In this document: positions 1 through 64,000 of the stretch, piece by piece | Layout of the letters: each line of letters opens with the position of its first letter | Numbering within the stretch: the stretch's first letter is position 1 | From: Eubacteriales bacterium | GTDB lineage: Bacteria; Bacillota; Clostridia; Oscillospirales; JAAYXM01 | Length of the DNA stretch: 64,000 bases | Reading direction: 5' to 3' | NCBI GenBank assembly: GCA_045595365.1 | Contig: JAZOAI010000033.1 | Location: 743-64,742 of the forward strand | Notes under the pieces: model-generated | What the model saw: only the letters and a program-made list of their open reading frames with translations | What the model was told of the DNA's origin: nothing | The model's database searches: none | Program-made: the position numbers and the translations under genes

Positions 1-1852
1 CGAGCATATCGCGAAGCTCAAAGTAGAGTGTTTCGACATCCTTCGTTTTCGAGAACAGCGTTATTGCAAGCTTCTTACTCTCATCACAGAGGTTTTCGGA
101 ATTTAAGCCGCTAACCGTTCTTCCAATCTCGAAGACTCCGAAATCCGGAGCGAACGAGGTGTTGTATTTCACCTGACAAAGCTGTGTCGGGATTATCGAA
201 CGGCGGATAGTCTTGATGTTCGGGTTTGTCGCGTTAATAAGCTCAACATTCGGCTCAATGTCAATTCCGAGCGCCTTATATTCGTCGTAATACGCCCAGA
301 TGTAGGAGTGGAGTTCGTGGAGAGAATATCTCTTTACAAGGACATCCTTGATTCTCTCCTCATCTGTCTTTTCCTGTGCCGCACGGACAGGATAAAGAGG
401 AACAGCCGCCGTGTTGATGTCAAAGTTGTCGTATCCGTAGATTCGTGTGATCTCTTCGATGATGTCTGCCTTGATTGTGACATCTTTCGTAGCGCGCCAG
501 GAAGGAACCTTGACTGTAAAGTCATCTCCATTAACACTCACGCCAAACCCAAGAGACTGCAACGTTTTCACAATCTGCTCATTTGAGATTTCAATGCCTG
601 TATAGCGGTTTACGAAATTCTTTGAAAACTCAAGAGTTTTCTCGTCATACTTCTTTACATACTCATCCGTGAGCGAGCTTGTAACCGTTGCACCGCTGTC
701 AATATCAGTGAGAAGCTTTACGAAACGGGCAATTGCCGGGACCGTCATTTCGGGGTCAAGGCTCTTTTCATAACGCTGTGATGCATCTGTTCTGTGAGCG
801 AGGCGAACCGTTGATTTGCGGATTGATGATGCATCAAACGTTGCAGATTCGAGAGTGAGAGAGCTTGTGTCCTCAACTATTTCAGAATCAAGGCCACCCA
901 TAATACCTGCTATAGCAACGGGATTGTCACCATTGCAAATCATAAGTGTATCGCTGTCAATGTCGCGCTCGATGTTGTCGAGAGTTGTAAACTTGAACGG
1001 CTTTTCAAATCTCTTGACGCGGATTTTATCCACCTTTCTTGAATCAAACGCGTGCATCGGCTGGCCCATTTCAAGCATAAGGTAGTTCGTGAGGTCAGCA
1101 AGGAGGTTTAATCCGCGCATTCCGCAGTAGTAAAGGCGGATTCTCATATTCATCGGACTTTCGTGCTTTGTTATATTCTCAAAGCGAAGTGCAGAGTAGC
1201 GGTAGCAAAGCTCATCTTCAATCTTGAGGTCAAGACTAGGAAGAGACTTGTATGCATCAAGGTCACAAACCTCAAGCGGGCGAAGCTCGCGACCTGCAAT
1301 AGCGGCGAACTCGCGGGCGATGCCGTAGTGTCCCCAGAGGTCGGGGCGGTTTGTGAGAGACTTGTTGTCAACCTCAAAGATGATGTCGTCAATATCGTAA
1401 ATTGTCTTTATGTCTGTTCCGTTTGCAATCGAAGGGCAGATGTCCATAATCCCGTCGTTGTTGTCAGAAATTCCAAGCTCGCGTTCAGAGCAACACATAC
1501 CGCAGGATGTGTAGCCCGCAAGCTTTCTCGGGGCAATTTCAATCTCTCCGATTTTTGCACCGAGCTTTGCAAACGCGGTTTTCATACCTACTCTTACATT
1601 CGGCGCTCCGCAGACAACGTCAATAAGCTCACTCTCGCCAGCATCAACTTTTAAAAGGTGAAGCTTCTTTGACTCGGGGTGGTCCTCAACTGACTTTATC
1701 TCTGCGACAACAATCCCCGAAATGTCGCTTCCCTTGAAGAAAATTTCATTTTCTACTTCCGCTGTAGAAAGGGAGAATTTATTAATAAGCTCGAGCTTGT
1801 CGAGTCCTGAAAGATCAACAAAGTCCGAAATCCAGTTCATTGATAAAAACAT
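1..1852 (-). CDS. pheT: Phenylalanine--tRNA ligase beta subunit, truncated by the left window edge (N-terminal ~617 codons present)
   Basis: Reverse strand from the ATG at 1852 reads MFLSMNWISDFVDLSGLDKLELINKFSLSTAEVENEIF, a typical PheT N-terminus. It sits 19 nt downstream of the pheS stop with an AGGAGAG RBS. It is absent from the ORF track because no stop codon falls inside the window. Confidence 0.85.
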   Translation of the reverse strand, partial: MFLSMNWISDFVDLSGLDKLELINKFSLSTAEVENEIFFKGSDISGIVVAEIKSVEDHPESKKLHLLKVDAGESELIDVVCGAPNVRVGMKTAFAKLGAKIGEIEIAPRKLAGYTSCGMCCSERELGISDNNDGIMDICPSIANGTDIKTIYDIDDIIFEVDNKSLTNRPDLWGHYGIAREFAAIAGRELRPLEVCDLDAYKSLPSLDLKIEDELCYRYSALRFENITKHESPMNMRIRLYYCGMRGLNLLADLTNYLMLEMGQPMHAFDSRKVDKIRVKRFEKPFKFTTLDNIERDIDSDTLMICNGDNPVAIAGIMGGLDSEIVEDTSSLTLESATFDASSIRKSTVRLAHRTDASQRYEKSLDPEMTVPAIARFVKLLTDIDSGATVTSSLTDEYVKKYDEKTLEFSKNFVNRYTGIEISNEQIVKTLQSLGFGVSVNGDDFTVKVPSWRATKDVTIKADIIEEITRIYGYDNFDINTAAVPLYPVRAAQEKTDEERIKDVLVKRYSLHELHSYIWAYYDEYKALGIDIEPNVELINATNPNIKTIRRSIIPTQLCQVKYNTSFAPDFGVFEIGRTVSGLNSENLCDESKKLAITLFSKTKDVETLYFELRDML

Positions 1853-1870
1853 AATTCATTCTCTCCTTTC

Positions 1871-2923
1871 TTACTTATCGTCCGTAAACTGCGAAAGAAC
1901 CTTGAGGCTTCCGGAGTTTAGGTCACGAATATCTTTTACGCCGTATTTCATCATTGCAAGTCTTGTGAGACCAAGACCGAAAGCAAAGCCTGTGTATTCC
2001 TCGGGGTCGATTCCGCCCGCCTTAAGAACCTCCGGGTGAATCATACCACACGGGCAAAGCTCAAGCCAACCGCTGTGCTTACAGGAAGCGCAACCCTCTC
2101 CGCCGCAGATAAGGCAGGAGATGTCAAGCTCAAATCCGGGCTCGACGAACGGGAAGAAACCCGGGCGGAGGCGAACCTTGATGTCCTTCTTGAAAACTTC
2201 AGAAAGCATAGTCTTCATAAAGAAGATGAGGTTTGAAATTGAAATATTCTTATCTACCATAACGCCTTCCATCTGGAAGAAGGTGTTCTCGTGGCAGGCA
2301 TCCGTTGCTTCGTTTCTGAAGCATCTCCCCGGGAAAATTGCCTTGATTGGCTTTCCTTCATTAACGAGCGCATCCTTATACTTTTTGTAGATAGCATTCT
2401 GCGCAGCCGACGTGTGTGACTTGAGAAGCTGGCCGTTTTCGAGATAATACGTGTCCTGCATATCACGCGCCGGATGGTTCTTCGGGATATTGAGAGCCTC
2501 GAAGCACTCATAGTCTGTTACTATTTCGCTGTAATCCTCAACAGCGAAGCCCATCGAACGGAATATCTCCTCACACTGGCGCTGGACAAGCGTGATGGGG
2601 TGATATGACCCGCGCTCAAGGCTTGCAGGGACTGACACATCAAACTCGGGCATAAGGTTATTCTCGCGCTCAATTTCTGCCGCGTGGATTGCCTCGCGCT
2701 TCTTCGAAATCTCCTCGCCTGCCTCTTCCTTAAGAACATTGACCGCCTGGCCAAACTCCTTCTTCTCCTCCGGAGAGAGGTTCTTCATATCCTTTAAAAG
2801 CTCGGTTATGAGGCCCTTCTTGCCGAGGTATTTAACTCGCACTTCTTCAAGAGCTTCCATTGTGCTGCATGCTTCAAGCTCTTTTAAAAGGTCAAGCTTC
2901 AGTGCGTTTGTTTTCTCTGACAT
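1871..2923 (-). CDS. pheS: Phenylalanine--tRNA ligase alpha subunit
   Basis: Translation from MSEKTNALKLDLL shows class II aaRS PheS features (HPARDMQDTYY, FRNEATDACHENTFFQMEG, GFAFGLGLTRLAM). I moved the start to the ATG at 2923, which has a GGAAATGG RBS. The 47 upstream codons of the track ORF lie in the T-box leader. Confidence 0.95.
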   Translation of the reverse strand: MSEKTNALKLDLLKELEACSTMEALEEVRVKYLGKKGLITELLKDMKNLSPEEKKEFGQAVNVLKEEAGEEISKKREAIHAAEIERENNLMPEFDVSVPASLERGSYHPITLVQRQCEEIFRSMGFAVEDYSEIVTDYECFEALNIPKNHPARDMQDTYYLENGQLLKSHTSAAQNAIYKKYKDALVNEGKPIKAIFPGRCFRNEATDACHENTFFQMEGVMVDKNISISNLIFFMKTMLSEVFKKDIKVRLRPGFFPFVEPGFELDISCLICGGEGCASCKHSGWLELCPCGMIHPEVLKAGGIDPEEYTGFAFGLGLTRLAMMKYGVKDIRDLNSGSLKVLSQFTDDK

Positions 2924-2951
2924 AACACCATTTCCTTTCGTTTTAAAATAA

Positions 2952-3205
2952 ATAAAAAACCCGCCCCGAAAAATCGGGACGAGCTGAAATTGCCCGCGGT
3001 ACCACCCAGATTCAGGAACTTTATTCCTGCACTTTTTCTGGCGCAATTGCGTGAGCGCCGACACCCTGCTTAGCCCTTCCGGTTTTCACAGAAAGCTCCC
3101 GCGCTGAAATTCATCTGCCGAGCCTTTGCGGAAACTCTCAGCCCAATGATTTCCACTCTCTTAAACAGCTCTGCACAAACTACTTACACGCGTTCATAGC
3201 TTATC
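2952..3205 (-). promoter_or_regulatory. T-box leader (tRNA-Phe responsive) controlling pheST
   Basis: The minus strand carries the T-box sequence GGGTGGTACCGCG (reverse complement of 2995-3007), an AGAGAG bulge, and a specifier loop GAUGAA-UUUC-AG (Phe codon at about 3106-3109). A terminator hairpin CCCG-ATTTTT-CGGG/GCGGG plus a T6 run ends near 2954. Confidence 0.85.
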
Positions 3206-3209
3206 TAAC

Positions 3210-3238
3210 ATTTTAATCTATTTTATGAAAAAAGTCAA
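3210..3238 (-). promoter_or_regulatory. Sigma-A type promoter for the pheST leader
   Basis: Minus strand reads TTGACT (3238-3233), a 17-nt spacer, then TAAAAT (3215-3210). Confidence 0.45.
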
Positions 3239-3245
3239 ATCTTTT

Positions 3246-3557
3246 TTATATTCCGGCCAACAACAAAACAAATGCCGCAAGTGCGGATGAGGCGGCAACC
3301 GTAAGAAGTCCCGCTCCTCGATATGCAATAACTATTCCGACCGCGCATCCGACAACCGCCGACGGCAGACTCCCCGTGCTGTAGAACACCGCAGGGAATG
3401 TCATCGCCGCGAGAACAACGTACGGCACATAGAACAAAAATGAGCGAATCCACCGATTTTCAATTTTCTTTCTGAAAACCACAATGGGAATGGCACGAAT
3501 AACATATGTAACACCCGCCATAACCGCGATTGCCGAGAGCAAATACTTCACGTTCAT
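3246..3557 (-). CDS. azlD: AzlD-family branched-chain amino acid transport protein
   Basis: A 103-aa hydrophobic protein of typical AzlD size and pattern. It overlaps the upstream AzlC-like gene by 4 nt. Confidence 0.75.
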   Translation of the reverse strand: MNVKYLLSAIAVMAGVTYVIRAIPIVVFRKKIENRWIRSFLFYVPYVVLAAMTFPAVFYSTGSLPSAVVGCAVGIVIAYRGAGLLTVAASSALAAFVLLLAGI

Positions 3558-4270
3558 TCCGCATCCCTCCCGTCTTCAAATTTAATTGGAAGGAATGTAG
3601 CGCAGAGCGCACTTACAAGAACCGTAATTATTATAATCGTCCACCCGCTTGAAATATTCCGAAGAATAGGAGCGTAGTAAAAAACAAGGCTCGATGCGAT
3701 GGCTAAGATTGCTGCCGTAAGAACGTTTTTGTTTTCCCGCGCGGGAGGAACGACGATTGCAATAAACATACCGTAAAGCGCGATTCCCATAGCAGATGCA
3801 AGAGAGGCCGGCAAAACGGAAGTCGCAAGCGCGCCCGTCGCCGTACCGCAGGTCCACCCGACAACGGGAGTTATTATAAGCCCCGCCATATACGAAGCTG
3901 TGAGCGGCTCTGTATTTTTTACCGACACGGCGAAAATCTCATCTGTTATTCCGAACGAAATCAAAAACCGTTGCCACAGCTTCATTGACGGCGAAATTTT
4001 CTGAGATACGGAGAGCGACATCAAAAAATACCGCATATTTATAATAAGCGTTGTGATTGCAAATTCAATCAGCGCCCCCGCCTCAAGCATAATGTTTATC
4101 CCGGCAAACTGGCCTGCGCTCGTCAGGTTCGAAAGCGAGGTCAGAATTGCCGCCCACGCAGGAATTCCGCCCTTTGCGGCAGCGATTCCGAATGCCATTG
4201 AAACAGAAAAGTAGCCAAGGCAAATGGGCAGCCCGTCTTTTATTCCGTTTAAAAAATCGCGTTTTTTCAT
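3554..4270 (-). CDS. azlC: AzlC-family branched-chain amino acid permease component
   Basis: A multi-TM protein (GIKDGLPICLGYFSVSMAFG, INMRYFLMSLS) paired with azlD. Start placed at the ATG at 4270 (MKKRDF), preceded by GGGAAG. Confidence 0.75.
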   Translation of the reverse strand: MKKRDFLNGIKDGLPICLGYFSVSMAFGIAAAKGGIPAWAAILTSLSNLTSAGQFAGINIMLEAGALIEFAITTLIINMRYFLMSLSVSQKISPSMKLWQRFLISFGITDEIFAVSVKNTEPLTASYMAGLIITPVVGWTCGTATGALATSVLPASLASAMGIALYGMFIAIVVPPARENKNVLTAAILAIASSLVFYYAPILRNISSGWTIIIITVLVSALCATFLPIKFEDGRDAE

Positions 4271-4355
4271 ATCATCTTCCCACAAATCATATTTGATGAA
4301 TCAGCCTTAAATGCGAAATAGCCGTCACCTAAAATAAATCTATCGGTTCTATCGA

Positions 4356-4829
4356 TTATCGGGCTATTTTGCCGACCTTCGCATTAATAAGGCTAATCAG
4401 TTCTCCCGGTGAAATTTCAACCTGATATCCTATCTTCCCTGCGCTGAACACTATCTTTTCGCACTCAAGGCAAGCATCGTCAATAACGGTTACATATTGC
4501 TTCTTCATCCCTATCGGAGAGCATCCTCCGCGTATGTATCCCGTCACCTTGTTTATGTCCTTCACCGCAATCATTTCAACCGACTTTTCCCCGACCGTGG
4601 CGGCGCAGGCCTTGAGATCAAGCTCCTTAAAAACCGGAACAACAAAAACATAGTATTTTTTTGACGGAGCAACAGTAACAAGAGTTTTGAATACCATGCT
4701 CGGCTCCTTCCCTATTTTCCCGGCTACCGAACACCCGTCGTAATCTCCGTTGCTTTCATAGGTATGTAATTCATAATCAATCTTGTTTGTTTCAAGTATT
4801 CGCATTACGTTTGTTTTAAAATTTGCCAT
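4356..4829 (-). CDS. ybaK: Cys-tRNA(Pro)/Cys-tRNA(Cys) deacylase, YbaK/EbsC family
   Basis: A 157-aa protein with the YbaK-type pattern (FKTLV, GYIRGGCSPIGMKK). Confidence 0.8.
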   Translation of the reverse strand: MANFKTNVMRILETNKIDYELHTYESNGDYDGCSVAGKIGKEPSMVFKTLVTVAPSKKYYVFVVPVFKELDLKACAATVGEKSVEMIAVKDINKVTGYIRGGCSPIGMKKQYVTVIDDACLECEKIVFSAGKIGYQVEISPGELISLINAKVGKIAR

Positions 4830-4848
4830 TTTGTCACCTGAATTTTAA

Positions 4849-5049
4849 CTACTTTTTCTTTTCAATCTTTCTCTTGTTTCCCTTTTCATCCATGATATAC
4901 ACATTATTTAATGTGTTTTCCATTCCCTGGCGGAACTTCTTTATATATTCCTGTCTGAGGCTTGCCTGCTCGGCTTTTTCTTCTTCACTCAGGCCTTCTT
5001 CTCTTGATTTTTTTGCAAGCTCATTGATTCTTTTTATAAGTTTTTCCAT
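4849..5049 (-). CDS. DUF896/UPF0291 (YnzC-like) small protein
   Basis: MEKLIKRINELAKKSREEGLSEEEKAEQASLRQEYIKKFR is typical of the family. The ATG at 5049 has an AAAGGAAG RBS. Confidence 0.7.
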   Translation of the reverse strand: MEKLIKRINELAKKSREEGLSEEEKAEQASLRQEYIKKFRQGMENTLNNVYIMDEKGNKRKIEKKK

Positions 5050-5082
5050 AGTTATTCTTCCTTTCAAAGTCTTCCTTGCCAT

Positions 5083-5243
5083 AGGCCCCCTTGCCTAAAG
5101 GGGGCTGTCACCGCAGGTGACTGGGGGATTCTTTTTCATCTTATTAAAATCCCGCTTTTATATCCCTCCACCACCTTCGGTGGTCCCCCTCCCTTTAGGC
5201 AAGGGAGGTTTTTTGTTCCTAACATTTTTCGACAATCTTTATA
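5083..5243. repeat. Intergenic multi-hairpin repeat, copy A (~160 bp)
   Basis: Nearly identical to 8301-8463. Hairpins: GCCCCCTT/AAGGGGGC; GTCACC-GCA-GGTGAC; GGGATT...AATCCC; CCACC-TTCG-GGTGG; CCTCCCTT-TAGGC-AAGGGAGG followed by T6. The two outer hairpins are reverse complements of each other (GCCTAAAGGG versus CCCTTTAGGC). Confidence 0.8.
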
Positions 5244-5365
5244 TGATTTTGTCAAGTTAGGGCAAAAAATTATATTTAAAGAATTTATCTTTCTGTAAAC
5301 TTTGCCCGTTTTTGCAAAACACCCCGAAAAACTGAAACAACATATAAATAAACCAATAAACGGCA

Positions 5366-6355
5366 TCAATCATCCCGTGCATTTTGAATAAGGATTCTTT
5401 GTTCTGAAATCAGGTCATGGCATATCAGTTTATCGCTTTCTAAATTCTCTGCAAAAAGCGATACGGCATTGATTTGGGAGTTGTTATATGTGGTGTAATA
5501 ATATATCCCCTTATCGGTATTACAACAGGATGTGTAATGGGTGATCTCATACTCGTCTCCGACCTTTACCGCACCCCTTATCTGATATACAGAATAAAGG
5601 ATATGAAAAAACTGATTTATTATCTCCTGCTCAGTTTTTCCAAAAACAGAGTTAAGCTTTAAAAAAGCGATCTTTACAAATCTTGATGCCGATGACAAAT
5701 CGCCCGGGAGCCCGATTCCTCCCATCCCCCTCGAATAGGGCTTTAAATCAACTTTATCCGAAAAAACATTCCTTGTCTCTTCTGCTGTAGCTGACATATA
5801 GTTTGTGAGATTGAACATCTGCATATCAAATGGCGGGTTATTCGTCAGAACTCCGGCAGGTGTATTATAAACTCTGATGCCGTCTTTTGTCTGTTCGACA
5901 ACCATCGCCTCATTTCTGTCAGCAATTATCCAATGCAGCGGTGACGGCGCGAGCTTATCATTAAACGCTTCGCCTGTTATGTTGATTTTCCGAAGCAATC
6001 CACGGGCATCCTCTACCGATTCACACTGTGTCAAAAGCCATGGAATGAACTCAAACGATGCAACGTTATCCGCACCATGAATTCTTTCCGTATACACTGC
6101 ATTATCCGGGAAATTCAGCCCCGCCATGCTCAACCCCTTCTCGTTTGTTGCATCAAAGTACAGCGGAAAATTTTCACTTTCAATTCCCATACCGATTACT
6201 GCAAAATGCTCTTTTATTATTTTCCCGTTTCGAAAAGAGAACTCAAACCCTCTGGGGGTAATTATAACTTTTTCGCCGAAAGAAAGCTCAAAATCAAGAT
6301 TTCTTCCAAAATAATTGCAATCGGCCGTAACAGAAATTGCCGTACACACAGACAT
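5366..6355 (-). CDS. Choloylglycine hydrolase family (bile-salt-hydrolase-like Ntn hydrolase)
   Basis: N-terminus M-SV-CTAISV...GRNLDFE matches the BSH/penicillin V acylase pattern MCT...GRN.D, with the nucleophile Cys close to the N-terminus. ATG at 6355; the track start at 6358 is GTG. Confidence 0.75.
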   Translation of the reverse strand: MSVCTAISVTADCNYFGRNLDFELSFGEKVIITPRGFEFSFRNGKIIKEHFAVIGMGIESENFPLYFDATNEKGLSMAGLNFPDNAVYTERIHGADNVASFEFIPWLLTQCESVEDARGLLRKINITGEAFNDKLAPSPLHWIIADRNEAMVVEQTKDGIRVYNTPAGVLTNNPPFDMQMFNLTNYMSATAEETRNVFSDKVDLKPYSRGMGGIGLPGDLSSASRFVKIAFLKLNSVFGKTEQEIINQFFHILYSVYQIRGAVKVGDEYEITHYTSCCNTDKGIYYYTTYNNSQINAVSLFAENLESDKLICHDLISEQRILIQNARDD

Positions 6356-6480
6356 CACTCCTTATGGATATTCTGTGTAGTACATCCTCCGTTTAAACCT
6401 TTTAACCCTTAAATTCGTCCTTTGTGGAATCTCCTGATTTTTTTCGGCTAAAATTTCTTTATAACCATATTTGCTCCTCT

Positions 6481-6960
6481 TCAGATGCTTTTTATCGCTT
6501 GCCACGCCTCAACAAGCTTTTCCAGAGACCACACAGCATTTGCAGGAGAGGTGGAAGGCAGGCAAACTGCCTCTCTGTTTATCTGAGCCTTTGTGTACTT
6601 TTTAAAGTATTTCTCTGCAGTCTTTCCGTTAACGAAAATCTGCCTGATATCCGCCTCACCGAGAATTTTTGAAAGGTCATTCACTTTTACATTTTTGATA
6701 GAGCTATCCGAGCTTCCCGTTATCTCGCAGGACGCGATAACATCCCAGAGAGCAATACCGTTTTCAAGCAGAAACTTCTTTTTCTCCTCAATAGTCTCAG
6801 GCACATCACACTCGAACACGGCGGAAACCACCTTCCAAAATCGGTTTTGCGGATGACCGTAAAAAAACATTTGCTCACGAGATTTTACTGACGGGAAACT
6901 CCCCAAAATCAAAATCTTCGAATCTTTATTATATAAAGGTGGAAATGGGTGTTCCATCAT
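6481..6960 (-). CDS. DNA-deoxyinosine (hypoxanthine) glycosylase, UDG superfamily
   Basis: ILILGSFPSVKSREQMFFYGHPQNRFW is the characteristic motif. 159 aa, with a GAGGTG RBS. Confidence 0.7.
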   Translation of the reverse strand: MMEHPFPPLYNKDSKILILGSFPSVKSREQMFFYGHPQNRFWKVVSAVFECDVPETIEEKKKFLLENGIALWDVIASCEITGSSDSSIKNVKVNDLSKILGEADIRQIFVNGKTAEKYFKKYTKAQINREAVCLPSTSPANAVWSLEKLVEAWQAIKSI

Positions 6961-7011
6961 TTTATCACCTCAAAAATATGGCTTGCTACAGATTGAAAAT
7001 CAAAAGTAAAG

Positions 7012-8208
7012 TTATTCAAAACCAAGTTCCGCGAGCGCTGCTTGCGGAATTCCTATATCAAGAACTTTCTTCACTCCGCAAAGGTACTTACCCTGATTCA
7101 CATTAAGTCCAACCTTGTCAAGCGCAAGCGTATAGGTGTAATTTGCTTTTACGACACTTCCCGAAATTTCACCCGTATCAGCAGAAAGACCGCTCGGAAT
7201 ATCAACAGAAATAACCGTGTTATTCATAGCCGTTATTCTGTCTATCGCGAGCTTGATGTTCCCCCTCGGTGTGCCCGAGACAGAGATTCCCAGGAGCGCG
7301 TCAATTATGATCGCGTCTTCATCAACAGGGTCTGTGATTTTCAAAACTTCGACATTCTCCTCACTCAGTCTGTCAAAGGCTATTCTTGCAGTCTCACTGA
7401 GCTCTTCTTTCTCGTGCGTGAGATAAACCCTGGCATCGAGTCCGTCGGCTTTGAGCAGCCTTGCAACAACAAAACCGTCTCCGCCGTTATTTCCCTTTCC
7501 GCAAAAGACAGCAAACTTCTTATCCTGAAAAGTTTGTTTTATCTCACCAAAAATGCTCTTTCCTGCATTCTCCATAAGCTGATATAACGGAATACCGTAT
7601 TTTTCGGATGCCAATGTATCAAGTTGTTTTATATGTTCAGACAATGCAAGATGCATGGTTGCCTTTTTCTTGGGGCAGTCTCGTTCCTCTTTTTTGATTC
7701 TTCCGATCTCAGCCATCTGAATAATGAACAAAATAATGTGTCCAATGAACACTAAAAATGTAAGACAAAACGCTATATTTGAAAGCAGATTGCTTTCTAT
7801 GAAGCCGAAGAAGAAATACATTTCACCTATATCTCCTCCGTCAGGGAACAGTAAATATACAGCTAAATACGATACAAAAAACAGCACGCTCTGTTTTTTC
7901 AGCTTTTCGGATTTATCAAAGTATTTAGCGGTAAAAAAGTTCGTCAAGAAAAACGCAATTGCGTGAAATATCGGAATCGCTAAGAAAGTTAAAACAAATC
8001 TCAACCACCCAATATTGAAAATCCACGAGGTAGCCGCAATAATTATTGCTCCAATTGTGAAAAAAATACTCCTCATAATCTGGGGGGAATTGCTTTTTCT
8101 TGCTTTTACGATCGCCAGAATCACTCCACCTACTATGATGACAACAGCAATCACAGGTACAGCAATCAATAAAGCCAATAAAAATCTTTTATCCACATTC
8201 GCTAACAT
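7012..8208 (-). CDS. Membrane protein (5-6 TM) fused to a YjeF-N NAD(P)H-hydrate epimerase domain
   Basis: The C-terminal ~210 aa read QLMENAGKSIF...FCGKGNNGGDGFVVARLL...DALLGI...VDIPSGL, which is the NnrE/YjeF_N pattern. The N-terminal ~190 aa are strongly hydrophobic. Start is uncertain (8232, 8214 or 8208). I chose 8208 because GGAAGGGG lies about 8 nt upstream. Confidence 0.65.
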   Translation of the reverse strand: MLANVDKRFLLALLIAVPVIAVVIIVGGVILAIVKARKSNSPQIMRSIFFTIGAIIIAATSWIFNIGWLRFVLTFLAIPIFHAIAFFLTNFFTAKYFDKSEKLKKQSVLFFVSYLAVYLLFPDGGDIGEMYFFFGFIESNLLSNIAFCLTFLVFIGHIILFIIQMAEIGRIKKEERDCPKKKATMHLALSEHIKQLDTLASEKYGIPLYQLMENAGKSIFGEIKQTFQDKKFAVFCGKGNNGGDGFVVARLLKADGLDARVYLTHEKEELSETARIAFDRLSEENVEVLKITDPVDEDAIIIDALLGISVSGTPRGNIKLAIDRITAMNNTVISVDIPSGLSADTGEISGSVVKANYTYTLALDKVGLNVNQGKYLCGVKKVLDIGIPQAALAELGFE

Positions 8209-8300
8209 CAACATTTCCCCTTCCAATAGCATTTGATAAACTTAATATAAGGGATGTGTGGTTTTGATGCAACTTGTTTTTGGAATTTCGCACCATCCGA

Positions 8301-8463
8301 AGGCCCCCGTGCCTAAAGGGGGCTGTCTGCGAAGCAGGCTGGGGGATTCTTTTTCATCTTATTAAAATCCCGCTTTTATATCCCTCCACCACCTTCGGTG
8401 GTCCCCCTCCCTTTAGGCAAGGGAGGCATTTTTTGTTCTCGACTTTTTTCGACAATCTTTATA
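8301..8463. repeat. Intergenic multi-hairpin repeat, copy B
   Basis: Same element as 5083-5243, in the same orientation. The second hairpin differs on both arms (GTCTGC-GAA-GCAGGC). Confidence 0.8.
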
Positions 8464-8555
8464 GCCTCGGGTTAAGTCAGGAGTGAAAATTTTTTGTTGT
8501 GCCCACACTTTCCGATACTCTTCATTATACTCTCTTTTTCGCATTGTTGCAATAT

Positions 8556-8584
8556 AAAAAGGCACCAAGCTCGGTGCCTTTTAA
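8556..8584 (-). terminator. Rho-independent terminator downstream of adh
   Basis: AAAAAGGCACC-AAGCTC-GGTGCCTTTT. A/T runs flank both sides, so it could act bidirectionally. Confidence 0.65.
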
Positions 8585-8592
8585 GGTTTATA

Positions 8593-9651
8593 TTAGTCAA
8601 TCAAAACAAGAGGTTTTATGAGATCGCGCGGCTTCTCTTTCATAAGCATAAGTGCTGCCTCAACATTCTCAAAGCCGTGGAAAACGTGGGTCACAAGCTT
8701 TTCGGGGTGAATTCTCCCCTCCATTACAAGGCGTGCAAGCCGCTCCGAGCGAAGTCTTCCCCCCGGCATCAAGCCTCCGTTTATCGACTTATGCCCCATT
8801 CCGACACCCCATTCGACGCGCGGAATTTTAACCGATTCTCCCTCGCCGAGGTAATTTACGTTACCAATTTTTCCGCCGGGCTTTAGCATACGGATTGCAT
8901 CTGCAAAGGTGTCGTTGTCGCCACCCGCGATGATTACCTTATCAACGCCTTCTCCGTTTGTTTTATTGAGAATCTGGTCAGCAATATTGCCCTCGCGGTA
9001 ATTTATTATTTCAGACGCACCAAATTCAAGGGCGAGATCACAGCACTTCTCGCGTGAGCCGACGGCATAAATTTTACCTGCGCCTGAAATCGCCGCACCT
9101 GCAACCGACATAAGCCCGACAGGGCCGATTCCGATGACGGCAACATTATCGCCAAACGAAATATCGGCAAGTTCTGCTCCGTGAAGCCCCGTCGGCACCA
9201 TATCACTTAGCATACACGCTGCCGCAAGCTCCATTTTCTCCGGCAGATGCGCAAGGTTTGCATCTGCTTCGTTCACGTGGAAGAACTCGGCAAAAACGCC
9301 GTCTTTGAAGTTTGAAAATTTCCAGCCCGCAAGCATACCGCCGGAATGCATTGCATATCCGCCCTGGGCAGCAACATCTCCCCAATCAGGGGTTATCGCC
9401 GAAATAATTACGCGGTCACCGGGCTTGAAATCGCGGACAAGAGAGCCAACCTCAACGACCTCGCCGACAGCCTCGTGCCCAAGCACCATATTTTCTCTCT
9501 CGCCGATTGCACCCGCCCAAACCGTGTGTATGTCTGATGTGCAAGGCGCAAGCGCCAGAGGCCTGCAAATTGCATCAAGCGGCCCGCATTTCGGTTTTTC
9601 CTTTTCTATCCATCCGGTCTTACCTATTTTGAGCATTGCATAACACTTCAT
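8593..9651 (-). CDS. adh: NADP-dependent zinc alcohol dehydrogenase (secondary-alcohol/isopropanol dehydrogenase type)
   Basis: MKCYAML..GWIEKEKP..DAICRPLALAPCTSDIHTVWAGAIG..NMVLGHEAVGEVVEVGS.V.DFKPGDRVI closely follows the Thermoanaerobacter/Clostridium beijerinckii secondary ADH N-terminus. AAGGAG RBS. Confidence 0.85.
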   Translation of the reverse strand: MKCYAMLKIGKTGWIEKEKPKCGPLDAICRPLALAPCTSDIHTVWAGAIGERENMVLGHEAVGEVVEVGSLVRDFKPGDRVIISAITPDWGDVAAQGGYAMHSGGMLAGWKFSNFKDGVFAEFFHVNEADANLAHLPEKMELAAACMLSDMVPTGLHGAELADISFGDNVAVIGIGPVGLMSVAGAAISGAGKIYAVGSREKCCDLALEFGASEIINYREGNIADQILNKTNGEGVDKVIIAGGDNDTFADAIRMLKPGGKIGNVNYLGEGESVKIPRVEWGVGMGHKSINGGLMPGGRLRSERLARLVMEGRIHPEKLVTHVFHGFENVEAALMLMKEKPRDLIKPLVLID

Positions 9652-9712
9652 AACAAAACTCCTTTTCTTTTTTCAGGTTTATTTTTGCCAATGAAGTGAA
9701 TTTTATGCGATT

Positions 9713-10423
9713 TTATAACGTTTCTATGTGCTTGATCATATCGGAAAATGTCCCGCTCGGGCAGGTCATTTCCTTTTTCTTGCGGTTTATTATGTAGTCA
9801 GTGACGATATACTGCGAAGAGATTCCCGCAAACTTTGAAGCTTCGAGGTCCTCGTCAACGTCATTCCCTATCATAATGCACCGCTCACCTGACAGGTCAA
9901 AGCGTTTTAAAATATCGCGGTAGTATTCGGGGTTAGGCTTGCAGAAGGATGAGTTTGAATAGTCCGTCACGTGGTCGAACATATCTCCCGAAAGGCCTGT
10001 CCACGACATTCTCATCTCCGTTGCAACCCTCGGAAATAGCGGGTTTGATGCGAGAATAACATACTTTGCCTTTTTTCGCGCGGCGGCAACTGCCTCTTTC
10101 GCAAGGACTGTCGGCTTTGTTATATCAATAACCGACATAAACTCATTTTTATAAAACCCATCAAATCTCGGTATATCTCCCGAGCAGTCGCGCCCGATGA
10201 TTCCTGAAAATGTTTTCCAGAAGACATTTTCATTTTTGTCACTTCCGTCGTTTTTTACCATGCTCGCAACTCCTGCCCAAAGCGCAGAGGTCAGCTTGTC
10301 AGGTGAAGAATATCCCCACCCTGCCGCAGTTTTTGCAAGGAGCGAGAGATAAACCTTTGTGAACTCATCGTTATCCATGGGGAGAAGAGTTCCGTCTAAA
10401 TCAAAAAGTATAGCGTCAAGCAT
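9713..10423 (-). CDS. HAD-superfamily hydrolase
   Basis: MLDAILFDLDGTLLPM (HAD motif I) and GNDVDEDL (motif IV). Start moved to the ATG at 10423, which has an AAAGGAGAA RBS. The longer track ORF overlaps the upstream gene. Confidence 0.7.
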   Translation of the reverse strand: MLDAILFDLDGTLLPMDNDEFTKVYLSLLAKTAAGWGYSSPDKLTSALWAGVASMVKNDGSDKNENVFWKTFSGIIGRDCSGDIPRFDGFYKNEFMSVIDITKPTVLAKEAVAAARKKAKYVILASNPLFPRVATEMRMSWTGLSGDMFDHVTDYSNSSFCKPNPEYYRDILKRFDLSGERCIMIGNDVDEDLEASKFAGISSQYIVTDYIINRKKKEMTCPSGTFSDMIKHIETL

Positions 10424-10425
10424 TT

Positions 10426-10962
10426 TTATTCTCCTTTTTCTTTTGCATACTCGCAAAGCTCGGATATGGCTTTGCGATCCGTGAAATCCCCGCTTGTTTC
10501 GCACAAATCAACAAGCAGCTTTTCAAGCTCCGTCGGATTTTCTTTTGTGGACATAATTTTCTTAAGCATTTTAAGCGCAGCTTTATGCGGTGCGGAGAGC
10601 TCGTCAATTATCATCTTTCCGAGGAAATTATATACCTTGATTTTCGAAAGCATCTCGCCCTTAAAGTTCTTCTCAAGCACAAGCGTGTCATAATAATCGC
10701 GGCACTCGAGCGGGGTTATCCCGGTTGAAAAGACTATTAGCTTCTTTCCTGCAAGCTTATCAAAGTTTTTGGTAATAAGCGTTACTCCCGCAATCACCTC
10801 GGCATACAACCCACCGCCGTATATTATAGTGTCATATGCTGCAAGGTCAGATACCTTTACACTCTTTGCGTCATATGCACGGCAGCCGAGTTCTTCCGCT
10901 ATCCATTCAGCATACTGCTTTGTCGAGCCGTATTTGCTCTTATATATAACTATTGCATTCAT
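10426..10962 (-). CDS. Flavodoxin-domain protein
   Basis: MNAIVIYKSKYGSTKQYAEWIA...IIYGGGLYA is a flavodoxin-like fold signature. TAGGAG lies 9 nt upstream of the ATG at 10962. Confidence 0.6.
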   Translation of the reverse strand: MNAIVIYKSKYGSTKQYAEWIAEELGCRAYDAKSVKVSDLAAYDTIIYGGGLYAEVIAGVTLITKNFDKLAGKKLIVFSTGITPLECRDYYDTLVLEKNFKGEMLSKIKVYNFLGKMIIDELSAPHKAALKMLKKIMSTKENPTELEKLLVDLCETSGDFTDRKAISELCEYAKEKGE

Positions 10963-10974
10963 AAAAAACATCTC

Positions 10975-11901
10975 CTAAAAAATCTCCGGCAACATCTTAA
11001 GCGCCGCCATAAATTCGCCGAGTGTTCCCGCTTTTTTAATAAGTTTTGCCACCTTTGTCTCGTTCGGAAAATTCCTTATCGCGTATATCCAAACCTCTTT
11101 TAACTTATGCAGAGTGAAAACCTCAGAGCCGAGAACCTTTTTGTACCTCTCTGCGAGAAGTTCGGAAAACGCACAAAGCTCCTCCGTGCGAAGCTTCTCT
11201 CCTCCGCGAATTTCGCGGAAGATTGCGGGGTTTGCAACCGCGCCGCGACCTATCATAATAGAATCGAGCTTATCAAACTTTCCTGTTATTTTTAAAAAAT
11301 CTTCGGTGGTGCAGATGTCGCCGTTATAACATAATTTATTCTTTGATACATCATATGCTTTTTCAAACGCAGAAATGTCACAGCTTCCGTTATATAGCTG
11401 CTCACGCGTGCGCGGGTGAATGGTGAGACACGATATTGGATACTTATTATATATCTCCATAAGGTGAGAAAACTCATCAGGCGATGAAAACCCTATGCGC
11501 GTCTTTACAGATATTTTCATATCGCTTTTTGAGAATATCTCATAAAGAAAGCTATCTATCGCATCGGGGGCTTTGAGAAAACCTGCTCCCCTGCCCTTTC
11601 TCACAACCGTAGCCGCGGGGCAGCCGATGTTTATATTCACCTCGTCATACGAAAGCGGGCGGAGTTTATCGCAGAACTTTAAGAATGACTCTGCATTTGA
11701 GGTAAGCACCTGAACGCACAAGGGAGTGTTCTCGTTTTTGTCCGACGCAATATCCCGGAATCCCTTTTTGCTCACCTTTTCATTGTCACTCGGGTTTATA
11801 AAAGGGGCAAAGTATGTATCCGCGCCTCCGAACATTTCTTTATGCGCATTCCGGAATGTATAAGTAGTTATCCCCTCAAGCGGGGCAAAAAAGAGCTTCA
11901 T
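10975..11901 (-). CDS. dus: tRNA-dihydrouridine synthase
   Basis: APLEGITTYTFRN, NINIGCPAATVVRKGRGAGFL and TIHPRTREQ motifs of the Dus family. Confidence 0.8.
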   Translation of the reverse strand: MKLFFAPLEGITTYTFRNAHKEMFGGADTYFAPFINPSDNEKVSKKGFRDIASDKNENTPLCVQVLTSNAESFLKFCDKLRPLSYDEVNINIGCPAATVVRKGRGAGFLKAPDAIDSFLYEIFSKSDMKISVKTRIGFSSPDEFSHLMEIYNKYPISCLTIHPRTREQLYNGSCDISAFEKAYDVSKNKLCYNGDICTTEDFLKITGKFDKLDSIMIGRGAVANPAIFREIRGGEKLRTEELCAFSELLAERYKKVLGSEVFTLHKLKEVWIYAIRNFPNETKVAKLIKKAGTLGEFMAALKMLPEIF

Positions 11902-13128
11902 TTACACTTTTCCCTCAATCGAAATCTTTTCTTTAGTCTTAATTGTCGCGGCATACGCACTATTGAACAGCCCGAGAACGGCCGAAGCAATAAAGAGGAG
12001 CTCGATTCCCAGAGCGTGCCATATCCAGCCGCCGAACAGCGCTATGAATATTGTTATAACGTGGTTTATTGATACGCCGGTTGAAATCGTCGCCTTTACC
12101 TCCTCGTCATTATCCGAAAGGTCTTTTACATATAAGTTTGACGCCATTGATGCGAGCGAAATAATCGCATCGAGAATATAGTTTACGCAACAAACGATAG
12201 ACGCGATATTTCGCGGGAATATATGGTGTGCAAAGCCGTAGAGCAGGCATACCGCAACGAGGATTATAGTATCCGCCACCATAACCAACTTATATCCGAG
12301 CTTATCTATAATTCTCCCGATGATCGGAGATGCGAAGAAACCGGCAACTGCAGAAATTGCAAAAAGAAGGCTCACCGTTGCGGCGTTTGCGCCGTAAAAA
12401 AGAATGAGGACATACGGGCCGAAGGTTAAGAAAACCTGTTTTCTCGCGCCGTAAAACATTTCAAGCATATAATATTTTTTATATTTCTTATGAAAATAGA
12501 AGCGTTTGTTCTGCTTATCCGTTTCACTCCTGCCTTGAATCTTCAGAGTGAAGAGAACACTTACGAGCGCAAGAGCTGCCGCAAGGATAAAAAACTCGGT
12601 ATATGGCTGATTTGTTGCAAAAATCGAGAACGCAAAAACTACAACAAGATATCCGAAAAGAGTTCCTATCTGATTGACGGCATTCTGCGCGCCGAGTGCC
12701 GAGCCACCGGAGCCGGGGGCCGCATATTTGAGTGAGAGCGTGCTTTTCATTCCTATCTGAATGTGTTCACCGACGGAATACATACAGATTGCAAGCGTTG
12801 TGAGGACCTTTGTTGCCGGGAGAGAAGCGTGCATCACCATACCGACAAGCATAACTATCGCGCCTGCCTTATAAAGCGTTTCAGCCGAAAGCATATAAAA
12901 CGCCGCAAGAATAAACACAAGCAGAATTCCGGGAAGCTCACGGAAAAATTCAGTAACCCCGCGGTCCATCTCTCCCATACCTACAACCTCTGCAAGGAAG
13001 TTGTCAAGCATCCCTTTATAAATCCCGTAGGAAATTCCGGTTATCAAAACGGACAGGAGAAAGAACTTAAACCCCGTTCCCTCCTCAAAAACTCCTTTTA
13101 TCTTAACAAGTGAATCTGACTTTTTCAT
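11902..13128 (-). CDS. MFS transporter
   Basis: A 408-aa protein with about 12 predicted TM segments. Its stop abuts the dus start (TAAATG). Confidence 0.65.
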   Translation of the reverse strand: MKKSDSLVKIKGVFEEGTGFKFFLLSVLITGISYGIYKGMLDNFLAEVVGMGEMDRGVTEFFRELPGILLVFILAAFYMLSAETLYKAGAIVMLVGMVMHASLPATKVLTTLAICMYSVGEHIQIGMKSTLSLKYAAPGSGGSALGAQNAVNQIGTLFGYLVVVFAFSIFATNQPYTEFFILAAALALVSVLFTLKIQGRSETDKQNKRFYFHKKYKKYYMLEMFYGARKQVFLTFGPYVLILFYGANAATVSLLFAISAVAGFFASPIIGRIIDKLGYKLVMVADTIILVAVCLLYGFAHHIFPRNIASIVCCVNYILDAIISLASMASNLYVKDLSDNDEEVKATISTGVSINHVITIFIALFGGWIWHALGIELLFIASAVLGLFNSAYAATIKTKEKISIEGKV

Positions 13129-13210
13129 AGCTATCCCCCGTAATTTTTATTCTAACTAGATAATTCTATCACATTTTTGCGGTAATGAACAGATTTTTTT
13201 GAGACAAGCT

Positions 13211-13248
13211 CAAAAAATATCACAAGCAAGTTATCCTGCTTGTGATAT
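13211..13248 (-). terminator. Rho-independent terminator after the VIT gene
   Basis: A 12-bp stem ATATCACAAGCA/TGCTTGTGATAT, followed on the minus strand by TTTTTTGAG. Confidence 0.7.
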
Positions 13249-13272
13249 AATTCGTTTTATGTTATCCGGCAA

Positions 13273-14154
13273 TTAAATTTCTACTCCGAGGAAGTGCTTT
13301 GCGGCAATACCGACAAAGAAGGAAAGAACTGCAACCGAAACACTTATTGCCGTCATCTCCAAAAAGCGCGGGCGGAACTTCTGCCCCTGAGCAACGGAGA
13401 TGTAATACGTGAAACCTGCGATAATAAGAATTACTATTGCAAGCATCATTCCGAGCGCGAGCATATACTGAGAATTTTGAAGGATGAGATACGGCGCAAT
13501 CAGCAAGACGACCGTAATGAGATACGCAATTCCCGTGTATGTGCAGGACTTAAGCGCGTCACTTCTCCCCTCGCTTCTCGCCGCCAAAAACTCGCTTGAT
13601 GCCATAGAGAAGGTAGCCGATATACCAATAATAAGACCCGAGAGCGCAATTAATCTTGTGTTCTGCATCGCAAAGGTGAAACCTGCAAGAGACCCGGTAA
13701 GCTCGACGAGCGCATCGTTCATGCCAAGCACCATACTCCCGACGTACTGAAGGCTTTCCTCATCAAGCATATCAAGAAGCGCTTCTTCGTGTTCTTTCTC
13801 CTGCTTCCTTATAGCCGCGCTTTCCTCAATTTCTTTTTCAATCAGCTCATACTCGCTCTGAGCGTTTTCCTCGCCGATTTCCATAAGCTTAACGGCAAAA
13901 GTAAAGCCCAGAATTCTTGCAATCAGGCTGTATTTAAGCACCTTGAATTTGTTGGGCTTCATTTTAATGCCCGTATACTTTTCCCAGATTTCACAATGTG
14001 CCTTTTCTTCACTTGCAAGGCGGCGCAGAACCTCTTTGTTCTGCTCGCCTTTTGCAAATTGAGCTATTTTTGCATAAATTACACTTTCATTCAGCTCATT
14101 CTGCTGCATTTTCTTTATAATTTCAAATGCCTTTTTTGAAATTTCTTTTGTCAT
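13273..14154 (-). CDS. VIT1/CCC1-family iron/manganese transporter with an N-terminal ferritin-like domain
   Basis: An N-terminal rubrerythrin/ferritin-like region (ASEEKAHCEIW, EKEHEEAL) is followed by GMNDALVELTGSLAG and C-terminal TM helices typical of VIT1. Confidence 0.75.
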   Translation of the reverse strand: MTKEISKKAFEIIKKMQQNELNESVIYAKIAQFAKGEQNKEVLRRLASEEKAHCEIWEKYTGIKMKPNKFKVLKYSLIARILGFTFAVKLMEIGEENAQSEYELIEKEIEESAAIRKQEKEHEEALLDMLDEESLQYVGSMVLGMNDALVELTGSLAGFTFAMQNTRLIALSGLIIGISATFSMASSEFLAARSEGRSDALKSCTYTGIAYLITVVLLIAPYLILQNSQYMLALGMMLAIVILIIAGFTYYISVAQGQKFRPRFLEMTAISVSVAVLSFFVGIAAKHFLGVEI

Positions 14155-14166
14155 TTTTACTTTCCT

Positions 14167-16107
14167 CTATATATTTGTTTCCTTTTTCTTTGTAAGAAGC
14201 TGTATTACAACAACAGCAGCAAACAGCCCTATTCCAACGAGGTCAGTAGCAAGCCCCGGATAGATGAGAAGAAGACCACCAACAAGTGCAAGCGCGCGCT
14301 CAAGCCATGAGAGGCGGTGCATAAGGAACCCCTGGAGAGCCGATGCAACCGCAAACATTCCGAGGACTGATGTCAGGCTTATCTGGACTACCTCCCATGC
14401 AGTTGTGTCAATAAACAACATCGCGGGGTTGAGTGCGAAAATATACGGAACAATAAACGCGCCGATAGCAAGCTTTGTTGCAGTGAGTGCCGTTTTCATC
14501 GGGTTTGCCTGGGCAATCGCCGCTCCCGCATATGCCGCAAGAGCAACAGGGGGAGTGAGGTCTGCAACGATTCCGAAATAGAAGACAAAGAAATGTGCCG
14601 CAATATCCGGAACGCCCATACGGATGAGAATGGGAGCGCAGGTCGCCGCCATTATGCAGTAGTTTGCAGTTGTCGGAACGCCCATACCGAGAACTATGCA
14701 GCAAAACATTGTCAGAACAAGCGCTATAATTACCTGATTTCCGGCAAGAGCGACAATGCCGTTAATCATCATATTTGCAAGGCCTGTCATCGTGATTGCT
14801 CCCGCAATGATTCCCGCAACGCCGCAAGCCGCCGCAACAGCAATCATCCCCTGGCCGCCTGCCGCAAGAGCTTCAAAAATCCTTTTGGGGGTAATTCTGT
14901 CTTCCTTATTTATAATGCCGACGGCAATCGCAACAAGGATGGCAATTGCAGCCGCGTACTGAATTGAGTTCTTGCTTGTGCCGACGAGATAAACAAGAAT
15001 GATGAGCGGAAGAAGAAGGTATGTCTTCTTGAGAAGCGGCAAAATCCGCGGAAGTTCTTCCTTTGTAAGGCCGCGAAGCCCTTCTTTCTTTGCTTCGAGA
15101 TGAACGGATATAAACACTCCCGCAAAATACAACACTGCAGGAAGAATTGCCCTCAATGCAATATTGCTGTACGGAACACCGAGATAATCCGCCATAAGGA
15201 ATGCTGCCGCGCCCATGATAGGCGGCATTATCTGACCGCCGGTTGAAGCGGATGCCTCTGCAGCTGCGGCAAATTCAGGCTTATACCCCGATTTTTTCAT
15301 AAGCGGGATGGTGACAGATCCCGAGCCGACCGTGTTTGCAACAGACGATCCGGAGACCATACCCTCAAGCGCGCTAACGACTACCGCAACCTTAGCCGGA
15401 CCACCGGAGAAGCCACCTACGATTGCGTTACTTATCTTTATAAAGAAGTTTGCGATTCCCGTTCTTTCAAGGAACGCACCGAAGATAATGAACACAACGA
15501 TAAACTTAGAACATACGTTTATCGGAGTTGACAGGATGCCCTCTTTACCGTAGAAGAGGTAGTGTGTGGTGTAGGTTATCCTTTTCCACATACTCGGATT
15601 TGAAAGCCCCCAGAAAAGCGCATAAACAATAAATGCCCCTGCAACAATTACGATCGGGACACCTACGCTTCTTCTGCAAAGCTCACCCGTCGAAATTATT
15701 CCGAGGATTCCTATAACGATCTGATACCATTCAAATCTGCTTCCCTGCTGGATGATATCTGTTGCGTTGAATGCGAAATAGAGGAACGCCCCCACGCCGC
15801 AAATCATAAGAACAATATCATACCATGGCATAAAATTGACTTTCTGGTTACCCTTTCTGGCAGGATATACGAGATATCCTATGAGAATAATGAAAGCCAC
15901 AAAGGTTGTAAGGCGAAGCTCCTCAAGCCATGTTGCAAATAATGTTACGCATATGCAAAAAAGAGAAAAAATAACGAGAACCGCATCGACCGCGATTTTT
16001 GCTTTTCCTTCCCAGATTCTGGTGTTTGATTCGCGGTCAAACTTTTTCATTACCCCTTCAAGATCCATAGGCTCAACCGGAGTTTCCTTCTTTTTCTTAA
16101 AAAACAT
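14167..16107 (-). CDS. TRAP transporter fused permease (TAXI-type large/small subunit fusion)
   Basis: A 646-aa polytopic membrane protein immediately downstream of a TAXI solute-binding gene. Confidence 0.8.
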   Translation of the reverse strand: MFFKKKKETPVEPMDLEGVMKKFDRESNTRIWEGKAKIAVDAVLVIFSLFCICVTLFATWLEELRLTTFVAFIILIGYLVYPARKGNQKVNFMPWYDIVLMICGVGAFLYFAFNATDIIQQGSRFEWYQIVIGILGIISTGELCRRSVGVPIVIVAGAFIVYALFWGLSNPSMWKRITYTTHYLFYGKEGILSTPINVCSKFIVVFIIFGAFLERTGIANFFIKISNAIVGGFSGGPAKVAVVVSALEGMVSGSSVANTVGSGSVTIPLMKKSGYKPEFAAAAEASASTGGQIMPPIMGAAAFLMADYLGVPYSNIALRAILPAVLYFAGVFISVHLEAKKEGLRGLTKEELPRILPLLKKTYLLLPLIILVYLVGTSKNSIQYAAAIAILVAIAVGIINKEDRITPKRIFEALAAGGQGMIAVAAACGVAGIIAGAITMTGLANMMINGIVALAGNQVIIALVLTMFCCIVLGMGVPTTANYCIMAATCAPILIRMGVPDIAAHFFVFYFGIVADLTPPVALAAYAGAAIAQANPMKTALTATKLAIGAFIVPYIFALNPAMLFIDTTAWEVVQISLTSVLGMFAVASALQGFLMHRLSWLERALALVGGLLLIYPGLATDLVGIGLFAAVVVIQLLTKKKETNI

Positions 16108-16164
16108 TGCAAAGTCTCCTTAACAGTGGTCAGACACTTTTGTGCCTCTTTTTTAGCTTCTGAC

Positions 16165-16203
16165 AAAATAAAAAGAGAGACTGCGGCGAAAAGCTCGTCG
16201 CAG
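16165..16203 (-). terminator. Intra-operon hairpin plus U-tract between the TAXI binding-protein gene and the permease gene
   Basis: A 9-bp stem CTGCGGCGA/TCGTCGCAG, followed on the minus strand by TCTCTCTTTTTATTTTG. Confidence 0.5.
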
Positions 16204-16219
16204 CCTCAAATTATGTCAG

Positions 16220-17176
16220 TTATTCAACGGCTACTGTTACGCCCTTTTCAGCAAAATATTTTGCAGCACCCGCATGGAACGGGACTGTCATACCGCTTGT
16301 TGCGTTCTCGATGCTGAGCTCTGCGCCCTTCTTGTTTTCTGCAGTAATTGCTTCGATGTTATCGAAGATTGCAGCTGTGAGGTTGTAAACATCTTCCTCT
16401 GTTGCGTTAGCATCAACGATGAGAGTTGCCTTAACTGTAACTGTTGTTACGTCCTCTGTCTGGCCGTTGTAGGTGCCTGCCGGAATCTGATATGTTGTGT
16501 AGAACGGGCAGTCAGCCATGAGCTTCTCTGCGATCTCGCCGTCAATCGGAACAAGATATGCATCGTTTGTTGTTGTAAGCTCTGTGATAGCAGGTGTCGG
16601 AGCGCCCGCTACAATGAATGCTGCGTCAATCTTCTTATCCTTAAGAGCATCTGCACTGTCAGCAAATGACTGATACTGTGCCTTGATGTCATCCTCTGTA
16701 AGCCCTGCAGCTGTAAGAACGTCAATCGCGTTGAAGTAAACGCCCGAGCCGGGAGCGCCAATTGAGACACTCTTGCCTCTAAGGTCAGAAACGCTCTTGA
16801 TAGAAGGATCCATTGTTACGAGCTGGACTGACTCTGCATAGAGACCTGCAACTGTTCTGAAGGAGGAAATCTTGCCTTCCTCTTCAAAGGAGCGTGTTCC
16901 CTCAGCTGCATAAGCCATAACGTCAGACTGGACTGTGCCGAGCTGATAGTTTCCAGCGTCAATTCCCTGGATGTTAGCCTTGGAACCGTCAGTTGAAACT
17001 ACTGTTACGTTGATGCCTGCGTTGTTCTTGATGTACTGGCCGAGAACGCCGCCGTAACCGTAATATGTACCTGATGTACCGCCTGTACCCATTGTCATAG
17101 ATGTTCCGTTTCCTGCGCAAGCGCAAAGTGCAAAGACCATTACTGCTGCGAGGAGAAGAGCTAATGCTTTCTTCAT
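16220..17176 (-). CDS. TAXI-family TRAP transporter solute-binding lipoprotein
   Basis: Signal/lipobox MKKALALLLAAVMVFALCAC. The body (GTGGTSGTYY..G, GSGVYFNA, FHAGAAKYF) is typical of the TAXI/Imm-like family. Confidence 0.8.
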   Translation of the reverse strand: MKKALALLLAAVMVFALCACAGNGTSMTMGTGGTSGTYYGYGGVLGQYIKNNAGINVTVVSTDGSKANIQGIDAGNYQLGTVQSDVMAYAAEGTRSFEEEGKISSFRTVAGLYAESVQLVTMDPSIKSVSDLRGKSVSIGAPGSGVYFNAIDVLTAAGLTEDDIKAQYQSFADSADALKDKKIDAAFIVAGAPTPAITELTTTNDAYLVPIDGEIAEKLMADCPFYTTYQIPAGTYNGQTEDVTTVTVKATLIVDANATEEDVYNLTAAIFDNIEAITAENKKGAELSIENATSGMTVPFHAGAAKYFAEKGVTVAVE

Positions 17177-17214
17177 AAATAATACCTCCGTTTTAATATT
17201 AATTTTATTTATAT

Positions 17215-17243
17215 ATAATACTACATTATTCCAATATTTGCAA
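17215..17243 (-). promoter_or_regulatory. Sigma-A type promoter for the TAXI-TRAP operon
   Basis: Minus strand reads TTGCAA, 17 nt, then TATTAT, about 40 nt upstream of the start codon. Confidence 0.4.
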
Positions 17244-17276
17244 GCCTTTTCCTTTAATTATTATCGAAAAGTGGAT

Positions 17277-18626
17277 TTATATCGCAGCACAAGCCTTCCC
17301 TTTCAAAGCACAGACCACTTCACAGTGCTTTGTTCTCGGGAACATATCGACGGGTTGGGCGGAGATTGCCTCAAAGCTTCCGTCTTCACAGAGAAGCTTT
17401 AAATCCCGCGCAAGGGTTGCGGGGTCACACGAGACATACACAAGCGTTTTCGGAGCCATCTCCTTTATCGCTGAGATTACATCCGGTGAAAGTCCTTTTC
17501 GGGGAGGGTCAACGACTATTACATCAGGCCTCTCTCCGCGCTCTGCAAGCCTTTTTGCCGCTTCTCCCGCATCCGCGCAGAAGAACTCCGCGTTTTCAAT
17601 TCCGTTGCGCCTTGCGTTTTCCTTCGCGTTCTCTATCGCCTCGGGCACAACCTCAACCCCGATTACGTGCGCGACTTTCTTTGCAAGCACGAGAGTGATT
17701 GTTCCTATCCCGCAATATAAATCAAGCGCGCTCTCAGCTTTGCCGGACAGCGCGAGATTCACTGCAGTTTCATAAAGCTTTTCCGTCTGCGCGTGGTTGA
17801 CCTGATAAAAAGCCGCCGGGGAAATCAGGAATGTATTCCCGCAAAGCGTGTCCGAAAGCTCTCGCTCTCCCCAGAGGCTTATATATTCATCAGAAAGAAT
17901 TACGTTTGTGTTCTTTCTGTTGATATTGAGCATTATCCCGCAGACTGAAGGGCAGGCAGCGCGCACCGCGTGGACAAGCTCGTCTGTATGGTCAGGCTTC
18001 TTTGTCACCACCAGGCACAGGAGTGCGCCCCCGTCGCCGTTTCTGACGTAAACGTGCCGCAAAACGCCCTTCCCGCTCTTTTCGTCATAAGAGGGTATCC
18101 CGAATTTCTTCTGCCAGGAATGAACCGCCGCGCGGAGGCTATCGGCAACCTCGCTTTGGATAAGACACACGCTCGACGGAACAATATCGTGGCTTCGCGT
18201 TCTGTAAAACCCGCTCTCGCATCCGTTCCCTGCGGGGAACTGCGCTTTGTTGCGGTATCTGTGTATGTTATCCGCCCCGATTATCGGCAAAATGGGAATA
18301 TCAAGCCCTGCAATCCTTGAGATTGCAGAAGCTACGCGCTCTTCTTTAAGCCGAAGCTCCTCTTCATAGGACATATGCCACAGAGAACACCCCCCACACT
18401 TCGGGTAATACTCACACTCGCTCTCTACCCGATGGGGAGATTTTTCTATAACATTCATAAGCTTTGCATAAGCAAAGCTTTTTTCAACCTTCAAAATTTT
18501 TATTTCACACGTCTCTCCCCGCAGGGCAAGCGGAACGAAAACTGCCATTCCGTCAATCCTTGCAATCCCCGCGCCCTCGGAGCTGTAGCCTTCTATTTCT
18601 ACCGTATAAACATTTCCTTTTATCAT
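17277..18626 (-). CDS. rlmD: 23S rRNA (uracil-5-)-methyltransferase, RumA/RlmD family
   Basis: An N-terminal TRAM-like segment, a Cys cluster (CEYYPKCGGCSLWH), the SAM motif LDLYCGIGTI, and VDPPRKG. Confidence 0.8.
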   Translation of the reverse strand: MIKGNVYTVEIEGYSSEGAGIARIDGMAVFVPLALRGETCEIKILKVEKSFAYAKLMNVIEKSPHRVESECEYYPKCGGCSLWHMSYEEELRLKEERVASAISRIAGLDIPILPIIGADNIHRYRNKAQFPAGNGCESGFYRTRSHDIVPSSVCLIQSEVADSLRAAVHSWQKKFGIPSYDEKSGKGVLRHVYVRNGDGGALLCLVVTKKPDHTDELVHAVRAACPSVCGIMLNINRKNTNVILSDEYISLWGERELSDTLCGNTFLISPAAFYQVNHAQTEKLYETAVNLALSGKAESALDLYCGIGTITLVLAKKVAHVIGVEVVPEAIENAKENARRNGIENAEFFCADAGEAAKRLAERGERPDVIVVDPPRKGLSPDVISAIKEMAPKTLVYVSCDPATLARDLKLLCEDGSFEAISAQPVDMFPRTKHCEVVCALKGKACAAI

Positions 18627-19093
18627 TTCTTTTTCCGCCTTAAAATGAATAAAACAGACAAGGGAAGCGAAAGTAAGATAACAAGCGCAACATACGGCAT
18701 TTTTATGAACGTCTGCATAATCTCAGAAAAAACTTCAGGCGACAAAAACACAGACAATCCCACTATCGCAGAAAAGACCGCGACAGCTAAAACCGCCCCT
18801 GCCGAAATATCTTTTATGCTTCTGATATTTTCATCGTAGCGTTTTGACATCTCATCACACAAAAGCTCAATCGCCGTGTTGAAAAGCTCTGCCGAAAGAA
18901 CCAATCCGAAGCAGATGAGGAATTTCGAAAACGCAGAAAAGCCTACCTTGCCTATTATCGAAAAGGCGATAACATAGAGCATCATACAAATATGTATTCT
19001 GAAGTTGCGCTCATACCTTGCCGCAACCCAAATCCCGCGGAACGCGTTTTTGAAGCTTCCGACAAGGCTTTTTATCTCTTGTTTCGGATGCAT
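18623..19093 (-). CDS. dgkA: Diacylglycerol/undecaprenol kinase
   Basis: A small 3-TM protein with the ERNFRIH, ELFNTAIE and KDISAGAVL motifs. Confidence 0.8.
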   Translation of the reverse strand: MHPKQEIKSLVGSFKNAFRGIWVAARYERNFRIHICMMLYVIAFSIIGKVGFSAFSKFLICFGLVLSAELFNTAIELLCDEMSKRYDENIRSIKDISAGAVLAVAVFSAIVGLSVFLSPEVFSEIMQTFIKMPYVALVILLSLPLSVLFILRRKKK

Positions 19094-19096
19094 TTT

Positions 19097-19585
19097 CTAC
19101 CTCCGTATCCCCATACTTTCGAGTATTTCCTCCTGGCGGGAGAAATGAAGCTTCTCCTCTTCTTCCCCAAGCTCGTGGTCATATCCGAGAAGGTGCAAAA
19201 TGCCGTGAACCGTGAGGAAGGAGATTTCCCGCTCCTCGCTGTGGCCGTATTCCTCCGCCTGCGCCTTAGCGCGAAGGGCGGAAATAACAATATCGCCGAG
19301 CATAACTGTTCCTGTCTCCTCGTCAAGCTCAAGCGGGGAGACCTCTATCTTCTCGCCCGGAGAAAGCTCAAGCATCGGGAATGAGAGAACGTCAGTCGCC
19401 CTGTCAATCTCGCGGTGCTCACGATTCAGCTCGCGGATATTCTCATCATCGGTAATTATAACGCAGATGTCGCACCCCTGCTCCACCTTTTCATAGTCAA
19501 GAGCTGCCGCAACTGCTTTTTTGACGACTTCGTCAAACGTCGCATCTGCTATTTCGTTCACAACTGTTATTCTATGCTCTGCCAT
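19097..19585 (-). CDS. ybeY: rRNA maturation endoribonuclease YbeY
   Basis: HGILHLLGYDH zinc motif; 162 aa. Confidence 0.9.
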   Translation of the reverse strand: MAEHRITVVNEIADATFDEVVKKAVAAALDYEKVEQGCDICVIITDDENIRELNREHREIDRATDVLSFPMLELSPGEKIEVSPLELDEETGTVMLGDIVISALRAKAQAEEYGHSEEREISFLTVHGILHLLGYDHELGEEEEKLHFSRQEEILESMGIRR

Positions 19586-20585
19586 TTTTTGACCCCTGCC
19601 TTATCTGTTGAATTTTCTTCTCGCGTTCTCTATCGCGTTTTTCGTAAGCATTTATTATCCTCTGAACGAGAACGTGGCGCACGACATCCTTCGCAGAAAG
19701 CTCGCACAGCGCAACATCCTCTACATCGCGGAGAACCTTCATCGCATCCCGAAGCCCGGAGGTTTTTCCGTCAGGCAAATCTATCTGCGTTATGTCGCCC
19801 GTAATTACCGCCTTTGAGTTAAACCCAAGCCTCGTGAGAAACATCTTCATCTGCTCAGGCGTCGTATTCTGTGCCTCGTCAAGAATTATGAAGGAATCGT
19901 CAAGCGTTCTTCCCCTCATATATGCAAGCGGAGCAACCTCAATAGTCCCGCGCTCCATATATCTCTGAAACGCTTCAGGCCCTATCATATCATACAACCC
20001 GTCATAAAGCGGCCGGAGATATGGGTCAACCTTGCTTTGCAAGTCTCCGGGGAGAAAACCAAGCTTTTCTCCTGCCTCTATTGCAGGGCGGGTTAAGATA
20101 ATCCGGTTTACCCTCTTTTCTCTGAAGGCATTTACCGCCGCCGCAACGGCGAGATATGTTTTTCCCGTTCCTGCGGGGCCGATTCCGAGAGTTACCGTAT
20201 TGTTCGCGATTGCGTTTATATAGTCTCTCTGGCCTATAGTTTTCGGCTTTATAGGTTTTCCTTTTACTGTTATGCAAACTATGTCGCGCGAGAGCTCTGC
20301 TATCTGCCCTTCCTTGTTTTCTTCGACAAGCCCTATGGCATAACGTATATTCTGCTCGTTTATTGCTTCGCCGCGCGATGAAAGAACGAGAAGGCTTTCT
20401 ATAACCCTGACGGCGCGATCTGCCCGCTCCGGCTCACCCATAACCTTAAGCTCCGTGTTTCTGTTGAGGACAGTGACCCCAAGCTCCCGCTCAAGTATCC
20501 CGATGTTCTCATCAAACGAGCCGAAAATATCCGTCATCTGTTCGAGTCTTTCAACGTTTATAGTTCTCTCTACCATTTTATCCAT
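19572..20585 (-). CDS. phoH: PhoH-family ATPase
   Basis: GPAGTGKTYLAVA Walker A motif, ILTRPAIEAGEKLGFLPGD, and FIILDEAQN. Confidence 0.9.
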   Translation of the reverse strand: MDKMVERTINVERLEQMTDIFGSFDENIGILERELGVTVLNRNTELKVMGEPERADRAVRVIESLLVLSSRGEAINEQNIRYAIGLVEENKEGQIAELSRDIVCITVKGKPIKPKTIGQRDYINAIANNTVTLGIGPAGTGKTYLAVAAAVNAFREKRVNRIILTRPAIEAGEKLGFLPGDLQSKVDPYLRPLYDGLYDMIGPEAFQRYMERGTIEVAPLAYMRGRTLDDSFIILDEAQNTTPEQMKMFLTRLGFNSKAVITGDITQIDLPDGKTSGLRDAMKVLRDVEDVALCELSAKDVVRHVLVQRIINAYEKRDREREKKIQQIRQGSKNGRA

Positions 20586-21759
20586 CCTTCAGCATTTTTC
20601 TTTTAACGCCTATTTTTTCTATGCACTCCGCTTTAATCGCCGCATACGCAAACTTCTCATCCGCGCGCGTGTCAAGCTTTGTGCTTACAACCTCAAAAAC
20701 CTCGCCGCCCGACAAACACTCATTCAAAGTCTCTCCCATAATCTCAAACGCCTGCTCCTCGCGAAAAGCTTCTTCCCGGAGCTCAAACTCGCGATAGGTT
20801 GCACACTCAAGAGAGAGCGGAAGAGTTATTGCGCGAGACACTGTAAGATTGTTCCTTTTTATTATTTTATCACACTTTGCATATGAAATTCTACTGTTTG
20901 GATATAATTTTATTCGCTTTCCGAATAAAATTATTGTATAGCACTTTTTTTCGCGCCCGGTAAACTCCTTTTGCATGGTCTTTTTTGGCATTTTTGCGCT
21001 TATGTTTTTCCACGTTTTTGCCGTTATTTCCGCATCTGCGTGAGTTATTACGGTTGTTCCCTCTCTCCCGGTTATGTATCCGCTTGCAAGAAGCTGCCCA
21101 CGGACTACGGTTTCGCCGCGCACAACCTCCGGAGTTCCCGTTTTCACGGTAATGCTGTGGATTATCCCGTCTTTATCCGCCACTATGTCACACGGGACAT
21201 CGGCCGGAAGAATTTCAGGCGGAGCCTTGCGCTCTCTTGCTGTCACCTTCGCTTCCGCACCGCTGAAATTCACATATATATATGAAAGCTCAGGCATATC
21301 TATGAGAATATTGTTTCGAAGCGCTTCAAGGTCAATCGAGCTGTGCATAGCCCCGATTCTGAGCCCTTCACCCTGAAGCCTCTGCCGAAGCTTTTCTTCA
21401 TCCAGCCCCTCAAAGCCGTCTATATTTATCGTCCACACAAACCCCGTAAATATCCATGCTGCAACACAAAACATAGCACACCCCGCCACAAGAATGCTTC
21501 GGCGTTTTATCCTCCGGCTAAAAAAAGGAAAGCCACCTTTTGAAATGATGTGTACGCGGCACATTGATTTTTTCGCAACGGGCGCAATTTCGAGAAAGCT
21601 TTTAGCGCGCAGAGTAATCCTGAAAACCCCTATATCGCAAATTTGCATATCCCAGAATTTAATTCCGTTTCTCGCACAGAGATTCAAAAAACGCTCGGGG
21701 TATGACCCTGTCACCTCTATGGTAACACACCCTGAAAATAGATTCACAAATTTTTGCAT
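20578..21759 (-). CDS. yqfD: Sporulation protein YqfD
   Basis: The N-terminus (GCVTIEVTGSYPERFLNLCARNGIKFWD) and the conserved position between yqfC and phoH. Confidence 0.8.
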   Translation of the reverse strand: MQKFVNLFSGCVTIEVTGSYPERFLNLCARNGIKFWDMQICDIGVFRITLRAKSFLEIAPVAKKSMCRVHIISKGGFPFFSRRIKRRSILVAGCAMFCVAAWIFTGFVWTINIDGFEGLDEEKLRQRLQGEGLRIGAMHSSIDLEALRNNILIDMPELSYIYVNFSGAEAKVTARERKAPPEILPADVPCDIVADKDGIIHSITVKTGTPEVVRGETVVRGQLLASGYITGREGTTVITHADAEITAKTWKNISAKMPKKTMQKEFTGREKKCYTIILFGKRIKLYPNSRISYAKCDKIIKRNNLTVSRAITLPLSLECATYREFELREEAFREEQAFEIMGETLNECLSGGEVFEVVSTKLDTRADEKFAYAAIKAECIEKIGVKRKMLKDG

Positions 21760-21762
21760 ATC

Positions 21763-22044
21763 CTATATACCCTGCCCTTTATACTCTATTCTTTCTATCC
21801 TCCCGCAGATGCGAAGCTCCGCGGCATTCATTGCCGTCACGCGCAGATTCCCCCCGACGACACAAACACTTCCGCTAGGAGAATTGATTTCTATCTCCTC
21901 TTCACCAAGCGATATAATCCCCTTATGGTTTTCAAAAAACGCCTCGCGGTTTCCCGATAACTCAATATGCAAAAGTCCGCCTTTTGTATCAGCGGGGATA
22001 TCGAACATATCTGCCGTTTTTATGAAAATGTTTTCTTTTTTCAT
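21763..22044 (-). CDS. yqfC: YabP/YqfC-family sporulation protein
   Basis: A small protein (LHIELSGNREAFFENHKGII...) upstream of yqfD. The ATG at 22044 has an AAGGGAGA RBS. Confidence 0.7.
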   Translation of the reverse strand: MKKENIFIKTADMFDIPADTKGGLLHIELSGNREAFFENHKGIISLGEEEIEINSPSGSVCVVGGNLRVTAMNAAELRICGRIERIEYKGQGI

Positions 22045-22184
22045 ACACATTCTCCCTTCATAATAAATTCTATTAGCGCGCATCTTTGTCTATGTTTAAA
22101 ATATTTATACTCAAAGGCTTGCTTTTTTTATGTAGCAGGGATATAATTAAGTAGTTCTATCACCCTTTAAGGAGGAGACATTTA

Positions 22185-23447
22185 TTGCGTTCATTTTTAG
22201 ATAGTGCAAACCTTTTGCTCTTTATTTTCTTCACGGTTTTGTACTCTTATCAGCTCGTCTATGTCTTTATCTCTCTTTTCGGAAAGAAAAAAGTTTTCAC
22301 TGCATCGTGTATGCACAAATACGCAATCTTAATAGCGGCACGAAACGAACAGTCCGTCATATGCCAGCTCATTGAAAGCATAAAAAGACAGAAATACCCA
22401 TCCGATCTTTACGATATCTACGTTATCGCCGATAACTGCACCGACGAAACTGCATCGCGTGCGGAAAGTGCAGGGGCTACGGTCTTTTGCAGAAATGACA
22501 CAACGCACATCGGCAAAGGCTATGCTCTCAACTTCGGCTTCAAAAGCCTTGTAAAGCTCGGCAAGTTTTCAGAGTATGACGGCTTCTTTGTTTTCGATGC
22601 AGATAATCTTCTTGATGAGAACTACATCACAGAAATGAATAATGTTTTCGATTCGGGCTACCGCATAGTTACAAGCTATCGCAACTCGAAGAACTACGAC
22701 ACCAACTGGATCTCGGCAGGCTCCTCGCTCTGGTTCCTGCGCGAAGCAAAATTCATTAACGCCTCCCGCATGATTCTGGGTTTAAGCTGTGCCGTTTCGG
22801 GAACAGGCTTTCTCGTCTCCCGCGAGATTATAGAGAAAAATCAGGGCTGGAAGTACTACCTTCTCACTGAAGATATCGAATTTTCCATTGACAGCGTCAT
22901 AAAGGACGAAAAGATTGGATATGCCGAAAACGCTATGCTCTATGACGAACAGCCCTATACCTACAAAGACTCCTGGAACCAACGCATTCGCTGGGCAAAA
23001 GGCTTTTTTCAGGTTTTTGCCGCATACGGCGCAAAGCTTTTCCGCGCAATTTTTAAAAACCGCAGTTTTTCAGCATACGATATGCTTATGACGATTATGC
23101 CCGCTATGCTTCTTACCGTCGTCGGGGCCGTCGTGAATTCCGTGTTCCTTATCATTTCGCTTGTAAACCTTCCCGAGTATCATACACTCGCGATTGTTTC
23201 TTCTATCGCTTTGTTTATGACCTTCTTCAATTTCTACGCTATTTTGTTCTTCTTTGCCGCAATTACGACTATAACCGAATGGAAGAACATAAACACGACC
23301 CCCGCAAAAAAGATTCGATATATATTCACCTTCCCGCTCTTTATTTTCACATATATCCCGATATCCATCTCGGCGCTTTTCAAGAAAATTGAGTGGAAGC
23401 CCATAAACCACAGCATCGCAAAAAACATAGAAGAGTTTCAGAAATAA
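22185..23447 (+). CDS. Membrane-embedded family-2 glycosyltransferase with the processive QxxRW motif
   Basis: ILIAARNE, FDADN, TEDIEFS and QRIRWAKG motifs, plus N- and C-terminal TM helices. TTG start 7 nt after AAGGAGGAG. Confidence 0.75.
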   Translation: MRSFLDSANLLLFIFFTVLYSYQLVYVFISLFGKKKVFTASCMHKYAILIAARNEQSVICQLIESIKRQKYPSDLYDIYVIADNCTDETASRAESAGATVFCRNDTTHIGKGYALNFGFKSLVKLGKFSEYDGFFVFDADNLLDENYITEMNNVFDSGYRIVTSYRNSKNYDTNWISAGSSLWFLREAKFINASRMILGLSCAVSGTGFLVSREIIEKNQGWKYYLLTEDIEFSIDSVIKDEKIGYAENAMLYDEQPYTYKDSWNQRIRWAKGFFQVFAAYGAKLFRAIFKNRSFSAYDMLMTIMPAMLLTVVGAVVNSVFLIISLVNLPEYHTLAIVSSIALFMTFFNFYAILFFFAAITTITEWKNINTTPAKKIRYIFTFPLFIFTYIPISISALFKKIEWKPINHSIAKNIEEFQK

Positions 23448-23453
23448 ATAATA

Positions 23454-23489
23454 AAAAACGGACACATCAAAATGATGTGTCCGTTTTTT
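23454..23489. terminator. Bidirectional terminator between the convergent GT2 gene and ftsH
   Basis: AAAAA-CGGACACATCA-AAA-TGATGTGTCCG-TTTTTT. Confidence 0.75.
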
Positions 23490-23496
23490 GTGCTTC

Positions 23497-25383
23497 TTAT
23501 TCGTTTTCAGATGAGGCTTCTTCGTTTTTAACTTCTTTTTCAGGAACATCCTCTCCGAAGATTGCGTAGAAGTCTTCTGCTTCCATTGTTTCCTTTTCGA
23601 GCAGGAAGTTTGCGACCTCGTGGAGCTTATCCATATGGTCGTTCAAAATCCCTTCGCAGCGGGCATATGCAGCCTCTACAACATCGCGGATTTCTTCATC
23701 AATGATTCCGGCAATCTCCTCGGAATATGCGCGCTTTGAAGCAAAGTCGCGGCCGAGGAAGACCTCTTCATTCTCAGATGCATAGCTTATCGGGCCGAGC
23801 CTGTCGCTCATTCCGTATTTCGTAACCATATCACGCGCAATAGCCGTTGCTCTCTGGATGTCGTTTGAAGCGCCCGTTGAAATATCATCAAGCACAAGCT
23901 TTTCTGCAACGCGACCGCCGAGCAGGGAAACTATTTCTTCGTTCATGGCAGTTTTTGATTTTGTGTAAACATCCTCTCTCGGGAGGGAAATCGTATAGCC
24001 GTTTGCCATTCCACGCGGGATAATAGAGATGTGATGAACGGGGTCCTGAGTTTCAAGGAACTTCATCGCAAGCGCATGGCCCGCCTCGTGGTATGCAACG
24101 AGCTTGTTCTCGTGTTCATTACGCACTCTGTTATGCTTTGCAGGGCCTGCGATAATCTTGAGCATTGACTTTTCAATGTCGTCCTGCGTGAGCGCTGCTT
24201 CTCCGCGGCGAGCGGCAAGAAGAGCTGCTTCGTTAAGAAGATTTTCAAGGTCTGCAGGGGTAAACCCGCTTGTCGATTTTGCAACCGTCTTAAGGCTTAC
24301 ATCTGCCGCAAGCTTCTTCGAGCGTGTGTGAATCGCCAGAACCTTTTCGCGGTCTTTCATATCGGGAAGCCCGACATATACCTGGCGGTCAAACCTGCCC
24401 GGGCGCATAAGCGCGGGGTCAAGAATATCGGGGCGGTTTGTCGCCGCGATAATTATAACACCCTCGTTATTTCCAAAGCCGTCCATTTCAACAAGGAGCT
24501 GATTGAGTGTCTGCTCTCTTTCATCATGCCCGCCGCCATAGCCTGCGCCACGGTGACGGCCGACAGCGTCAATTTCGTCTATGAATATGATTGCCGGAGC
24601 CGCTTTTTTAGCCTGCTCGAAAAGATCACGCACGCGCGAAGCACCAACTCCGACGTAAAGCTCGACAAAGTCTGAGCCGGATATTGATAAGAACGGAACT
24701 CCCGCCTCGCCTGCAACGGCTTTGGCGATATAGGTTTTACCCGTTCCCGGAGGGCCTACAAGAAGAACTCCTTTGGGGATACGCGCTCCGATTTCCGTGA
24801 ACTTCTTCGGGTCACGAAGAAAATCCACTATCTCTGCAAGCTCAAGCTTTTCTTCCTCAGCACCTGCAACGTCTGCAAAGGTGACCTTCTTTTTCTCATC
24901 ACTGCCAAGCTTCGTTCTCGCTTTTCCGAAGCGCATTGTCTTGCTTGCGCCGCCGTCAGCCTTGCTGTACATAAAGTACCACAACGCTCCGATTGCTATA
25001 AAGACGAGGAGATACGGAAGAAGAATCATCCACCAGGGTGTCCCTGCCTCGGGGATTCTGTCATCGTCAGTAATTATCCCCGCAGAACGCTGGTACTTAA
25101 GAAGCTCTCCCAGATCCATGCGGAAATCTGCTCTGACCTGCGGGTCGGTAAGGTCAAAGGTGATTATGCTCTGGCCTGACAGCATCGGGCGTTTGAGCTG
25201 CATTGTAAGCATCCCGCCGTCGATAATATACCTCTCTACATTCTGCGCTTCAAACTGGCGCACAACCTCTGCATATGTTATCTTTTCCTCACCGTTGCCT
25301 TCAAAAAGAAAACTCGCAACGGAAATGAGGATAACAACTATCAGAAGAAAGAGAAGTATGTCTCTCGTGTTGCTTTTTTTCAA
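23497..25383 (-). CDS. ftsH: ATP-dependent zinc metalloprotease FtsH
   Basis: [17 protein letters not shown], the HEAGHAL zinc motif, and two N-terminal TM segments. Confidence 0.95.
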
Positions 25384-25407
25384 TTGATGTCACATCCTTA
25401 AATAAAA

Positions 25408-25956
25408 TTATTTTTCGTAAACCTCACGTTTAAGTATGCCGATATACGGCAGATTTCTGTATTTTTCATCATAGTCAAGGCCGTAGCCGACGACGAATTC
25501 GTTTTCTATGTCAAAACCGATATAATCGGCGCACACCTCAGCCTTTCGGCGCGCAGGCTTATTGAGCAGAACACAGAGGGCCACGGAGCTTGCCCCGCGT
25601 TTTCTAAGCTCGGGAATAAGGTTTGAAAGAGTCACCCCCGTGTCAAGGATATCTTCTACGACTATAACGTCTCTTCCGTTTATGTCGGCATCCATATCCT
25701 TTTTAACAACAAGCTTTCCTGTTGTTTCGGCGCCGTTGCCATAGCTTGAAACCTGCATAAAATCTATCGTGCATGGAAAATCAAGCTCGCGGATTATGTC
25801 TGCGGTGAACACGAGTGAGCCTTTCAATATACATAATATAAGCGGGTTTTTGCCACTATATTCGCCTTTTATCTGATTTGCCAGTTTTTTTACCTTTTCG
25901 GCAATTTCTTCTTGCGAAAGAAGAACTCTCTCTATATCGTTTTTCAAAATCCACAC
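25408..25956 (-). CDS. hpt: Hypoxanthine phosphoribosyltransferase
   Basis: KNDIERVLLSQEEI..., VVEDILDTG and FVVGYGLDY. The start is ambiguous: GTG at 25956, or TTG at 25947 giving MKNDIERV. Confidence 0.9.
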   Translation of the reverse strand: MWILKNDIERVLLSQEEIAEKVKKLANQIKGEYSGKNPLILCILKGSLVFTADIIRELDFPCTIDFMQVSSYGNGAETTGKLVVKKDMDADINGRDVIVVEDILDTGVTLSNLIPELRKRGASSVALCVLLNKPARRKAEVCADYIGFDIENEFVVGYGLDYDEKYRNLPYIGILKREVYEK

Positions 25957-25957
25957 C

Positions 25958-27298
25958 CTATTTTTTGTTTATTTCTATAAAGTATCCGTGTTCCGAATCG
26001 CTAAAGAACCGGACATCTTCTCCGAAGCCGAAGACTCCGAACACCTTCTCTCCGTCTGCAATAACCGGAGTTTTTGAGCGAAGCCGCAAAGGAAGCTTTT
26101 CGTCAATAAAAAGCTTTTTGATGCTCTTCGTTCTCCGTTTCGGAAGCTTTATTTCATCTCCCTCTTTGCGAGATCGAACAACAAGATTATCTTGTATTTT
26201 ATCATATGGAACAAAAAAAGTATTTAATAAATTATGAATTTTTTCCCTTTTTTCGCTTTTTTTTACGTTAATTACATATTCTCCCCAGAAATTTTCGCCA
26301 CATTGAAGCAAAACCGGAGGAAGCTCTTCTTCGCTTGTCTCCCGTTCAAAAAGCACCTCGTCGTATATCCGACTCACCAAAAGCCCTCCGGGAAGACTTA
26401 TTCTGCACGACGGCGACTCGCTTTTCGCAAGAGACGAAATCATCCCGACGTGTCTGTATTCAAGTGTATATGAGTCTTTCCCCAAAGCATTTGCAGCAAA
26501 AATCTCACAAACCCTTGACATCAGAGCAGGCTCGGAAAGAAGCCCTTTTCTGTCACACGAGGAAAGCCCCCTCGAGATTTTCTCCGAGTGTTTTCTCGCC
26601 GCCTTCATCAGAAAAGTCGCCTCTTCTCTGAGAATCACCGACGTTCTTGATGCGTTTTCAACTGCCGAAGCGTTCAGGTCAAGAAGCGTCGGCACTGCAA
26701 GATGGCGGAGCTTGTTTCTCGAATATTGCGTTCCTTCATTTGTTTTGTCAATGCAGAAGGTAATCTTTTCTCTCTTTGCATATTCCTCAATCTCTGCCCG
26801 GGTGCATTCAATGAGCGGGCGGATTATATCACCTCTCACAGGAGGTATTCCGCAGAGGCCGTCAAGCCCGCCGCCGCGCGTGAGATTCAGGAGAATCGTT
26901 TCGAGGTTGTCGTTTGCATTATGCGCCGTTGCTATATGCGATGCACCAAGGCTCTCTTTTGCACGCCGCAAGAAGTCATATCTCGCATTTCTCGCGCACA
27001 GCTCAACAGACTCGCCTGTTTTCTCTGCCATTTCGGCAATATTTATCCTCTCCGAGATAAAATCAATCCCGTATGCCTTGCATTTTTCCCCCGCAAAGGC
27101 CTCATCAGAATCGGAATCCTCCCCGCGCAGCATATGATTCAGGTGCGCGGCGCAAACGGAGACGGAAAGCTCATCTCTCAGGCGGATGATAACATCAAGC
27201 ATAACAGACGAATCCACCCCTCCGGAAAACGCAACTAAAACTCTTCCGCCGTCTGTCATATTGCTTTTTTGTATCGTTTTTAATACCTTAGTAATCAT
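25958..27298 (-). CDS. tilS: tRNA(Ile)-lysidine synthetase
   Basis: PP-loop VAFSGGVDSS, HLNHMLRG and TAHNANDNLET, in the conserved tilS-hpt-ftsH order. Confidence 0.85.
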   Translation of the reverse strand: MITKVLKTIQKSNMTDGGRVLVAFSGGVDSSVMLDVIIRLRDELSVSVCAAHLNHMLRGEDSDSDEAFAGEKCKAYGIDFISERINIAEMAEKTGESVELCARNARYDFLRRAKESLGASHIATAHNANDNLETILLNLTRGGGLDGLCGIPPVRGDIIRPLIECTRAEIEEYAKREKITFCIDKTNEGTQYSRNKLRHLAVPTLLDLNASAVENASRTSVILREEATFLMKAARKHSEKISRGLSSCDRKGLLSEPALMSRVCEIFAANALGKDSYTLEYRHVGMISSLAKSESPSCRISLPGGLLVSRIYDEVLFERETSEEELPPVLLQCGENFWGEYVINVKKSEKREKIHNLLNTFFVPYDKIQDNLVVRSRKEGDEIKLPKRRTKSIKKLFIDEKLPLRLRSKTPVIADGEKVFGVFGFGEDVRFFSDSEHGYFIEINKK

Positions 27299-28601
27299 GT
27301 GAACTATCCACCGACGTAAACTTCGTGTATTTGCCGTCCCAGTGAAGGTCTATATCGCCCGTGCTTCCGTGGCGGTTCTTTTCAACAAGAAGCTTGACAT
27401 TCTCGGGGCTTTCCTTATCCTCTCTGAAAAGAATCATAACAACGTCGGCATCCTGCTCGATTGAACCCGATTCACGAAGATCCGAAAGCCGCGGCCGTCT
27501 CCCCTGCTTATCACTGTCTCGCGAGAGCTGGGACAGACACAAAACCGGAACGTTTAAATCCTTTGCCATAATCTTGAGCGCTCTCGAAATTGCCGCGACC
27601 TCGTTGGCGCGGTTATCCGAGCGCACGCCGGACTGGACAAGTTGGAGATAGTCGATGATTACAAGGCCGATATCCTCACCGAGTCGCCTGCACTTTGCCT
27701 TCATCTCACTTACGGTTATCCCCGTTGCGTCGGCAAGGTATATTTTCGTATTTGCGAGCGTTTCGGAAGCGTGAGCGATTGCAACCCATTCCTCATCGTT
27801 TAAAAGCCCCGTGCGAAGCTTTTTTGAATCAACGAGCGCCTCTCCGGAAATAAGCCGCAGAGCAAGCTGCTCATTTGACATTTCAAGAGAAAACACAACA
27901 ACTGCCTTGCCTGACTGTTTTGCCGCATTTGCACAGATATTGAGCGCAAAGCTTGTTTTTCCCACACCGGTGTTTGCCGCGAGAATAATAAGGTCGGAAT
28001 CGTTAAGCCCTGTGAGGAATGTATCGACGGTTGAAAAGCCCGTGGGAGTCCCCGGAAGCTTACCCGCGTTTTTCGCAAGAGTTCCGAGGTGGGCATATGT
28101 ATTTTCAAGAACATCGCGGATAGGAGATATCCCCTTGCTTTTTTTCTCACTCCGAATCTCGTATATCTTCTGCTCTGCAAACTCAACAATCTCGTCAGCC
28201 TCTCCCTCGCCTGATGCAATGGTGCTATGGATTTCTGCTGTTGTTTCATCGAGATTGCGAAGCAGAGCCTTGTCGCGGACAATTTTTATATACTGCGCCA
28301 CATTCACAGCCGTCGGAGTAATCTCCATAAGCTTTAAAATGTATGCACGCCCGCCGGAGGCTTCAAGAGTCCCCCGGACTGTGAGCTTATCAATAACCGT
28401 TATGATGTCAACCGTTTCATTGAGGGTAAACATACTCTGTATTGCTTCAAAAATATTTTTGTTTTGTGATACGTAAAAATCCTCAGCCCTTAGATGCTCC
28501 ATAACCTCCGGAATGCAGCGCGGGTCGAGAAGCATTGAACCAAGAACAGACTGTTCCGCCTCAACATTGTGCGGCAGCTTTGCTCCGATGAGTTCATCCA
28601 T
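27288..28601 (-). CDS. dnaB: Replicative DNA helicase
   Basis: LPHNVEAEQSVLGSML, AANTGVGKTSFALN and IIDYLQL. Confidence 0.95.
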   Translation of the reverse strand: MDELIGAKLPHNVEAEQSVLGSMLLDPRCIPEVMEHLRAEDFYVSQNKNIFEAIQSMFTLNETVDIITVIDKLTVRGTLEASGGRAYILKLMEITPTAVNVAQYIKIVRDKALLRNLDETTAEIHSTIASGEGEADEIVEFAEQKIYEIRSEKKSKGISPIRDVLENTYAHLGTLAKNAGKLPGTPTGFSTVDTFLTGLNDSDLIILAANTGVGKTSFALNICANAAKQSGKAVVVFSLEMSNEQLALRLISGEALVDSKKLRTGLLNDEEWVAIAHASETLANTKIYLADATGITVSEMKAKCRRLGEDIGLVIIDYLQLVQSGVRSDNRANEVAAISRALKIMAKDLNVPVLCLSQLSRDSDKQGRRPRLSDLRESGSIEQDADVVMILFREDKESPENVKLLVEKNRHGSTGDIDLHWDGKYTKFTSVDSSHDY

Positions 28602-28628
28602 TTTTACAACCCCCTATAAGCAGGAAAT

Positions 28629-29075
28629 TTATGCCTCTTTGACAACTACGGAAAGCTTTCCGCTTACTTCGTTATAAAGCTTTACCTTGACCTCATATGT
28701 CCCGAACTGCTTTATGTTTTCGGAAAGCACCATCTTGTGGCGATCAATCTCTATTTTGTGTTGAGCGGAAAGCGCATCTGCAATATCGCCCGCTGTGACC
28801 GAGCCGAAGAGCCGGCCGCCCGCTCCTGCCTTTGCTTTTACTTCAACCTTTATGCCGGCAAGCCTTTGCGCAAGAGCTTTTGCTTCTTCCTTTTCTCTTG
28901 CGATTCGGGCAATATTAGCTTCCTCGCGGAGGCGCGCCGTATTAAGGTTATCTGCTGTTGCTTCCTTTGCAAGATTTTTAGGAAAAAGGAAATTTCTTGC
29001 ATATCCGTCAGATACATTTACAATCTGGCCCTTCTTCCCCTGACCTTTAACATCCGCATTTAAAATTACCTTCAT
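28629..29075 (-). CDS. rplI: 50S ribosomal protein L9
   Basis: [37 protein letters not shown] prefer the second ATG at 29075 because GGAGG lies about 9 nt upstream. Confidence 0.9.
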
Positions 29076-29125
29076 TTTCATATTCCTCCATATTTCGCAA
29101 AAACTGATCCTTTTTTTCTTTCTTG

Positions 29126-31108
29126 TTATCCGAGAATGTCATCAATGGCGTTCTTAAGCTCCTCTGCCACCGCATCAATTTTTTTATCCCGAAGCTGCGC
29201 GCCCGCAGTATCAAAGTGCCCGCCGCCGCCGAGCTTTTCAAGGATTACCTGAACGTTTATATCGCCGAGAGAGCGCGCTGAAATGTTGACGTCACCCTGG
29301 TCGCGGAAAAGGACAAACGCCGCCTGAACCCCCCGGATTGTAAGAAGGTCGTCTGCCGCCTGAGCCGCGATTTTTCTGTCGCTTTGGCCGTTGTATTCAA
29401 CTATTGCAACCTTGTCGTGATACATTTTCGCAAGCTTTACAAGCTCCGCACGCTTTACATAGGTTTCTATATCGTCCTGCAAAATTCTCTTAAGCTCGGT
29501 AGTGTCAGCCCCTGCACGGCGAAGGTACGCCGCCGCTTCAAATGTGCGAACACCCGTCTTCATTGTGAACTTTTTCGTATCTATAACGATGCCGGACAAA
29601 ATCGCTTCGGCTTCGCAAGCCAAAATGTCGCGTGTCTCAACTATATACTGCAAAAGCTCTGCAACAAGCTCACACGTGCTTGAAGCATACGGCTCGTGGA
29701 AATTGAGAACTGCATCCTCGATATAATCCGCGCCGCGCCTGTGATGGTCAATAACTGCAATTTTATTTGCCGATTCAAGAAGCGCTTCTGACTCAACAAC
29801 GGTTTTCCTGTTTGTATCGACGACAACTAAAAGAGTGTCGCTGTCCGCCTCTAAAAGAGCGTCCTCCGCGCTTATAAATGCGCCATCGTAAATATGTTCT
29901 GTTTTAATTTTTCTTATAAGCCTGTCTGCGCTTGTGCGCTGGCCGACCACAATGGATGCACTCTTGCCTATTTTTCTCGCGATGCAGGCAATTCCGACTG
30001 CGGCGCCTATGCTGTCGTTATCCGCACCCTTATGCCCCATGATTATAACTCCGGAGCTGTCTCTGATGAGCCCCGAAAGCGCGTTTGCCATAACTCTCGA
30101 TTTTACCTTTGTTCGCTTTTCAAGCTCCTGCGAGCGGCCTCCGAAGAACTCGAAGCTGAACTTATCACGGATAACTGCCTGGTCGCCGCCTCGGGAAAGC
30201 GCCATATCAATTGCAAGGCGGGCGTTTCTGTGGTTTTCTTTAAAATCCTGCCCGTCCTTACCGATTCCGATGCTGAGGGTCACTCTGATTCCATTTTTGC
30301 TCTGAATCTCCCTGACAGAGTCAAGAACCGAGAATTTTTCAGATGTGTATTTTTTCAAATATCCCTCATGGAATATATATAAATACTTATCGCGCTCATA
30401 TCGCAGGAAAATTCCGTTTGCCGGAGCTGTCCACTCTGCAAGTCGCTTGTCTATCTCCGCAATAACGGTAGAGCGCTCAGCGTCATTTAATCCGTTCATA
30501 ATTTCGGCATAGTTATCTATCATAATCACGGAAACTATCTGCCTTGAATTTTCAAACTCCGAAATCTTCTCGGAGTATTCCGAAACATCAAGCCAATAGA
30601 GAGTCAGAAGCGCAGAGGACTCAGCCGCTCCCTCCGGGTGGAAAAGGTTTCCGAAGACCTTATACATCTTTCCTGAAATCGGGATTTCAGATGGACATTC
30701 GCGCTTTCCGTCAATCACCCACGCAAGGTCAAACTCCGGGATGAGGTCAAAAAGCTTCTTCTCAAACACATAGTCGTGAACCCCTGCCATATCCGCGAAG
30801 GCAGAATTCCCCCAGACAATCTCCTTGCTTTCTCGCTTTATAACCGCCATCGCCATCGGAAATACCATTGTGGAATCGCGGTTTGCCTGATTTATGGTAT
30901 CAAAGGTTTCCTCTATGCTCTTTTTAAGCTTCTTCTCACGCCTGTCGGCTGTAAAAAGGAAAATCACAAGAACTATCACACTGATACCAAGCTCCGTGGC
31001 AGCGACTTTAACATCTGCATAGAAAAAAGAAGCTGCAGAAAATATAAACATGGCCGCAAAGCTTAAAACAAACCTCGGCTCTATCCATTTTATAAAGCGG
31101 TTATTCAC
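29126..31108 (-). CDS. gdpP: GdpP/YybT-like membrane DHH-DHHA1 phosphodiesterase (probable c-di-AMP phosphodiesterase)
   Basis: Two N-terminal TM helices, a PAS-like region, a degenerate GGDEF-like region, DHH (IDHHRRG) and GGGGH motifs. The yybT-rplI-dnaB order is conserved. GTG start with a GAAGGGGG RBS. Confidence 0.8.
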
Positions 31109-31214
31109 AAGCTACGCCCCCTTCAGTTAAAAGAAAATAACTCATAATATAGTATAGCACAAACAACTTCTTTTGTCCAACTAATATAATATAAGTTTTA
31201 TATTTATTTTAAAA

Positions 31215-31243
31215 TTGACGTTTTTATAAAAGAGTGGTAAGAT
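31215..31243 (+). promoter_or_regulatory. Sigma-A type promoter for the rodA-like gene
   Basis: TTGACG, 17 nt, then TAAGAT, with TG one base upstream of the -10 element. Confidence 0.4.
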
Positions 31244-31280
31244 TATAGTAAAAGAGTTTACAAAAAGGAGTGATTTCAGA

Positions 31281-32408
31281 ATGTCCGCTTTTTTTCGCGG
31301 AGTGCGCGGTTTTTTTAAGCAGGTTGACACAAAGCTTCTCGCAATATCGCTTTTTGCATCCATTTTCGGAATGATCCTGATTGCAAGCGCAACTCAGAGC
31401 ATGGGAAGCGGAAGCTTTATAAAAATCCAGCTCGCCGCAACGCTCCTCGGCGTTATCCTCTACCTTCTCCTGTCCTGGCTGGATCTTGACTCTGTAAGCT
31501 CCTGGTGGAAGTACGTATATGTCGCAAATCTCCTGCTTATATGCCTTCTCATCCTCTTCGGAACAGGAAGCGAGGAGACAGGAAACCGCGCGTGGATTCG
31601 CTTTGGAGGAATAGGCATACAGCCGGCAGAGCTTGGGAAGGTTCTTTTCATCATTTCACTTGCAGGCCACATAAACTCTCTTGAAGACCGCCTTGACTCT
31701 GCCGCATCAGTTATAGTTATATCAGCCTTTGCACTCATCCCCATCGGGCTTTTATATATCATCTCCTCGGACCTCGGCTCGACCCTTGTGTATATCACAA
31801 TTTTTGCAATTATGATGTTTGCAGCAGGAGTAAAGCTTCGTTGGTTTGCAGGCGCGCTTGTTTCCCTTGCCGCGCTCTCTCCGGTTATATGGAAGTTCGT
31901 TCTCCGCCCCGACCAGAAAATGCGTCTGCTCGTTGTTTTTAACCCTGAGCTTGACCCGCTCGGGCGCGGGTACCACGCGATACAAAGCAAAATCGCAATC
32001 GGCTCGGGCCAGCTTTTCGGCCGCGGGCTTGGAGACGGGACTCAGACTCAGCTCGGTTATCTCCCCGCAAAGCAAACTGACTTTATTTTCTCCGTTGCAG
32101 GTGAAGAGCTCGGTTTTTTAGGTTGCCTTCTCATCCTTCTCATTCTCGGGCTTATCATCTTCCGCTGCGTATCAATTACTATGCGCTCATCCTCTTTTTC
32201 TTCATATCTCATTTGCTCCGGAGTCTCAGCTCTCCTGATTTCGCAGACTATTGAGAACATAGGAATGTGTACGGGGCTTCTTCCCGTTATAGGGCTTACG
32301 CTCCCTCTTTTTTCCTATGGCGGTTCAAGTGTCCTTGCCGTATATATGGCGCTTGGCCTGATAAGCTCTGCGCGTATGCGTGCACTGCCTGCAAGACTTT
32401 CAAAATAA
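31281..32408 (+). CDS. rodA: FtsW/RodA/SpoVE-family (SEDS) peptidoglycan polymerase
   Basis: About 10 TM segments, with IQPAELGK, TDFIFSVAGEELGF and LPLFSYGGSS. Confidence 0.8.
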   Translation: MSAFFRGVRGFFKQVDTKLLAISLFASIFGMILIASATQSMGSGSFIKIQLAATLLGVILYLLLSWLDLDSVSSWWKYVYVANLLLICLLILFGTGSEETGNRAWIRFGGIGIQPAELGKVLFIISLAGHINSLEDRLDSAASVIVISAFALIPIGLLYIISSDLGSTLVYITIFAIMMFAAGVKLRWFAGALVSLAALSPVIWKFVLRPDQKMRLLVVFNPELDPLGRGYHAIQSKIAIGSGQLFGRGLGDGTQTQLGYLPAKQTDFIFSVAGEELGFLGCLLILLILGLIIFRCVSITMRSSSFSSYLICSGVSALLISQTIENIGMCTGLLPVIGLTLPLFSYGGSSVLAVYMALGLISSARMRALPARLSK

Positions 32409-32423
32409 GGAGTTTTTCTGAAG

Positions 32424-33101
32424 ATGCTTTCTAAATATAAAATAATCCTTTTTGATTCGGACAACACGTTATATGACCATTATATTCACGAAAGAACCGC
32501 TATTTTCTGCGCTTTTTCGCAATACGGTGTCAAACTTTCAGAGGAACAGTATCTGCTTTATACGAAGATAAACGACGATATATGGAAGGAATTTGAGCGC
32601 GGAATCACCTACGATGGCGGCCCGCTCATTGAGCGGTTCCGGCGGTTTTCGAAAGAATCCGGCATTCAGCTTTCACCTTCTGATATAAACGAGCTTTATA
32701 TCGAAGCTCTCTCAAATCAATGCTCTCCGTTTCCCGAATCAGAGGCTGTCTGCCGCGCACTCTCAAAGACCCACACTCTCTACATCATCACCAACGGGAC
32801 CGAAAGCGTTCAGCTAAAGAGATATGCCTCAAGCCCGCTCCGCCCCTATTTTTCAGGCATTTTTACAGCCACTTCAATAGGCATTCAGAAGCCGCAGGCG
32901 GAATACTTCCGCCGCGTTCTCGAAAAAATCGGAAACCCCTCTCCTGATGAGGTCATCGTTATCGGTGACTCTCTCACGTCAGACATTCTCGGTGGGATAA
33001 ATTCGGGGCTTGATACGTGCTGGTATAACCCGAAGCACAAAGAAAATACACTGGAACTTTCCCCTACATATGAAATAGACAAACTGACTGCGCTGATATA
33101 A
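32424..33101 (+). CDS. HAD-family hydrolase (YjjG-like nucleotidase subfamily)
   Basis: ILFDSDNTLYD motif I, ITNG, KPQAEYF and GDSLTSDILGG. Confidence 0.7.
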   Translation: MLSKYKIILFDSDNTLYDHYIHERTAIFCAFSQYGVKLSEEQYLLYTKINDDIWKEFERGITYDGGPLIERFRRFSKESGIQLSPSDINELYIEALSNQCSPFPESEAVCRALSKTHTLYIITNGTESVQLKRYASSPLRPYFSGIFTATSIGIQKPQAEYFRRVLEKIGNPSPDEVIVIGDSLTSDILGGINSGLDTCWYNPKHKENTLELSPTYEIDKLTALI

Positions 33102-33117
33102 AATCAGCACAGTCAGT

Positions 33118-34437
33118 TTATTTATTCTTGATAACTATATCCGAAAGGAGAAGAACTGCTATGAGATTCGGCACCATCATCATTCCGTTGAACATATCCG
33201 AAATCGCCCATACGCTCTCAACATTCAGAACCGCTCCGAGTACAACCGCAACCGCGAAAATATTTCGATAAACTTTTTTTGAAGATTCCCTCCCACTTGT
33301 GAGATAGAAAACGCAGTTTTCGCCGTAATATGACCAGCCAAGAATTGTCGTAAGCGCAAAAAGAATTGTCGAGATGCCGACAAAGCTCTCGCCGAAGTAT
33401 CCGATATGCTTTGAAAAAGCGGCGCCTACAAGCTCGGCTCCGGTCAAATTCTCTGCGCCTTCCATTCCGGAAAGTATTACAATTGCCGTCACGGTGCATA
33501 TCACCATTGTATCCATAAAGACTTCAAAAACGCCCCAAAAACCTTGATCACGAGGACTTTTTGCATCAGCCGCCGCATGAACCATAGGAGAACTTCCAAG
33601 CCCCGCTTCATTTGAGAAAACTCCGCGCGCAACCCCGAATCTCACAGCGCGGCTCGCCATAACGCCTCCCGCACCGCCATAGACAGCTTGCGGAGTAAAT
33701 GCCGCTTTGAAAATTGCACAAACCGCCAAAGCTGTGTCCCTGGGGTTTAAAATCATTATAACAAGTGCCATTCCAACGTAAAAAACCGCCATTATCGGAA
33801 CAAGGCGTTCCGTGACATGTGAAACTCTTCGTATCCCTCCGTTTATTGCACTCGCTGCAACAAGCGCAAGGATAATTCCTGTTGCAATATCCGGCAAGGG
33901 TGTTTTCCCGGAGATGACCGCTGTTATTGAATTCGCCTGATTCATCGCCCCCATTCCTATGCACGCAAGCGCGCCGGAAATCGCAAAAAGATAAGAAAGC
34001 CATTTATACCCTTTCCCGAGCCCACTTTCGATATAATACATCGGCCCGCCGTAAAACTCTTTTCCCTTCTGTCTTCTGAATTTTACGGCAAGGTATATTT
34101 CCGTGTATTTTGTTGCCATTCCGAAAAAGGCAGAAACCCACATCCAGAAAACCGCCCCTGCGCCCCCTGTGGCAATTGCAGTTGCGACACCAACGATATT
34201 TCCACTTCCTACGGTCGATGCAAGCGCGGTTGAGAGTGCCTGATATGGAGATATTCCTTTTTTTGCAGCTTCTGTTTTTCGAAACAACGAGCCGAGGCTT
34301 TCCCCCATCCATTTTCTTATCCTGAGAAGCTGAAAAAACTTAAGCCTCACCGTCAGATATGCTCCGCAGCCGACAAGAAGAAGCAGCATCGGCCCTCCCC
34401 ACAACGTCTTGTTTATCGCACTTACAAACACATCCAT
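33118..34437 (-). CDS. Alanine/glycine:cation symporter (AGCS family)
   Basis: MDVFVSAINKTLWG..., GNIVGVATAI..GGAGAVFWMW and SNEAGLGS. Start at the ATG at 34437, 6 nt after AAGGGAGAG. Confidence 0.85.
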   Translation of the reverse strand: MDVFVSAINKTLWGGPMLLLLVGCGAYLTVRLKFFQLLRIRKWMGESLGSLFRKTEAAKKGISPYQALSTALASTVGSGNIVGVATAIATGGAGAVFWMWVSAFFGMATKYTEIYLAVKFRRQKGKEFYGGPMYYIESGLGKGYKWLSYLFAISGALACIGMGAMNQANSITAVISGKTPLPDIATGIILALVAASAINGGIRRVSHVTERLVPIMAVFYVGMALVIMILNPRDTALAVCAIFKAAFTPQAVYGGAGGVMASRAVRFGVARGVFSNEAGLGSSPMVHAAADAKSPRDQGFWGVFEVFMDTMVICTVTAIVILSGMEGAENLTGAELVGAAFSKHIGYFGESFVGISTILFALTTILGWSYYGENCVFYLTSGRESSKKVYRNIFAVAVVLGAVLNVESVWAISDMFNGMMMVPNLIAVLLLSDIVIKNK

Positions 34438-34517
34438 TAACATCTCTCCCTTACTATGGCAAGATATGTAAAAAACACCGAGAGTATTACATCTGTGTTT
34501 CAAAAGATGCTTAAGTG

Positions 34518-34546
34518 TTGCAAAAAGCTTCACGAAACTGTATAAT
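34518..34546 (+). promoter_or_regulatory. Sigma-A type promoter for the 34571 gene
   Basis: TTGCAA, 17 nt, then TATAAT. Confidence 0.45.
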
Positions 34547-34570
34547 TGTGATATATGGGAGGTGAATTAT

Positions 34571-35695
34571 ATGAAGCGGGCAATAGCTTTGATTCTCGTT
34601 TTTTGCATATCCGTTCTTTTCTTTGTGATCCCAACAACCGCAGAAGGAGAAATTTTTGTTGCCGCCGGCAACACGGTTCTTCCTCTTACGGATGCTATGC
34701 CGATAAAATCAAACGGAGTATGGTACATCGATTATCAGTGTTTTTCCGCAGGTAATCTCGGCATCAGCACATCATACAACGCCGCTGAAGGGAAGCTTGT
34801 TCTCTACAGCTGGGACACTACCCTCATCTTTGACCTTAACACTTCCACTGCATATATAGTTCACGAGGATGTCCAATACAAGGCCGTTGCCGTTGCAGCA
34901 GCTGGCTCGGTATACATTCCTGCCCAGTTCACATCCCAGATTTTCGGCCTGGAATTTTCATACGATTCGGCTATCCCGCTCATTCGCATAAAGCGCTCAT
35001 CAGATATTCCTAACAATATGTTTCAATACATAGCTAAAAATGCAATCCCGGACCTTCTCAACGCCTATAACAAGAAGAAGGCTGAAGAGAAAAAGAACCA
35101 GCAATCCTCTATCCCGGATTCTTCTCCAACCGAAACGCAACAAAAAAGTCAGATGCTCAGGCTTTCTTTCAACATTACAAGCAGCGAAAACCTCGGGAAG
35201 ATTCTCAATTCTCTTTCGAAATATGGGTTTCGCGCAACCTTCTTCATAAGCCCCAATGCAATTTCAGATAACGGAAACGATCTGCGCCGGGCTGTTACCC
35301 AGGGCTACTCTATCGGTATCCTTGCAGAAAGCATTTCAGACCTTTCAGCTGCAAATCAGAAGCTTTTTGACGTGGCAAAAACCAAAACCCGGCTCGTTCG
35401 TTTTAAAAACAGCTCCTCATCATTATCCGCAGACGACGTTGAAAAAGTGATAGCCTCAGGCTTCAGGCTGTGGGACTCTAATATTGCCCCGCAGGGGTCG
35501 GCATCGCAGATATACTCAAGAACCATCTCCCAGCTTAAAAGCTCATCCCGCTCGCCTGTTCTTGCACTCTCGGATTCAGCCGCTTCTATCAGCGCTCTTC
35601 CAAGAATCCTTTCTTATCTTGACACGCAGAATTACGGCTCGTATATGATAAGTCTTCTTGACACCCCCGTTAATCAGATATCTGAAAGGCGATAA
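34571..35695 (+). CDS. Secreted protein: N-terminal stalk-like (copper amine oxidase N-terminal type) domain plus a degenerate polysaccharide-deacetylase-like domain
   Basis: Signal peptide MKRAIALILVFCISVLFFVIPTTAEG. The C-terminal half has GFRATFFISPNAI, as in NodB-homology domains, but SFNITS replaces the catalytic TFDDG motif. ATG at 34571, 6 nt after GGGAGGTG. Confidence 0.45.
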   Translation: MKRAIALILVFCISVLFFVIPTTAEGEIFVAAGNTVLPLTDAMPIKSNGVWYIDYQCFSAGNLGISTSYNAAEGKLVLYSWDTTLIFDLNTSTAYIVHEDVQYKAVAVAAAGSVYIPAQFTSQIFGLEFSYDSAIPLIRIKRSSDIPNNMFQYIAKNAIPDLLNAYNKKKAEEKKNQQSSIPDSSPTETQQKSQMLRLSFNITSSENLGKILNSLSKYGFRATFFISPNAISDNGNDLRRAVTQGYSIGILAESISDLSAANQKLFDVAKTKTRLVRFKNSSSSLSADDVEKVIASGFRLWDSNIAPQGSASQIYSRTISQLKSSSRSPVLALSDSAASISALPRILSYLDTQNYGSYMISLLDTPVNQISERR

Positions 35696-35711
35696 GCTTT
35701 TATTATAAACC

Positions 35712-35754
35712 AAAGGGTTTGTAGCAAAATGCATTTTGCTACAAACCCTTTTTC
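35712..35754 (+). terminator. Rho-independent terminator
   Basis: A perfect ~20-bp palindrome AAAGGGTTTGTAGCAAAATG/CATTTTGCTACAAACCCTTT followed by a T run. Confidence 0.7.
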
Positions 35755-35840
35755 ATATTGCCCTGAAAGAAGCCTTGAATTTATAGAAAAGTACAGCAGG
35801 GAAGAATATTCTGTCCTGCTGTGCCACGATGATTAATTGA

Positions 35841-35878
35841 AAAGAACACGTGATTTCTATGAAATCACGTGTTCTTTA
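35841..35878 (-). terminator. Rho-independent terminator of the efp operon
   Basis: AAAGAACACGTGATTTC-TAT-GAAATCACGTGTTCTTT, followed on the minus strand by TTTTCAATT. Confidence 0.7.
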
Positions 35879-35888
35879 TTATTTAAAA

Positions 35889-36338
35889 TTATTCGTGGCA
35901 ATCACAGTCGTCGCCGCAGTCGCAATCATCATCACCGCAGCAACACTCGTCTGCATCAAACTCAAGGTCTTCTCCGCAGCCGGGGCACTGGATAGCGCCC
36001 AGGGCGAGAATGTCCTCATCCACCATGATAGAGTCGCCGCAAGTCGGGCAGACGACCTCGTAGCGGAAGTCATCACAATCGCAGTCGCAATCATCATCGC
36101 CGCAACCGCAGTCGCAGTCATCATCAAATGCGCCTTCAAGCTCAAGAAGTTCTTCTGCGACTTCGTCAAGCTCATCGCTCATTTCATCAGCAACGGCTTC
36201 AAGGTCAGAAACTGACGCTGCAAGCTCGTCAATAACATCAACGATAGCAACTAAAAGCTTGCCTTCCTTTGTGTCGGTGTCAATTTCAAGCCCGTCACAA
36301 AGGCCGCGAAGGTACGCTGCCTTCTCAACTATATCCAT
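35889..36338 (-). CDS. Acidic Asp/Cys-rich zinc-ribbon protein
   Basis: A helical acidic N-terminus (EKAAYLRGLCDGLEID), a CPTCG...CPGCG zinc ribbon, and two D/C tracts (DDDCDCGCGDDDCDCDCDD and DECCCGDDDCDCGDDCDCHE). Co-oriented 12 nt downstream of efp. Confidence 0.5.
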   Translation of the reverse strand: MDIVEKAAYLRGLCDGLEIDTDTKEGKLLVAIVDVIDELAASVSDLEAVADEMSDELDEVAEELLELEGAFDDDCDCGCGDDDCDCDCDDFRYEVVCPTCGDSIMVDEDILALGAIQCPGCGEDLEFDADECCCGDDDCDCGDDCDCHE

Positions 36339-36350
36339 TACAGCTCCTCC

Positions 36351-36911
36351 TTACTTCGCGCGTTCGAGATATTCGCCTGTTCTTGTATCAATCTTAATCT
36401 TGTCGCCGATGTTGATAAAGAGCGGAACGCGGACCTCAGCACCTGTTGAAACAAATGCCGGCTTTGTAACGTTTGTAGCTGTATCGCCCTTGATGCCCGG
36501 CTCGGTTTCGGTGATTTCAAGCTCAACGAAGTTGGGCGGCTCAACGCTGAAAACGTTGCCCTTAAAGGAAAGGAACTTAACCGTCATATTCTCGGTAACA
36601 AACTTAAAGCTATCGGGGAGCTTGTCTGCATTAAGCGGCTCCTGCTCGTATGTTTCCTCGTCCATAAAGTAATAGAGCTCACCGTCGTTGTAGAGATACT
36701 GCATATCCTTTCTCTCAACAAATGCCGGCGGGAACTTATCCGTCGGGTTGAAGGAAGTTTCAACAACAGCGCCTGTAACGACGTTGCGATACTTCGTGCG
36801 AACAAACGCCGCGCCCTTACCCGGCTTAACGTGCTGGAACTCGATAACCTGCATTACCTGTCCATCCATCTCAAATGTCATACCGTTTCTGAATTCACCT
36901 GCAGAAATCAT
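36351..36911 (-). CDS. efp: Elongation factor P
   Basis: [17 protein letters not shown]...[19 protein letters not shown]..., 186 aa. Confidence 0.95.
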
Positions 36912-36986
36912 TTAACAATCCTCCGTTTTTCTGTATAAATCTCTTTATATTTTACCTTATATTTACCAATATTGCAAGAAAAATTT

Positions 36987-37427
36987 TTAAAGTAAGATTA
37001 TTTCGCAGAGAGCCTTCACTCCGAGCGGATAAACGTGCTTTCCAAATCCACAAATCATCCCCTCGCACACGGCAGAAATAACCGATTTGTGTCGAAAATC
37101 CTCTCGTGCGTGGATGTTGCTCAGATGCACCTCAACACAAGGAACCGGGATTGCGGATATTGCATCACGAATCGCGATGCTGTAATGCGAATATGCCGCC
37201 GCGTTTATCACAACTCCGGCATACCCCTCCTCGACCGCGCGATAGAGAAGGTCAACAATCTCACCCTCGCAGTTTGTCTGGTACGCAGAAATATCAACGC
37301 CAAGCTCGCTTGTTTTCTCCTTTGTGTATTCTATAATGCTCTCCAATGTATCTTTGCCGTAAATTTCGGGCTCACGTTTGCCAAGGTAATTGAGATTCGG
37401 CCCGTTGATAATCATTATTTTTTTCAT
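36987..37427 (-). CDS. aroQ: Type II 3-dehydroquinate dehydratase
   Basis: MKKIMIINGPNLNYLGKREPEIYG, NAAAYSHYSIAIRDA and EVHLSNIHARE. The TTG at 37436 is an alternative start. Confidence 0.9.
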   Translation of the reverse strand: MKKIMIINGPNLNYLGKREPEIYGKDTLESIIEYTKEKTSELGVDISAYQTNCEGEIVDLLYRAVEEGYAGVVINAAAYSHYSIAIRDAISAIPVPCVEVHLSNIHAREDFRHKSVISAVCEGMICGFGKHVYPLGVKALCEIILL

Positions 37428-37428
37428 A

Positions 37429-37869
37429 TCACTCAAACATCCTCCTTTTTCCGAGCGGTTTCACCTTTATTGCAAGGATTCCGCAACGCTTTGCTCCTAT
37501 TATGTCCGTTATGAGCTTATCTCCGACAAGGGCTGTGGTTTCGCGTGTCCCCCCGAGCTTTGCCATCGCTTTTTTTATTGTCTTTCTGCTTGGTTTTCCA
37601 CTTCTCCAGTAATAGTCAACACCGAGCGGTTTGCAGTATTTCTCGACTCTTTCCATTTTGTTGTTAGAAACAACCGCAAGTGAAATCCCGCTCTCGTCAA
37701 GCTTTTTTGCCCATCCGACAATCGCATCATCCGGAGTTTCGTTCTCGTACATCGCAAGAGTGTTGTCAAGATCTGCAATAAGCACGCGCACGGAAAGCGC
37801 GCTGAGAAGCTCGGCGCGAAGCTCGTATATGTTATTTAGCTGTATATCAGGTTTAAAAAACGAAAACAT
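37429..37869 (-). CDS. yqeG: YqeG-family HAD-IIIA phosphatase
   Basis: LIADLDNTL, VVSNN, GKPSRK and VGDKLITDI. The ATG at 37869 lies 5 nt after GGGAGG. Confidence 0.75.
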   Translation of the reverse strand: MFSFFKPDIQLNNIYELRAELLSALSVRVLIADLDNTLAMYENETPDDAIVGWAKKLDESGISLAVVSNNKMERVEKYCKPLGVDYYWRSGKPSRKTIKKAMAKLGGTRETTALVGDKLITDIIGAKRCGILAIKVKPLGKRRMFE

Positions 37870-38010
37870 ACGCGCCTCCCGACAAGTGGTTTGAATTGTA
37901 TCTGCCATCCACCTAATCATACCACATATCCGATGAATTGACAACCAAAGTTATGCTCTTTGTTGAGTTTCACATACACCGCCCCACGAAAATCCGTGGG
38001 TTTACTTCTC

Positions 38011-39450
38011 TTAATTTCGCTTCCATGCCTGCGGCAGGAGAAGCACCATTATCGGGAAGAGTTCAAGTCTTCCGCATATCATATCAATCAGAAGAACAAT
38101 TTTAGATAGCGGCGAGAAATCAGCATAATTCCCGATAGGCCCTACCGCCGCAAGCCCCGGGCCGATATTGTTCAAGGTTGCAGCAACTGCTGTCATATTG
38201 GTTTCAAAACTGAAGCCATCAAGAGATATGATGATGAAGGATGCAAAAAATATCAATATATAACAGATTATGTATGCATTTACACGCCTTATCGTTTCAT
38301 CATCAAGCTTTTTTCCGTTTATGTTTATCGCCTTAACACTCTTTGGATGGACAAGCGATGTAAACTCTCGCTTGAGCGATTTGAGAAGAATCAGGCATCT
38401 CGACACCTTGATTCCGCCGCCTGTTGAGCCTGCGCAAGCACCGACAAACATAAGAAAAACAAGGATAACCTTTGAAAACTCCGGCCATGTATTGAAATCT
38501 ACCGTTGTGAAGCCAGAGGTGGAGATTACCGATGCAACGGCGAATGAAGTATGATGAAATGCCTCAAAAACATTTTCAAACAAACCGAAGTTATTCAGTG
38601 TTATAACAAACATCGATGCAACAACAACCGCCACAAAAAGCCGAAGCTCCTCGTTCTTCCACACAGCCTTGAATTTCCCCGCGACTAAAAGAAAGTACAT
38701 ATTGAAGTTTATCGAAAACAACAGCATAAATACGGTTACTACAGCTTGAATATATGTGCTGTACCCACCAATACTCGAATTCTTTATCCCGAAGCCGCCT
38801 GTTCCTGCAGTTCCGAAAGCTGTCGTTACCGCATCAAAGAAAGGCATTCTTCCAAGAAGCAGAAAAACTATCTGCAAAACAGTCAAGCCTATATATAACC
38901 CATATAAAACCTTTGCATTCATATGTGCTTTCGGCAAAAGCTTCTCAACCTGCGGCCCCGGAGATTCAGCCCGGATAAGCTGCATATTGTTCCCACCGGC
39001 AAGCGGCGCCAGTGCCATGACAAACATAAGCACGCCCATACCGCCAATCCAATGAGTGAAGCTTCTCCAGAACAGCATACACCGGCTTAATGCTTCAACA
39101 TCGCGCAAAATTGTTGCCCCGGTTGTCGTAAATCCCGATGCTGTTTCAAAGAAGCAATCAATAAGATTTGATATATCTCCCGAGAAAAAGAACGGCAAAC
39201 CTCCGACAACACTTATCATAATCCACGCTATTGCAACTGTTGCAAGACCTTCACGCGCATAAAGCGATTTATGCTTCGGCTTAAGAAACACAAGAGGAAG
39301 CCCAACCGCAACGCTTATAAGAATTGCAGGTATGAAGGCATAGCCTTCGCGTTCCTTATATATAAGAGCGACAAGCATCGGCAAAAGCATTGCTATGGCA
39401 TCAAACAGAAGTATGTAGCCGTTCAGCTTCAAAACAATCTTCTTATTCAT
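38011..39450 (-). CDS. trkH: TrkH/KtrB-family potassium transporter membrane subunit
   Basis: A 479-aa polytopic protein with repeated selectivity-filter-like TTTG/TAGTGGFG/SGFT/STGGG segments. It is adjacent to trkA. Confidence 0.85.
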   Translation of the reverse strand: MNKKIVLKLNGYILLFDAIAMLLPMLVALIYKEREGYAFIPAILISVAVGLPLVFLKPKHKSLYAREGLATVAIAWIMISVVGGLPFFFSGDISNLIDCFFETASGFTTTGATILRDVEALSRCMLFWRSFTHWIGGMGVLMFVMALAPLAGGNNMQLIRAESPGPQVEKLLPKAHMNAKVLYGLYIGLTVLQIVFLLLGRMPFFDAVTTAFGTAGTGGFGIKNSSIGGYSTYIQAVVTVFMLLFSINFNMYFLLVAGKFKAVWKNEELRLFVAVVVASMFVITLNNFGLFENVFEAFHHTSFAVASVISTSGFTTVDFNTWPEFSKVILVFLMFVGACAGSTGGGIKVSRCLILLKSLKREFTSLVHPKSVKAININGKKLDDETIRRVNAYIICYILIFFASFIIISLDGFSFETNMTAVAATLNNIGPGLAAVGPIGNYADFSPLSKIVLLIDMICGRLELFPIMVLLLPQAWKRN

Positions 39451-40824
39451 CTATCTCTCCGTTTCATCGCCTAGTATTTGCTCTATGCGACTTATTCCTT
39501 TATAAGTTGTTACCACTATAACCGTATCGCCTATCTGAATGCTGTCTTTACCGGTCGGAGTAAACGTTTTTCCGTTTCTTGTTATGCACGCAACAAGAGT
39601 CCCTTTTCTGATATTGAGTTCTGCAAAAGAAACGCCGACAACTTCCGATTTCTGACGTATGCGGAACTCAAGAGCTTCAACCCTGTCATCGACAATTCGA
39701 TGGAGCGATTCCATGCTCGCCTCCCATGAATTCTGCATAACGCGGACATAACGAAGAATGTGATCTGCGGTTATATGTTTTGGATAAACAACACTTCCGA
39801 TCTGCATTCCTTTCAAAACATCATCAAAATCGAAATGCTTAATTTTTGTTATAATTTTTGCATCAGGAACCTGCTGATAAGCATAAAGCGACATAAGAAC
39901 ATTCTGTTCATCAACACCTGTGAGGCTGAGAACTGCATCAGCATTCTCTATATGCTCCTCGTGGAGAAGATGATTGTTCGTTCCGTCACCGTGAATTATC
40001 ATCGCTTCAGGCAGAAGCTCGCTGAGCTCATCACATCGTGCCATATCAATCTCAATTATCTTGACGTCGAGCCCCGATTCAAGAAGCATTTTTGTGAGAT
40101 AGTATGTCAGCCGTCCTCCGCCAAGGATTACGACATTTTTTATCTTTGTCGTGACACCCCCGACTTTTGCAAAAAATTCGTTGGCAACTCTGATAGGTGC
40201 AACAAAGGATATGATATCCCCTGTCTTCAAAACGAAATCACCGGTAGGAACCACAACATCGTTCCCGCGCTCAACTGCACAGATAAACACCGTTGTCTTA
40301 AGCTTCGGCCGGAGCTGATGTATGCGAAGCTCATGAAGCTCGGAGCCCTCCGGAATTTCATACTTCATAATCTCAACTCTGCCCTTTGCAAATGTTTCAA
40401 CCTGAATTGCACTCGGGAAGCGGATAAGCCGCGATATTTCACGCGCTGCCGCACGCTCGGGATTTATATACAGGCTGAGCCCGAGGTCATCCTTGATTAT
40501 GTCTATCGCATCGGCATATATAGGATTCCGGACACGCGCAATCGTATTTTTCGCGCCAAGCTTTTTTGCAAGAAGGCAAGTGAGAAGATTCAGCTCATCC
40601 GAACGCATCATGGCGATAAGCAAATCGCAGTTTTCAACCTCTGCTTCCTTGAGAACTGCAACAGACTCTCCCTGACCGTGAACACACATAACATCAACCA
40701 TATTGCCTATTTCATCAAGCTTTTCAATATCCGTATCAATTACAACAATGCTGTGTTTTTCGGCAACAAGCTCTTTGACAAGCGTTGTTCCGACCTTTCC
40801 GCAGCCAACAATTACAATGTTCAA
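39451..40824 (-). CDS. trkA: Trk system NAD-binding subunit TrkA
   Basis: Two RCK/KTN halves, each with a Rossmann motif (IVGCGKVG and ILGGGRL). Confidence 0.9.
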   Translation of the reverse strand: MNIVIVGCGKVGTTLVKELVAEKHSIVVIDTDIEKLDEIGNMVDVMCVHGQGESVAVLKEAEVENCDLLIAMMRSDELNLLTCLLAKKLGAKNTIARVRNPIYADAIDIIKDDLGLSLYINPERAAAREISRLIRFPSAIQVETFAKGRVEIMKYEIPEGSELHELRIHQLRPKLKTTVFICAVERGNDVVVPTGDFVLKTGDIISFVAPIRVANEFFAKVGGVTTKIKNVVILGGGRLTYYLTKMLLESGLDVKIIEIDMARCDELSELLPEAMIIHGDGTNNHLLHEEHIENADAVLSLTGVDEQNVLMSLYAYQQVPDAKIITKIKHFDFDDVLKGMQIGSVVYPKHITADHILRYVRVMQNSWEASMESLHRIVDDRVEALEFRIRQKSEVVGVSFAELNIRKGTLVACITRNGKTFTPTGKDSIQIGDTVIVVTTYKGISRIEQILGDETER

Positions 40825-40908
40825 TTGTGACTCCCCTTATAAAGTTAATTTTGTTTTCTATTGTATCACTTTCGTTCTTATTTATCAATATGTTTTACTA
40901 TGATTTTG

Positions 40909-41718
40909 TCAAGCCAGGAACAAGGAGTTTTGTTTCAATAATTTCAAAGCATTTTTGTAATAAATCTTATCCCTGTCGTTTTGTGAGATATCCAAGGTTT
41001 CTATGAGCTGTTTTTCCCATGAGGGTCTGTGCCATGGCATATCAGATGCAAAAACAAGTCTGTCGGGCGTGTGCTTGTCCACAAGCTCCTGTGCAATTGC
41101 TTTTGGCATAGTGCCATAGCCGAAGGATAAGTCGAACCAGACATTTTCCCCGCAAAGCTTTTTGATAACCTCTAATCCACAGCTCACCCCACCCCAGTGA
41201 GCCGCGATTACAGGCGAATCAAACCACTTCAAAGCACCCCGAAGATTATCTGGCATACAATGATACGGCGGTGCATAACCATAATCATAGCCAGCATGAA
41301 AGACTGCTATAAGATCAAGCGACGAGATTTTTTTATAAATTGGCTTCATTTTTTCATCGTCAACGTAGAATTTCTGATACTCGGGGTGAAATTTAACGCC
41401 CTTTAGCCCCATTGCTTTAATACGTTCAAGCTCATCAAAAGCATCTTCTGCATCGGGGTGAACAGAGCCGAAAGCGAAAATAGATTTTTCATCATTAATT
41501 TCTTTTGCAAAATTATTCACATTCGTCTGCTGCTTTGGATTTGTGGCGATAGAAAGCACAACAGAAACATCTACACCGTCTTTTTTCATTTCACTCTTTA
41601 AGGATGGGAGAGTTCCCTGGCTTTGAGGCACAAGCCCGCCGCTGGCATATGACAGCTTTCCCATAGCCTTTGAGGCAATATCCTCCGGAAATGCGTGTGT
41701 ATGAAAATCAATAAGCAT
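40909..41718 (-). CDS. Metal-dependent amidohydrolase-fold (TIM-barrel) hydrolase
   Basis: MLIDFHTHAFP, VKFHPEYQ and FASDMPW motifs. The ATG at 41718 is preceded by GGAGACAGG. Confidence 0.65.
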   Translation of the reverse strand: MLIDFHTHAFPEDIASKAMGKLSYASGGLVPQSQGTLPSLKSEMKKDGVDVSVVLSIATNPKQQTNVNNFAKEINDEKSIFAFGSVHPDAEDAFDELERIKAMGLKGVKFHPEYQKFYVDDEKMKPIYKKISSLDLIAVFHAGYDYGYAPPYHCMPDNLRGALKWFDSPVIAAHWGGVSCGLEVIKKLCGENVWFDLSFGYGTMPKAIAQELVDKHTPDRLVFASDMPWHRPSWEKQLIETLDISQNDRDKIYYKNALKLLKQNSLFLA

Positions 41719-41937
41719 AATACCTGTCTCCATTGGTATAAAATTTCACTTCTGTTTATATAATCAATATTTATTTGCGCTTTCATTTTCGGCAGAATCA
41801 TTCTATCATAAAAGCATGTGCTTTTCAACTAAGGCCTTGCCGCCTTGGCGCCCGAAGTATGCAATTTTTCTATCCCCACAAGAAATGCAAAGAAGATAGA
41901 GCTTTGCATTTAGTTTGGCACTTCATTAGAAAGAAAA

Positions 41938-41965
41938 TTCAGGAAGGGCAAATTGCTCTTCCTGA
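41938..41965 (-). terminator. Rho-independent terminator ending the ligase-ilvE-oxidoreductase operon
   Basis: TTCAGGAAG-loop-CTTCCTGAA, followed on the minus strand by TTTTCTTTC. A second hairpin lies at 41883-41911. Confidence 0.65.
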
Positions 41966-41972
41966 ATAGTTT

Positions 41973-42506
41973 TTAGTCTTTATATTCGATTCCTGCGTTT
42001 ATCGCTTTGAGGTTTACCTCAAGGAGGTTTGCGCGCTTTGCGGAAACGACTTTTTTGAGTGAATCCTCAATATTATCGGTTCTCATTCCGCACTCCTTCA
42101 TAAGCTTGCCTGTGATAATCATATTGGCAAGAGTCGGAGCTTCCATCTCCTGCGCCATCTTTGTTGCAGGGATGTAGAAGACCTTTACATCATCACGAGC
42201 TACCTTGCGCTCAATAAGAGTAGAATCGACAAGGATGATGCCCCCCGGGACAACTGCATCCTCATACTTATCAAGCGAGGGAAGGTTCATTGCAACAAGA
42301 ACATCAGGGCTTGAAACTATCGGTGAGCCGACGGGGTCATCAGAGAGGATAACGCTGCAGTTTGCAGTTCCGCCGCGCATCTCCGGACCGTAAGACGGGA
42401 GCCAGCTGAGCTGTCTGCCCTCGAGAAGGCCTTTATATGCAAGAAACTTTCCTGCGAAAAGAATGCCCTGGCCGCCGAAGCCTGCCAAAAGAATTTGAGT
42501 TGTCAT
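41973..42506 (-). CDS. 2-oxoacid:ferredoxin oxidoreductase, gamma subunit
   Basis: [14 protein letters not shown]...[15 protein letters not shown] is the signature of POR/KOR/VOR gamma subunits. Confidence 0.8.
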
Positions 42507-42508
42507 AA

Positions 42509-43261
42509 TTATGCTTCCTCCTTCTCTGCGCTCTTGTCCTTATAAACTCCGAGCGGATAGTACGGAATCATATTGTCATCGACCCACTTGAGCGCATCGT
42601 TCGGTGTGAGCCCCCAGTTTGTTGGACAGGTGGAAACGACCTCGATAAGCGAGAAGCCCTTACCCTCTACCTGATTCTGGAATGCTTTGAGGATAGCCTT
42701 TCCTGCTGCCTTAACATTCTTAACGCTGTTGACTGCAACACGCTCGATATACTGCGGGCCGTCAAGCGTTGCGAGCATTTCGGAAACGCGAATCGGATAA
42801 CCTGCTGTGTTGACATCACGGCCGTACGGCGAGGTCTGTGTAACCTGGCCGGGAAGCGATGTCGGAGCCATCTGGCCTCCTGTCATACCGTAGATTGCGT
42901 TATTGACAAAGATGATTGTTATGTTTTCATTCCTTGCTGCGGCGTGGACAGTTTCTGCCATACCGATGGATGCAAGGTCGCCATCTCCCTGATATGTGAA
43001 GATTACATTCTCCGGAAACGCGCGTTTTAAGCCTGTTGCAACAGCGGGAGCGCGGCCGTGAGCCGCCTCGACCATATCGCATGAGAAATAATCATATGCC
43101 ATAACCGAGCATCCGACCGGAGCAACACCGATAGTTTTGCCCTCAACTCCGAGCTTATCTATTGCCTCTGCAACAAGGCGGTGAATAATACCGTGAGTGC
43201 AGCCCGGGCAGTAGTGAAGCGGTGCATCTGTAAGACTTTTCGGTTTTTCAAATACTACCAT
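42509..43261 (-). CDS. 2-oxoacid:ferredoxin oxidoreductase, beta (TPP-binding) subunit
   Basis: YCPGCTHGI, GDGD...IG, NNAIYGMTGGQ. Confidence 0.85.
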   Translation of the reverse strand: MVVFEKPKSLTDAPLHYCPGCTHGIIHRLVAEAIDKLGVEGKTIGVAPVGCSVMAYDYFSCDMVEAAHGRAPAVATGLKRAFPENVIFTYQGDGDLASIGMAETVHAAARNENITIIFVNNAIYGMTGGQMAPTSLPGQVTQTSPYGRDVNTAGYPIRVSEMLATLDGPQYIERVAVNSVKNVKAAGKAILKAFQNQVEGKGFSLIEVVSTCPTNWGLTPNDALKWVDDNMIPYYPLGVYKDKSAEKEEA

Positions 43262-44322
43262 TATTTGCTACCTCCCTTGACTTCCATAATTTTTGCAAGA
43301 ACTTCTTCCGGTGACGGAATCATACCGCCGACGCGGTTGCAGAGATATACCGGTTTTTTGCAATCTGTTGCAAGGCGGATATCCTCAATCATCTGACCCA
43401 TTGAAAGCTCAACGCTTATAAATGCCTTGACCTTATCGGCAGCTTCCGCAAGAGGCTTCTTCGGGAACGGCCATACTGTAATCGGGCGAATCATTCCGAC
43501 CTTTACGCCCTCCTTGCGAGCTGCAACGACTGCATTCTTCGCAACGCGGGCAGCGATGCCGAAAGCAACAACGCAGTATTCTGCATCGTCCATCATAAAG
43601 CTTTCATATCTTGCTTCATTCTCTTCAATCAGCTTATATCTCTCATATCTCTCGATATTCTTCTTCTCAAGCTCCTCGGGCTTTAAGTAGAGAGAGTTGA
43701 TGATGTTGTGTTCACGCTTGCAGCCGGTGCCTGTAACAGCCCAGTCCTTTTCTGATGAACCGTCATTCTCCTCGGGGAGAACAACAGGCTCCATCATCTG
43801 ACCCATGGTTCCGTCAGCAAGGAGCATTGCGGGCATACGGTATTTCTCCGCAAGCTCGAATGCAAGAGCTGTCATATCAGCCATTTCCTGAACGGATTCG
43901 GGAGTGAGAACTATTATGCGGTAGTCACCGTGGCCGCCGCCCTTTGTGGACTGGAAATAGTCCGACTGTGAAGGCTGAATTCCGCCAAGGCCCGGGCCTC
44001 CGCGCTGAACGTTTACGATAAGTGCGGGAAGGTCTGCACCTGCGATATAGGAGATACCCTCCTGCTTAAGTGAGATTCCGGGGCTTGAAGAGGATGTCAT
44101 AACACGCTTTCCCGTTCCCGCAACGCCATATACCATATTGATAGCGGAAATCTCGCTTTCTGCCTGGAGGAAGGTCCCTCCGATTTTCGGCATTTTCTTT
44201 GCCATATACGCCGCGACCTCTGTCTGCGGGGTTATAGGATATCCGAAGTAGTGGCGGCAGCCTGCACGGATAGCAGCTTCCGCAATAGCTTCGTTACCTT
44301 TCATTAAAACTTTTTCTGCCAT
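43261..44322 (-). CDS. 2-oxoacid:ferredoxin oxidoreductase, alpha subunit (VorB-like)
   Basis: MKGNEAIAEAAIRAGCRHYFGYPITPQTE..., 353 aa. Confidence 0.85.
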   Translation of the reverse strand: MAEKVLMKGNEAIAEAAIRAGCRHYFGYPITPQTEVAAYMAKKMPKIGGTFLQAESEISAINMVYGVAGTGKRVMTSSSSPGISLKQEGISYIAGADLPALIVNVQRGGPGLGGIQPSQSDYFQSTKGGGHGDYRIIVLTPESVQEMADMTALAFELAEKYRMPAMLLADGTMGQMMEPVVLPEENDGSSEKDWAVTGTGCKREHNIINSLYLKPEELEKKNIERYERYKLIEENEARYESFMMDDAEYCVVAFGIAARVAKNAVVAARKEGVKVGMIRPITVWPFPKKPLAEAADKVKAFISVELSMGQMIEDIRLATDCKKPVYLCNRVGGMIPSPEEVLAKIMEVKGGSK

Positions 44323-44335
44323 TTTACCTCACACC

Positions 44336-44542
44336 TCACTTTTCTACAGTAATTACACAGTCAGGGCACATTGTCGCGCAGAACGCACAACCAATGCACT
44401 TTTCCTGGTCTGTAATCTCTGCGGGAGAATGACCTTTTTTGTTGATTTTGTCTTTTGCAAGACGGATGATGCCCTTAGGGCAGGCTGTGACACAGAGACC
44501 GCAACCCTTACAGATGTCTGTGTCGAAGGTTACTTTTGCCAT
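44336..44542 (-). CDS. 2-oxoacid:ferredoxin oxidoreductase, delta subunit (2x[4Fe-4S] ferredoxin-like)
   Basis: Two CxxCxxCxxxCP motifs (CKGCGLCVTACP and CIGCAFCATMCP). Start at the ATG at 44542, 8 nt after AGAGGGG. Confidence 0.8.
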   Translation of the reverse strand: MAKVTFDTDICKGCGLCVTACPKGIIRLAKDKINKKGHSPAEITDQEKCIGCAFCATMCPDCVITVEK

Positions 44543-44559
44543 AAATAACACCCCTCTGT

Positions 44560-45228
44560 TTAAAATATTTTTTTCTGAAGCCGGAGAGGGAAAAATCTCC
44601 GGTTTTTATCCTTTTCGCATAAGCTCTCCATCGCCGTCGTCATAACAAGCGGAACGCCTGCAAGCTCTGATAACTCCTGCGCGAGGGCTTCTGTCTTTTC
44701 GATTGCTTCAATATCCGTTTCACTTCCGATATTGGAGTTGTTGACAATCCCCGTGAACGGAATTCCCGCAGCCGCTTCTATCTCGCGGAAAACCTCGTAT
44801 GCACTTTCTGCATCGCGAGTCAATGGGCGGAAGAAGTTTACGACAAACAGATTGTCAAAATCGTTTTCCTCAAGTATATACGGGCGATATCTCCCCAGCG
44901 CATAAGCTCCGCGGTCATCGCCGCCTATATCCATAACAACGCGGCAATCTCTGCGCTGAACAAGCCCATATACCTCCTGCGGAAGTGCCGGCAAATCAAC
45001 GCTCGTATTTGCAAACGGGAGTGCAACAACCTCGACTCCCGCCGCTTGGAGTTCTTCTAAGCTGTCCTTCGTGCGGAAGTATGGGTTTACCACGTCAATA
45101 TCAGCTATTGCAACCGCATCCCCCTGACTTTTCAGATAAAGCGCGAAGTTAACCGCGATATTCGTTTTTCCGCTGCCGTAGTGTCCGCAAAAAAGAGTTA
45201 TCCTCTTGTTTAAAGAATTACTGACCAA
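44560..45228 (-). CDS. P-loop NTPase of the MinD/ParA/CooC-like (SIMIBI) type
   Basis: A deviant Walker A motif, GHYGSGKTN, near the N-terminus, with DIGGD as a probable Walker B motif. TTG start overlapping the ilvE stop by 19 nt. Confidence 0.55.
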   Translation of the reverse strand: MVSNSLNKRITLFCGHYGSGKTNIAVNFALYLKSQGDAVAIADIDVVNPYFRTKDSLEELQAAGVEVVALPFANTSVDLPALPQEVYGLVQRRDCRVVMDIGGDDRGAYALGRYRPYILEENDFDNLFVVNFFRPLTRDAESAYEVFREIEAAAGIPFTGIVNNSNIGSETDIEAIEKTEALAQELSELAGVPLVMTTAMESLCEKDKNRRFFPLRLQKKIF

Positions 45229-46277
45229 TTGAACTTATCCTCGCATTCGCCCCACTGGATTCCTGTTATCGTGTCATAGAGTTTCTGGCTGACTTCGCCG
45301 ATTGTGTTGTTGTTTATGAGCATAACGTCATCCTTATAGCGAAGCTTGCCGACCGGAGAAATAACCGCAGCGGTTCCTGTTCCGAAGCACTCTTCGAGCT
45401 TGCCTGACTTCTGAGCATCAAGAAGCTCTTCAACGGAAATTTTTCTCTCCTCGACTTCATACCCCCAGGACTTGCAGACTTCGATTACGGAGTTTCTTGT
45501 AATACCCGGGAGGATGCTGCCGGAGAGCTCCGGGGTAACAATCTTGCCGGCAATCTTGAAGAAGATATTCATCGCGCCGACTTCTTCGATGTATTTTCTC
45601 TCAACACCGTCAAGCCAGAGAACCTGAGAATAGCCTTCATCGTGTGCCTTGACCTGAGCAGCTAAGCTTGCTGCGTAGTTTCCGCCTGTTTTTGCAAATC
45701 CCATACCGCCCTTGACAGCGCGGACATAGTCATCCTCAATCCAGATTCCGACAGGAGCAAGGCCACTTGCGTAATACGCGCCTGATGGTGAGAGGATTAT
45801 GATAAAGAGATATGTTTTTGACGGTGCAACACCGAGGAATTCGTCTGTCGCGATAATGAACGGGCGAATGTAGAGCGATGTACCTGGGGTAGTGGGAATC
45901 CAGTCCTCATCGACCTTGACAATAGCCTTGCAAGCCTCAACGAAGAGTTCTTCAGGAAGCTCAGGAATGCAGAGGCGCTTGTTTGTGGCGTTTGTGCGCT
46001 TTGCGTTCATATCGGGCCTGAAAAGGCGGGCTTTTCCGTCTTTTCCCCTGTATGCCTTAAGGCCTTCAAACATTTCCTGCCCATAGTGGAATACCATAGC
46101 GGAGGGGTCAAGGGAAAGCTTTTCATAAGGAACTATTCTTCCGTCATGCCAGCCCTTTCCTTCCGTGTAGTTCATTAAGAACATATGGTCGGTAAAGACC
46201 TTTCCGAAGCCGAGCTTTGACTCATCCTGCGGATGTGCCTTCGGAGTTGTTGTTTTTGTAACCGAAAAGTTATACAT
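45210..46277 (-). CDS. ilvE: Branched-chain-amino-acid aminotransferase
   Basis: FGKVFTDHMF, HYGQEMFEGLKAYR, TGGNYAASL and GTGTAAVISPV are typical of the 355-aa YbgE/YwaA-type IlvE. Confidence 0.9.
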   Translation of the reverse strand: MYNFSVTKTTTPKAHPQDESKLGFGKVFTDHMFLMNYTEGKGWHDGRIVPYEKLSLDPSAMVFHYGQEMFEGLKAYRGKDGKARLFRPDMNAKRTNATNKRLCIPELPEELFVEACKAIVKVDEDWIPTTPGTSLYIRPFIIATDEFLGVAPSKTYLFIIILSPSGAYYASGLAPVGIWIEDDYVRAVKGGMGFAKTGGNYAASLAAQVKAHDEGYSQVLWLDGVERKYIEEVGAMNIFFKIAGKIVTPELSGSILPGITRNSVIEVCKSWGYEVEERKISVEELLDAQKSGKLEECFGTGTAAVISPVGKLRYKDDVMLINNNTIGEVSQKLYDTITGIQWGECEDKFNWSVIL

Positions 46278-46318
46278 TATATATCTCTCCTTTATGTGAT
46301 AAATTTATATCCTTCTTA

Positions 46319-48607
46319 TTAAAGCTTGTTGCGCTGAATCTTTCCGCTTACCGTCTTCGGGAGACTCTCGCGGAAGACAACAAGACGCGGGTATTTATAT
46401 GGCGCGGTATGCTCTTTAACGTATGTCTGGATTTCCTTTTTGAGTTCCTCCGTCGGCTCTGTCCCCTTTGTGAGAACGATGCTTGCCTTAACTATCTGGC
46501 CGCGAACCTCGTCGGGAGCGGCGGAAACTCCGCACTCAAGAACATACGGAAGCTCCATAATAACGCTCTCAATTTCAAACGGGCCTATGCGATAGCCGGA
46601 GGATTTGATAACATCGTCAACACGGCCGACGTACCAATAGAAGCCGTCTTCATCGCGCCAGGCGGTATCGCCGGTGTGGTAGTAGCCGTCGTGGAGAACC
46701 TCAAGGGTTTTTTCCTCATCGCGGTAATAGCCTTTGAAGAGGCCGCAGGGATGCCCGTCTTTTACATTGATGACAATCTCGCCCGTCTCGCCAACTGCCA
46801 CCTCTTCGCCATTTTCGTTGATAAGCTCGACATTATATATGGGAGCCGGCTTACCCATAGAACCGATTTTGTGTGGCGCACCGACCATATTGCCTATAAT
46901 CATCGTGCTTTCTGTCTGCCCAAATCCCTCGATTATCTGAAGCCCTGTCGCCTTTTCAAACTGGCGGTAAACCTCAGGATTGAGAGCTTCGCCTGCCGTC
47001 GTCATATGCTTGACTGATGAGAAGTTGTATTTTGAAATATCTTCTTTGATCATCATCCGGAGCATTGTCGGAGGCGCGCAGAAGGTTGTTATATTATATT
47101 TCTCAAACATCGGAAGGATGTCTGATGCATCAAAGCGGTCAAAGTCGTAAACAAACACTGCTGCTTCGCAAAGCCACTGGCCGTAGAGTTTACCCCACAT
47201 CGACTTTGCCCAACCGGTTTCGGAGATTGTGAAATGAAGGCCGTCGGGGTCGACATTGTGCCAGTATTTCGCTGTATGGAAATGCCCGAGCGGATATTTG
47301 TGGCTGTGCGCCGCGATTTTCGGGTAGCCGGTAGTCCCTGATGTAAAGAACATAAGGAGAAGGTCATCTCCGCAGGGGGAATCTGCAGTCCGCTCAAAGT
47401 GAGAGCTAAAGAGCGTATACTCCTCGTCAAAGCATCTCCAACCGTCACGCTCACCGCCAACGATAATCTTGTTGAGAAGCTCGGGGCATGTTTTTGCCGC
47501 TTCATCTACCTGGTGAGCGGCATCTCCGTCTGCCGTGCAGATTACCGTGTTGACGCCTGCCGCCTGGAAGCGGTATTCAAAGTCGTGAACCTGCAGCTGA
47601 TTTGTAGCAGGGATTGCGATTGCGCCAAGCTTATTTAAACCTATCATCGCAAACCAGAACTGGTAATGACGCTTGAGGACCAGCATAACGCGGTCGCCCT
47701 TCTTGATTCCGAGAGACTTGAAGTAGTTCGCACATCTTGCAGATTCACGCTTTATATCCGCAAACGTAAAGCGGCGCTCCGTCTTGTTTATGTCAATATG
47801 TAGCATCGCAAGCTTTTCCGGCTCACGCTCGGCAAGCGCATCAACAAGGTCGAAGGCGAAGTTGAACCCGTCGGTGTTTTTGAACTTGATTGACGTCGGG
47901 GTTCCGTTTTCGTTTTCTTCGGTGTCGATATAGTTGCGGTAAATTCTCGTTTTTGTATCCTTCTTTACCTCGCGAACCTCGGAAATCGCCTTTGTCGGCG
48001 AAAGCTCAGGAATAGGCTCTCCGGAAGGATTGAGAACGATTGCGTAGAAAACACAATCCGCTCCGTTTGTCGCAATCATGCCGTGTGGCGTGTTACTGTC
48101 ATAGTATATGCTGTCACCGGGGCCGAGAATTTCGCGGTGGTCCCCTATCTGCACGAGCAGATGCCCCTCGACGATTATATCACACTCCTGGCCATCGTGA
48201 GAGGTGAGTTCAATATCAGACTCACTTATGCTATCGTCGTATGAAATTCTGACGTAAAGCGGCTCTGCGATTCGGTTCTGGAACGCATATGCTAGGTTAT
48301 AGTATGTCATCCCGTGAGCCTGGCCTATCTTCTGACCGAGACCTGACCGCGTAACCGTAAACGACTTGAGCGTCGGGCTCACGCCCTCAATAATGTCGGT
48401 AACATTGACGCGGAGAACTGTTGCACATCTGTAAATAAACGCAAAGTTTAAATCGCTCTCTCCCAGCTCGCAGCTGTTGTATTCCTCGACTGTCACTCCC
48501 GTAGCTGACGCCATTTCTTCGGGAGACAATCCCTCAATCTCGCGAAGCTCGCGTATGCGCGCCGCCATTTCTTTGATTTTGTAATCAAGCCCTGTCATTT
48601 TCGCCAT
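46319..48607 (-). CDS. XRE-HTH + cupin + AMP-forming acyl-CoA ligase fusion (paralog 1, behind the Val T-box)
   Basis: Residues ~10-75 form an HTH (IRELREIEGLSPEEMASATGVTVEEYNSCE). Residues ~120-190 form a cupin (DIIVEGHLLVQIGD...GDSIYYDSNTPHGM). The rest is an ANL adenylating enzyme (FFTSGTTGYPK, GFGQTE, YHTGD, SGKIQR). Confidence 0.8.
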   Translation of the reverse strand: MAKMTGLDYKIKEMAARIRELREIEGLSPEEMASATGVTVEEYNSCELGESDLNFAFIYRCATVLRVNVTDIIEGVSPTLKSFTVTRSGLGQKIGQAHGMTYYNLAYAFQNRIAEPLYVRISYDDSISESDIELTSHDGQECDIIVEGHLLVQIGDHREILGPGDSIYYDSNTPHGMIATNGADCVFYAIVLNPSGEPIPELSPTKAISEVREVKKDTKTRIYRNYIDTEENENGTPTSIKFKNTDGFNFAFDLVDALAEREPEKLAMLHIDINKTERRFTFADIKRESARCANYFKSLGIKKGDRVMLVLKRHYQFWFAMIGLNKLGAIAIPATNQLQVHDFEYRFQAAGVNTVICTADGDAAHQVDEAAKTCPELLNKIIVGGERDGWRCFDEEYTLFSSHFERTADSPCGDDLLLMFFTSGTTGYPKIAAHSHKYPLGHFHTAKYWHNVDPDGLHFTISETGWAKSMWGKLYGQWLCEAAVFVYDFDRFDASDILPMFEKYNITTFCAPPTMLRMMIKEDISKYNFSSVKHMTTAGEALNPEVYRQFEKATGLQIIEGFGQTESTMIIGNMVGAPHKIGSMGKPAPIYNVELINENGEEVAVGETGEIVINVKDGHPCGLFKGYYRDEEKTLEVLHDGYYHTGDTAWRDEDGFYWYVGRVDDVIKSSGYRIGPFEIESVIMELPYVLECGVSAAPDEVRGQIVKASIVLTKGTEPTEELKKEIQTYVKEHTAPYKYPRLVVFRESLPKTVSGKIQRNKL

Positions 48608-48636
48608 AATGGAACTCTCCTTCTTTCGGAACTAAG

Positions 48637-48922
48637 AAAAAACACTCGTCCCAAAGTTGATAATCCTTGAGACGAGTGAGATAAACAATACACCCGCGGT
48701 ACCACTCAAATTGTGCAAAAAATGCACCGCTCAGGCTCTACTAAGCCTTATGCCTTTACGCAGCAATCACGGAAAGGTTCTACTGACCGAAATGATTCGG
48801 ATTTCTTCCTCTCAGCTCAGAAGCTACAACCGCAAAGCACGTGCCAGATAGCTCACACCAACCGCTACCTCTCTGAAAGCCCGTTCTCCTTGCGCACTCT
48901 TCGTCAAAGCTTTTAATAATTT
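48637..48922 (-). promoter_or_regulatory. T-box leader, specifier read as GUA (Val)
   Basis: On the minus strand: K-turn and helix (GAAG/CUUC), AGAGAG bulge, distal loop GGUUGGUGUGA, specifier loop 3' side GUU-GUA-G (codon at 48827-48825), T-box AGTGGTACCGCGGG, and terminator CACTCGTCTCAA/TTGGGACGAGTG plus T6. Confidence 0.75.
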
Positions 48923-48928
48923 GTGTTT

Positions 48929-48957
48929 ATTATATATCAACTTTCAAGCTTTGTCAA
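48929..48957 (-). promoter_or_regulatory. Consensus sigma-A promoter for the Val T-box unit
   Basis: TTGACA (48957-48952), 17 nt, then TATAAT (48934-48929). Confidence 0.6.
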
Positions 48958-48981
48958 CCCTTTTCGGAGACATTTACGCCA

Positions 48982-51249
48982 CTAAAGCTTGTTTCGCTGA
49001 ATCTTTCCGCTTATTGTTTTCGGAAGCTCGTCGCGGAATACGACAAGACGCGGATACTTATACGGCGCAGTGTGTTCCTTGACGTAGTTCTGGATTTCCT
49101 TCTTAAGCTCCTCTGTCGGCTCGGTTCCCTTTGTGAGAACAATGCTCGCCTTTACTATCTGCCCGCGAAGGTCATCCGGTTCTGCCGAAACTCCGCACTC
49201 AAGGACATACGGAAGCTCCATTATGACACTCTCGATTTCAAACGGGCCGATGCGATATCCCGAAGACTTGATAACATCGTCAATACGGCTTACATACCAG
49301 AAATATCCGTCTTCATCGCGCCAGGCCGTGTCACCCGTGTGATACATGCCGTAGCGCATACATTCTTCCATTTTTTCATCATCGTCAAGGTACTGCCTGA
49401 AGAGCCCGACAGGGGTATTCTTATCAAGCTTTACGACAATCTCTCCGACCTCGCCGTTTGCCACTGTGTTTCCGTCGGGGTCAACAATATCAATATCATA
49501 CTGCGGAGAAGCTTTTCCCATAGAGCCTATGCGCGGAGTTGTCCCGAAGAGGTTTGCTATGATGAGCGTAGTCTCCGTCTGACCAAACCCTTCCATAATC
49601 TTAAGCCCGGTTGCTTTTTCAAACTGCTTGTAAACCTCGGGGTTTAATGCTTCTCCGGCGGTTGTCATATGGTGGATTGAAGAAAGGTCGAATTTCGACA
49701 GGTCTTCTTTTATAAACATACGCAGCATTGTCGGAGGTGCGCAGAAGGTTGTGATGTTATACTTTGCAAACATCGGGAGAATGTCCGTTGCGGCAAAGCG
49801 GTCAAAGTCGTAAACAAACACAGCGCCCTCGCAGAGCCACTGGCCGTAGAGCTTGCCCCAGAGTGACTTTCCCCAGCCTGTGTCAGATATTGTGAAATGG
49901 AGCCCGTCACGCTCGCAGCAATGCCAGTATTTCGCCGTCACAAAGTGCCCGAGGGCATATGTGTGCTTGTGTTCAACCATCTTCGGATTTCCGGTTGTCC
50001 CTGATGAGAAGAACATAAGCGCAGCATCATCGCCGCACGAGGTGTCTTCGCATCTTGCAAAATTACTTGAAAAGCGGCCGTATTCGCTGTCAAAATCGTG
50101 CCAGCCGTCACGCTTGCCGCCAACGAGGATTTTCGTCGTAAGGCTCGGGCATCGCTCTGCCGCTCGCTCCGCCATCTCTGCAGCATAGTCATCCGCTGTG
50201 CAGATGATTGCAGAAACGTTCGCCGCGCTGAAGCGGTATTCAAAGTCGTGATCCTTAAGCTGATGAGTTGCAGGAATTGCAACCGCGCCGAGCTTATGAA
50301 GCGCGACCATTGCAAACCAGAACTGGTAGTGCCGTTTTAATACTATCATAACGCGGTCGCCGCGCTTTATTCCGAGTGATGCGAAGTAGTTTGCACATCT
50401 TGCCGACTCGCGCTTGATGTCCTCAAACGTAAAGCGGCGCTCGGTCATATTCTTATCCACATGGAGCATCGCAAGCTTCGTGGGAGCCTTTTCTGCAATA
50501 GCATCAACAACATCAAACCCGAAATTGAAGCTTTCGGTGTTTGTGAACTCAATGCTCTCCAAAACGCCCTCCGAGCTTTCCTTGCACTTTACAAACTTCT
50601 CGCAGGAGAGCTTTGTGGCAGGGCGAAGTGAAACCACGCTTTCGCGGATTTCTTCTTCTTTTACATCCTCGCCGGGAAGAACGACTGCACAGAAAACGCA
50701 ATCCTTGCCGTCGACCGCAATCATTCCGTGAGGGGTTGAGCTGTTATAGTAGATGCTGTCGCCCTCGTGAAGAACCTCAACATTTTTCCCAACCTGAACC
50801 TTAAGCGAACCGCTGATGACAATGTCAAACTCCTGGCCGCTGTGTTTTGTAAGGTGGATTGGCTTATTCTGCTGCTCCTCTGAATATTCATATCTTACCC
50901 AATAGGGTTCTGCAATCTTGTTTTTAAATTTGGGCGCAAGATTTGCAATCGAGATTCCCTCCTCCTTTGCAGTCTCCTGCCCTTTTCCCTTGCGGGTGAC
51001 CGTGTAGGAAGAAAGGTGGGCATCCCCTCCGCCGAGAAGCTCGATTATCTCAATCCCGAACGCAAGCGCGCATTTGTGAATAAATGTAAACGGCATATCT
51101 GCTGAGCCACTCTCATATGCCTTGTATTCATCCTCTGAAACTTCGCAGAGCTTTGCAAGCTCCGGGGCGCTCATTCCCATAATCTCCCGCATCTCGCGAA
51201 TTCGGGTCGCGACCTCCGTTAACTGCGTCATTGATTTTTCCAAAGTCAT
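48982..51249 (-). CDS. XRE-HTH + cupin + AMP-forming acyl-CoA ligase fusion (paralog 2, behind the Ile T-box)
   Basis: Same three-domain layout as 46319-48607 and alignable end to end. The C-terminal ~100 aa are almost identical (DVIKSSGYRIGPFEIESVIMELPYVLECGVSA...). Confidence 0.8.
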   Translation of the reverse strand: MTLEKSMTQLTEVATRIREMREIMGMSAPELAKLCEVSEDEYKAYESGSADMPFTFIHKCALAFGIEIIELLGGGDAHLSSYTVTRKGKGQETAKEEGISIANLAPKFKNKIAEPYWVRYEYSEEQQNKPIHLTKHSGQEFDIVISGSLKVQVGKNVEVLHEGDSIYYNSSTPHGMIAVDGKDCVFCAVVLPGEDVKEEEIRESVVSLRPATKLSCEKFVKCKESSEGVLESIEFTNTESFNFGFDVVDAIAEKAPTKLAMLHVDKNMTERRFTFEDIKRESARCANYFASLGIKRGDRVMIVLKRHYQFWFAMVALHKLGAVAIPATHQLKDHDFEYRFSAANVSAIICTADDYAAEMAERAAERCPSLTTKILVGGKRDGWHDFDSEYGRFSSNFARCEDTSCGDDAALMFFSSGTTGNPKMVEHKHTYALGHFVTAKYWHCCERDGLHFTISDTGWGKSLWGKLYGQWLCEGAVFVYDFDRFAATDILPMFAKYNITTFCAPPTMLRMFIKEDLSKFDLSSIHHMTTAGEALNPEVYKQFEKATGLKIMEGFGQTETTLIIANLFGTTPRIGSMGKASPQYDIDIVDPDGNTVANGEVGEIVVKLDKNTPVGLFRQYLDDDEKMEECMRYGMYHTGDTAWRDEDGYFWYVSRIDDVIKSSGYRIGPFEIESVIMELPYVLECGVSAEPDDLRGQIVKASIVLTKGTEPTEELKKEIQNYVKEHTAPYKYPRLVVFRDELPKTISGKIQRNKL

Positions 51250-51279
51250 CTGAAGTTCTCCTTTCTAAAGAAATAAAAT

Positions 51280-51558
51280 AATAAAAACTCGCCTCAAAGG
51301 TTTCTTTGAGACGAGTTCGATAACAAAACCGATACCCGCGGTACCACTCAAATTGTGCAAGAAAATGCACCACTCAGGCTCCAGCAAGCCTTATGCCTTT
51401 ACGCAGCAATCACGGAAGGCGCCTACTCACCGCAAGGGTTTCGGACCTCCAGCTCAGAAGTGATGGGAGAAAACAGTTCACTATCGGGATTTCACCGCCC
51501 CCGACTCTCTGAAAAGCTTCGTTGTTTTTCCGTCTTCGTCACAGCTTTTATTTATTTT
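51280..51558 (-). promoter_or_regulatory. T-box leader, specifier read as AUC (Ile)
   Basis: Same K-turn and GAAG/CUUC helix as the Val leader. Specifier loop 3' side is CCC-AUC-A (codon at 51464-51462). It also has the AGAGAG bulge, distal loop GGCGGUGAAAU, T-box AGTGGTACCGCGGG, and terminator AACTCGTCTCAAAG/CTTTGAGGCGAGTT plus a T run. Confidence 0.75.
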
Positions 51559-51564
51559 TTTATA

Positions 51565-51593
51565 ATTTTACACCCGCAAAAAGCTTTTGTCAA
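51565..51593 (-). promoter_or_regulatory. Sigma-A promoter for the Ile T-box unit
   Basis: TTGACA, 17 nt, then TAAAAT, starting 16 nt after the stop of the upstream gene. Confidence 0.55.
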
Positions 51594-51608
51594 GCACTTT
51601 TTTAATTT

Positions 51609-54065
51609 TTATTCAAGCCCTAAAAGCTTCGCCGCTTCCTCGCGCATTTTATACTTGAGGATTTTCCCCGCTGCGTTCATCGGGAAGCTCTTTACGAACA
51701 TAAAATATCTCGGAACCTTATGGCGCGCTATGTGAGCGTTTCCAAACTCGCGCATCTCATTCTCGTCAGCTTCCTCGCCGTCGTGGAGGATAATCCACGC
51801 ACAGCACTCCTCACCGTATCTCTTGTCGGGAACGCCGACAACCTGAACGTCGCGAACCTTCGGGTTTGTGAGGTAGAATTCCTCTATCTCGCGTGGATAC
51901 AGGTTTTCACCGCCGCGGATAATCATATCCTTGAGGCGGCCTGTGACCTTGTAATATCCGTCAGGAGTTCTGCAGCAGATGTCACCCGAATGGAGCCAGC
52001 CGTCGGCATCTATCGTCTGTGCGGTGGCGCGGGGCATTTTGTAGTACCCCTTCATTATGTTAAATCCACGCGCTACAAATTCGCCGCTCTCCCCATCCGG
52101 AAGCTCTTCTCCCGTTTCGGGGTCAATAATCTTGCACTCAACTCCCGGGAACGCGCTTCCGACAGTTTCAACTCGGTGGTCGATATCCTCATTGACCTCG
52201 CCCATAGTGCAGCCCGGGGATGCCTCAGTCTGGCCGTAAACGCTTATAATCTCCTTCATATTCATCTCATCTGCAGCGCGGCGCATAAGATCTGCAGGGC
52301 AGTTTGCGCCTGCCATTATGCCGGTGCGGATATGAGAGAAGTCTGTTTTTTGGAAATCCGGATGATTGAACATCGCAATAAACATCGTCGGGACTCCATT
52401 GAAGCAGGTTATTCTCTCGTCATTAACACAGGCGAGTGAGGATGCCGGAGAAAAGTATGGCATCGGAAAGAGCGTTCCGCCGTGAGTCATCGTAGATGTC
52501 ATGGAAAGAACCATCCCGAAGCAGTGGAACATCGGAACCTGAATCATCATACGGTCGGCAGTTGAGAGATCCATACGGTCGCCTATCGTTTTGCCGTTAT
52601 TGACTATATTTCTGTGAGTGAGCATAACCCCCTTCGGGAACCCTGTTGTTCCTGAGGTGTATTGCATATTGCAGACATCGTCAGGCTCAACGAGCGATGC
52701 GCGGCGGCGCACCTCTTCCTTCGGAACATCAGCCGCGCGGGCAAGCATATCCTCCCAGGTGAGGCAGCCTGCCATTTCAAAGCCGACTGTTACTACATTC
52801 CTGAGAAACGGAAGGTTTTTTGCATAAAGCGGTTTTCCCGGCTGCAGGGTAGCAAGCTCAGGGCAAAGCTCCTCTATAATCTCGCGATAGTTTGTATCCT
52901 TGCAGTCTTCAATCATAACGAGCGTGTGGGTGTCTGACTGGCGAAGCAAGTATTCAATCTCGTGGATTTTATATGCCGTATTGACAGTTACAAGAACTGC
53001 TCCGATTTTTGTTGTTGCCCAGAAGGTTATAAACCATTGGGGAACATTCGTCGCCCATATGGCAACGTGGTCTCCGGCTTTTACGCCAAGGGAAATGAGA
53101 GCCGCTGCCGCCTCATCAACATCGCGGCGAAATTCAGAATACGTTCTTGTGTAATCAAGTGTTGTATACTTAAAAGCATACTGGTCGGGGTACCTCTCTG
53201 CCATAGTGTCGAGAACCTGAGAGAAGGTCTTGTCTATTACCTCGTACTTTTCCCAGACGTATGTCCCCGTTTTTGCTCTGTTATAGAACACATTCTCGCG
53301 GGAATTCTTTATTCCGCCGAGATTCTCAATGTAATTTGAAAAATGCGTCAGAACAATGTCTGCATCGTCAATTTCATCGTTCCAGGCAACAGAGATAAAG
53401 CCGTCATAGTTAAGCGACGAAAGCGCATCTATAACCTCTCCCACAGGGAGGTCTCCCTCTCCGATGAGGACATTTGTTTCACCCTTGCGGTCACCGAGTC
53501 TTACATACTTAATATATGCGCCAAGGTTTGTGATTGTATCCTCCGCACTTTCCCGTGCGCAGAAATATGTTTCTCTGACATCCCACGCCGCGCCGAGAGC
53601 TGCACTTGAGAAGAATTTTATTATGTCAATTACATTTTCCGTGTGCGAAAGATAGTCTGACGTTGAGAGAAGAATTTGCACATCTGAGCCTTCTGCCCGC
53701 TCAATTGCAGGAGAAAGCCTTTTTTCGAGAAGCCTAAAATCCGTTTCCTTTTCAATATGGACAATCACGCTCGGGATACCTGCACTAAGTGCCATATCAA
53801 CATATCTTTTTACAGCTTCTCCGTCAGCCTCGTCTGAATCAAGAGCATACGGATATATAAGCGACGACACCTCAAGGGCGCGGTTTAAAAGCTTGCGTTT
53901 TGAATCAGAAACCTTGCCGCTTCTGAGAATGCTGTCAGGATGATTCATCCTTTCTTTTTCGGCATCGTATATCTCAAAGCCTGAAAATCCATAGTCATAA
54001 GCATACTTGCAGACATCGAGAAAGGTGGCACACCTGATGTTTTTTGTCGAAAAGGTGAATTTCAT
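51609..54065 (-). CDS. Fusion protein: xylose-isomerase-like TIM-barrel domain + AMP-forming acyl-CoA ligase
   Basis: The N-terminal ~270 aa resemble sugar-phosphate isomerase/epimerase (AP_endonuc_2) TIM barrels (GFSGFEIY, VIVHIEK, LPVGEVIDALSSLNYDGFISV). The C-terminal ~550 aa form an ANL ligase (YTSGTTGFPKGVMLTH, YGQTE, WLHSGD, RGGENLYP, GKILK). The ATG at 54065 lies 6 nt after GAGGAGG and 1 nt after the upstream stop. Confidence 0.75.
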   Translation of the reverse strand: MKFTFSTKNIRCATFLDVCKYAYDYGFSGFEIYDAEKERMNHPDSILRSGKVSDSKRKLLNRALEVSSLIYPYALDSDEADGEAVKRYVDMALSAGIPSVIVHIEKETDFRLLEKRLSPAIERAEGSDVQILLSTSDYLSHTENVIDIIKFFSSAALGAAWDVRETYFCARESAEDTITNLGAYIKYVRLGDRKGETNVLIGEGDLPVGEVIDALSSLNYDGFISVAWNDEIDDADIVLTHFSNYIENLGGIKNSRENVFYNRAKTGTYVWEKYEVIDKTFSQVLDTMAERYPDQYAFKYTTLDYTRTYSEFRRDVDEAAAALISLGVKAGDHVAIWATNVPQWFITFWATTKIGAVLVTVNTAYKIHEIEYLLRQSDTHTLVMIEDCKDTNYREIIEELCPELATLQPGKPLYAKNLPFLRNVVTVGFEMAGCLTWEDMLARAADVPKEEVRRRASLVEPDDVCNMQYTSGTTGFPKGVMLTHRNIVNNGKTIGDRMDLSTADRMMIQVPMFHCFGMVLSMTSTMTHGGTLFPMPYFSPASSLACVNDERITCFNGVPTMFIAMFNHPDFQKTDFSHIRTGIMAGANCPADLMRRAADEMNMKEIISVYGQTEASPGCTMGEVNEDIDHRVETVGSAFPGVECKIIDPETGEELPDGESGEFVARGFNIMKGYYKMPRATAQTIDADGWLHSGDICCRTPDGYYKVTGRLKDMIIRGGENLYPREIEEFYLTNPKVRDVQVVGVPDKRYGEECCAWIILHDGEEADENEMREFGNAHIARHKVPRYFMFVKSFPMNAAGKILKYKMREEAAKLLGLE

Positions 54066-54066
54066 A

Positions 54067-55458
54067 TTAATCCTCCTCAAAAACAATCTTGTTGAGTGCA
54101 TTGATATATGCACGGATGCTTGCCGCTACAATGTCAGTGGAAATTCCGTTGCCTGAATAGAGCTTCCCGTGGCTGCGCAGACGGACAAGAGCAGATCCGA
54201 GAGCTTCCTTGCCCTCTGTAACCGCCTGAATCTGGAAGTCGTCAAGCTCGTAGTGGTAACCCACGCTCTGCTCAATAGCGCGGAAAACAGAGTCAATCGG
54301 CCCGTCACCCGTGCTGACTCCGTGAAGGAGCTTATCGCCCGTGCGGAGAGTTACCTGCGACATAGAGTCTGCGAGGTTTCCGCAAGTTGTTGTGTAACTC
54401 TCGAGATGATATTTTGACGGCGCCTGCATAGCAAAGCTTGCAATAAGAGCTTCAAGCTCTTTTGCTCCGACACTTCCCTTTTTCTCACAAACCTGAGAAA
54501 GCGCGGAATGAACATTCCCGCAATCCTCATCTGTCAGGTCATAGCCGAGGATCCGCGCAGCTTCTGCCACCTGGGTGATTGTGCTGTCTGTTGTGAGGAA
54601 AATCGAGCTTTTTGAACCGTCTTCTGATGTTTCTTCAGTCTTAACGCTGTGGTTGATTTTCTTAAGCAACGCTTCCGTATCCGAATGAACCTGAGTGTTT
54701 TTAAGCCCTGTGAAGATGCCAAAGCTCTCCCCTCTTTTGCTGATCGCATCGGAAAGCTCGCCCGTTATGAGGGTTGATGAACCGCAGAGGGCGCACTTAA
54801 GCCCCGAAGCACCTGCTTCGATCGCTGAAATCGCTGTTGCGACCGCCATTCTGAGGTTGTTTGAAACAGAAACACAGACCGAAACCGAAACCTTACCCGA
54901 AATCCTGCCCACAAGCTCTGCCATTTCTGCAGGGAGGAAAACTCCCGCATCATCACAGAGAGTTACGCTTCCTGCACCGGCGCGCTCAGCTTCTAAAACG
55001 CAATTTTCGAGAAACTCGAGGTTTGCGCGGGTTGCATCAAGCGCAACAAACTCAACATCGCTGCATAATGCTTTTGCATTTGCTACAAGCTCTGAAATTT
55101 TAGTGAGCATTTTTTCAGCCTTGATGTGGTATGTATACTCCATCGAAACAGTCGATGTGGGAAGCGCGACCTGAAGCCGCGGGTGTGCAGCGTCTTTTAT
55201 GCACTCCCACGCCTGTTCCGCTTCGGCTTCTGAAAAACCGACAGGAATTGCAACGATGCAATCCTTGAGGGTTGAGGAAATTGTTTTATATATAATGGTG
55301 TCCTCGCGAAGCTTTTTAATCGGAGCGAGCTCAACAACGTCAACTCCGCAAGCCTCCGCGCAAGCCGCAATAGCTGTTTTTTCACGGAAAAGAAGATTTG
55401 CCTCGCGCTCGTTTGCAAGGTTTTTGAGAGTAATGTCTGCAATAGTGATTTTTTTCAT
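54067..55458 (-). CDS. LeuA/CimA-like protein with a degenerate catalytic barrel and a conserved C-terminal LeuA regulatory (dimerisation) domain
   Basis: The C-terminus (GDGPIDSVFRAI...QAVTEGKEALGSALVRL...GNGISTDIVAASIRAYINALNKI) matches the LeuA allosteric domain. In the N-terminal barrel, DITLKNLANE replaces DTTLRDGEQ and VSVSNNLRMAV replaces HxHNDxGxAxAN. ATG at 55458, 8 nt after AAAGGAG. Confidence 0.7.
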   Translation of the reverse strand: MKKITIADITLKNLANEREANLLFREKTAIAACAEACGVDVVELAPIKKLREDTIIYKTISSTLKDCIVAIPVGFSEAEAEQAWECIKDAAHPRLQVALPTSTVSMEYTYHIKAEKMLTKISELVANAKALCSDVEFVALDATRANLEFLENCVLEAERAGAGSVTLCDDAGVFLPAEMAELVGRISGKVSVSVCVSVSNNLRMAVATAISAIEAGASGLKCALCGSSTLITGELSDAISKRGESFGIFTGLKNTQVHSDTEALLKKINHSVKTEETSEDGSKSSIFLTTDSTITQVAEAARILGYDLTDEDCGNVHSALSQVCEKKGSVGAKELEALIASFAMQAPSKYHLESYTTTCGNLADSMSQVTLRTGDKLLHGVSTGDGPIDSVFRAIEQSVGYHYELDDFQIQAVTEGKEALGSALVRLRSHGKLYSGNGISTDIVAASIRAYINALNKIVFEED

Positions 55459-55499
55459 CGAAAAAACTCCTTTCAAAATTCAAGGGTTCGGGCTTTCGC

Positions 55500-55785
55500 A
55501 ACAAAAAACGCCTTCGCCTCATTGTTGCTTCAAAGAGACGAAAGCGTTAAATTTAAAATTTAACTTTCCGCGGTACCACTCTTTTTCATCCGTTTCGGAT
55601 GCCCTTAGATGCCAGCACATCTTAACTCTGTTACGGGAGTGCCCGTCTGCCCCTACAATTTGAAGTTCACGGCAGCCGCTCCGCGGTGAGTTCTGCAAGT
55701 CTTTTCCAATGCCTTGCACCAACCGGCATCTCTCTTCAGATAAAAGAATTTTGCATACTATTCCGCATCACTGCGTTTTTATTTG
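55500..55785 (-). promoter_or_regulatory. T-box leader, specifier CUC (Leu)
   Basis: A canonical Stem I: K-turn GUGAUG/CGGA, 5' AAUAGUA, AGAGAG bulge, distal loop GGUUGGUGCAA, and specifier loop GAA-CUC-A (codon at 55690-55688). It also has T-box AGAGTGGTACCGCGG and a 14-bp terminator AACGCTTTCGTCTC/GAGGCGAAGGCGTT plus T6. Confidence 0.85.
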
Positions 55786-55791
55786 GTAAAC

Positions 55792-55820
55792 ATTTTATCA
55801 TATAGCTTCTCTTTTGTCAA
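55792..55820 (-). promoter_or_regulatory. Sigma-A promoter (extended -10) for the Leu T-box unit
   Basis: TTGACA, 17 nt, then TAAAAT, with TGA immediately upstream of the -10 element. Confidence 0.55.
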
Positions 55821-55822
55821 GA

Positions 55823-56275
55823 TTATTTTTTCATACTTTGTATTTTCAGGCGCAGGGTTTCTTCAAACTTACTATCCTGAGATTTTTCTCTTTTTGGTGC
55901 GCCGCGAAGCCGACCTCCTGCGTTTCTGATTTTCTTTGCGGTATGCCGCGCAAGGAGTAGCGCATCTATGTTAACTTCCGTATACTCAAGCCCATCCTGA
56001 TTGATGACACACGCACCGCGCGATAGCGCCATTGATGCAAGCCCGTAGTCCTGCGTTATAACAATATCTCCCTGCCTTGCAAAATTTACAAGGCAAAAAT
56101 CTGCGCTGTCGGCACCTTTTGGGACTATATGAGTCTCAGCACCCTCACGGTTAAACTCATGCGAGCTGTCGCAAAAAATATGGCACTCTGCATTCTCTTC
56201 GCGCGAAACTTTCAGGCATATATTGACAACGGGGCAACCGTCTGCATCTATAAGAATCCTCATTTTAGCGCTCAT
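55823..56275 (-). CDS. YaiI/YqxD-family protein (UPF0178/DUF188)
   Basis: MRILIDADGCPV...ITQDYGLA is typical of the family. The start could be the ATG at 56263. Confidence 0.7.
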   Translation of the reverse strand: MSAKMRILIDADGCPVVNICLKVSREENAECHIFCDSSHEFNREGAETHIVPKGADSADFCLVNFARQGDIVITQDYGLASMALSRGACVINQDGLEYTEVNIDALLLARHTAKKIRNAGGRLRGAPKREKSQDSKFEETLRLKIQSMKK

Positions 56276-56280
56276 TAACT

Positions 56281-57141
56281 TTAAAATGTCACGGTGTGGG
56301 TAAGCGTTTCGCGCTCACCCTTTTTCAATGTGCGGATTCTGTATTTCTTTGAAAAATCATCGACGCGCTTCCACGAAAGGTCAGGCGCGCCTGCCCACGG
56401 TTCTATGCACACATACTCAGCTTTTGGCTCTCTCCACACAAGAAGCGTATCAAAGCCCGGGAAAGCCACGTGAACAAAGCTTCCGTCGCGGTCGTCGCGC
56501 AGAGCAATTCCGCGAGATTTTATATCGAAGAAAATAAGCGCATCAACGGCAAAGAATTCTTCCTTCAATTTAAGCTCGCGCGTGTCTTCAAAACACGGCA
56601 AAGGTTTTTCTGAGATTCCTGCCTCAGGCAGAACCTCATACCTCATAAGCGTTTCTTTTTCATCAAGCACAAGGCTGTAATTCTCGATCGCGCCATCTAT
56701 CGCAAAACCTTCATGAGAGCCCGCAGAATAGTACATATTCCCGTCTGTCTTGTTGTCCGCGGTAAAATCAACCACGAGCTTTCTGCCGCAGACGGTGTAT
56801 GTCACACGGAATTCAAAATCAAACGGATACTGCTTTCGTGTTTCGGCGTTTGACTTCAAAAGAAAGGTCACTCTGTCCTCGCCTTTATCTTCAACATCAA
56901 ACTCCATTTTGCTTGCAAATCCGTGCATATCCATTGAGTATTCCTTACCATTGAAGGTGTACTTTCCGTCTTCGAGGAAGCTGACTATAGGAAAGAGAAT
57001 CGGAGACTTATCTTCCCATATTTCCGGGTCTCCGCACCAGATATATTCCTTGCCTGCGGCATCTTTTACGGAATCAATCTCCGCACCTTTTGTTTTTATG
57101 GCAACAGAAAGCTCATCACTCTTTATTGTTATTACAGACAT
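56281..57141 (-). CDS. Aldose 1-epimerase family protein (LacX-like)
   Basis: ILFPIV, HGFA, and a beta-sandwich-type sequence of ~286 aa. Confidence 0.7.
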   Translation of the reverse strand: MSVITIKSDELSVAIKTKGAEIDSVKDAAGKEYIWCGDPEIWEDKSPILFPIVSFLEDGKYTFNGKEYSMDMHGFASKMEFDVEDKGEDRVTFLLKSNAETRKQYPFDFEFRVTYTVCGRKLVVDFTADNKTDGNMYYSAGSHEGFAIDGAIENYSLVLDEKETLMRYEVLPEAGISEKPLPCFEDTRELKLKEEFFAVDALIFFDIKSRGIALRDDRDGSFVHVAFPGFDTLLVWREPKAEYVCIEPWAGAPDLSWKRVDDFSKKYRIRTLKKGERETLTHTVTF

Positions 57142-57168
57142 TTTTAAAATCTCCTTTGTGTTTCTCTC

Positions 57169-58050
57169 TTATTGTGATTGTTCCGGCGAAGGTTCTTCAT
57201 CCGTATTCTCCGGAGCTTCCAGAGTAGGCTCCTCATTCTTCTCTTCATTCTGCTGTGGGCGTATCTGTTCTGAGGCAACCTTTTCCTTTAAATCAATATT
57301 TGAATCAGGCTTAAACCTCGCCTCTTTGACAGCACTGACGTTTATGGTGCCCTTGTCAAACTCGGCAAGCTCTCCGATAACTGCGCGGAGCATCTCAATT
57401 TTTTTGCCGAGCTGCTCGGTATCACCGAGACTTACAAGAAATCTGTCTCCGTAGACAAGGTTTATATCGTATAATTTGTCAATCTCTATCCTCACTATAT
57501 TGGGAGATAATTGCGCAAATTCAAGAGCAGAAAGAACCTCACAGAGCGGGGCAAGCTGCGCTTCGTTCTTCAAAATCAGCGCACCTCCCACATGAGGGGT
57601 CACAACCTCTGCACCCGCTATTTTCGGAAGTTTAACCTCACTATCTGCTTCAAGCATTTCGAGTATATATCCCTTTTTGTCAATGAGCCAGCGGTTTCCG
57701 TCTGACATGATATACGCCGCAGGGATTCGTTCTGTTATTTCAAACGTAAACGTGTCGGGCAGCTTGCGGCGGATTTTTATCTGCTCAATATACGGGAATT
57801 CCTCAAGTATCCTTTCCGCGACATCGAATTTATTTATCATAAACATATTGTCGCCAGTCTCTATCCCCGATATCTCTATTATTTTTTCGGAATCATATCT
57901 CGTTGTCCCCGAGACGTGGATTTCCGCGACCTTCAGGAATACGGTAACCGACATAACAATGGCAGCTATAACAATGCAGAAGGTCAAAAACGACAAAAAG
58001 AACCCGCCGCTCTTTCTCCTTCGCCTTCTTCTGTGTCTTCTCGCCGCCAT
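57169..58050 (-). CDS. ftsQ: Cell division protein FtsQ/DivIB
   Basis: A basic N-terminus, one TM segment, and a POTRA-like segment (IHVSGTTRYDSEKIIEISGIETGDNMF). It sits at the end of the dcw cluster. Confidence 0.75.
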   Translation of the reverse strand: MAARRHRRRRRRKSGGFFLSFLTFCIVIAAIVMSVTVFLKVAEIHVSGTTRYDSEKIIEISGIETGDNMFMINKFDVAERILEEFPYIEQIKIRRKLPDTFTFEITERIPAAYIMSDGNRWLIDKKGYILEMLEADSEVKLPKIAGAEVVTPHVGGALILKNEAQLAPLCEVLSALEFAQLSPNIVRIEIDKLYDINLVYGDRFLVSLGDTEQLGKKIEMLRAVIGELAEFDKGTINVSAVKEARFKPDSNIDLKEKVASEQIRPQQNEEKNEEPTLEAPENTDEEPSPEQSQ

Positions 58051-58056
58051 TTGTCT

Positions 58057-59322
58057 TCACCTCTCTTTTGTCTGTATCCTTTTTATATCCGCGCCAAGCG
58101 CCGACATACTATCTTCTATTTTTTCATATCCTCGGTCTATGTGGCAGAGGTTCCCTATTCTGCTTTCTCCCTCCGCTGCCGCAGCCGCAATAACAAGTGC
58201 CGCGCCACCTCTTAAGTCCGTCGCCTCCGCTTCGCACCCAAAAAGGCCTGAAACTCCGTTTACAAGCGCAACATTGCCTTCTATCCGTATATCTGCGCCC
58301 ATTCTGACAAGCCCGCCGACATGGCGGTATCTGCCGTCAAAAATATTTTCTATAAAAACGGAAGTCCCTTTGCATTTCGTTGTAAGTGCCATCATAGGGG
58401 GCTGTGCATCAGTCGGAAAACCCGGGTACGGCATTGTCCTGATTGTCCGCAGAGCTGACAGAGGGCCGAACCGTCTGATATTCACAAAATCCTTTCCGAC
58501 AGAAACCTCGCACCCTACTCCCTCTATAAGTGACAGAACGTTTGAAATATGCTCCGGCATTATTTTTTCAACCGCAACATTCCCCCCGCACAGCGCGGCG
58601 GCACACATATATGTCGCGGCACATATTCTGTCGGGGATTACTGTATATTCAACCGACGAAAGTGGCCGTTTCCCGATAATTGTAATCGTGGAGCTTCCCG
58701 CGCCGTATACTTCCGCGCCCATCGCGCGCAGAAAATTCTGGAGATCCTCAATCTCAGGCTCGCGCGCGGCGTTCACGATTCTCGTTCTCCCCTCGCATGC
58801 AGTTGCGGCAAGCATTGTATTCTCCGTTGCACCGACACTCGGGAACGACAAAACCACATCTCTGCCGCGAAGGCGCCTTGCCTCGCAGGTTATCGCGCCC
58901 CCTTCCTCACTTACCCTTGCGCCAAGCATTCGCATTGACGAAAGATGAAGGTCGATGGGCCGAGCACCAAGCTCACACCCTCCGGGCGCAAAAAGCGAGA
59001 CTTTGCCGAGCCGTGCAAGAAGCGCTCCCATAAAAATGACTGACGAGCGCATCTCACGCATCAGCTTATCGGGTATTTTGCAATTACTCGCATCTTTCGA
59101 GTCGACAGTTACAGTGTCGCCGTCAACGGTCACGCTACAACCGATACAACGAAGTATTTCTATTGCCGCATTGACATCTGAAAGACGCGGACAATTATGT
59201 ATTTCACTTATTCCCGCATTCAAAATGGTTGCCGCGAGAATCGGCAAAACACTGTTCTTTGAGCCGTGTACGGAAACCTTTCCCGAGAGGCTCCTTCCTC
59301 CGTTTATAATCAATGTGCCCAT
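58057..59322 (-). CDS. murA: UDP-N-acetylglucosamine 1-carboxyvinyltransferase
   Basis: INGGRSLSGKVSVHGSKNSVLPILAA, CELGARPIDLH and FPTDAQ. Confidence 0.9.
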   Translation of the reverse strand: MGTLIINGGRSLSGKVSVHGSKNSVLPILAATILNAGISEIHNCPRLSDVNAAIEILRCIGCSVTVDGDTVTVDSKDASNCKIPDKLMREMRSSVIFMGALLARLGKVSLFAPGGCELGARPIDLHLSSMRMLGARVSEEGGAITCEARRLRGRDVVLSFPSVGATENTMLAATACEGRTRIVNAAREPEIEDLQNFLRAMGAEVYGAGSSTITIIGKRPLSSVEYTVIPDRICAATYMCAAALCGGNVAVEKIMPEHISNVLSLIEGVGCEVSVGKDFVNIRRFGPLSALRTIRTMPYPGFPTDAQPPMMALTTKCKGTSVFIENIFDGRYRHVGGLVRMGADIRIEGNVALVNGVSGLFGCEAEATDLRGGAALVIAAAAAEGESRIGNLCHIDRGYEKIEDSMSALGADIKRIQTKER

Positions 59323-59424
59323 AGCAAGAAAGCACCCTCCTACTTCTTAATGTCATTCCGACATCGTTTTCACTGCATTTTATGCCACAGTGACAAAATA
59401 GGTTACTTTCCTGCTCCCCGCAGT

Positions 59425-60546
59425 CTATCCTTTTGCTATTTTAATCATTTCCGAGTATATGCGCTCGGACGCGTCAAGCACAGCATGATTGATAAGTTTT
59501 TTTGACATCTCCTCGCGCAGGGCACGGTCAGACAGAAGCTCACGCACGGTTTCAAGAAGCTTTTGAGGAGTGACATCTTTTTCCTCAATCACTCTTGCGC
59601 CACCAATCCGTGATAGTTCCATAGCATTTTTAAACTGATGATTATCCGTCACATTAGGAGACGGGATTATTATTGCTGGGGTTCCTCTTGCGCTTATTTC
59701 AGACAGAGTTCCCGCGCCGCCCCGGCACATAACCACATCTGCCGCCGCAAGAACCCTTGGCATATCGTCGATATACTCGCGAAGCCAGATTCCACTTTCT
59801 CCGTTTGCCGGAACACCTTTTTCGGCAAGAAGCTTCGGCATCCACTCATACCCGAATTTGCCACTTGCATGGATGTGAGAAAATTCACAGCCCGCCTCTG
59901 TTTCAAGACGCATAAGCTCTGCGGTATGGATGTTCATTTCTCTTGCTCCGAGAGAGCCCCAGAAGCTGACAAGAAGCGGTTTTTCTATGTTAAGTTCTCT
60001 CCTCGCCTTGTTCCTGTCATACATCAGGATGTCTTCTCTTATGGGGTTTCCGCAAACCTCACACGATGCCTTTTCAGAAAGGCGGCTTCTACTGCTTTCA
60101 AAATTCAGAAGAACTCGCGTAACATCCTTTGCAAGCATACGGGTGGCAAGGCCCGGGTATGCGTTTGACTCGTGTATCACCGTAGGTATTTTCATTCTTA
60201 TTGCCGCGCGAAGCGTTGGATAACAGGCATATCCGCCGGTTCCCATAACAACATCGGGCTGGAAATTCTTTATAATTTCACGCGCATTCCATTCTGCCAA
60301 AAAAAGCTTTTTAACCGCGTCAATATTTCCAAAAATTCCGCGAAGCGTCATTTTTCTCGATATAGAGCTTGCCTGTATCGTTTTTATCTCAAACCCGGCA
60401 TTCGGGACAAGGCGGGTTTCCATGCCGCCCTCTACGCCTATGAAAAGTATTTCGGAATCCTGCCTTTTTTCTCTGACAAGGCGCGCAACGGCAAGAGCGG
60501 GGTTAATATGCCCACCCGTTCCTCCGCACGCAAAAAGAAACCGCAT
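59425..60546 (-). CDS. murG: Undecaprenyldiphospho-muramoylpentapeptide beta-N-acetylglucosaminyltransferase
   Basis: ACGGTGGHINPALA, and CRGGAGTLSE. Confidence 0.9.
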   Translation of the reverse strand: MRFLFACGGTGGHINPALAVARLVREKRQDSEILFIGVEGGMETRLVPNAGFEIKTIQASSISRKMTLRGIFGNIDAVKKLFLAEWNAREIIKNFQPDVVMGTGGYACYPTLRAAIRMKIPTVIHESNAYPGLATRMLAKDVTRVLLNFESSRSRLSEKASCEVCGNPIREDILMYDRNKARRELNIEKPLLVSFWGSLGAREMNIHTAELMRLETEAGCEFSHIHASGKFGYEWMPKLLAEKGVPANGESGIWLREYIDDMPRVLAAADVVMCRGGAGTLSEISARGTPAIIIPSPNVTDNHQFKNAMELSRIGGARVIEEKDVTPQKLLETVRELLSDRALREEMSKKLINHAVLDASERIYSEMIKIAKG

Positions 60547-60559
60547 ACAATTACATCTC

Positions 60560-61726
60560 CTATCCTTCGGATTTTACCGGAATATACCGCGAAACAGAGA
60601 GAACTACTCCCATTTCAGCAAGAAGTATCAGAAGCGCCGTTCCGCCATATGAAAAAAACGGAAGCGCCGCGCCTGTAACCGGGAGAACTCCTGTTACAAC
60701 GCCGATATTAAGCACTGTCTGCAGAGCGACCATTGTTGATATTCCCGCCGCGAGAAGAGAGCCGAATTTATCGCGCGCGTGAAGCGCTATCCAGTATCCT
60801 CTCATTATAAGAAGCGCAAAGAGAGTGAGAATTATTATAGCTCCGATAAAGCCAAGCTCTTCGCACACTATTGCAAAAATAAAGTCGTTATGCGCTTCGG
60901 GAAGGTACAGATATTTCTGCCGGCTGTTACCAAAACCGAGCCCTAAAAGCCCTCCCGACCCGATTGCATAGAGTGACTGGATAATCTGGTATCCGTCACC
61001 CTGAGGGTCTGTAAACGGGTCAATCCAGGTTTGAACTCTCTGGCGTGCATAATCAAGAAAGCTTATTGCCGCCGCACCGCCGATGCCGATTGCGCCGATT
61101 GCACCGGCAAACCAGCCCCAATGAGTTCCGCCTATAAACATAAGCGCGGCACCTACACCGAAGATAAGAATCATTCCCGAAAGATGCGGCTCCAAAAACA
61201 TAAGCCCGCCGACTATTCCGAGAACAATTACAAACGGCAGAACCCCATATCTGAAGGTGTGCATTTTTTCGGAGTTTACCGATATCATACTTGAGAAAAA
61301 GAAGATGACGGCAATTTTTGCAATTTCAGACGGCTGGAACTGGAAAAGCCCGAGATTAATCCATCTTTTTTCGCCGTAGTTTCCCGTGCCGACAAACAAA
61401 ACCGCAACAAGAAGAAGAATGCTTATAACCATAAGTAAAGGGGAAAGAACCCTGAACTTTCTGTAATCCATCTGGCTTACTATAAACATTATCGCAAGGC
61501 CGGCAACAGCAAAAATCCCCTGCCTTATAAAGTAATACGTTGACGGTTGATTTTCATAATATGCAGTTGCATAGCTTGCCGAAAAGAGCATCAAAAGCCC
61601 TATTCCCATAAGCACTATAACAAGAATAAGAAAGGGAACATCTATGCTTCCTCTTGCTGCAGAAGAAGCTTTCAAAGCGCGCTTTGAAGGGCGCTTTATC
61701 ACTTTTTCAGTTGACCTTCTTGCCAT
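60560..61726 (-). CDS. ftsW: FtsW/SpoVE-family SEDS protein
   Basis: FQPSEIAK, NDFIFAIVCEELGF and LPFFSYGGT. Start at the ATG at 61726, 6 nt after AAGGGGTG. Confidence 0.85.
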   Translation of the reverse strand: MARRSTEKVIKRPSKRALKASSAARGSIDVPFLILVIVLMGIGLLMLFSASYATAYYENQPSTYYFIRQGIFAVAGLAIMFIVSQMDYRKFRVLSPLLMVISILLLVAVLFVGTGNYGEKRWINLGLFQFQPSEIAKIAVIFFFSSMISVNSEKMHTFRYGVLPFVIVLGIVGGLMFLEPHLSGMILIFGVGAALMFIGGTHWGWFAGAIGAIGIGGAAAISFLDYARQRVQTWIDPFTDPQGDGYQIIQSLYAIGSGGLLGLGFGNSRQKYLYLPEAHNDFIFAIVCEELGFIGAIIILTLFALLIMRGYWIALHARDKFGSLLAAGISTMVALQTVLNIGVVTGVLPVTGAALPFFSYGGTALLILLAEMGVVLSVSRYIPVKSEG

Positions 61727-61744
61727 TTGCCGCACCCCTTAAAA

Positions 61745-62734
61745 CTAAAATAGCTTACCCGCAATTCCTGCAAAGCCGATGAGCGCACCTATTGCAGAAA
61801 CCGTCATAAAGACAGCACAAACCTTTTTTTCGCTCCAACCGCCCATTTCAAAATGGTGATGTATGGGCGACATTCTGAAAAGTCTTTTTCCGTGTGTTGC
61901 TTTAAAATATGCAACCTGCAGAATGACAGACAACGCTTCAACTATATACACTATACCAACGAAAAGAAGGAGAAGCGGCATATCATAAGCAAATGCCATT
62001 CCGCAGACAGCCCCGCCAAGAAAAAGCGAGCCTGTATCTCCCATAAACACCTTTGCCGGATTGAAATTATAAATCAGAAACGCCGCAAGAGCGCCGAAGA
62101 GCGCAGATGAGAATATCCCCACTGCGGAATATGACATATATGCCCCTATAAGCGTAAGCACGAGCATAACGGGGATTGTGACGCTTGTTGCAAGCCCGTC
62201 TACCCCGTCTGTGAGATTAACTGCGTTTACAGTCCCCACAATCGCAAGGAGCATTATGATGAGATATGGAACCCATGCTATATTGAGAGTTATATCAAAA
62301 AAGGGAATATAGAGCGCAGGCGTCAGATCATGAAGCATACGCAGAAGCGTGAGATAAACCGCCGCAGAGGTGAGCTGGAGAAGAAGCTTCTGGATTGCAG
62401 TGAGCCCCTGATTCTTTTTCTTCCGGATTTTTGCCCAGTCATCTATAAAACCGATAAATCCGAATGCCGCTGCAAAGAGAAATACTATGAGATGGCGAAG
62501 CTCCCCGCGCAGCATATACGGAATTCCAACTATAAATGCCGCAGCTCCGCTTCCTATGATAAACATAATTCCGCCCATTGTAGGGGTTCCCTGCTTATCC
62601 ATATGCCATTTGGGGCCTATTTCAAGTATTTTCTGACCGAACTTGAGCTTTCTCAGATACGGAATCAGAATCTTTCCGAACAAGTATGTAATTAAAAAGC
62701 TGATTACCGCCGCTGCAATATATTCCGTAAGCAT
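61745..62734 (-). CDS. mraY: Phospho-N-acetylmuramoyl-pentapeptide transferase
   Basis: KQGTPTMGG, NLTDGVDGLA, MGDTGSL and PIHHHFE. Confidence 0.95.
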   Translation of the reverse strand: MLTEYIAAAVISFLITYLFGKILIPYLRKLKFGQKILEIGPKWHMDKQGTPTMGGIMFIIGSGAAAFIVGIPYMLRGELRHLIVFLFAAAFGFIGFIDDWAKIRKKKNQGLTAIQKLLLQLTSAAVYLTLLRMLHDLTPALYIPFFDITLNIAWVPYLIIMLLAIVGTVNAVNLTDGVDGLATSVTIPVMLVLTLIGAYMSYSAVGIFSSALFGALAAFLIYNFNPAKVFMGDTGSLFLGGAVCGMAFAYDMPLLLLFVGIVYIVEALSVILQVAYFKATHGKRLFRMSPIHHHFEMGGWSEKKVCAVFMTVSAIGALIGFAGIAGKLF

Positions 62735-62737
62735 CTT

Positions 62738-64000
62738 TTATTTCCTTTCTTCCTGCAGATGTTCTATTACCTGCCACATCTTTGTTCCGCAGCTCCCTTT
62801 GACGAGGATTACATCCCCCTCTTTCGCAAAACCGGAAAGAAATTCTGCAATTTTCTTTTTGTCCTCAAATACCTGAGCCTTATCTCCTGCGCCGATTTTA
62901 TAGTCATTTGCAAACGCACCGGTTACAAGCACATAATCCGAGCATTTTGCGGCATACTCGCCGATTCCCCGATGAAGCGCCTTCGCATTTTCGCCAAGCT
63001 CAAGCATATCGCCGAGAACGCAAATTTTTCTCCCTCTGCGCTCAAAACCCGCAAGCAACGAGAGCGCAGCGCGCATAGAGTCTGGGTTTGCGTTGTAGCA
63101 GTCACGGATTATCGTTTTTCCCGAAAGCTCAAAAACATCCTGGCGCATCCCTGTGTTTTTAAATGATGCAAGGCCCTCAGCAATACTTTTGTCATCCATG
63201 CCGAACACCCTGCCACAGGCAATTGCCGCGAGGGCATCACGTATATTATGTATTCCGCCACAAGCGATTGAAAACTCCTGCCGGGCTCCGCGCACGCGAA
63301 AACGCGACTCATAAGCTCCGTTTTCGCAAATCTCAGCGAATATATCGCACTCTTCGTTTTCTGTTCCGAACCACAGCGTTTTGTGAGTGATTTTGTCCTT
63401 TATTCCCCACAGATACGGGTCGTCTCCATTTAAAATTGCATATCCGTCATCTGAGAGGCCGCGCAGTATTTCCGTTTTTTCTCGGAGAACCCCCTCCTTT
63501 GAACCAAACGCTTCGAGGTGACTCTCTCCTATTACTGTTATTATCGCCGCATGCGGCTTTGCAATCATCGCAAGCGGCAGAATTTCTCCGAAATGGTTTG
63601 TTCCTATCTCAAGCACCGCCGCCTCATGAGATGAGTCCATCCCGAATATCGTAAGCGGAAGCCCGATGTTGTTATTGAAGTTCCCGCCGGTTTTATGAGT
63701 TTTAAAGCTTCTTGAAAGCACTGCCGCGCACATTTCCTTGGTGGTAGTCTTCCCGACACTTCCCGTCACGCAGACTCGCTTTGCAGAAAGTGTCCGGACA
63801 TACCCCTTTGCAATCTCTCCGAGCGCGCAGAGGGTATCGGCGACTACAATCTGAGGAAGATTTACTCCCTCAATTTCGCGCGATACCAGAAGCGCCGCTG
63901 CGCCATTCTCCGCCGCCGAAGCTGCAAAATCGTGGCCATCAAAGCGCTCTCCCACGATTGCGACAAAAAGCTCGCCGCCGGAAATCTCGCGGTTATCACG
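62738..64000 (-). CDS. murF: UDP-N-acetylmuramoyl-tripeptide--D-alanyl-D-alanine ligase, 5' end beyond the right window edge
   Basis: GERFDGHDF, VTGSVGKTTTKEM and NNNIGLP. The reading frame stays open up to position 64000. Confidence 0.85.
   Translation of the reverse strand, partial: RDNREISGGELFVAIVGERFDGHDFAASAAENGAAALLVSREIEGVNLPQIVVADTLCALGEIAKGYVRTLSAKRVCVTGSVGKTTTKEMCAAVLSRSFKTHKTGGNFNNNIGLPLTIFGMDSSHEAAVLEIGTNHFGEILPLAMIAKPHAAIITVIGESHLEAFGSKEGVLREKTEILRGLSDDGYAILNGDDPYLWGIKDKITHKTLWFGTENEECDIFAEICENGAYESRFRVRGARQEFSIACGGIHNIRDALAAIACGRVFGMDDKSIAEGLASFKNTGMRQDVFELSGKTIIRDCYNANPDSMRAALSLLAGFERRGRKICVLGDMLELGENAKALHRGIGEYAAKCSDYVLVTGAFANDYKIGAGDKAQVFEDKKKIAEFLSGFAKEGDVILVKGSCGTKMWQVIEHLQEERK

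Follow-up and report, generated by a model that had tools for sequence, protein, structure and literature searches.

A candidate super-operon for rebuilding leucine, isoleucine and valine from branched short-chain fatty acids, with three T-box leaders in series

T-box leaders switch genes on when an amino acid runs short, and in Firmicutes they control operons of the ilv-leu type, such as that of B. subtilis with its Leu-specifier T-box. At the physiological level, reductive carboxylation has been a known pathway since the 1960s; what is new in the locus described here is therefore its module of genes and regulators. For rumen organisms, the passage of acids through 2-oxoacids to amino acids is documented (PMC2812497, PMC7356843). 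VOR, an oxidoreductase also found in anaerobic archaea, is referred to as reversible in 10.1101/401489 (its reference 24), and the same type of OFOR works oxidatively in C. sporogenes, as porA (10.1101/401489).

The window, the whole stretch of 64,000 nucleotides that was analysed, comes from a Eubacteriales bacterium and holds what is probably a super-operon for rebuilding Leu, Ile and Val from the matching branched short-chain fatty acids. An initial annotation of this DNA had proposed such a salvage from acid through acyl-CoA and 2-oxoacid to amino acid, and the sequence and comparative evidence assembled here supports it. As that annotation had supposed, no published description of a ligase, VOR and IlvE module under T-box control was found in the searchable literature, whether in rumen bacteria, methanogens or archaea with VOR. 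The module is kept in at least 596 species-level genomes; all of its carriers are uncultured MAGs.

Promoters, T-box leaders and specifiers

Three units follow one another on the minus strand, which carries all features described below. Each consists of a near-consensus promoter, a T-box leader and a gene for an AMP-forming ligase, and the last extends through ilvE, a P-loop NTPase gene and the four VOR genes to a terminator. The initial annotation had read the locus in this way and placed the operon end near 41.95 kb, where an intrinsic terminator was found at 41967-41928 (z = -3.5, then UUUUCUUUCU). Promoters P1 (55792-55820; TTGACA-17-TAAAAT, TG-extended, 11/12), P2 (51565-51593; TTGACA-17-TAAAAT, 11/12) and P3 (48929-48957; TTGACA-17-TATAAT, 12/12 consensus) are the top three promoter matches in a 16-kb scan, and the -35 and extended -10 of P1 are kept across 37 orthologous leaders. 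There are no terminators between the units; each leader itself closes with a hairpin and U-run terminator, at 55503-55546 (an 11-bp stem plus U6, by folding), 51318-51285 and 48678-48643, so the leaders would act as serial checkpoints.

All three leaders match the T-box model RF00230 (gathering score 93 bits) over its full length, model positions 1-219. Leader 1 (55531-55780) scores 126.1 bits, above gathering, and has the specifier CUC (Leu) at 55690-55688 within a canonical GAA-CUC-A loop; its T-box sequence is AGUGGUACCGCG. Leaders 2 (51304-51551; 79.1 bits, E 4e-16) and 3 (48665-48916; 86.9 bits, E 4e-18) fall below gathering and do not have the usual AGUA/GAA S-turn, but on comparative evidence both are genuine T-boxes because their orthologues show compensatory changes, in 24/37 predicted pairs for leader 2 (60 other genomes) and 36/46 for leader 3 (79 other genomes), with 95-96% of cells paired. 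For leader 1, covariation is seen in 32 of 38 predicted pairs. The specifiers of the second and third leaders are AUC (Ile) at 51464-51462 and GUA (Val) at 48827-48825.

Specifiers were compared among orthologous leaders from 80 related genomes, each a species. A Leu codon is present in 36 of the 37 orthologues of leader 1 (CUC in 32, CUG in 4; CCC in the other 1), AUC in 60/60 of those of leader 2, and a Val codon in 79/79 of those of leader 3 (GUA in 76, GUC in 3). Across the 80 species the bases flanking the specifiers vary while the specifier stays fixed for each ligase orthogroup, which bears out the earlier proposal of one cognate T-box per ligase.

Three ligases and their accessory domains

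Every ligase carries extra N-terminal domains, HTH plus cupin in two cases and a TIM barrel in one. The Ile unit encodes an HTH(XRE)+cupin+Macs-type acyl-CoA ligase (Pfam) of 755 aa (48982-51249), a predicted 2-methylbutyrate-CoA ligase, and the Val unit a paralogue of 762 aa with the same domains (46319-48607; 63% identity), a predicted isobutyrate-CoA ligase. Over the entire ligase domain, identity to MacsMa (3ETC), a Methanosarcina acetivorans medium-chain acyl-CoA synthetase, is 51% for the Ile-type and 52% for the Val-type enzyme. For both, the best-scoring NCBIfam family is MbcS, the methylbutyryl-CoA synthetase of Staphylococcus aureus, at 443 bits, about half the equivalog cut-off of 850. 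Judged by homology, the pair thus have close kin in two acyl-CoA synthetases characterised as acting on branched short-chain acids. The preferred substrate of MacsMa is 2-methylbutyrate (PMC10455477); MbcS is selective for acids branched at the alpha carbon, 2-methylbutyrate and isobutyrate, with a KM for isovalerate above 500 uM (PMC10026030). Because MbcS-type enzymes handle isovalerate poorly, Leu would be served by another ligase class.

Like MacsMa, these ligases have Gly in place of the Acs pocket Trp (GFGQTE). The positions that distinguish the paralogues gather in two segments lining the acyl pocket of Acs-family enzymes, where the Ile-type reads GWGKS, as in MacsMa, and the Val-type GWAKS. 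Gly460 of the Ile-type enzyme, the same in MacsMa, is thereby matched by Ala467 in the Val-type, a difference that fits C5 versus C4 acids. The HTH-cupin modules hold the conserved His-x3-Glu...His cupin triad.

The Leu unit opens with a gene that separates the first ligase from its T-box and encodes a LeuA-like pseudoenzyme of 463 aa (54067-55458), whose annotation goes no further than hypothetical protein. With 2-isopropylmalate synthase (LeuA) it shares a two-part architecture of HMGL-like barrel and LeuA_dimer allosteric domain (Pfam); the barrel is degenerate and the allosteric/dimerisation domain well conserved, with near-invariant positions at 15% and 38%, respectively. Unlike in LeuA, other residues, themselves not conserved, take the place of the motifs for metal binding and catalysis, DITLKNLANE standing for DTTLRDGEQ and VSVSNN for HCHxD, and the protein scores far under every LeuA cut-off of NCBIfam; by these signs it is not a LeuA by function. 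Its regulatory domain matches LeuA equivalog models, not citramalate synthase models. Invariably 3' of this gene, at a median gap of 2 nt, lies that of an 818-aa fusion of a xylose-isomerase-like TIM barrel with a FadD-type AMP-forming acyl-CoA ligase (51609-54065; Pfam; 676 bits against NF009233, cut-off 832). Its PDB relatives are FadD and the feruloyl- and malonyl-CoA synthetases. There is no characterised close relative, an isovalerate enzyme included, among its FadD-like relatives, and isovalerate is therefore predicted as its substrate by elimination and from the Leu T-box only. An Amidohydro_2 protein (Pfam; 274 aa) is the final gene of the Leu unit in most relatives, directly after the TIM-ligase at a median gap of 4.5 nt (20 loci); here it is detached, at 40909-41733, and a promoter-like site of its own lies at 41828-41800. 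The LeuA-like gene, the fusion domains of the ligases and this link of Amidohydro_2 to the Leu unit were absent from the initial annotation.

The earlier claim of a ligase in each unit thus stands for all three, but the Leu branch is not a simple ligase, a model that leaves the pseudo-LeuA, the TIM domain and Amidohydro_2 unexplained. As these three (pseudo)enzyme modules are co-inherited with the TIM-ligase and superfluous for isovalerate activation alone, and as its FadD-like family offers no characterised isovalerate enzyme, they might form a multi-step route from another leucine precursor, e.g. a hydroxy-, unsaturated or conjugated C5/C6 acid, or the ligase might activate a different acid whose product the accessory barrels process. 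We consider this unlikely, if still worth weighing. The LeuA-like barrel is without metal and catalytic motifs, the metal ligands seem to be gone from the TIM domain, and both barrels are poorly conserved against the ligase and allosteric domains, which suggests non-catalytic roles. Moreover, in one variant locus (L081) IlvE, the P-loop gene and VOR are driven by the Leu unit, with which they form one operon; such an arrangement would be expected of a unit whose product is used by VOR. In that locus a leader peptide rich in Ile and Leu, with a terminator after it, takes the place of the T-box, by its sequence the same regulatory signal through another mechanism, and the HTH-cupin module is separate from the CoA ligase.

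Shared enzymes and direction of the pathway

Downstream of the Val-type ligase, Pfam and NCBIfam matches confirm the gene order first proposed. IlvE, the branched-chain amino acid aminotransferase (45210-46277), scores 512 bits against NF009897 (cut-off 307) and is by this measure a bona fide equivalog. It is followed by a SIMIBI-class P-loop NTPase of 222 aa (44560-45228; weak CbiA/ParA Pfam matches) and by the VOR delta (44336-44551; 2x[4Fe-4S] ferredoxin-like), alpha (43261-44322), beta (42509-43261; TPP-binding) and gamma (41973-42506) subunits. The alpha subunit, at 562 bits against NF005507 VorB (cut-off 399), assigns the oxidoreductase to the VorB subfamily; delta, beta and gamma were recognised by Pfam, and neither beta nor gamma passes a cut-off of the NCBIfam equivalog models. 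The NTPase (AF2 pLDDT 83) has Foldseek matches to SRP/FtsY, HypB and MipZ at TM about 0.6, and its gene always adjoins VOR, with median gaps of 0 and 17 nt on its two sides; it is possibly a VOR assembly factor.

In the proposed pathway, a dedicated AMP-forming ligase would turn each branched acid into its CoA thioester: the TIM-FadD-type enzyme isovalerate, the first HTH-cupin-Macs paralogue 2-methylbutyrate and the second isobutyrate. A common VOR with reduced ferredoxin would then convert acyl-CoA to 2-oxoacid by reductive carboxylation, and a common IlvE would transaminate the latter to the amino acid. Through its own sigma-70-type promoter and transcription-attenuating T-box, each ligase gene would answer to uncharged tRNA-Leu (CUC), tRNA-Ile (AUC) or tRNA-Val (GUA), and the Val checkpoint would release VOR and IlvE. 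Since those genes are positioned behind the Val T-box only, starvation for Ile or Leu alone would not obviously induce them. The pseudo-LeuA with its intact allosteric domain, the HTH-cupin modules, the TIM domain, Amidohydro_2 and the NTPase are conserved accessories of this pathway; as working guesses, the pseudo-LeuA and HTH-cupin modules may sense end-products or substrates, and the NTPase may aid VOR assembly.

The ligases could instead scavenge branched acids as membrane-lipid primers for branched-chain fatty acid synthesis at times when BCAA, from which such primers usually come, are scarce, with amino acid synthesis secondary or absent. MbcS, the best family of two of them, has a demonstrated role in supplying FabH primers in S. 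aureus (PMC10026030), and six loci have a T-box-gated Val-type ligase and no VOR nearby. We hold this to be improbable: most genomes show translational coupling of the ligases to VOR and IlvE, with synteny in dozens of species, as the neighbourhood search suggested at the outset has borne out, and primer supply has no need of these two enzymes. Run catabolically, they would use up the amino acid that must be scarce for their own induction, and three amino-acid-specific switches would be hard to rationalise for lipid primers. Lipid-primer and amino acid uses can coexist. That IlvE and VOR yield energy by breaking BCAA down to acyl-CoAs, with the ligases reversed or recycling acids, is scarcely credible despite the oxidative porA of C. 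sporogenes, as T-box induction at amino acid shortage is the opposite of catabolic need, AMP-forming ligases give off pyrophosphate and are not known to serve in ATP conservation, and domain searches found no phosphotransacylase/kinase or ADP-forming synthetase in the cluster. Induction by uncharged tRNA, which we infer from the leaders, would fit only biosynthesis, the direction favoured from the start.

Comparison with known systems

Read as a salvage super-operon, the locus joins elements known separately. Its VOR resembles that of anaerobic archaea, a four-subunit delta-alpha-beta-gamma OFOR with alpha in the VorB subfamily, and the proposed route is that of rumen bacteria and methanogens (PMC2812497, PMC7356843), but here the enzyme is tied genetically to dedicated ligases, IlvE, a SIMIBI NTPase and amino-acid-specific riboregulators. 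MacsMa has neither the HTH-cupin extension nor a known T-box or VOR linkage, and MbcS is unfused, feeds fatty acid synthesis and has no VOR or IlvE linkage. The two domains of the HTH-cupin module also occur together in XRE-HTH and cupin proteins (regulator 1Y9Q; enzymes HppE, HEPD, MPnS), whereas here they are fused to a CoA ligase. As in the ilv-leu operons, an attenuating T-box for a branched-chain amino acid tRNA would release the synthesis genes of that amino acid, and Stem I with its specifier loop, the UGGN T-box bulge and the terminator/antiterminator are all present. Unlike those operons, the locus has two leaders without the S-turn and below the Rfam threshold, it has genes for a proposed salvage route (ligase, VOR, IlvE) in place of the de novo acetolactate/isopropylmalate pathway, and it sets three different specifiers in series, each gating what would be a substrate-specific entry enzyme.

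Organization of the array and specifiers of its leaders

The region from 41.9 to 55.8 kb is a single minus-strand gene array flanked by housekeeping genes, with a dcw cell-division cluster, an aldose epimerase gene and a DUF188 gene upstream and an Amidohydro_2 gene and trkAH downstream. The initial annotation had divided this array into three units, each with a near-consensus promoter, a T-box leader and an AMP-forming acyl-CoA ligase gene, and had placed a terminator near 41.95 kb. The promoters were recovered as the top three matches of a consensus scan at exactly those sites (55820-55792, 11/12 with a TG extension; 51593-51565, 11/12; and 48957-48929, 12/12; all on the minus strand), and the terminator as a strong minus-strand hairpin (41967-41928) with UUUUCUUUCU after it. 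Successive units are closely packed, with just 16-25 nt between a stop codon and the following -35 element and no terminator in these junctions, so that the three leaders form serial checkpoints on any transcript arriving from upstream. The window contains no tRNA gene and no T-box beyond these three leaders, and weak Rfam matches within the region (Plastid-petD, snoRNAs and others) were set aside as chance.

Each promoter is followed by a full-length minus-strand match to the Rfam T-box model RF00230. The leader of the Leu unit (unit 1), at 55780-55531, scores 126.1 bits and exceeds the gathering score of 93. Those of the Ile unit (unit 2; 51551-51304; 79.1 bits, E 4e-16) and the Val unit (unit 3; 48916-48665; 86.9 bits, E 4e-18) fall short of it, mainly because of a non-canonical S-turn in the specifier loop. 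In consensus folds of orthologous leaders, compensatory changes occur at 24 of 37 pairs for Ile, 36 of 46 for Val and 32 of 38 for Leu, with 93-96% of cells paired, which puts the two sub-threshold leaders beyond doubt as T-boxes. All three leaders carry the T-box sequence AGUGGUACCGCG and an antiterminator helix matched by the model, and each ends in a terminator hairpin with a U-run. The A73 discriminator is common to bacterial tRNA-Leu, tRNA-Ile and tRNA-Val, and the T-box bulge, which is UGGU in every leader, therefore fits all three tRNAs and discriminates none of them.

The specifiers were read directly from the sequence. In Stem I of all three leaders the specifier codon sits just 5' of the basal helix, and the 3' sides of the specifier loops read GAA-CUC-A in leader 1, which is the canonical form, CCC-AUC-A in leader 2 and GUU-GUA-G in leader 3. 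For comparison, the genes of 80 related loci from species-representative genomes were classed by BLAST against the window proteins, and the leaders were aligned by the gene that each precedes. The specifier is AUC in all 60 leaders before the ligase of the Ile unit (Ile-type), GUA in 76 and GUC in 3 of the 79 before the ligase of the Val unit (Val-type), and CUC in 32, CUG in 4 and CCC in 1 of the 37 before the LeuA-like gene that opens the Leu unit. The bases flanking the triplet vary freely among orthologous leaders, which argues that selection acts on the triplet itself. The initial proposal of one cognate T-box per ligase is supported by these specifiers (CUC, AUC and GUA), which are kept per ligase type in the related loci. 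Other readings of the specifiers failed: a UCN (Ser) codon in leader 2 would fall within the basal helix, and close relatives would then have to use three different isoacceptors, and neither UUG nor UGU in leader 3 is kept in orthologues. In the closest relative of the window (locus L001; ligase 94% identical) the Leu-type leader, at about 1250 with its T-box motif at 1447, has CCC (Pro) at the specifier position instead of CUC; a recent mutation is one possible cause, an error of sequencing or assembly another.

Ligase fusions and the Leu unit

An AMP-forming ligase was found in every unit, as annotated, and all three are fusions. Units 2 and 3 encode paralogues that are 63% identical and combine an XRE-type HTH, a cupin and a ligase in proteins of 755 aa (51249-48982, minus strand) and 762 aa (48607-46319, minus strand). 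Their ligase domains have the ANL two-domain fold (AMP-binding, E 1e-63; AMP-binding_C, E 1e-20), and the nearest solved relative of both is the Methanosarcina acetivorans synthetase MacsMa (3ETC; E 6e-190 and 4e-183), to which they are 51-52% identical over 533-539 residues. The preferred substrate of MacsMa is 2-methylbutyrate (PMC10455477). MbcS is the top NCBIfam family of both proteins, at 442-444 bits against an equivalog cut-off of 850; at about half of that score they are best classed as relatives of MbcS, not MbcS equivalogs. For the S. aureus synthetase MbcS the KM is below 10 uM with 2-methylbutyrate and with isobutyrate, and exceeds 500 uM with isovalerate (PMC10026030). This selectivity rationalizes the layout of the array, in which the alpha-branched acids would fall to the Macs/MbcS-type paralogues and the beta-branched isovalerate would need another enzyme. 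The ligase of the Leu unit is indeed of a different class, closest to FadD-like families.

When 59 Ile-type and 80 Val-type orthologues were compared, 18 positions were fixed differently, 7 of them in the ligase domain and 11 in the HTH-cupin modules. Five of the seven lie in two segments, GW[G/A]KS[L/M]W and GFGQTE.T[L/M]II[A/G]N, which, as is established for acetyl-CoA synthetase (Acs), line the acyl pocket; the Gly of GFGQTE occupies the position of the Trp that restricts Acs to acetate. The pocket residue is Gly460 in the Ile-type ligase, as in MacsMa, and Ala467 in the Val-type. Our model predicts a larger pocket for a C5 than for a C4 acid, and these two residues fit. The predicted preferences for 2-methylbutyrate and isobutyrate are drawn indirectly, from the pocket residues and the cognate T-boxes.

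The cupin is well supported in both paralogues (Cupin_2, 44-45 bits against 27.2), and HTH_3 scores 25.3 bits in the Val-type and 20.1 bits in the Ile-type ligase against a cut-off of 23. Both modules are well conserved within each orthogroup, the cupin being near-invariant at 42-51% of positions with an invariant triad His137-x3-Glu141...His175, and identity between the two window paralogues is 34% in the HTH, 52% in the cupin and 73% in the ligase domain. In alignments of 59, 79 and 37 orthologous promoter regions, conservation is confined to the -35 element, the extended -10 element and an A-tract upstream, with no operator palindrome; there is thus no support for an HTH that regulates its own promoter. 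The predicted structure of the HTH-cupin region is of low confidence (pLDDT 66.5) and its Foldseek matches, all with TM <0.3, include the enzymes HppE, HEPD and MPnS as well as the regulator 1Y9Q, so the fold does not separate a regulator-like from an enzyme-like module. An XRE-type HTH_3 fused to the beta and alpha chains of serine dehydratase (479 aa) was also seen in a related locus (L043, 12446-13885, minus strand), which hints that HTH-enzyme fusions recur in the clade of the window.

In unit 1 the ligase had been correctly annotated and the gene that opens the unit had been missed. This gene (55458-54067, minus strand) encodes a 463-aa LeuA-like protein with an HMGL-like barrel (E 2e-25) and a LeuA_dimer domain (E 1e-30), belonging to a family that NCBI names 'hypothetical protein'. 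Its best family score is 250.9 bits against a cut-off of 532, and the LeuA cut-offs range from 517 to 748. In alignments with the IPMS structures 3EWB and 3RMJ, DTTLRDGEQ is replaced by DITLKNLANE and HCHxD by VSVSNN. The protein thus lacks the catalytic Arg and Asp of the first motif and the HxH metal ligands, and 40 orthologues show no conservation at these positions; in the same set the near-invariant share is 38% in the C-terminal allosteric domain versus 15% in the barrel. The loss of motifs, together with the family cut-offs, rules out a true isopropylmalate or citramalate synthase, and we infer a pseudoenzyme that retains a leucine-binding regulatory domain.

The second gene of the Leu unit (54065-51609, minus strand) encodes a protein of 818 aa in which a xylose-isomerase-like TIM barrel is fused to a FadD-type AMP-forming ligase (TIM-ligase). 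Its TIM domain is near-invariant at 14% of positions versus 53% for the ligase domain. In the sole detectable alignment, a weak one with MJ1311, the TIM domain has YVRLGD for HVHAHD and ISVAW for ISIE, and it may tentatively be said to have lost its metal site. In 20 related loci the TIM-ligase gene is followed within about 5 nt by an Amidohydro_2 gene; in the window the latter (40909-41733, minus strand) is detached from the Leu unit, lies behind the array terminator with a promoter-like site at 41828-41800, and has no T-box of its own.

Shared oxidoreductase genes and related loci

Downstream of its ligase, unit 3 continues with ilvE, a gene for a 222-aa P-loop protein and genes for the delta, alpha, beta and gamma subunits of a 2-oxoacid:ferredoxin oxidoreductase (OFOR), all of which the initial annotation had named; the enzyme is a probable 2-oxoisovalerate:ferredoxin oxidoreductase (VOR). 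The VOR subunits carry POR_N/PFOR_II, TPP_enzyme_C, POR and 2x[4Fe-4S] domains. VOR alpha falls within the NCBIfam family VorB (NF005507, 561.9 bits against a cut-off of 399), and the top matches of beta and gamma are to generic OFOR models for those subunits, none of which reaches its cut-off. IlvE scores 512 bits with NF009897 (cut-off 307) and 430 bits with TIGR01123 (cut-off 250). The P-loop protein has an invariant Walker A motif, GHYGSGKT, is labelled hypothetical everywhere, and yielded no match in NCBIfam and marginal matches only in Pfam. Its AF2 model (pLDDT 83) matches SRP54/FtsY, HypB and MipZ in Foldseek (probability 1.0, TM ~0.6) and confidently predicts a fold of the SIMIBI class. 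Its invariable place beside VOR suggested a role in assembly, and our guess would be that it helps to assemble VOR. The P-loop gene contains, in its 3' end and immediately ahead of VOR delta, a strong hairpin, GAAGCCGGAGA...TCTCCGGTTTT, at 44577-44606. This hairpin was scored as a plus-strand terminator, has no U-run on the coding strand and coincides with a chance Rfam match; it may serve in mRNA processing or stability.

The shared VOR and IlvE genes (41973-46277) stand behind the Val T-box only, so starvation for Ile or Leu alone would not obviously induce them. Other copies in the genome, a leaky Val checkpoint or a deliberate hierarchy could each account for this arrangement.

The initial annotation had proposed a search of gene neighbourhoods for ligase, vor and ilvE genes behind branched-chain amino acid (BCAA) T-boxes, and the module was found to recur in related loci. 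At least 596 species-level genomes carry a relative, from Oscillospirales and related Clostridia of human and animal guts; in a search for a cultured host, the close homologues all came from metagenome-assembled genomes (MAGs). The commonest order is T-box(Ile)-ligase, T-box(Val)-ligase, P-loop, VOR delta-alpha-beta-gamma, IlvE, T-box(Leu)-LeuA-like, TIM-ligase and Amidohydro_2, with median gaps within units of 0-17 nt. In the window this order is rearranged: the Leu unit leads, IlvE precedes the P-loop gene and Amidohydro_2 is detached.

Two loci anchored on the LeuA-like gene provide independent support for the module. In one of them (L083) the Leu unit stands alone, preceded by a canonical Leu T-box (132.3 bits), and the other (L081) has the LeuA-like, TIM-ligase, IlvE, P-loop and VOR genes in one operon, which directly ties the Leu-unit ligase to VOR and IlvE. 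That this ligase acts on a substrate other than isovalerate, the acid predicted for it, is in our view unlikely. L081 has no T-box. Upstream of its LeuA-like gene, at 9744-9968, it has instead a promoter of consensus type and an RBS ahead of an ORF of 32 codons, MNTALFAAYILLINAIILLIGEHSKNSAICRV, then a hairpin and U-run. Ile or Leu occupies 9 of codons 10-20 (ILLINAIILLI), and the ORF looks like a candidate leader-peptide attenuator that would respond to the same signal as a T-box. Downstream of VOR in L081, at 18270-20538, separate adjoining genes encode an HTH-cupin protein of 183 aa and a Macs-type ligase of 561 aa, a split counterpart of the window fusions, which argues that these parts act together without need of fusion. 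The pocket segment of this ligase, GWLKSLW, has a bulkier residue and suggests yet another acid specificity. In L083 the Leu unit is followed directly by a ZMP/ZTP riboswitch (5089-5171; 54 bits, exceeding its gathering score) that lies in front of genes for a pyruvate formate-lyase-like protein and its activase; the riboswitch is unrelated to the module.

Six species (L039, L043, L057, L060, L065 and L075; at ~10.0-12.3 kb in each locus) have a Val-type HTH-cupin ligase on its own behind a T-box with a GUA specifier, with no VOR or IlvE gene within 10 kb. The neighbours of these ligases are unrelated (MFS transporter, murC-like, ldh, ABC permeases, polA). Supply of lipid primers would be another conceivable role for the ligases; we regard it as quite improbable for the module, where they are joined by VOR and IlvE.

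Proposed route and comparison with known systems

The best-supported reading of the array remains the one first put forward, a salvage route from branched-chain acids to amino acids. A ligase would convert the acid to its acyl-CoA with cleavage of ATP to AMP and pyrophosphate, VOR would combine acyl-CoA, CO2 and reduced ferredoxin into the 2-oxoacid, and IlvE would convert the 2-oxoacid to the amino acid, with each entry step released by the uncharged cognate tRNA. Physiological work on rumen organisms has documented the route from acid to amino acid (PMC2812497, PMC7356843), and VOR has been described as reversible, according to work cited in 10.1101/401489. A catabolic role for the operon is extremely improbable, being contradicted by the T-box induction logic and the AMP-forming ligases, and the initial preference for the biosynthetic direction is upheld on the same grounds.

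A further idea, which we hold to be possible and somewhat doubtful, is that amino-acid-specific control is exerted in two tiers. T-boxes would act on transcription, and small-molecule sensors borne by the ligases or partnered with them would act post-translationally, namely the leucine-binding allosteric domain of pseudo-LeuA for Leu and the paralogue-specific HTH-cupin modules for Ile and Val. Were this so, a LeuA-derived pseudoenzyme would have acquired a new use, and the CoA ligases would represent a new, self-regulating class.

The need of rumen and gut anaerobes for isobutyrate, 2-methylbutyrate and isovalerate, or their assimilation of these acids, has been known for about 60 years, and to our knowledge the bacterial genes behind this assimilation are largely unassigned. 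The cluster offers a complete, testable and widespread gene set for that observation, in which the three cognate T-boxes amount to a built-in label for the amino acid served by each ligase. It is relevant to gut cross-feeding of branched short-chain fatty acids, to the reading of predicted BCAA auxotrophies in MAGs, and to branched volatile fatty acid feed supplements for ruminants. Several undescribed protein architectures come to light as well, namely the HTH-cupin-ligase fusion, the TIM-ligase fusion, pseudo-LeuA and the SIMIBI NTPase linked to VOR, and their unnamed homologues number in the thousands.

The initial annotation knew of no described module with one ligase per amino acid under its own cognate T-box, and likewise no published description was found in the openly accessible full-text literature searched; the names of the module proteins are generic or 'hypothetical' only. 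The chemistry, the T-box mechanism and each of the enzyme families are known already. The wiring, in which three amino-acid-specific T-boxes each gate a substrate-specific ligase before a shared VOR and IlvE, appears to be undescribed, as do the protein architectures associated with it.

Follow-up and report, generated by a model that had tools for sequence, protein, structure and literature searches.

A predicted tRNA-Val-specific T-box leader in front of a ligase, ilvE and 2-oxoisovalerate:ferredoxin oxidoreductase unit of an uncultured Oscillospirales bacterium

In this work, we present an analysis of a leader RNA encoded at 48637-48957 in a 64,000-nucleotide stretch of Oscillospirales DNA, which is referred to below as the window. 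It is very probably a transcription-attenuating, tRNA-Val-specific T-box riboswitch and the 5' leader of a unit of about 7 kb that comprises lig3, ilvE, a P-loop gene and vorDBAC and whose products would convert isobutyrate to valine; within this reading we infer that the tRNA binds, that the genes are co-transcribed, which way the pathway runs and what Lig3 acts on. Judged by its sequence and fold, the interval is a genuine leader of the tRNA-sensing type and a new member of a well-known RNA class, with a predicted response to tRNA.

Materials and methods

T-box leaders were sought in the window with the Rfam model RF00230, and the E-value given for the leader under study was computed for the whole window. 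For comparison we used 80 species-representative genomes with Lig3 orthologues at 77-94% identity, all of them metagenome-assembled and labelled Acutalibacteraceae, Oscillospiraceae, Eubacteriales, Clostridia and similar; their sources are mostly ruminant, other animal and human gut samples. The leader alignment held 74 sequences, the window's own and 73 orthologous ones, and was folded with RNAalifold without Rfam input. Final specifier calls were made by reading by eye and by MAFFT column counts; a regex/stem heuristic failed on 13 of the 76 Val leaders and on many Leu leaders.

Results

Location, promoter and identity of the leader

All elements of the leader and of the gated unit lie on the minus strand. 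The -35 hexamer and the last U of the terminator U-run are the exact limits of the interval, and reading 5' to 3' from 48957 one meets the promoter, a leader of about 280 nt, a hairpin with UUUUUU (48678-48637), the AAGGAG sequence and an ATG at 48607. The promoter and the T-box matches of the window are as follows.

48929-48957, minus strand: sigma-70-type promoter, TTGACA 48957-48952, 17-nt spacer, TATAAT 48934-48929, 12 of 12 matches
48665-48916, minus strand: T-box leader RNA under study (Val), RF00230, full model 1-219, 86.9 bits, E 1.7e-17
51551-51304, minus strand: T-box, RF00230, full model 1-219, 79.1 bits; Ile (AUC-A) leader before Lig2 (48982-51249)
55780-55531, minus strand: T-box, RF00230, full model 1-219, 126.1 bits; Leu (CUC-A) leader before a LeuA-like gene (54067-55476) and Lig1 (51609-54113)
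3206-2972, minus strand: T-box, RF00230, full model 1-219, 87.1 bits

The promoter ranks best among the sites in the 12.5 kb scanned, and in 60 of the 74 Val leaders a promoter with at least 11 of 12 matches stands at the same place. A conserved operator-like palindrome that could serve the helix-turn-helix domain of the first gene product was sought in the 74 promoters and none was found, conservation being confined to the -35 and -10 hexamers; on that ground we gave up the notion that an operator for this domain overlaps the promoter.

With 86.9 bits against 93, the Val leader misses the gathering score of RF00230. A scan of the window at this threshold returns one T-box (55780-55531), while reporting by E-value returns four. 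The score of the Val leader is lowered by a deletion of 3 nt in the 5' part of the specifier loop, by a non-consensus 3' side of that loop and by inserts in Stem II and in the linker. An earlier sequence-only reading had called a T-box here and had proposed a covariance-model alignment as a check; this alignment matches 48916-48665 with GUA-G at the specifier, and together with the full-model E of 1.7e-17 and a fold that covaries in 74 leaders it bears the call out. The motifs quoted there as a base architecture shared with the Ile leader are likewise present (AAGC-UUUGAC-GAAG-AGUG at 48912-48895 and GUU-GUA-G-CUUC-UGA-GCU at 48830-48814). A match to the opuB motif on the plus strand (16.5 bits versus 75, E 2.3) was dismissed as chance.

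Covariation and conservation

From the 74 leaders alone, RNAalifold recovered Stem I, the specifier loop, Stem II, Stem IIA/B, an extra hairpin, Stem III and an antiterminator with a 7-nt bulge. The cells of this fold are paired in 96.0% of cases, compared with 85.1% after column shuffles and at most 47.6% when the partners are slid by 1-3 columns. Changes on both sides occur in 37 of the 55 pairs (554 cells, versus 150 cells in the shuffles), and the covariation score is 0.432 versus 0.215 in the shuffles, 0 of the 500 shuffles reaching the observed value. The leader fold is conserved beyond chance.

The gene content behind the leader is conserved as well. Most of the 80 genomes in which the contig reaches far enough carry the Val T-box and then Lig3, the P-loop gene, the oxidoreductase (VOR) and IlvE, and a Lig3 relative is encoded at no fewer than 596 places in the species-representative genome collection.

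Stem I and the specifier codon

48815-48910, minus strand: Stem I, from the model alignment, RNAalifold and pair counts
48827-48825 with 48824, minus strand: specifier codon GUA followed by the purine G, from the model columns and the counts in 74 leaders

At the base of Stem I, G48910-C48909 pairs with G48816-C48815 and is followed by a K-turn (UUUGAC / UGA), the helix GAAG 48902-48899 with CUUC 48823-48820, the specifier internal loop and the upper helix. The AG bulge AGAGA lies at 48874-48870 and the distal loop GCGGUUGGUGUGAGC at 48865-48851; AGAGA and GGUG belong to the part of Stem I on which the tRNA elbow would rest, and they vary little or not at all across the 74 leaders. Helices 1, 2 and 5 are paired in 96-100% and helix 3, the upper one, in 80%, with compensatory changes in all of them. 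The helix next to the specifier loop, which fixes the register, is 100% paired and occurs as GAAG/CUUC, GAAA/UUUC or GGAG/CUCC. Stem I thus has a basal K-turn and a specifier loop that carries codon and purine (GC / UUUGAC / GAAG ... GUA-G / CUUC / UGA / GC).

In the model alignment GGUUGUAG fills the eight unpaired columns of the 3' side of the specifier loop, for which the consensus is GAA-n-NNN-A. The bases found around the codon in the 74 leaders are listed below.

Three before the codon: T57, G8, C6, A3
Two before the codon: T60, C9, A5
One before the codon: T72, G1, C1
First codon base: G74
Second codon base: U74
Third codon base: A71, C3
Base after the codon: G65, A9

As four-base strings these are GUAG (65), GUAA (6) and GUCA (3), and the sole codon change in the set, at loci L017, L022 and L052, is from GUA to GUC and is synonymous for valine. 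The same result was obtained on 76 T-box leaders upstream of Lig3, the window's included, by the heuristic and reading by eye. The position of GUA is homologous to that of AUC in the paralogous Ile leader, which has UCCCAUCA in those columns.

The loop departs from the consensus in several places. Its 5' side is AGUG (AGUA or AGGG in orthologues), 4 nt versus 7 nt in the consensus, and GUU or UUU takes the place of the S-turn GAA on the 3' side; the model alignment lacks 3 nt on the 5' side and has low posterior probabilities in the loop, and the base 3' of the window's codon is G and the usual one is A. The specifier had been read earlier as GUA plus a purine, and the model columns (GUA-G), the invariant G and U, the third base (A71/C3) and the purine in 74 of 74 leaders agree with it. 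The further remark that GUA is classic for valS leaders accords with the T-box database TBDB, in which GUA (0.61) and GUC (0.29) are the two commonest valine specifiers (PMC7778990). As read from the alignment, the specifier of the leader is the valine codon GUA.

From Stem II to the terminator

48772-48813, minus strand: Stem II with S-turn, 5' side GGAAGAAA, 3' side CAGUAGAA
48751-48771, minus strand: Stem IIA/B region, CGUGAUUGCUGCGUAAAGGCA; model alignment, helix 8, at least 90% conservation
48733-48748, minus strand: extra hairpin AGGCUU-AGUA-GAGCCU between Stem IIA/B and Stem III, an insert relative to the Rfam model
48713-48727, minus strand: Stem III, GUGCA-UUUUU-UGCAC, helix 10, flanked by GAGCG (5') and AA (3')
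48667-48709, minus strand: antiterminator, A1 UUGAG/CUCAA, bulge UGGUACC 48704-48698, A2 GCGGGUG/CACUCGU, helices 11-12
48637-48678, minus strand: intrinsic terminator, 14-bp stem 48678-48643, U-run 48642-48637

The AAGA and UAGA of Stem II are invariant in the 74 leaders. Helix 6 is paired in 99.3% with compensatory changes in five of its six pairs, and the same two figures hold for the extra hairpin (helix 9). The flanks of Stem III fit the RRRxG-Stem III-AA motif (PMC7583486). Helices 6-8 and 10 covary, and Stem II with its S-turn, the IIA/B element and Stem III are all present.

The conserved T-box sequence AAUUUGAGUGGUACCGCGGG is present, and the leader has the alternative of a bulged antiterminator and a terminator. 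The 7-nt bulge UGGUACC is identical in all 74 leaders. The segment CACUCGUCUCAA is common to both folds, the 5' arm of the terminator overlapping the 3' arm of the antiterminator, so only one of the two can form. The antiterminator has a folding energy of -10.8 kcal/mol, while the terminator, with U6 after it, reaches -21.4 kcal/mol (z -7.3); termination should therefore be the default state, which is the usual T-box logic. The ribosome binding site AAGGAG (48622-48617) lies 15 nt past the U-run in neither structure, which indicates control of transcription and not of translation.

The UGGU bulge predicts a tRNA with discriminator A. A tRNA-Val(CAC) in one of the related loci (L011) ends in A73-CCA and matches it; this is the sole tRNA-Val in the 80 loci and an isoacceptor other than UAC. 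A search of the window for tRNA genes returned none, and tRNA-Val(UAC) is absent from the five tRNAs of the 80 related loci. A search for RNA sequencing runs holding the locus likewise found none, the runs with the locus being DNA metagenomes in which its share is low.

According to the mechanism we propose, RNA polymerase would start at the promoter 48957-48929 and Stem I would offer GUA 48827-48825 to the anticodon of tRNA-Val(UAC), with the AG bulge and the distal loop docking the tRNA elbow. The 3' ACCA of an uncharged tRNA would pair with UGGU 48704-48701 and stabilise the weak antiterminator, and transcription would enter the genes; with charged tRNA the stronger terminator would form and transcription would halt at about 48637.

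The gated genes

46319-48607, minus strand: lig3, 762 aa, HTH_XRE, cupin and AMP-forming acyl-CoA synthetase (Pfam), preceded by the AAGGAG named above
45210-46277, minus strand: ilvE, branched-chain amino acid aminotransferase, NF009897, 512 bits, cut-off 307
44560-45228, minus strand: P-loop CbiA/ParA-like protein, 222 aa, weak Pfam match
41973-44551, minus strand: four-subunit 2-oxoisovalerate:ferredoxin oxidoreductase (VOR), VorB and adjacent subunits
44336-44551, minus strand: VOR delta, 2x[4Fe-4S] ferredoxin
43261-44322, minus strand: VorB, alpha, NF005507, 562 bits, cut-off 399
42509-43261, minus strand: VOR beta, TPP_enzyme_C
41973-42506, minus strand: VOR gamma, POR
41928-41967, minus strand: hairpin and U-rich tail immediately past vorC, where the transcription unit probably ends

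The VOR assignment is based on VorB, which lies above its NCBIfam cut-off, together with the adjacent TPP_enzyme_C, POR and 2x[4Fe-4S] reading frames. The P-loop gene is syntenic and adjoins the VOR genes in nearly all loci that reach that far. From lig3 to vorC neighbouring genes overlap or lie no more than 41 nt apart, and within this string of genes no internal promoter-like or terminator-like site scored well; a new promoter-like site precedes the next gene beyond the terminator of vorC. On this arrangement lig3 through vorC would be transcribed as one unit. That the leader gates the ligase together with ilvE and the oxidoreductase, as was suggested from the letters of the sequence, gains support from the close spacing, the lack of a good internal terminator-like site and the terminator after vorC.

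The core of Lig3 (residues ~240-762) matches PDB 3etc with E 6e-190. This structure is Macs of M. acetivorans, an acyl-CoA synthetase of the medium-chain type, which prefers 2-methylbutyrate as its substrate (PMC10455477). The best NCBIfam match is MbcS (NF047394), at 443.5 bits versus an equivalog cut-off of 850, and on this score Lig3 is related to MbcS and is not filed as MbcS. MbcS itself activates isobutyrate and 2-methylbutyrate and handles isovalerate poorly (PMC10026030). The HTH-cupin module of Lig3 counts against a firm assignment of its substrate, and so does the score of 443 versus 850 bits.

Most likely the gated operon makes valine from isobutyrate, with the direction and the Lig3 substrate set by the following proposal. 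Lig3 would convert isobutyrate, ATP and CoA to isobutyryl-CoA, VOR working in reverse would join isobutyryl-CoA with CO2, at the expense of reduced ferredoxin, to 2-oxoisovalerate, and IlvE would turn the latter into valine. Induction by uncharged tRNA-Val fits the anabolic direction, and an AMP-forming ligase fits the activation of an acid and not its release. That isobutyrate is converted to valine has long been known from labelling in rumen anaerobes (PMC7356843, citing Allison and Peel, 1971).

Weighing of alternative readings

That the T-box is a decayed or non-functional relic, and the operon constitutive or otherwise controlled, for example by the HTH-cupin part of the ligase, appears very improbable to us. 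Such a view could call on the score of 86.9 bits versus 93, on the atypical S-turn of the specifier loop and on the HTH_XRE-cupin module carried by the first gene, yet every functional element is preserved in 74 genomes with ligases down to ~77% identity, from the codon, AG bulge and distal loop to the S-turn of Stem II, the T-box sequence of 14 nt and the terminator; compensatory change is seen in 554 cells, and the 74 promoters hold no conserved operator-like palindrome. It is barely credible, too, that the true specifier lies out of this register, as UGU (Cys), UUG (Leu) or UAG, and that the leader answers a tRNA other than tRNA-Val. The string UUGUAG does hold both UGU and UUG, TBDB itself considers the frames -1, 0 and +1, and the canonical GAA S-turn, the usual means of fixing the register, is absent from the specifier loop, where the posterior probabilities of the model are low. 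The register is, however, fixed by the GAAG/CUUC helix directly 3' of the loop, which is 100% paired and covaries, and the paralogous leader has AUC-A in the identical columns. In the UGU frame the next base would be C in three genomes; moreover, bacterial tRNA-Cys has the discriminator U73 and would need a UGGA bulge, while the bulge is UGGU in 74 of 74 leaders and requires discriminator A, so that this frame is excluded. In the UUG frame the next base would be U, and the variable first position (T60/C9/A5) would give CUG and AUG as well; UAG is a stop codon. The offset triplets UGU and UUG had been named by the sequence-only reading as a danger to its own codon call, and on checking in the 74 leaders neither fits. 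Downstream of the leader stand an oxidoreductase for the keto acid of valine and IlvE, which also speaks for GUA.

Another possibility accepts the valine-specific T-box and gives the operon a task other than valine from isobutyrate, namely branched acyl-CoA primers for lipids, valine degradation or the use of another acid. We consider it unlikely. The nearest named family, MbcS, has its role in the lipid synthesis of S. aureus (PMC10026030), VOR enzymes can work in both directions and are known best from catabolism, and Lig3 scores well under the MbcS equivalog cut-off. Against this, induction by uncharged tRNA-Val is sensible only for the supply of valine, and what an AMP-forming ligase does with acids is to activate, not to release, them. 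With ligase, VOR and IlvE all three steps to valine are covered, and the paralogous ligases behind the Ile and Leu leaders are in keeping with the three carboxylation routes already known.

The Leu, Ile and Val leaders as a set

The Ile and Leu units lie upstream of the Val unit in the same orientation. Lig2 shares 63% identity and the HTH-cupin fusion with Lig3, while Lig1 is a TIM-barrel-fused ligase of a different family. Counting the window's own leaders, the specifier is AUC in 60 of 60 leaders before Lig2, CUC or CUG in 32 of 32 before the LeuA-like gene and GUA or GUC in 74 of 74 before Lig3, so the set of Leu-CUC, Ile-AUC and Val-GUA noticed in the letters of the window is real there and conserved across the clade. 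Each of the three leaders has its own near-consensus promoter, and only ~25 nt, without a terminator, separate the stop codon of Lig2 from the -35 hexamer of the Val leader; the own promoters and the lack of a terminator before the next leader make the units a chain. In other genomes the elements most often run Ile T-box, Lig2, Val T-box, Lig3, P-loop gene, VOR, IlvE, Leu T-box and LeuA-like gene, and in the lineage of the window ilvE has moved beside Lig3.

VOR and IlvE would be needed for the Ile and Leu routes too, yet they stand behind the Val gate only, which a simple model does not account for. Basal readthrough may be enough, there may be further copies, or the chain may work as a combined gate.

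The presence of MbcS/Macs-like enzymes for the two alpha-branched acids and of another family in the Leu unit is consistent with the poor use of isovalerate by MbcS. A more far-reaching idea, which is tentative and in our eyes rather doubtful, would make the three leaders one chained multi-input circuit for the salvage of branched short-chain acids. Transcripts from upstream would have to pass the next T-box, VOR and IlvE would be expressed only with the Val gate open, and the specifier would label the substrate of the ligase (isobutyrate for Val, 2-methylbutyrate for Ile, isovalerate for Leu). In this circuit the HTH-cupin module may be a second sensor of the acid at the protein level, in likeness to BirA and biotin.

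Discussion

In its architecture the Val leader resembles canonical transcriptional T-boxes with Stem II, of the type of B. subtilis tyrS, with which it shares the Stem I K-turn, specifier loop, AG bulge and distal loop, as well as the Stem II S-turn, IIA/B, Stem III, the UGGN bulge and the terminator/antiterminator alternative. The GUA specifier is that of valS leaders. Unlike the tyrS and valS leaders, it gates a metabolic operon and not an aminoacyl-tRNA synthetase. It differs from canonical leaders also in the 5' side of the specifier loop shortened to AGUG, in GUU for GAA, in the G after the codon, in an extra covarying hairpin between IIA/B and Stem III, and in an Rfam score below the gathering score. 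As three of the four T-boxes of the window are below that score, annotation pipelines which apply it would miss them.

T-box control of the supply of branched-chain amino acids is also found in the ilv-leu operon of Bacillus and Clostridia with its Leu (CUC) T-box. That operon has a single Leu leader and the de novo acetolactate pathway, whereas here three leaders are chained, each with a promoter; an MbcS/Macs-like ligase stands behind the Ile leader and another behind the Val leader, and the Leu leader controls the LeuA-like gene with the TIM-barrel-fused ligase. Unlike that of the ilv-leu operon, the route here appears to be salvage by reductive carboxylation. The catalytic core of Lig3 is like those of MbcS of S. 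aureus and MacsMa of M. acetivorans (3ETC), both known to prefer alpha-branched C4/C5 acids, while the N-terminal HTH_XRE and cupin part of ~240 aa is absent from both.

Reductive carboxylation in the rumen offers the closest parallel in metabolism, with an activating ligase, a 2-oxoacid:ferredoxin oxidoreductase and a transaminase, and the genomes with our locus come from gut and rumen. Allison and co-workers reportedly found, in 1966-1971, that isobutyrate, 2-methylbutyrate and isovalerate are carboxylated to Val, Ile and Leu in rumen anaerobes. The rumen work is labelling biochemistry in other organisms. In the library of papers that we searched, none ties T-boxes to VOR, branched-acid ligases, isobutyrate or reductive carboxylation, and the regulon of the Val T-box is apparently undescribed, an earlier description being possible.

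The switch is an ordinary one in front of unusual genes, and its value lies in what the leader labels. With three codon-specific leaders before three different ligases, and with VOR and IlvE nearby, the arrangement gives direct and cheap predictions of ligase specificity. It further suggests that these uncultured Oscillospirales tune the salvage of branched acids to the charging state of each tRNA.

Similarity between the two halves of the Val and Ile leaders

The leader of the Val (GUA) T-box, located before the ligase gene Lig3, and that of the Ile (AUC) T-box, located before its paralogue Lig2, were compared within the window as segments 48637-48960 and 51280-51596, respectively, both on the minus strand. 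From Stem IIA/B to the T-box they are about 95% identical, and in Stem I they have diverged from each other. Leader identity was also compared across genomes, for 56 of the 80 related-genome loci (L001-L080). In the 3' half, Val-Ile identity inside one genome was 0.766, which exceeds both the Val-Ile value between genomes (0.706) and that between Val orthologues (0.743). The half comprising Stems I and II displays the pattern expected of orthologues. This is a hint that the 3' halves of the two leaders, which are paralogues, have undergone gene conversion with each other.

Additional hairpin and specifier context

48733-48748, minus strand: hairpin AGGCUU-AGUA-GAGCCU, between Stem IIA/B and Stem III (columns 188-203 of A2, the alignment of the window Val leader with 73 orthologous leaders)

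This hairpin is absent from the Rfam consensus. In A2 its pairing reaches 99.3%, with compensatory changes in five of the six pairs, and a counterpart is present in both the Ile and Leu leaders.

Among 60 Ile leaders located upstream of Lig2 orthologues (loci L001-L080 together with window positions 51304-51551), AUC is followed by A in 33, by G in 4 and by C in 23, the last being an exception to the usual purine-after-specifier rule.

Genes of the T-box units

46319-48607 and 48982-51249, minus strand: MbcS/Macs-like ligases with an N-terminal HTH_XRE and cupin module of about 240 aa
54067-55476, minus strand: divergent LeuA-like protein, all matches to 2-isopropylmalate synthase models being below cut-off
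51609-54113, minus strand: acyl-CoA ligase with a fused TIM barrel of the xylose-isomerase-like type (AP_endonuc_2)
44560-45228, minus strand: P-loop CbiA/ParA-like ORF of 222 aa, TTG start

The HTH_XRE, cupin and ligase architecture is that of a small-molecule-responsive DNA-binding regulator joined to an enzyme; inspection of the promoters revealed no conserved operator. The ligase family is very large: it numbers at least 8000 database proteins at E <=1e-30, and genomes of the species-representative collection encode a relative at 596 places or more. The Leu T-box gates the LeuA-like gene and the TIM-barrel fusion, whose ligase belongs to another family.

The P-loop ORF, which has no NCBIfam match, shares a 19-nt overlap with the end of ilvE and lies directly upstream of the genes for the 2-oxoisovalerate:ferredoxin oxidoreductase (VOR) in nearly all related loci, at 52-88% identity. 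It may encode a maturation factor for this Fe-S enzyme.

T-box detection at the Rfam threshold

2972-3206, minus strand: fourth T-box, specifier UUC-A, 87.1 bits, below the gathering score

Located before pheS (1871-3064), this T-box is an ordinary Phe synthetase leader. Only one of the four T-boxes in the whole window reaches the Rfam gathering score (93 bits for RF00230). Annotation at this threshold will under-report T-boxes in the clade to which the window belongs.

Follow-up and report, generated by a model that had tools for sequence, protein, structure and literature searches.

Leucine synthesis by carboxylation of isovalerate is established in rumen bacteria, according to the work of Allison (1962, 1966, cited in PMC7356843), and in the literature searched we found no paper assigning the activating enzyme of this pathway, or assigning the fusion protein described here or its regulation. 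MbcS of Staphylococcus aureus, a short branched-chain acyl-CoA synthetase, is presented in PMC10026030 as activating short branched acids that the cell scavenges from its surroundings and as feeding lipid synthesis, and leucine catabolism is the function of the yng operon (bioRxiv 10.1101/2023.04.14.536918). The PF01261 barrels of isomerases, epimerases and dehydratases have their context in siderophore or sugar metabolism, among them the 3-dehydroshikimate dehydratase AsbF (3dx5), whose site residues are used here as listed in PMC9324987. In QuiC1/QsuB, which are given as two-domain dehydroshikimate dehydratases (PDB 5hmq; PMC7442255), such a barrel is joined to an unrelated enzyme domain and is itself the catalyst. 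As for regulation, the specifiers of T-box leaders agreed with the function of the gene in every case that was verified (PMC2494555).

The protein analysed here joins a PF01261-type TIM barrel to an AMP-forming acyl-CoA ligase, and the gene set of its locus would supply the activation, reductive carboxylation and transamination steps of the rumen pathway. Its context is amino-acid salvage, in contrast to that of AsbF and the other PF01261 enzymes, and it reverses the arrangement of QuiC1/QsuB, in that catalysis falls to the ligase while the site of the barrel is lost. The fusion has in common with MbcS the proposed role of a scavenging-type branched-acid ligase; unlike MbcS, it belongs to another ANL subfamily (about 25% identity to the MbcS-like ligases next to it), carries a barrel and would not feed lipids. 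The yng operon serves leucine breakdown, whereas the fusion stands under a Leu T-box, for synthesis.

The locus and its genomic background

The window, i.e., the whole stretch of DNA analysed, comprises 64,000 nucleotides of contig JAZOAI010000033.1 (assembly GCA_045595365.1) from an Eubacteriales bacterium. It carries the following features:

55792..55820, minus strand: sigma-70-type promoter match (11/12) of the Leu unit
55531..55780, minus strand: T-box leader with specifier CUC (Leu), controlling the LeuA homologue and the fusion; 126 bits against the RF00230 gathering threshold (cut-off) of 93
54067..55458, minus strand: LeuA homologue of 463 aa without DxTLRDGEQ and HxHND, leucine-binding domain motifs kept
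51609..54065, minus strand: fusion of TIM barrel, linker and AMP-forming acyl-CoA ligase (ORF, Pfam, NCBIfam, structure model)
53316..54065, minus strand: barrel of the fusion, residues 1-250, PF01261/AsbF-like fold, metal site replaced
51612..53240, minus strand: ligase of the fusion, residues 276-818, PRK12583-like ANL enzyme, core motifs intact
51593-51565, minus strand: promoter match of the Ile unit
51304..51551, minus strand: second T-box, specifier AUC (Ile) read by eye; 79 bits, below the cut-off, E 3.5e-16
48982..51249, minus strand: XRE-HTH, cupin and MbcS-like acyl-CoA ligase of the Ile unit
48957-48929, minus strand: promoter match of the Val unit
48665..48916, minus strand: third T-box, specifier GUA (Val) read by eye; 87 bits, below the cut-off, E 3.4e-18
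46319..48607, minus strand: XRE-HTH, cupin and MbcS-like acyl-CoA ligase of the Val unit
45210..46277, minus strand: ilvE, branched-chain aminotransferase; TIGR01123, 430 bits, above the cut-off
41973..44322, minus strand: 2-oxoacid:ferredoxin oxidoreductase (vor) in three subunits, VorB, beta and gamma; VorB family PRK07119 above the cut-off

The near-consensus promoter, the Leu T-box, the LeuA homologue and the fusion gene form one unit. Both the Ile and the Val ligase have MbcS as their best family match. Downstream of stem I the Ile and Val T-boxes are near-copies, whereas their specifiers are different; leader and ligase may thus have been duplicated together, and the encoded proteins are 63% identical. 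In the closest relative (L001, leader before position 1565), the Leu-unit specifier CUC is replaced by CCC, through either mutation or assembly error.

The source genome (1.44 Mb, 97.6% complete) contains no leuB above the cut-off, no IlvD match and no LeuC-sized aconitase-family frame, the sole frame of that family having 759 aa. It has one Icd-type dehydrogenase and a weak KARI match, and the LeuA homologue is its only HMGL-like protein. In this homologue, as in all aligned neighbours shown, the catalytic and metal motifs DxTLRDGEQ and HxHND are replaced, and it stays below the NCBIfam cut-offs, so it lacks the catalytic signature of 2-isopropylmalate synthase. Its C-terminal domain matches PF08502 with 107 bits and conserves the GDGP, EGxxAxG and SxDI motifs. 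Judged by these motifs, it appears to be a catalytically dead LeuA that has retained its leucine-binding domain.

Between ilvE and the vor genes lies a gene for a P-loop protein of about 220 aa (44560-45228, minus strand), in an order conserved in many loci; it had no NCBIfam match at 1e-25 and perhaps acts in Vor or ferredoxin maturation. An amidohydrolase-family gene (40909-41733, minus strand, about 265-280 aa) has two further paralogues in the source genome, and in loci where the fusion follows a LeuA homologue it often adjoins that gene or the fusion (L014, L050, L057, L066, L110 and others).

The fusion gene and its spread

The fusion is encoded by a single stop-free ORF of 818 aa, whose ATG follows the stop of the LeuA-like gene by 1 nt and has a GAGGAGG ribosome site 7 nt upstream. 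A longer reading from a GTG at 54113 was rejected because the homologues start at the ATG at 54065. Both domains exceed their Pfam cut-offs, which bears out the fused architecture of TIM barrel and acyl-CoA ligase proposed by a sequence-only reading of this DNA. That reading let the barrel run for about 270 residues without a break into the ligase; the barrel is indeed N-terminal, but it ends near residue 250 and is followed by a linker, of which residues 251-256 are modelled with low confidence. In the full-length model (mean pLDDT 86.7, pTM 0.61) both domains are individually well predicted and their relative orientation is uncertain.

Two barrel queries matched 1328 and 2014 protein clusters, and all 240 clusters listed have the fused architecture. 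Among genomes of Clostridia, the class of the source genome, the barrel query matches 204 of 399. The best 150 matches are in long fused frames or in frames truncated at the end of a contig, and stand-alone barrels may be among the 59 weakest matches. The homologues come by name from Clostridia, mostly from uncultured gut and rumen genomes, and include Petroclostridium sp. X23 and Syntrophomonas sp. The distribution, which the earlier reading had proposed to map, thus shows a widespread fusion, and the adjective unusual chosen there no longer fits. The same reading had allowed for two genes joined by a sequencing frameshift or an error of assembly. Separate ligase and barrel genes do occur in other Bacillota, but there in the reverse order, ligase first, and thousands of clusters and more than 100 independent genomes with the full-length fused form of 817-850 aa refute an artefact, whose probability we regard as negligible. 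The fusion is real, common and uncharacterised; no characterisation of it was found in the literature searched.

The ligase domain

AMP-binding matches residues 287-675 with 326 bits (Pfam cut-off 29.9) and AMP-binding_C residues 726-801 with 56 bits (cut-off 24.5). The P-loop, the YGQTE motif, the GD/hinge motif and the C-terminal catalytic lysine are all intact and conserved, and the domain belongs to the ANL superfamily of AMP-forming acyl-CoA ligases. Its nearest NCBIfam family is PRK12583 (NF009233), whose ligases are of the ACSF2 and B. subtilis YngI type. The match covers the whole ligase (profile positions 15-555 of 558) with all ANL core motifs, yet at 676 bits it stays below the cut-off of 832, and the N-terminal barrel is a further difference; a split relative of the ligase reaches 741 bits. 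The label of a medium-chain ligase had to be abandoned, as PRK06087 gives 306 bits against a cut-off of 736 and PRK12583 is nearer. The domain reaches the cut-off of none of the named NCBIfam families. Changes fixed near the acyl pocket in the clade of the window protein (GSPCP to GANCP, I608S, S622G) indicate that the substrate range may have shifted.

The Leu T-box, the parallel Ile and Val units, ilvE and vor, a genome in which no de novo pathway was found, and the known rumen pathway together make isovalerate the most likely acid to be activated, as the sequence-only reading had supposed. From this gene context we predict that the fusion is probably an isovalerate:CoA ligase for leucine salvage.

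The barrel domain

The AP-endonuclease-2 fold suggested earlier for the N-terminus was confirmed. PF01261 (AP_endonuc_2) matches residues 20-231 with 51.5 bits (Pfam cut-off 31.1), and the barrel folded alone by AlphaFold reached a pLDDT of 91.7. Structure search with this model returned only the PF01261-type superfamily in the top 50, including Art22 (8z1i; Z 26.6, rmsd 2.6, 239 aligned), AsbF (Z 25.0, rmsd 2.8, 241 aligned) and further barrels of isomerases, epimerases and endonuclease IV; the domain is a member of the xylose-isomerase-like TIM-barrel fold family PF01261. Foldseek with the whole fusion model found ANL enzymes only, an ESM Atlas search found generic sugar-phosphate isomerase clusters only, and none of the NCBIfam isomerase families was approached by any barrel form.

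Retention of the metal-binding Glu, Asp and His residues was a point to be checked, and most of them are replaced. The ligands Glu (beta5), Asp (beta6), His (beta7) and Glu (beta8) correspond to Ser134, Asp162, Arg189 and Ala227, and Arg102, His144, His175 and Lys200 of AsbF to Ile101, Ser136, Glu165 and Gly191. The site positions of the window barrel thus read I101, S134, E165, R189, G191 and A227, with D162 and D192 kept, and six of the seven AsbF-type site residues are replaced, the equivalent of Asp172 alone being retained. This is not the site of an active PF01261 metalloenzyme of the AsbF, IolE or DTE type. The second catalytic step that had been suggested for the barrel is therefore unlikely in the window protein, for which a catalytic barrel was rejected as a candidate; the domain is very probably non-catalytic here, and such a step is conceivable only for the ancestral forms of 843 aa.

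Two fusion types and the split form

The 95 loci classified divide into 39 of type B (about 843 aa, no LeuA neighbour) and 56 of type A (about 820 aa, directly behind a putatively dead LeuA). A pattern search placed a T-box motif before about 35 of 55 units with dead LeuA and before 22 of 39 stand-alone 843-aa fusions; where stem I was readable, the specifier was CUC or CUU, with one exception. All six scored site residues are kept in 38 of the 39 type-B barrels. Basal type-A barrels keep all six in 11 of 19 cases and have lost some in the other 8, and the 37 type-A proteins of the window's clade keep two to three. The type-B barrel profile has AsbF as its best PDB match (E 2.8e-13). Intact barrels, both ancestral fused and split, match AsbF at R102, E142, D172, H175, H198, K200 and E253, but even these have Asn in place of H144.

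In a ligase-only tree rooted with the split ligases, from which 27 near-duplicate rows and the long-branch L016 were left out, type B is basal and type A forms one derived clade (SH-aLRT 82); the tree was built by a rapid method, and the base of type A is modestly supported. Four of the five changes between intact and decayed sites fall inside type A on this tree. In these sequences, site decay is almost confined to the clade with dead LeuA, and we propose that the barrel pocket was lost or rebuilt several times after the dead LeuA had become coupled to the fusion gene.

Seven loci of other Bacillota, outside Clostridia, carry the split form: a gene for a ligase of 555 aa, which shares 54-56% identity with the window ligase, and immediately behind it a gene for an intact barrel of 269 aa. 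Genes for a 2-oxoacid:ferredoxin oxidoreductase come next in six of the seven, in one case behind ilvD/ilvN-like genes. This neighbourhood suggests that barrel and ligase already cooperated with an oxidoreductase of this kind before their fusion, with the gene order reversed.

Co-retention with LeuA

LeuA_dimer was present in all 122 fusion genomes tested. Ten type-B genomes from eight genera (91-100% complete) have neither leuB nor a LeuC-sized frame and keep a LeuA with intact motifs, and the same pattern, scored by the presence of LeuA rather than by its motifs, occurs in four more genomes over 90% complete. Among 80 fusion-less genomes, 30 are without leuB, and of these only three, all less than 90% complete, have a LeuA_dimer match; the domain is found in 0 of the 27 fusion-less, leuB-less genomes that are at least 90% complete including 0 of the 9 that have vorA, counts in which related genomes are not independent and small genomes are over-represented among the controls. 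One of the three genomes with a match (G169), scored as fusion-less, carries a dead LeuA with a Leu T-box at a contig end (L153, 126-1565), and its fusion is probably simply unassembled.

Some leuB-less genomes also keep CimA-like genes, and slow gene loss, or a promiscuous aconitase and Icd replacing LeuBCD, could explain part of the LeuA retention. Two leuB-less genomes have their orphan leuA shortly ahead of the genes for aconitase and isocitrate dehydrogenase (L136, 4232-10000; L139, 4464-10000), which makes it likelier that these enzymes replace LeuCD and LeuB. The orphan LeuAs fall into two different subfamilies. This strains a model with a conserved interface, and the keeping of active LeuA from two subfamilies points to its product, 2-isopropylmalate. 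The barrel had been suggested as a docking domain for the LeuA-like protein; genomics supports the functional tie to LeuA but does not separate docking from relay by a small molecule. A predicted complex of dead LeuA and barrel, computed with one chain each although LeuA is a dimer, had a score of 0.10 (mark 0.32).

Proposed role and alternative explanations

LeuA is feedback-inhibited by leucine, and 2-isopropylmalate is made only when leucine is low. In the mechanism that we propose, uncharged tRNA-Leu would let the T-box permit transcription of the Leu unit, the ligase would convert isovalerate, ATP and CoA to isovaleryl-CoA, Vor would carboxylate this reductively to 2-oxoisocaproate, and IlvE would turn the latter into leucine. 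The ligase consumes ATP and sequesters CoA, and the cell would profit from feedback control over it. The barrel could provide this as a regulatory module without catalysis that couples the ligase to LeuA, the leucine sensor of the cell; the Ile and Val sister ligases also carry N-terminal accessory modules (XRE-cupin), and we read the barrel as the module of the leucine branch. In the ancestral 843-aa form, the AsbF-like metal and carboxylate pocket would suit a 2-hydroxy or 2-oxo acid, e.g., 2-isopropylmalate. A dead LeuA is unable to make isopropylmalate, so that a relay model needs a change of mechanism: in the window lineage the active LeuA would have been lost, the pocket rebuilt, and the co-translated, leucine-binding dead LeuA would presumably signal by contact with either the barrel or the ligase domain.

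We consider this overall explanation, an entry ligase for leucine-branch salvage with LeuA-linked control through the barrel, somewhat more probable than its negation, and we lean to the same slight degree towards the barrel as a LeuA-linked regulator. 2-Isopropylmalate as the ancestral ligand is a tentative proposal. The full scenario of a dedicated LeuA reader, in which 2-isopropylmalate binding switched the ligase on until a dead LeuA came to sense leucine and contact the fusion while the metal site decayed, is conceivable and rather doubtful.

The regulatory reading has to be weighed against a relic barrel, left over from an accessory enzyme that was formerly active and now serving structure or oligomerisation without signalling, beside an isovalerate ligase; the dead LeuA would then act on the ligase domain or elsewhere. 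The decayed site, the flexible linker with its uncertain domain orientation (pTM 0.61) and the barrel identity within the window's clade (64%, far under the 89% of the ligase) would all fit a relic. However, a new set of near-invariant barrel residues has been fixed in this clade (H42, D44, S45, R48, R57, N61, R62, R164, R189, N229, D236), which gives the impression of a domain that was rebuilt rather than one in mere decay; site decay tracks the dead-LeuA clade, and protein searches restricted by length turned up no member of the clade that cleanly lacks the barrel. We judge a mere relic unlikely. Still less probable is a barrel that works as an enzyme in a second step (dehydration, isomerisation or acid repair), possibly on the LeuA product, in a leucine route free of LeuBCD. 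The near-invariant AsbF-like site of the 843-aa and split forms and the active LeuA kept without leuB and leuC would speak for it, but the window protein has the replaced site described above in a genome without active LeuA, the Asn at AsbF His144 is found even in intact forms, and we see no plausible chemistry from 2-isopropylmalate to isovaleryl-CoA; we regard it as highly improbable.

The substrate might also differ, if the ligase takes broader or other acids, such as branched acids used as membrane-lipid primers in the manner of MbcS, with leucine salvage as a secondary function. Such a shift would agree with the absence of any match above a named NCBIfam cut-off, with the pocket-region changes on a long branch (0.42-0.44) and with the precedent of a branched-acid ligase feeding lipids as presented in PMC10026030. 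It is harder to reconcile with Leu T-box control in both fusion types, one ligase per amino acid and the linkage to ilvE and vor in many loci, and it seems improbable to us.

Knowledge of the isovalerate-to-leucine route in rumen bacteria dates back to the 1960s, and the fusion is a directly testable candidate for its activating enzyme, with a gene in up to about half of the sampled Clostridia genomes. If the assignment is true, it explains the leucine supply of gut and rumen species whose small genomes lack leuBCD or ilvD, and it suggests an isovalerate supplement when such species are cultured. The co-retention of LeuA offers a testable role for orphan leuA genes, which metabolic models now treat as pathway remnants. 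If the LeuA-reader model holds, bacteria without leuBCD would retain active LeuA for the sole purpose of generating a signal, and the window lineage would have enzyme-level control by two pseudoenzymes with intermediate stages still extant. The fusion family forms a series from intact barrel to pseudoenzyme.

Further barrel relatives

For four distant stand-alone barrels no common neighbourhood was found. Stand-alone intact barrels without a ligase neighbour (L154, L156, L157, L164, L166, L168) adjoin thr, arg, aro or tRNA-synthetase genes, not sugar genes. A 776-aa relative (P0222; L132/L133, 1175-3505), encoded 1 nt behind its upstream gene, combines a decayed barrel with a strongly diverged ligase of 31% identity and is possibly a further stage of decay.

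Follow-up and report, generated by a model that had tools for sequence, protein, structure and literature searches.

Why would a bacterium keep a protein related to 2-isopropylmalate synthase (LeuA, or IPMS) that seems no longer able to catalyze the reaction of its relatives, and why would the gene stand directly in front of one for an acyl-CoA ligase? The question is raised by a coding sequence for a 463-aa LeuA-like protein at 54067..55458 of the window, by which we mean the whole 64,000-nucleotide stretch of DNA that was analyzed. All coordinates below are window positions, and every feature given with coordinates lies on the (-) strand.

Active site and regulatory domain of the LeuA-like protein

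The open reading frame is real: it begins with an ATG at 55458, just preceded by GAAAGGAG, and ends in a TAA stop at 54069-54067. Pfam assigned residues 4-226 to the HMGL-like family (PF00682, 90 bits, E 2e-25) and residues 332-458 to LeuA_dimer (PF08502, 107 bits, E 1e-30). Scores against the NCBIfam LeuA equivalogs are far below the curated cut-offs, with the top score being 250.9 bits for NF002086 (cut-off 532) and TIGR00973 reaching 222 bits (cut-off 599). A structure model of the protein has an overall pLDDT of 88.8, with values above 90 across most of the barrel and below 50 for the linker residues 271-281. The best PDB matches to this model were LeuA structures, and 3ewb superimposed on it with an rmsd of 1.8 Å and a TM score of 0.91. 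The protein consists of a degenerate (beta/alpha)8 barrel (residues 1 to ~250; 54709..55458), seen in the alignments and the model, and a LeuA allosteric/dimerization domain (residues 332-463; 54070..54465), seen in Pfam and the alignments. The helical accessory subdomain II is present besides the C-terminal domain.

We compared motifs by aligning the protein to 3ewb, 3rmj, E. coli LeuA, and seven LeuA-length sequences. The DTTLRDGEQ motif of LeuA reads DITLKNLANE, which places K12 at the catalytic Arg and N13 at the metal-binding Asp, and H-x-H-N-D reads S197-V-S199-N-N, where both metal-binding His residues are replaced by Ser. The Glu position of EDAxR is occupied by L140, and GIGERAGN is gone through a 4-residue deletion that leaves G226-SST. 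Accessory subdomain I, with its HxSGIHQDG motif, is absent, which leaves a gap of ~40 residues when the protein is aligned with E. coli LeuA and other LeuAs; the accessory domain containing this subdomain is essential for IPMS catalysis (PMC9860122). These losses were also found in a sample of 28 members of the LeuA-like family. None has either of the metal ligands His1 and His2, two keep the metal Asp, and six keep the catalytic Arg (likewise six for the Glu of EDAxR), while GERAGN and subdomain I are deleted in all 28. Family members show free variation at the positions that match the LeuA active site.

Two features of the regulatory domain are invariant in the family: the effector loop G384-D-G386-P-I-D389 (GDGPID) and G421, the counterpart of E. 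coli G462 in the alignment. The motif STDI..A..AY..A.NK is conserved. Both the mean frequency of the top residue (0.90 vs 0.78) and dN/dS (0.03 vs 0.10) set this domain apart from the barrel; purifying selection acts on the whole protein and is strongest on the regulatory domain. The leucine site of IPMS lies in the regulatory domains (PMC9860122), leuA(G462D) is a feedback-dysregulated allele employed in earlier work (PMC6345581), and a PF08502 domain functions as a stand-alone isoleucine sensor (PMC13381585). A PDB search with a single regulatory-domain sequence returned nothing relevant, and a profile of the C-terminal region of the family matched 3F6G (E 8e-8).

The family comprises about 100 clusters at 50% identity and extends to 27% identity with the reading frame intact, and its source is gut and rumen Clostridia. 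Sequencing runs containing sequence of the locus were of gut-metagenome DNA only. Two full-length LeuA-like proteins with partly odd motifs, P0249 and P0253, were considered as possible intermediates. P0249 was rejected; its gene belongs to an ordinary leu operon and adjoins an aconitase-family gene.

The first-pass annotation, made from the DNA letters alone, had described a pseudoenzyme that lost the DTTLRDGEQ, HxH, and GxGERxGN motifs but kept a well-conserved C-terminal LeuA domain. The alignment to the solved LeuAs, E. coli LeuA, and the LeuA-length sequences bears out the motif losses, with the catalytic Arg and the Asp/His/His ligands absent, and the PF08502 score, the kept loop and Gly, and the low dN/dS agree with the second part of the description. 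The loss of subdomain I is an addition to that annotation. Residue loss, the deletion of subdomain I, and purifying selection on both the fold and the regulatory domain strongly support a pseudoenzyme. As far as sequence can tell, the loss of catalysis is well supported, and the protein combines homology to an enzyme, loss of essential residues, and maintenance by selection.

Linkage to the ligase gene, T-box control, and neighboring genes

The gene that follows (51609..54065) encodes an 818-aa fusion, here called the TIM-ligase and proposed to be an isovalerate-CoA ligase. It consists of a xylose-isomerase-like TIM barrel (residues ~1-250) and an AMP-forming acyl-CoA ligase (residues ~276-818). 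The core motifs of the ligase are intact as read by eye from the translation, this part of the protein is 94.5% conserved, and its best ligase subfamily is PRK12583-like (676 bits). The TIM barrel lacks the canonical metal ligands. At the junction, the TAA of the LeuA-like gene is followed by 1 nt and the ligase ATG at 54065, and a Shine-Dalgarno sequence for the ligase gene, GAGGAGG (54072..54078), lies inside the last LeuA-like codons (E-E-D). The Shine-Dalgarno motif recurs in nearly all of the 80 junctions compared, and 78 of the 80 loci have a gap of 0-6 nt. A TIM-ligase gene lies directly downstream in every locus whose contig continues, including those of members at 34%, 35%, and 27% identity. 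Among 109 matches there were no triple fusions of LeuA-like, TIM, and ligase parts and no stand-alone ligase-TIM genes; the TIM-only matches look truncated because all are ≤341 aa and most are on contigs of a few kb. An obligatory linkage between the LeuA-like gene and the ligase gene is well supported.

A putative sigma-70-like promoter of this Leu module (55792..55820), with the elements TTGACA-17-TAAAAT and a TG, was identified as a consensus match only (11/12). It is followed by a Leu T-box leader at 55531..55780 (RF00230, 126 bits, E 3e-28; gathering score 93 bits), with the core AGAGUGGUACCGCG and the specifier CUC at 55688-55690. The terminator hairpin (55503..55546), read by eye, has a 12-bp stem, CGCUUUCGUCUC/GAGGCGAAGGCG, followed by U6; a terminator scan did not list it, as the 14-nt loop is longer than that scan allows. 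Each of the three ligase genes in the window has a T-box of its own, with the specifiers CUC (Leu), AUC (Ile), and GUA (Val). The Ile leader (51304..51551; 79 bits, E 9e-17, short of the 93-bit gathering score) has a promoter at 51565-51593 and a terminator at 51285-51318, and precedes a gene (48982..51249) for a fusion of an XRE-type HTH domain, a cupin domain, and an MbcS-like acyl-CoA ligase, proposed to be a 2-methylbutyrate-CoA ligase. The Val leader (48665..48916; 87 bits, E 8e-19), with a promoter at 48929-48957 and a terminator at 48643-48678, precedes a second such HTH-cupin-ligase gene (46319..48607), also MbcS-like, for a proposed isobutyrate-CoA ligase.

T-box control of the Leu module recurs in related loci. 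Rfam-confirmed leaders were found upstream of the LeuA-like gene in 18 of the 27 related loci searched, and the T-box core motif in 72 of 80 loci by a pattern search that misses the core in some leaders. The specifier is CUC in 66 of the 71 leaders aligned and CUG in three; in two related leaders (L002 and L030) the specifier position reads CCC. Where a T-box is missing, its place is taken by an Ile/Leu-rich leader peptide with a terminator behind it, although some loci (L082 and L084) have neither T-box nor leader peptide.

That the gene sits behind a Leu T-box, is coupled to the ligase gene 1 nt away by a ribosome binding site in its last codons, and encodes a partner of the ligase had been suggested at the outset. 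The T-box, at 126 bits and with a CUC specifier, and the TAA-1 nt-ATG junction with GAGGAGG are confirmed. The partnership has support from context: in essentially every locus, even at 27% identity, the two genes are adjacent and tightly spaced, and the Shine-Dalgarno sequence falls within the end of the LeuA-like gene.

Further along the same strand are genes for a class IV (branched-chain) aminotransferase (45210..46277) and a four-subunit 2-oxoacid:ferredoxin oxidoreductase (41973..44551), with a conserved gene for a CbiA/ParA-like P-loop protein (44560..45228) between them. The oxidoreductase subunits are delta, with 2x[4Fe-4S] (44336..44551), alpha (43261..44322), beta (42509..43261), and gamma (41973..42506). 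The aminotransferase and oxidoreductase delta/alpha/beta/gamma genes adjoin the module here and in ~15 other loci. An acyl-CoA-forming enzyme, the oxidoreductase, and the aminotransferase are thus encoded together under Leu, Ile, and Val T-boxes, in an arrangement that recurs elsewhere; the remainder of the window contains housekeeping genes only. From its gene content, the locus appears to be a gene set for making leucine, isoleucine, and valine from isovalerate, 2-methylbutyrate, and isobutyrate via reductive carboxylation. Leucine synthesis from isovalerate by carboxylation and amination has been documented in the rumen (PMC7356843). For the TIM-ligase, we infer isovalerate as the substrate solely from the T-box and the neighboring genes.

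Proposed role of the LeuA-like protein

The reading we favor, with middling confidence, is that the LeuA-like protein is a LeuA descendant that acts as a non-catalytic, leucine-sensing partner of the isovalerate-activating ligase. The barrel of this catalytically dead 2-isopropylmalate synthase would serve as a scaffold and the regulatory domain as a leucine sensor, and the protein would be made in fixed proportion with the TIM-ligase and most likely be bound to it. The TIM-ligase would activate isovalerate to isovaleryl-CoA, which the 2-oxoacid:ferredoxin oxidoreductase would convert to 2-oxoisocaproate by reductive carboxylation and the class IV aminotransferase would complete to leucine. 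Regulation would be twofold: the T-box would turn the operon on in response to uncharged tRNA-Leu, and free leucine on the LeuA-derived domain would throttle the ligase, the committed and ATP-consuming step. We infer leucine sensing, complex formation, and an inhibitory effect on the ligase; a Leu-sensing role fits the retained GDGPID loop, the Gly at the position of E. coli G462, and an operon under Leu-specific control. In true IPMS, part of the allosteric signal is borne by subdomain I (in M. tuberculosis, by His379 and Tyr410; PMC9860122). As subdomain I is deleted here, any signaling must take a different route. The two CCC specifiers and the loci with neither T-box nor leader peptide also count against this reading.

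The barrel itself may bind something, as suggested by the purifying selection acting on it (dN/dS 0.10) and by the substrate-face positions of LeuA that close relatives conserve (K12, R51-E52-D53, S102-T103, M106-E107-Y108, D141-R144, and D169); D8, S102, D141, R144, and D169 are common to true LeuA. A pure sensor model does not need a ligand in the barrel. The same residues would suit an obligate subunit without a regulatory function, an explanation that we consider unlikely. The dead barrel, perhaps with the TIM barrel of the ligase, would then be a scaffold or substrate-handling module that might bind isovalerate, 2-oxoisocaproate, or an acyl-CoA and hand it over to the oxidoreductase, while the regulatory domain would only dimerize. 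LeuA is a domain-swapped dimer (PMC9860122), and the ligase TIM barrel is also without its canonical metal ligands, so both barrels may have been retained for a structural or binding role. However, constraint on the regulatory domain, effector loop included, is about threefold that on the barrel, which makes dimerization alone hard to accept as the cause, and no family-specific barrel position is invariant in the alignment of the wider LeuA-like family.

The retention of D141, R144, and D169 and the purifying selection on the entire protein could also be expected if the remodeled barrel were still an enzyme, catalyzing a step that precedes or follows the ligase by a metal-independent or otherwise altered mechanism, and a multi-step reaction could be the reason for its constant pairing with two other domains of a catalytic type. 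We regard this as improbable given the free variation at positions corresponding to the LeuA active site, the lack of an alternative invariant set of polar barrel residues in the family alignment, and the loss of subdomain I from the accessory domain that is essential for catalysis in the parent enzyme (PMC9860122). Moreover, the ligase, oxidoreductase, and aminotransferase suffice for the pathway, with no extra step needed.

More doubtful still is a catabolic locus, in which leucine would be fermented to isovalerate by way of 2-oxoisocaproate and isovaleryl-CoA, with the LeuA-like protein detecting leucine as the signal that substrate is present. Aminotransferases and oxidoreductases of these types are reversible, and the gene set could in principle run oxidatively. 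The T-boxes and the Ile/Leu leader peptide, however, activate the genes under amino-acid scarcity, which is the opposite of a catabolic need, and the ligases are AMP-forming enzymes, which run toward acyl-CoA formation and conserve no ATP. Finally, although the catalytic motifs are lost, the idea of a decaying, functionless leuA relic is effectively refuted by conservation, with an intact frame in about a hundred clusters (at 50% identity) and in members as distant as 27% identity, dN/dS of 0.03-0.10, a confident structure model, and a conserved tight junction with the ligase gene.

With leucine sensing by a ligase partner as the preferred reading, each ligase of the three-ligase system may have its own end-product sensor, the LeuA domain for leucine and the HTH-cupin module for isoleucine and valine. 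It has been known since the 1960s that branched short-chain acids are a requirement of rumen bacteria, which turn them into branched-chain amino acids. In the literature searched, we found no assignment of genes for the isoacid-activating enzymes or their control, no description of a catalytically dead LeuA homologue, and none of T-box control of branched-chain acyl-CoA ligases. We put forward, as a tentative proposal, that the LeuA-derived leucine-sensing subunit together with the three-ligase, three-T-box system is the genetic basis of isoacid use in rumen and gut Clostridia. If true, this would be the long-sought basis for isovalerate, 2-methylbutyrate, and isobutyrate as amino-acid precursors, and the locus would offer a concrete gene assignment in which three ligases are each labeled by a T-box specifier codon. 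The pseudoenzyme would be unusual in that an enzyme of the de novo route, apparently stripped of catalysis, would now be the end-product sensor of a salvage route. Practical interest would extend to isoacid supplements in ruminant feed, to metabolic modeling of gut Clostridia, and to natural leucine-sensor modules.

Comparison with known systems

The LeuA-like protein shares with LeuA/IPMS (E. coli LeuA; N. meningitidis 3RMJ; M. tuberculosis 1SR9 and 3FIG) the HMGL-like TIM barrel, subdomain II, and the PF08502 domain, together with the GxGP(I/V/L)D effector loop and the Gly at the position of E. coli G462. A Leu T-box also precedes many leuA genes of Firmicutes. Unlike these enzymes, it lacks the catalytic Arg, the Asp/His/His site, GERAGN, and subdomain I and is ~50 residues shorter, and its gene lies outside a leuABCD operon and is always paired with one for an acyl-CoA ligase. 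Citramalate synthase (CimA; L. interrogans LiCMS, 3F6G/3F6H) has the same regulatory fold, and its regulatory domain responds to isoleucine and, when isolated, is an amino-acid sensor (PMC13381585). However, CimA is catalytically active, and its loop reads GDGGYDA where the LeuA-like protein has the LeuA-type GDGPIDS.

The short branched-chain acyl-CoA synthetase of S. aureus, MbcS (PMC10026030, PMC11167679), is the best model for both HTH-cupin-ligases (442-444 bits), for which activation of isobutyrate and 2-methylbutyrate is proposed, although these scores are below the equivalog cut-off of 850. MbcS differs in feeding fatty-acid synthesis and in having no HTH-cupin domains, T-box, or LeuA-like partner. 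The ligase of the Leu module belongs to a different, PRK12583-like subfamily; a literature search gave no support for a link between that subfamily and B. subtilis YngI.

Known regulatory subunits may offer functional parallels. IlvH and IlvN of acetolactate synthase are separate small subunits with a branched-chain effector site that mediate feedback inhibition of a catalytic partner, and IlvH has served as a valine sensor (PMC13381585). They have an ACT-type fold that is not derived from an enzyme, and their partner is a thiamine-diphosphate enzyme rather than an adenylate-forming ligase. HisZ is an inactive histidyl-tRNA synthetase paralogue and the histidine-sensing regulatory subunit of the short-form ATP phosphoribosyltransferase HisG. 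The folds and the pathway differ, and the HisZ-HisG complex is established experimentally whereas that of the LeuA-like protein with the ligase is a predicted one. In both cases, a pseudoenzyme derived from an amino-acid-binding enzyme would have been reused as the feedback subunit of a committed biosynthetic enzyme.

Loss of catalytic residues in the LeuA-like family

The LeuA-like gene (54067..55458, minus strand) is an open reading frame of 463 residues with an ATG start and GAAAGGAG just before it. Pfam places an HMGL-like barrel at residues 4-226 (90 bits) and a LeuA allosteric/dimerisation domain at residues 332-458 (107 bits) of its product, which scored at best 251 bits against NCBIfam LeuA equivalogs with cut-offs of at least 532 and is thus an atypical LeuA relative. 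We aligned the protein to two solved LeuAs (3ewb and 3rmj), E. coli LeuA, and seven LeuA-length sequences, two of which (P0249 and P0253) themselves carry atypical motifs. The catalytic Arg and metal Asp of DTTLRDGEQ are replaced by K12 and N13, the two metal His of HxH by S197 and S199, and the Glu of EDAxR by L140, while GIGERAGN is lost through a four-residue deletion. A further loss, beyond those first noted, is that of accessory subdomain I and the HxSGIHQDG motif it carries, seen as an alignment gap about 40 residues long. In 2-isopropylmalate synthase (IPMS), catalysis cannot proceed without the accessory domain, and subdomain I has residues needed for allostery (PMC9860122). Five defining LeuA features that we tested were absent from the window protein, and those of the fold and regulatory domain were present.

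We searched 1.8 billion cluster representatives exhaustively and obtained about 100 full-length clusters (453-497 residues, identity down to 27%), all ranked above the first canonical-length LeuA. The catalytic and metal positions were free to vary among 28 sampled members: none has His at either metal His position, two keep the metal Asp, and six keep the catalytic Arg. The loss of catalytic motifs claimed in the first-pass annotation is therefore confirmed in the window protein and extends to its family. The residues retained in common with true LeuA (D8, K27, S102, D141, R144, G161, D169, and P176) look structural or second-shell. It is very likely that the LeuA-like protein is not a synthase, and this LeuA homologue should not be filed as IPMS.

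P0253 (locus L085, 2005..3516) is a full-length LeuA homologue of 503 aa encoded behind a T-box. It has retained GIGERAGN but not the HxSGIHQDG motif, carries the sequences DSTLCEGERS and HSQND, and may be partway through degeneration or be a different non-canonical LeuA.

An AlphaFold model of the LeuA-like protein (mean pLDDT 88.8) predicts an eight-stranded barrel, a helical subdomain II, and a regulatory domain with its beta-beta-beta-alpha repeat, with residues 271-281 modelled as a disordered linker at the former place of subdomain I. The top Foldseek matches were M. tuberculosis LeuA structures (3HPS, 3FIG, 1SR9; E about 1e-21), and the modelled barrel superimposed on LeuA of L. monocytogenes with an rmsd of 1.8 A (TM 0.91). 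Among 81 close relatives, mean top-residue frequency and median dN/dS were 0.78 and 0.10 for the barrel, about 0.67-0.78 (two segments) and 0.07 for the linker, and 0.90 and 0.03 for the regulatory domain. None of the protein is in decay, and constraint is strongest on the sensor half, in agreement with the earlier remark that the regulatory domain is well kept. The barrel is conserved too, and may bind a ligand or partner protein. In the regulatory domain, the loop G384-D-G-P-I-D389 is invariant. A C-terminal profile aligns it to GDGGYDA of 3F6G, the regulatory domain with which citramalate synthase of L. interrogans binds isoleucine; the loop itself is of the LeuA type. G421, in an invariant column, aligns with G462 of E. 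coli LeuA, and leuA(G462D) is the allele used to abolish leucine feedback in E. coli (PMC6345581).

Pairing with the TIM-ligase gene

The TAA of the LeuA-like gene is separated by 1 nt from the ATG of the TIM-ligase (51609..54065, minus strand), an 818-residue fusion of a xylose-isomerase-like TIM barrel and an AMP-forming acyl-CoA ligase, and GAGGAGG sits within the last three codons of the LeuA-like gene, just as the translational coupling had been described. The TIM-ligase gene directly follows the LeuA-like gene wherever the contig continues (86 related loci), and the pairing is kept in members at 34%, 35%, and 27% identity. Of 80 loci, 78 have a stop-to-start gap of 0-6 nt, and nearly all repeat the last-codon GAGGAGG. 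Most related loci come from metagenome-assembled genomes (MAGs) of Oscillospiraceae, Ructibacterium, Acutalibacteraceae, and Monoglobaceae, many from guts of goat, sheep, deer, yak, and buffalo. Two loci, L054 and L055, lie at mirror-image coordinates of the 256,226-bp contig JAFUKG010000032.1 (32699+223528 = 50066+206161 = length+1), which is probably an assembly artefact (a hairpin-type inverted duplicate), and should be treated as one.

The ligase part of the TIM-ligase is 94.5% conserved (67 orthologues) and, by eye from the translation, contains all adenylate-forming core motifs, including the C-terminal Lys in AAGK. The N-terminal domain (53316..54065, minus strand) is modelled as a xylose-isomerase-like barrel (pLDDT 89.7), matching UlaE, AsbF, and ketose 3-epimerases at TM about 0.7-0.76. 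Canonical metal ligands (ET, WD..H, HVHxxD, E[W/C]) persist in distant fused relatives. The core family reads WN/DVRxT, YVRLGD, and (V/A)AWN at the ligand sites (Y187/R189/G191, A227, and residue 162, which is N in most orthologues and D in the window protein), and ET reads ST in the window TIM-ligase, S134 replacing Glu. The domain appears to give the system a second degenerate barrel, so that a ligase active by its motifs is flanked by two barrels that have both apparently lost their chemistry. That the LeuA-like protein works with the ligase is likely.

T-box leaders and the downstream pathway genes

A near-consensus promoter (55792..55820, minus strand) precedes the Leu T-box leader (55531..55780, minus strand), which scored 126 bits against an Rfam gathering score of 93 and has the Leu specifier loop GAA-CUC-A; the terminator (55503..55546, minus strand), read by eye, is a 12-bp stem followed by U6. 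The Leu T-box reported at first pass is thus verified, and the original observation on the LeuA-like gene was correct in every element. Directly upstream of the Leu module (window 55823..57141, minus strand) lie genes for DUF188 (YaiI/YqxD; about eight loci) and aldose 1-epimerase (three loci), with no evident link to it.

Eight related loci (L007, L010, L012, L014, L070, L056, L057, and L024) have no T-box. In seven of them the LeuA-like gene is preceded by a promoter, a leader ORF (about 34-42 codons), and, immediately ahead of it, a terminator; L024 is truncated by the contig end, leaving only the leader core and the terminator visible. The ORF has a conserved core, ILLINAIIILL...NSA(I/F)CRV, and the L007 leader region (7740..7975) folds at -67.5 kcal/mol (z = -6, one locus). 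These leaders look like leader-peptide attenuators for Ile/Leu, unusual in Clostridia, and point to a second, independent sensor of branched-chain amino-acid limitation. Two T-box leaders, in L002 (about 1250..1494) and L030 (about 2586..2832), one of them from the closest relative (78% identity), have the Pro codon CCC in place of CUC at the specifier position, which may reflect an error in sequencing, drift, or a genuine switch of specificity.

Two HTH-cupin-ligases (48982..51249 and 46319..48607) follow on the same minus strand, each with an XRE-type HTH and a cupin N-terminal to a complete acyl-CoA ligase; their best NCBIfam model is MbcS, a branched-chain acyl-CoA synthetase of S. aureus. 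The two are paralogues, enzymes that carry their own module for binding DNA and a ligand. About 14 loci have homologues (about 60% identity) in the neighbourhood of the LeuA-like/TIM-ligase pair, and four more have close orthologues. A relaxed Rfam search placed an Ile T-box (51304..51551, minus strand; 79 bits, E 9e-17; specifier AUC) ahead of one and a Val T-box (48665..48916, minus strand; 87 bits, E 8e-19; specifier GUA) ahead of the other, both just under the gathering score, so that a default Rfam annotation would pass over them. Both come with a near-consensus promoter and a terminator of their own, and the specifier triplets are conserved in orthologous leaders while adjoining bases vary. 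The three ligase genes would therefore be turned on by shortage of charged tRNA-Leu, tRNA-Ile, and tRNA-Val, respectively.

Further downstream on this strand are genes for a class IV aminotransferase, a CbiA/ParA-like P-loop NTPase (44560..45228, minus strand), and 2-oxoacid:ferredoxin oxidoreductase delta, alpha, beta, and gamma. About 15 other loci have these genes in the same stretch, about nine directly after the LeuA-like/TIM-ligase pair. The P-loop gene lies between aminotransferase and delta subunit wherever both neighbours were detected, recurs in L082 (LeuA-like protein only 34% identical), and its product may help to mature or assemble the oxidoreductase. The three ligases with the aminotransferase and oxidoreductase make up the gene set expected for conversion of isovalerate, 2-methylbutyrate, and isobutyrate to Leu, Ile, and Val by reductive carboxylation, which is documented physiologically in rumen microbes (PMC7356843). 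AMP-forming ligases and starvation-induced control argue for this biosynthetic direction and not leucine fermentation.

A proposed two-level model and known systems

We propose that uncharged tRNA-Leu, through the T-box, would raise expression of the Leu module, and that the LeuA-derived protein, produced in stoichiometric amounts alongside the ligase, would bind free leucine via its retained regulatory domain and restrain the ligase at the committed, ATP-consuming step of a salvage route. We give the full model about an even chance. Of its steps, the loss of residues that define catalysis, selection on the sensor domain, the obligate pairing of the genes, Leu-specific control of transcription, and the pathway gene set are shown; the regulatory partnership first hypothesised (the complex, leucine binding, and the sign of the effect) and the ligase substrate are inferred. 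Subdomain I, part of the allosteric relay in IPMS, is absent here, and any signal must pass differently, for example by the regulatory domain contacting the ligase or its TIM barrel.

Database entries name the relatives 'hypothetical protein' or 'alpha-isopropylmalate synthase regulatory domain-containing protein', and we found no description of the family or of the three-T-box ligase arrangement in the literature searched. A stand-alone PF08502 domain is able to serve as a ligand sensor (PMC13381585). The two-level model mirrors the dual control of true LeuA. HisZ, a dead histidyl-tRNA synthetase paralogue, is the histidine-sensing subunit of HisG, and by analogy the LeuA-like protein would follow the same logic of a dead paralogue as amino-acid sensor. 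Pseudoenzymes as regulatory subunits are already known; one derived from LeuA and tied to the acyl-CoA ligase of a salvage pathway would be a new form of them.
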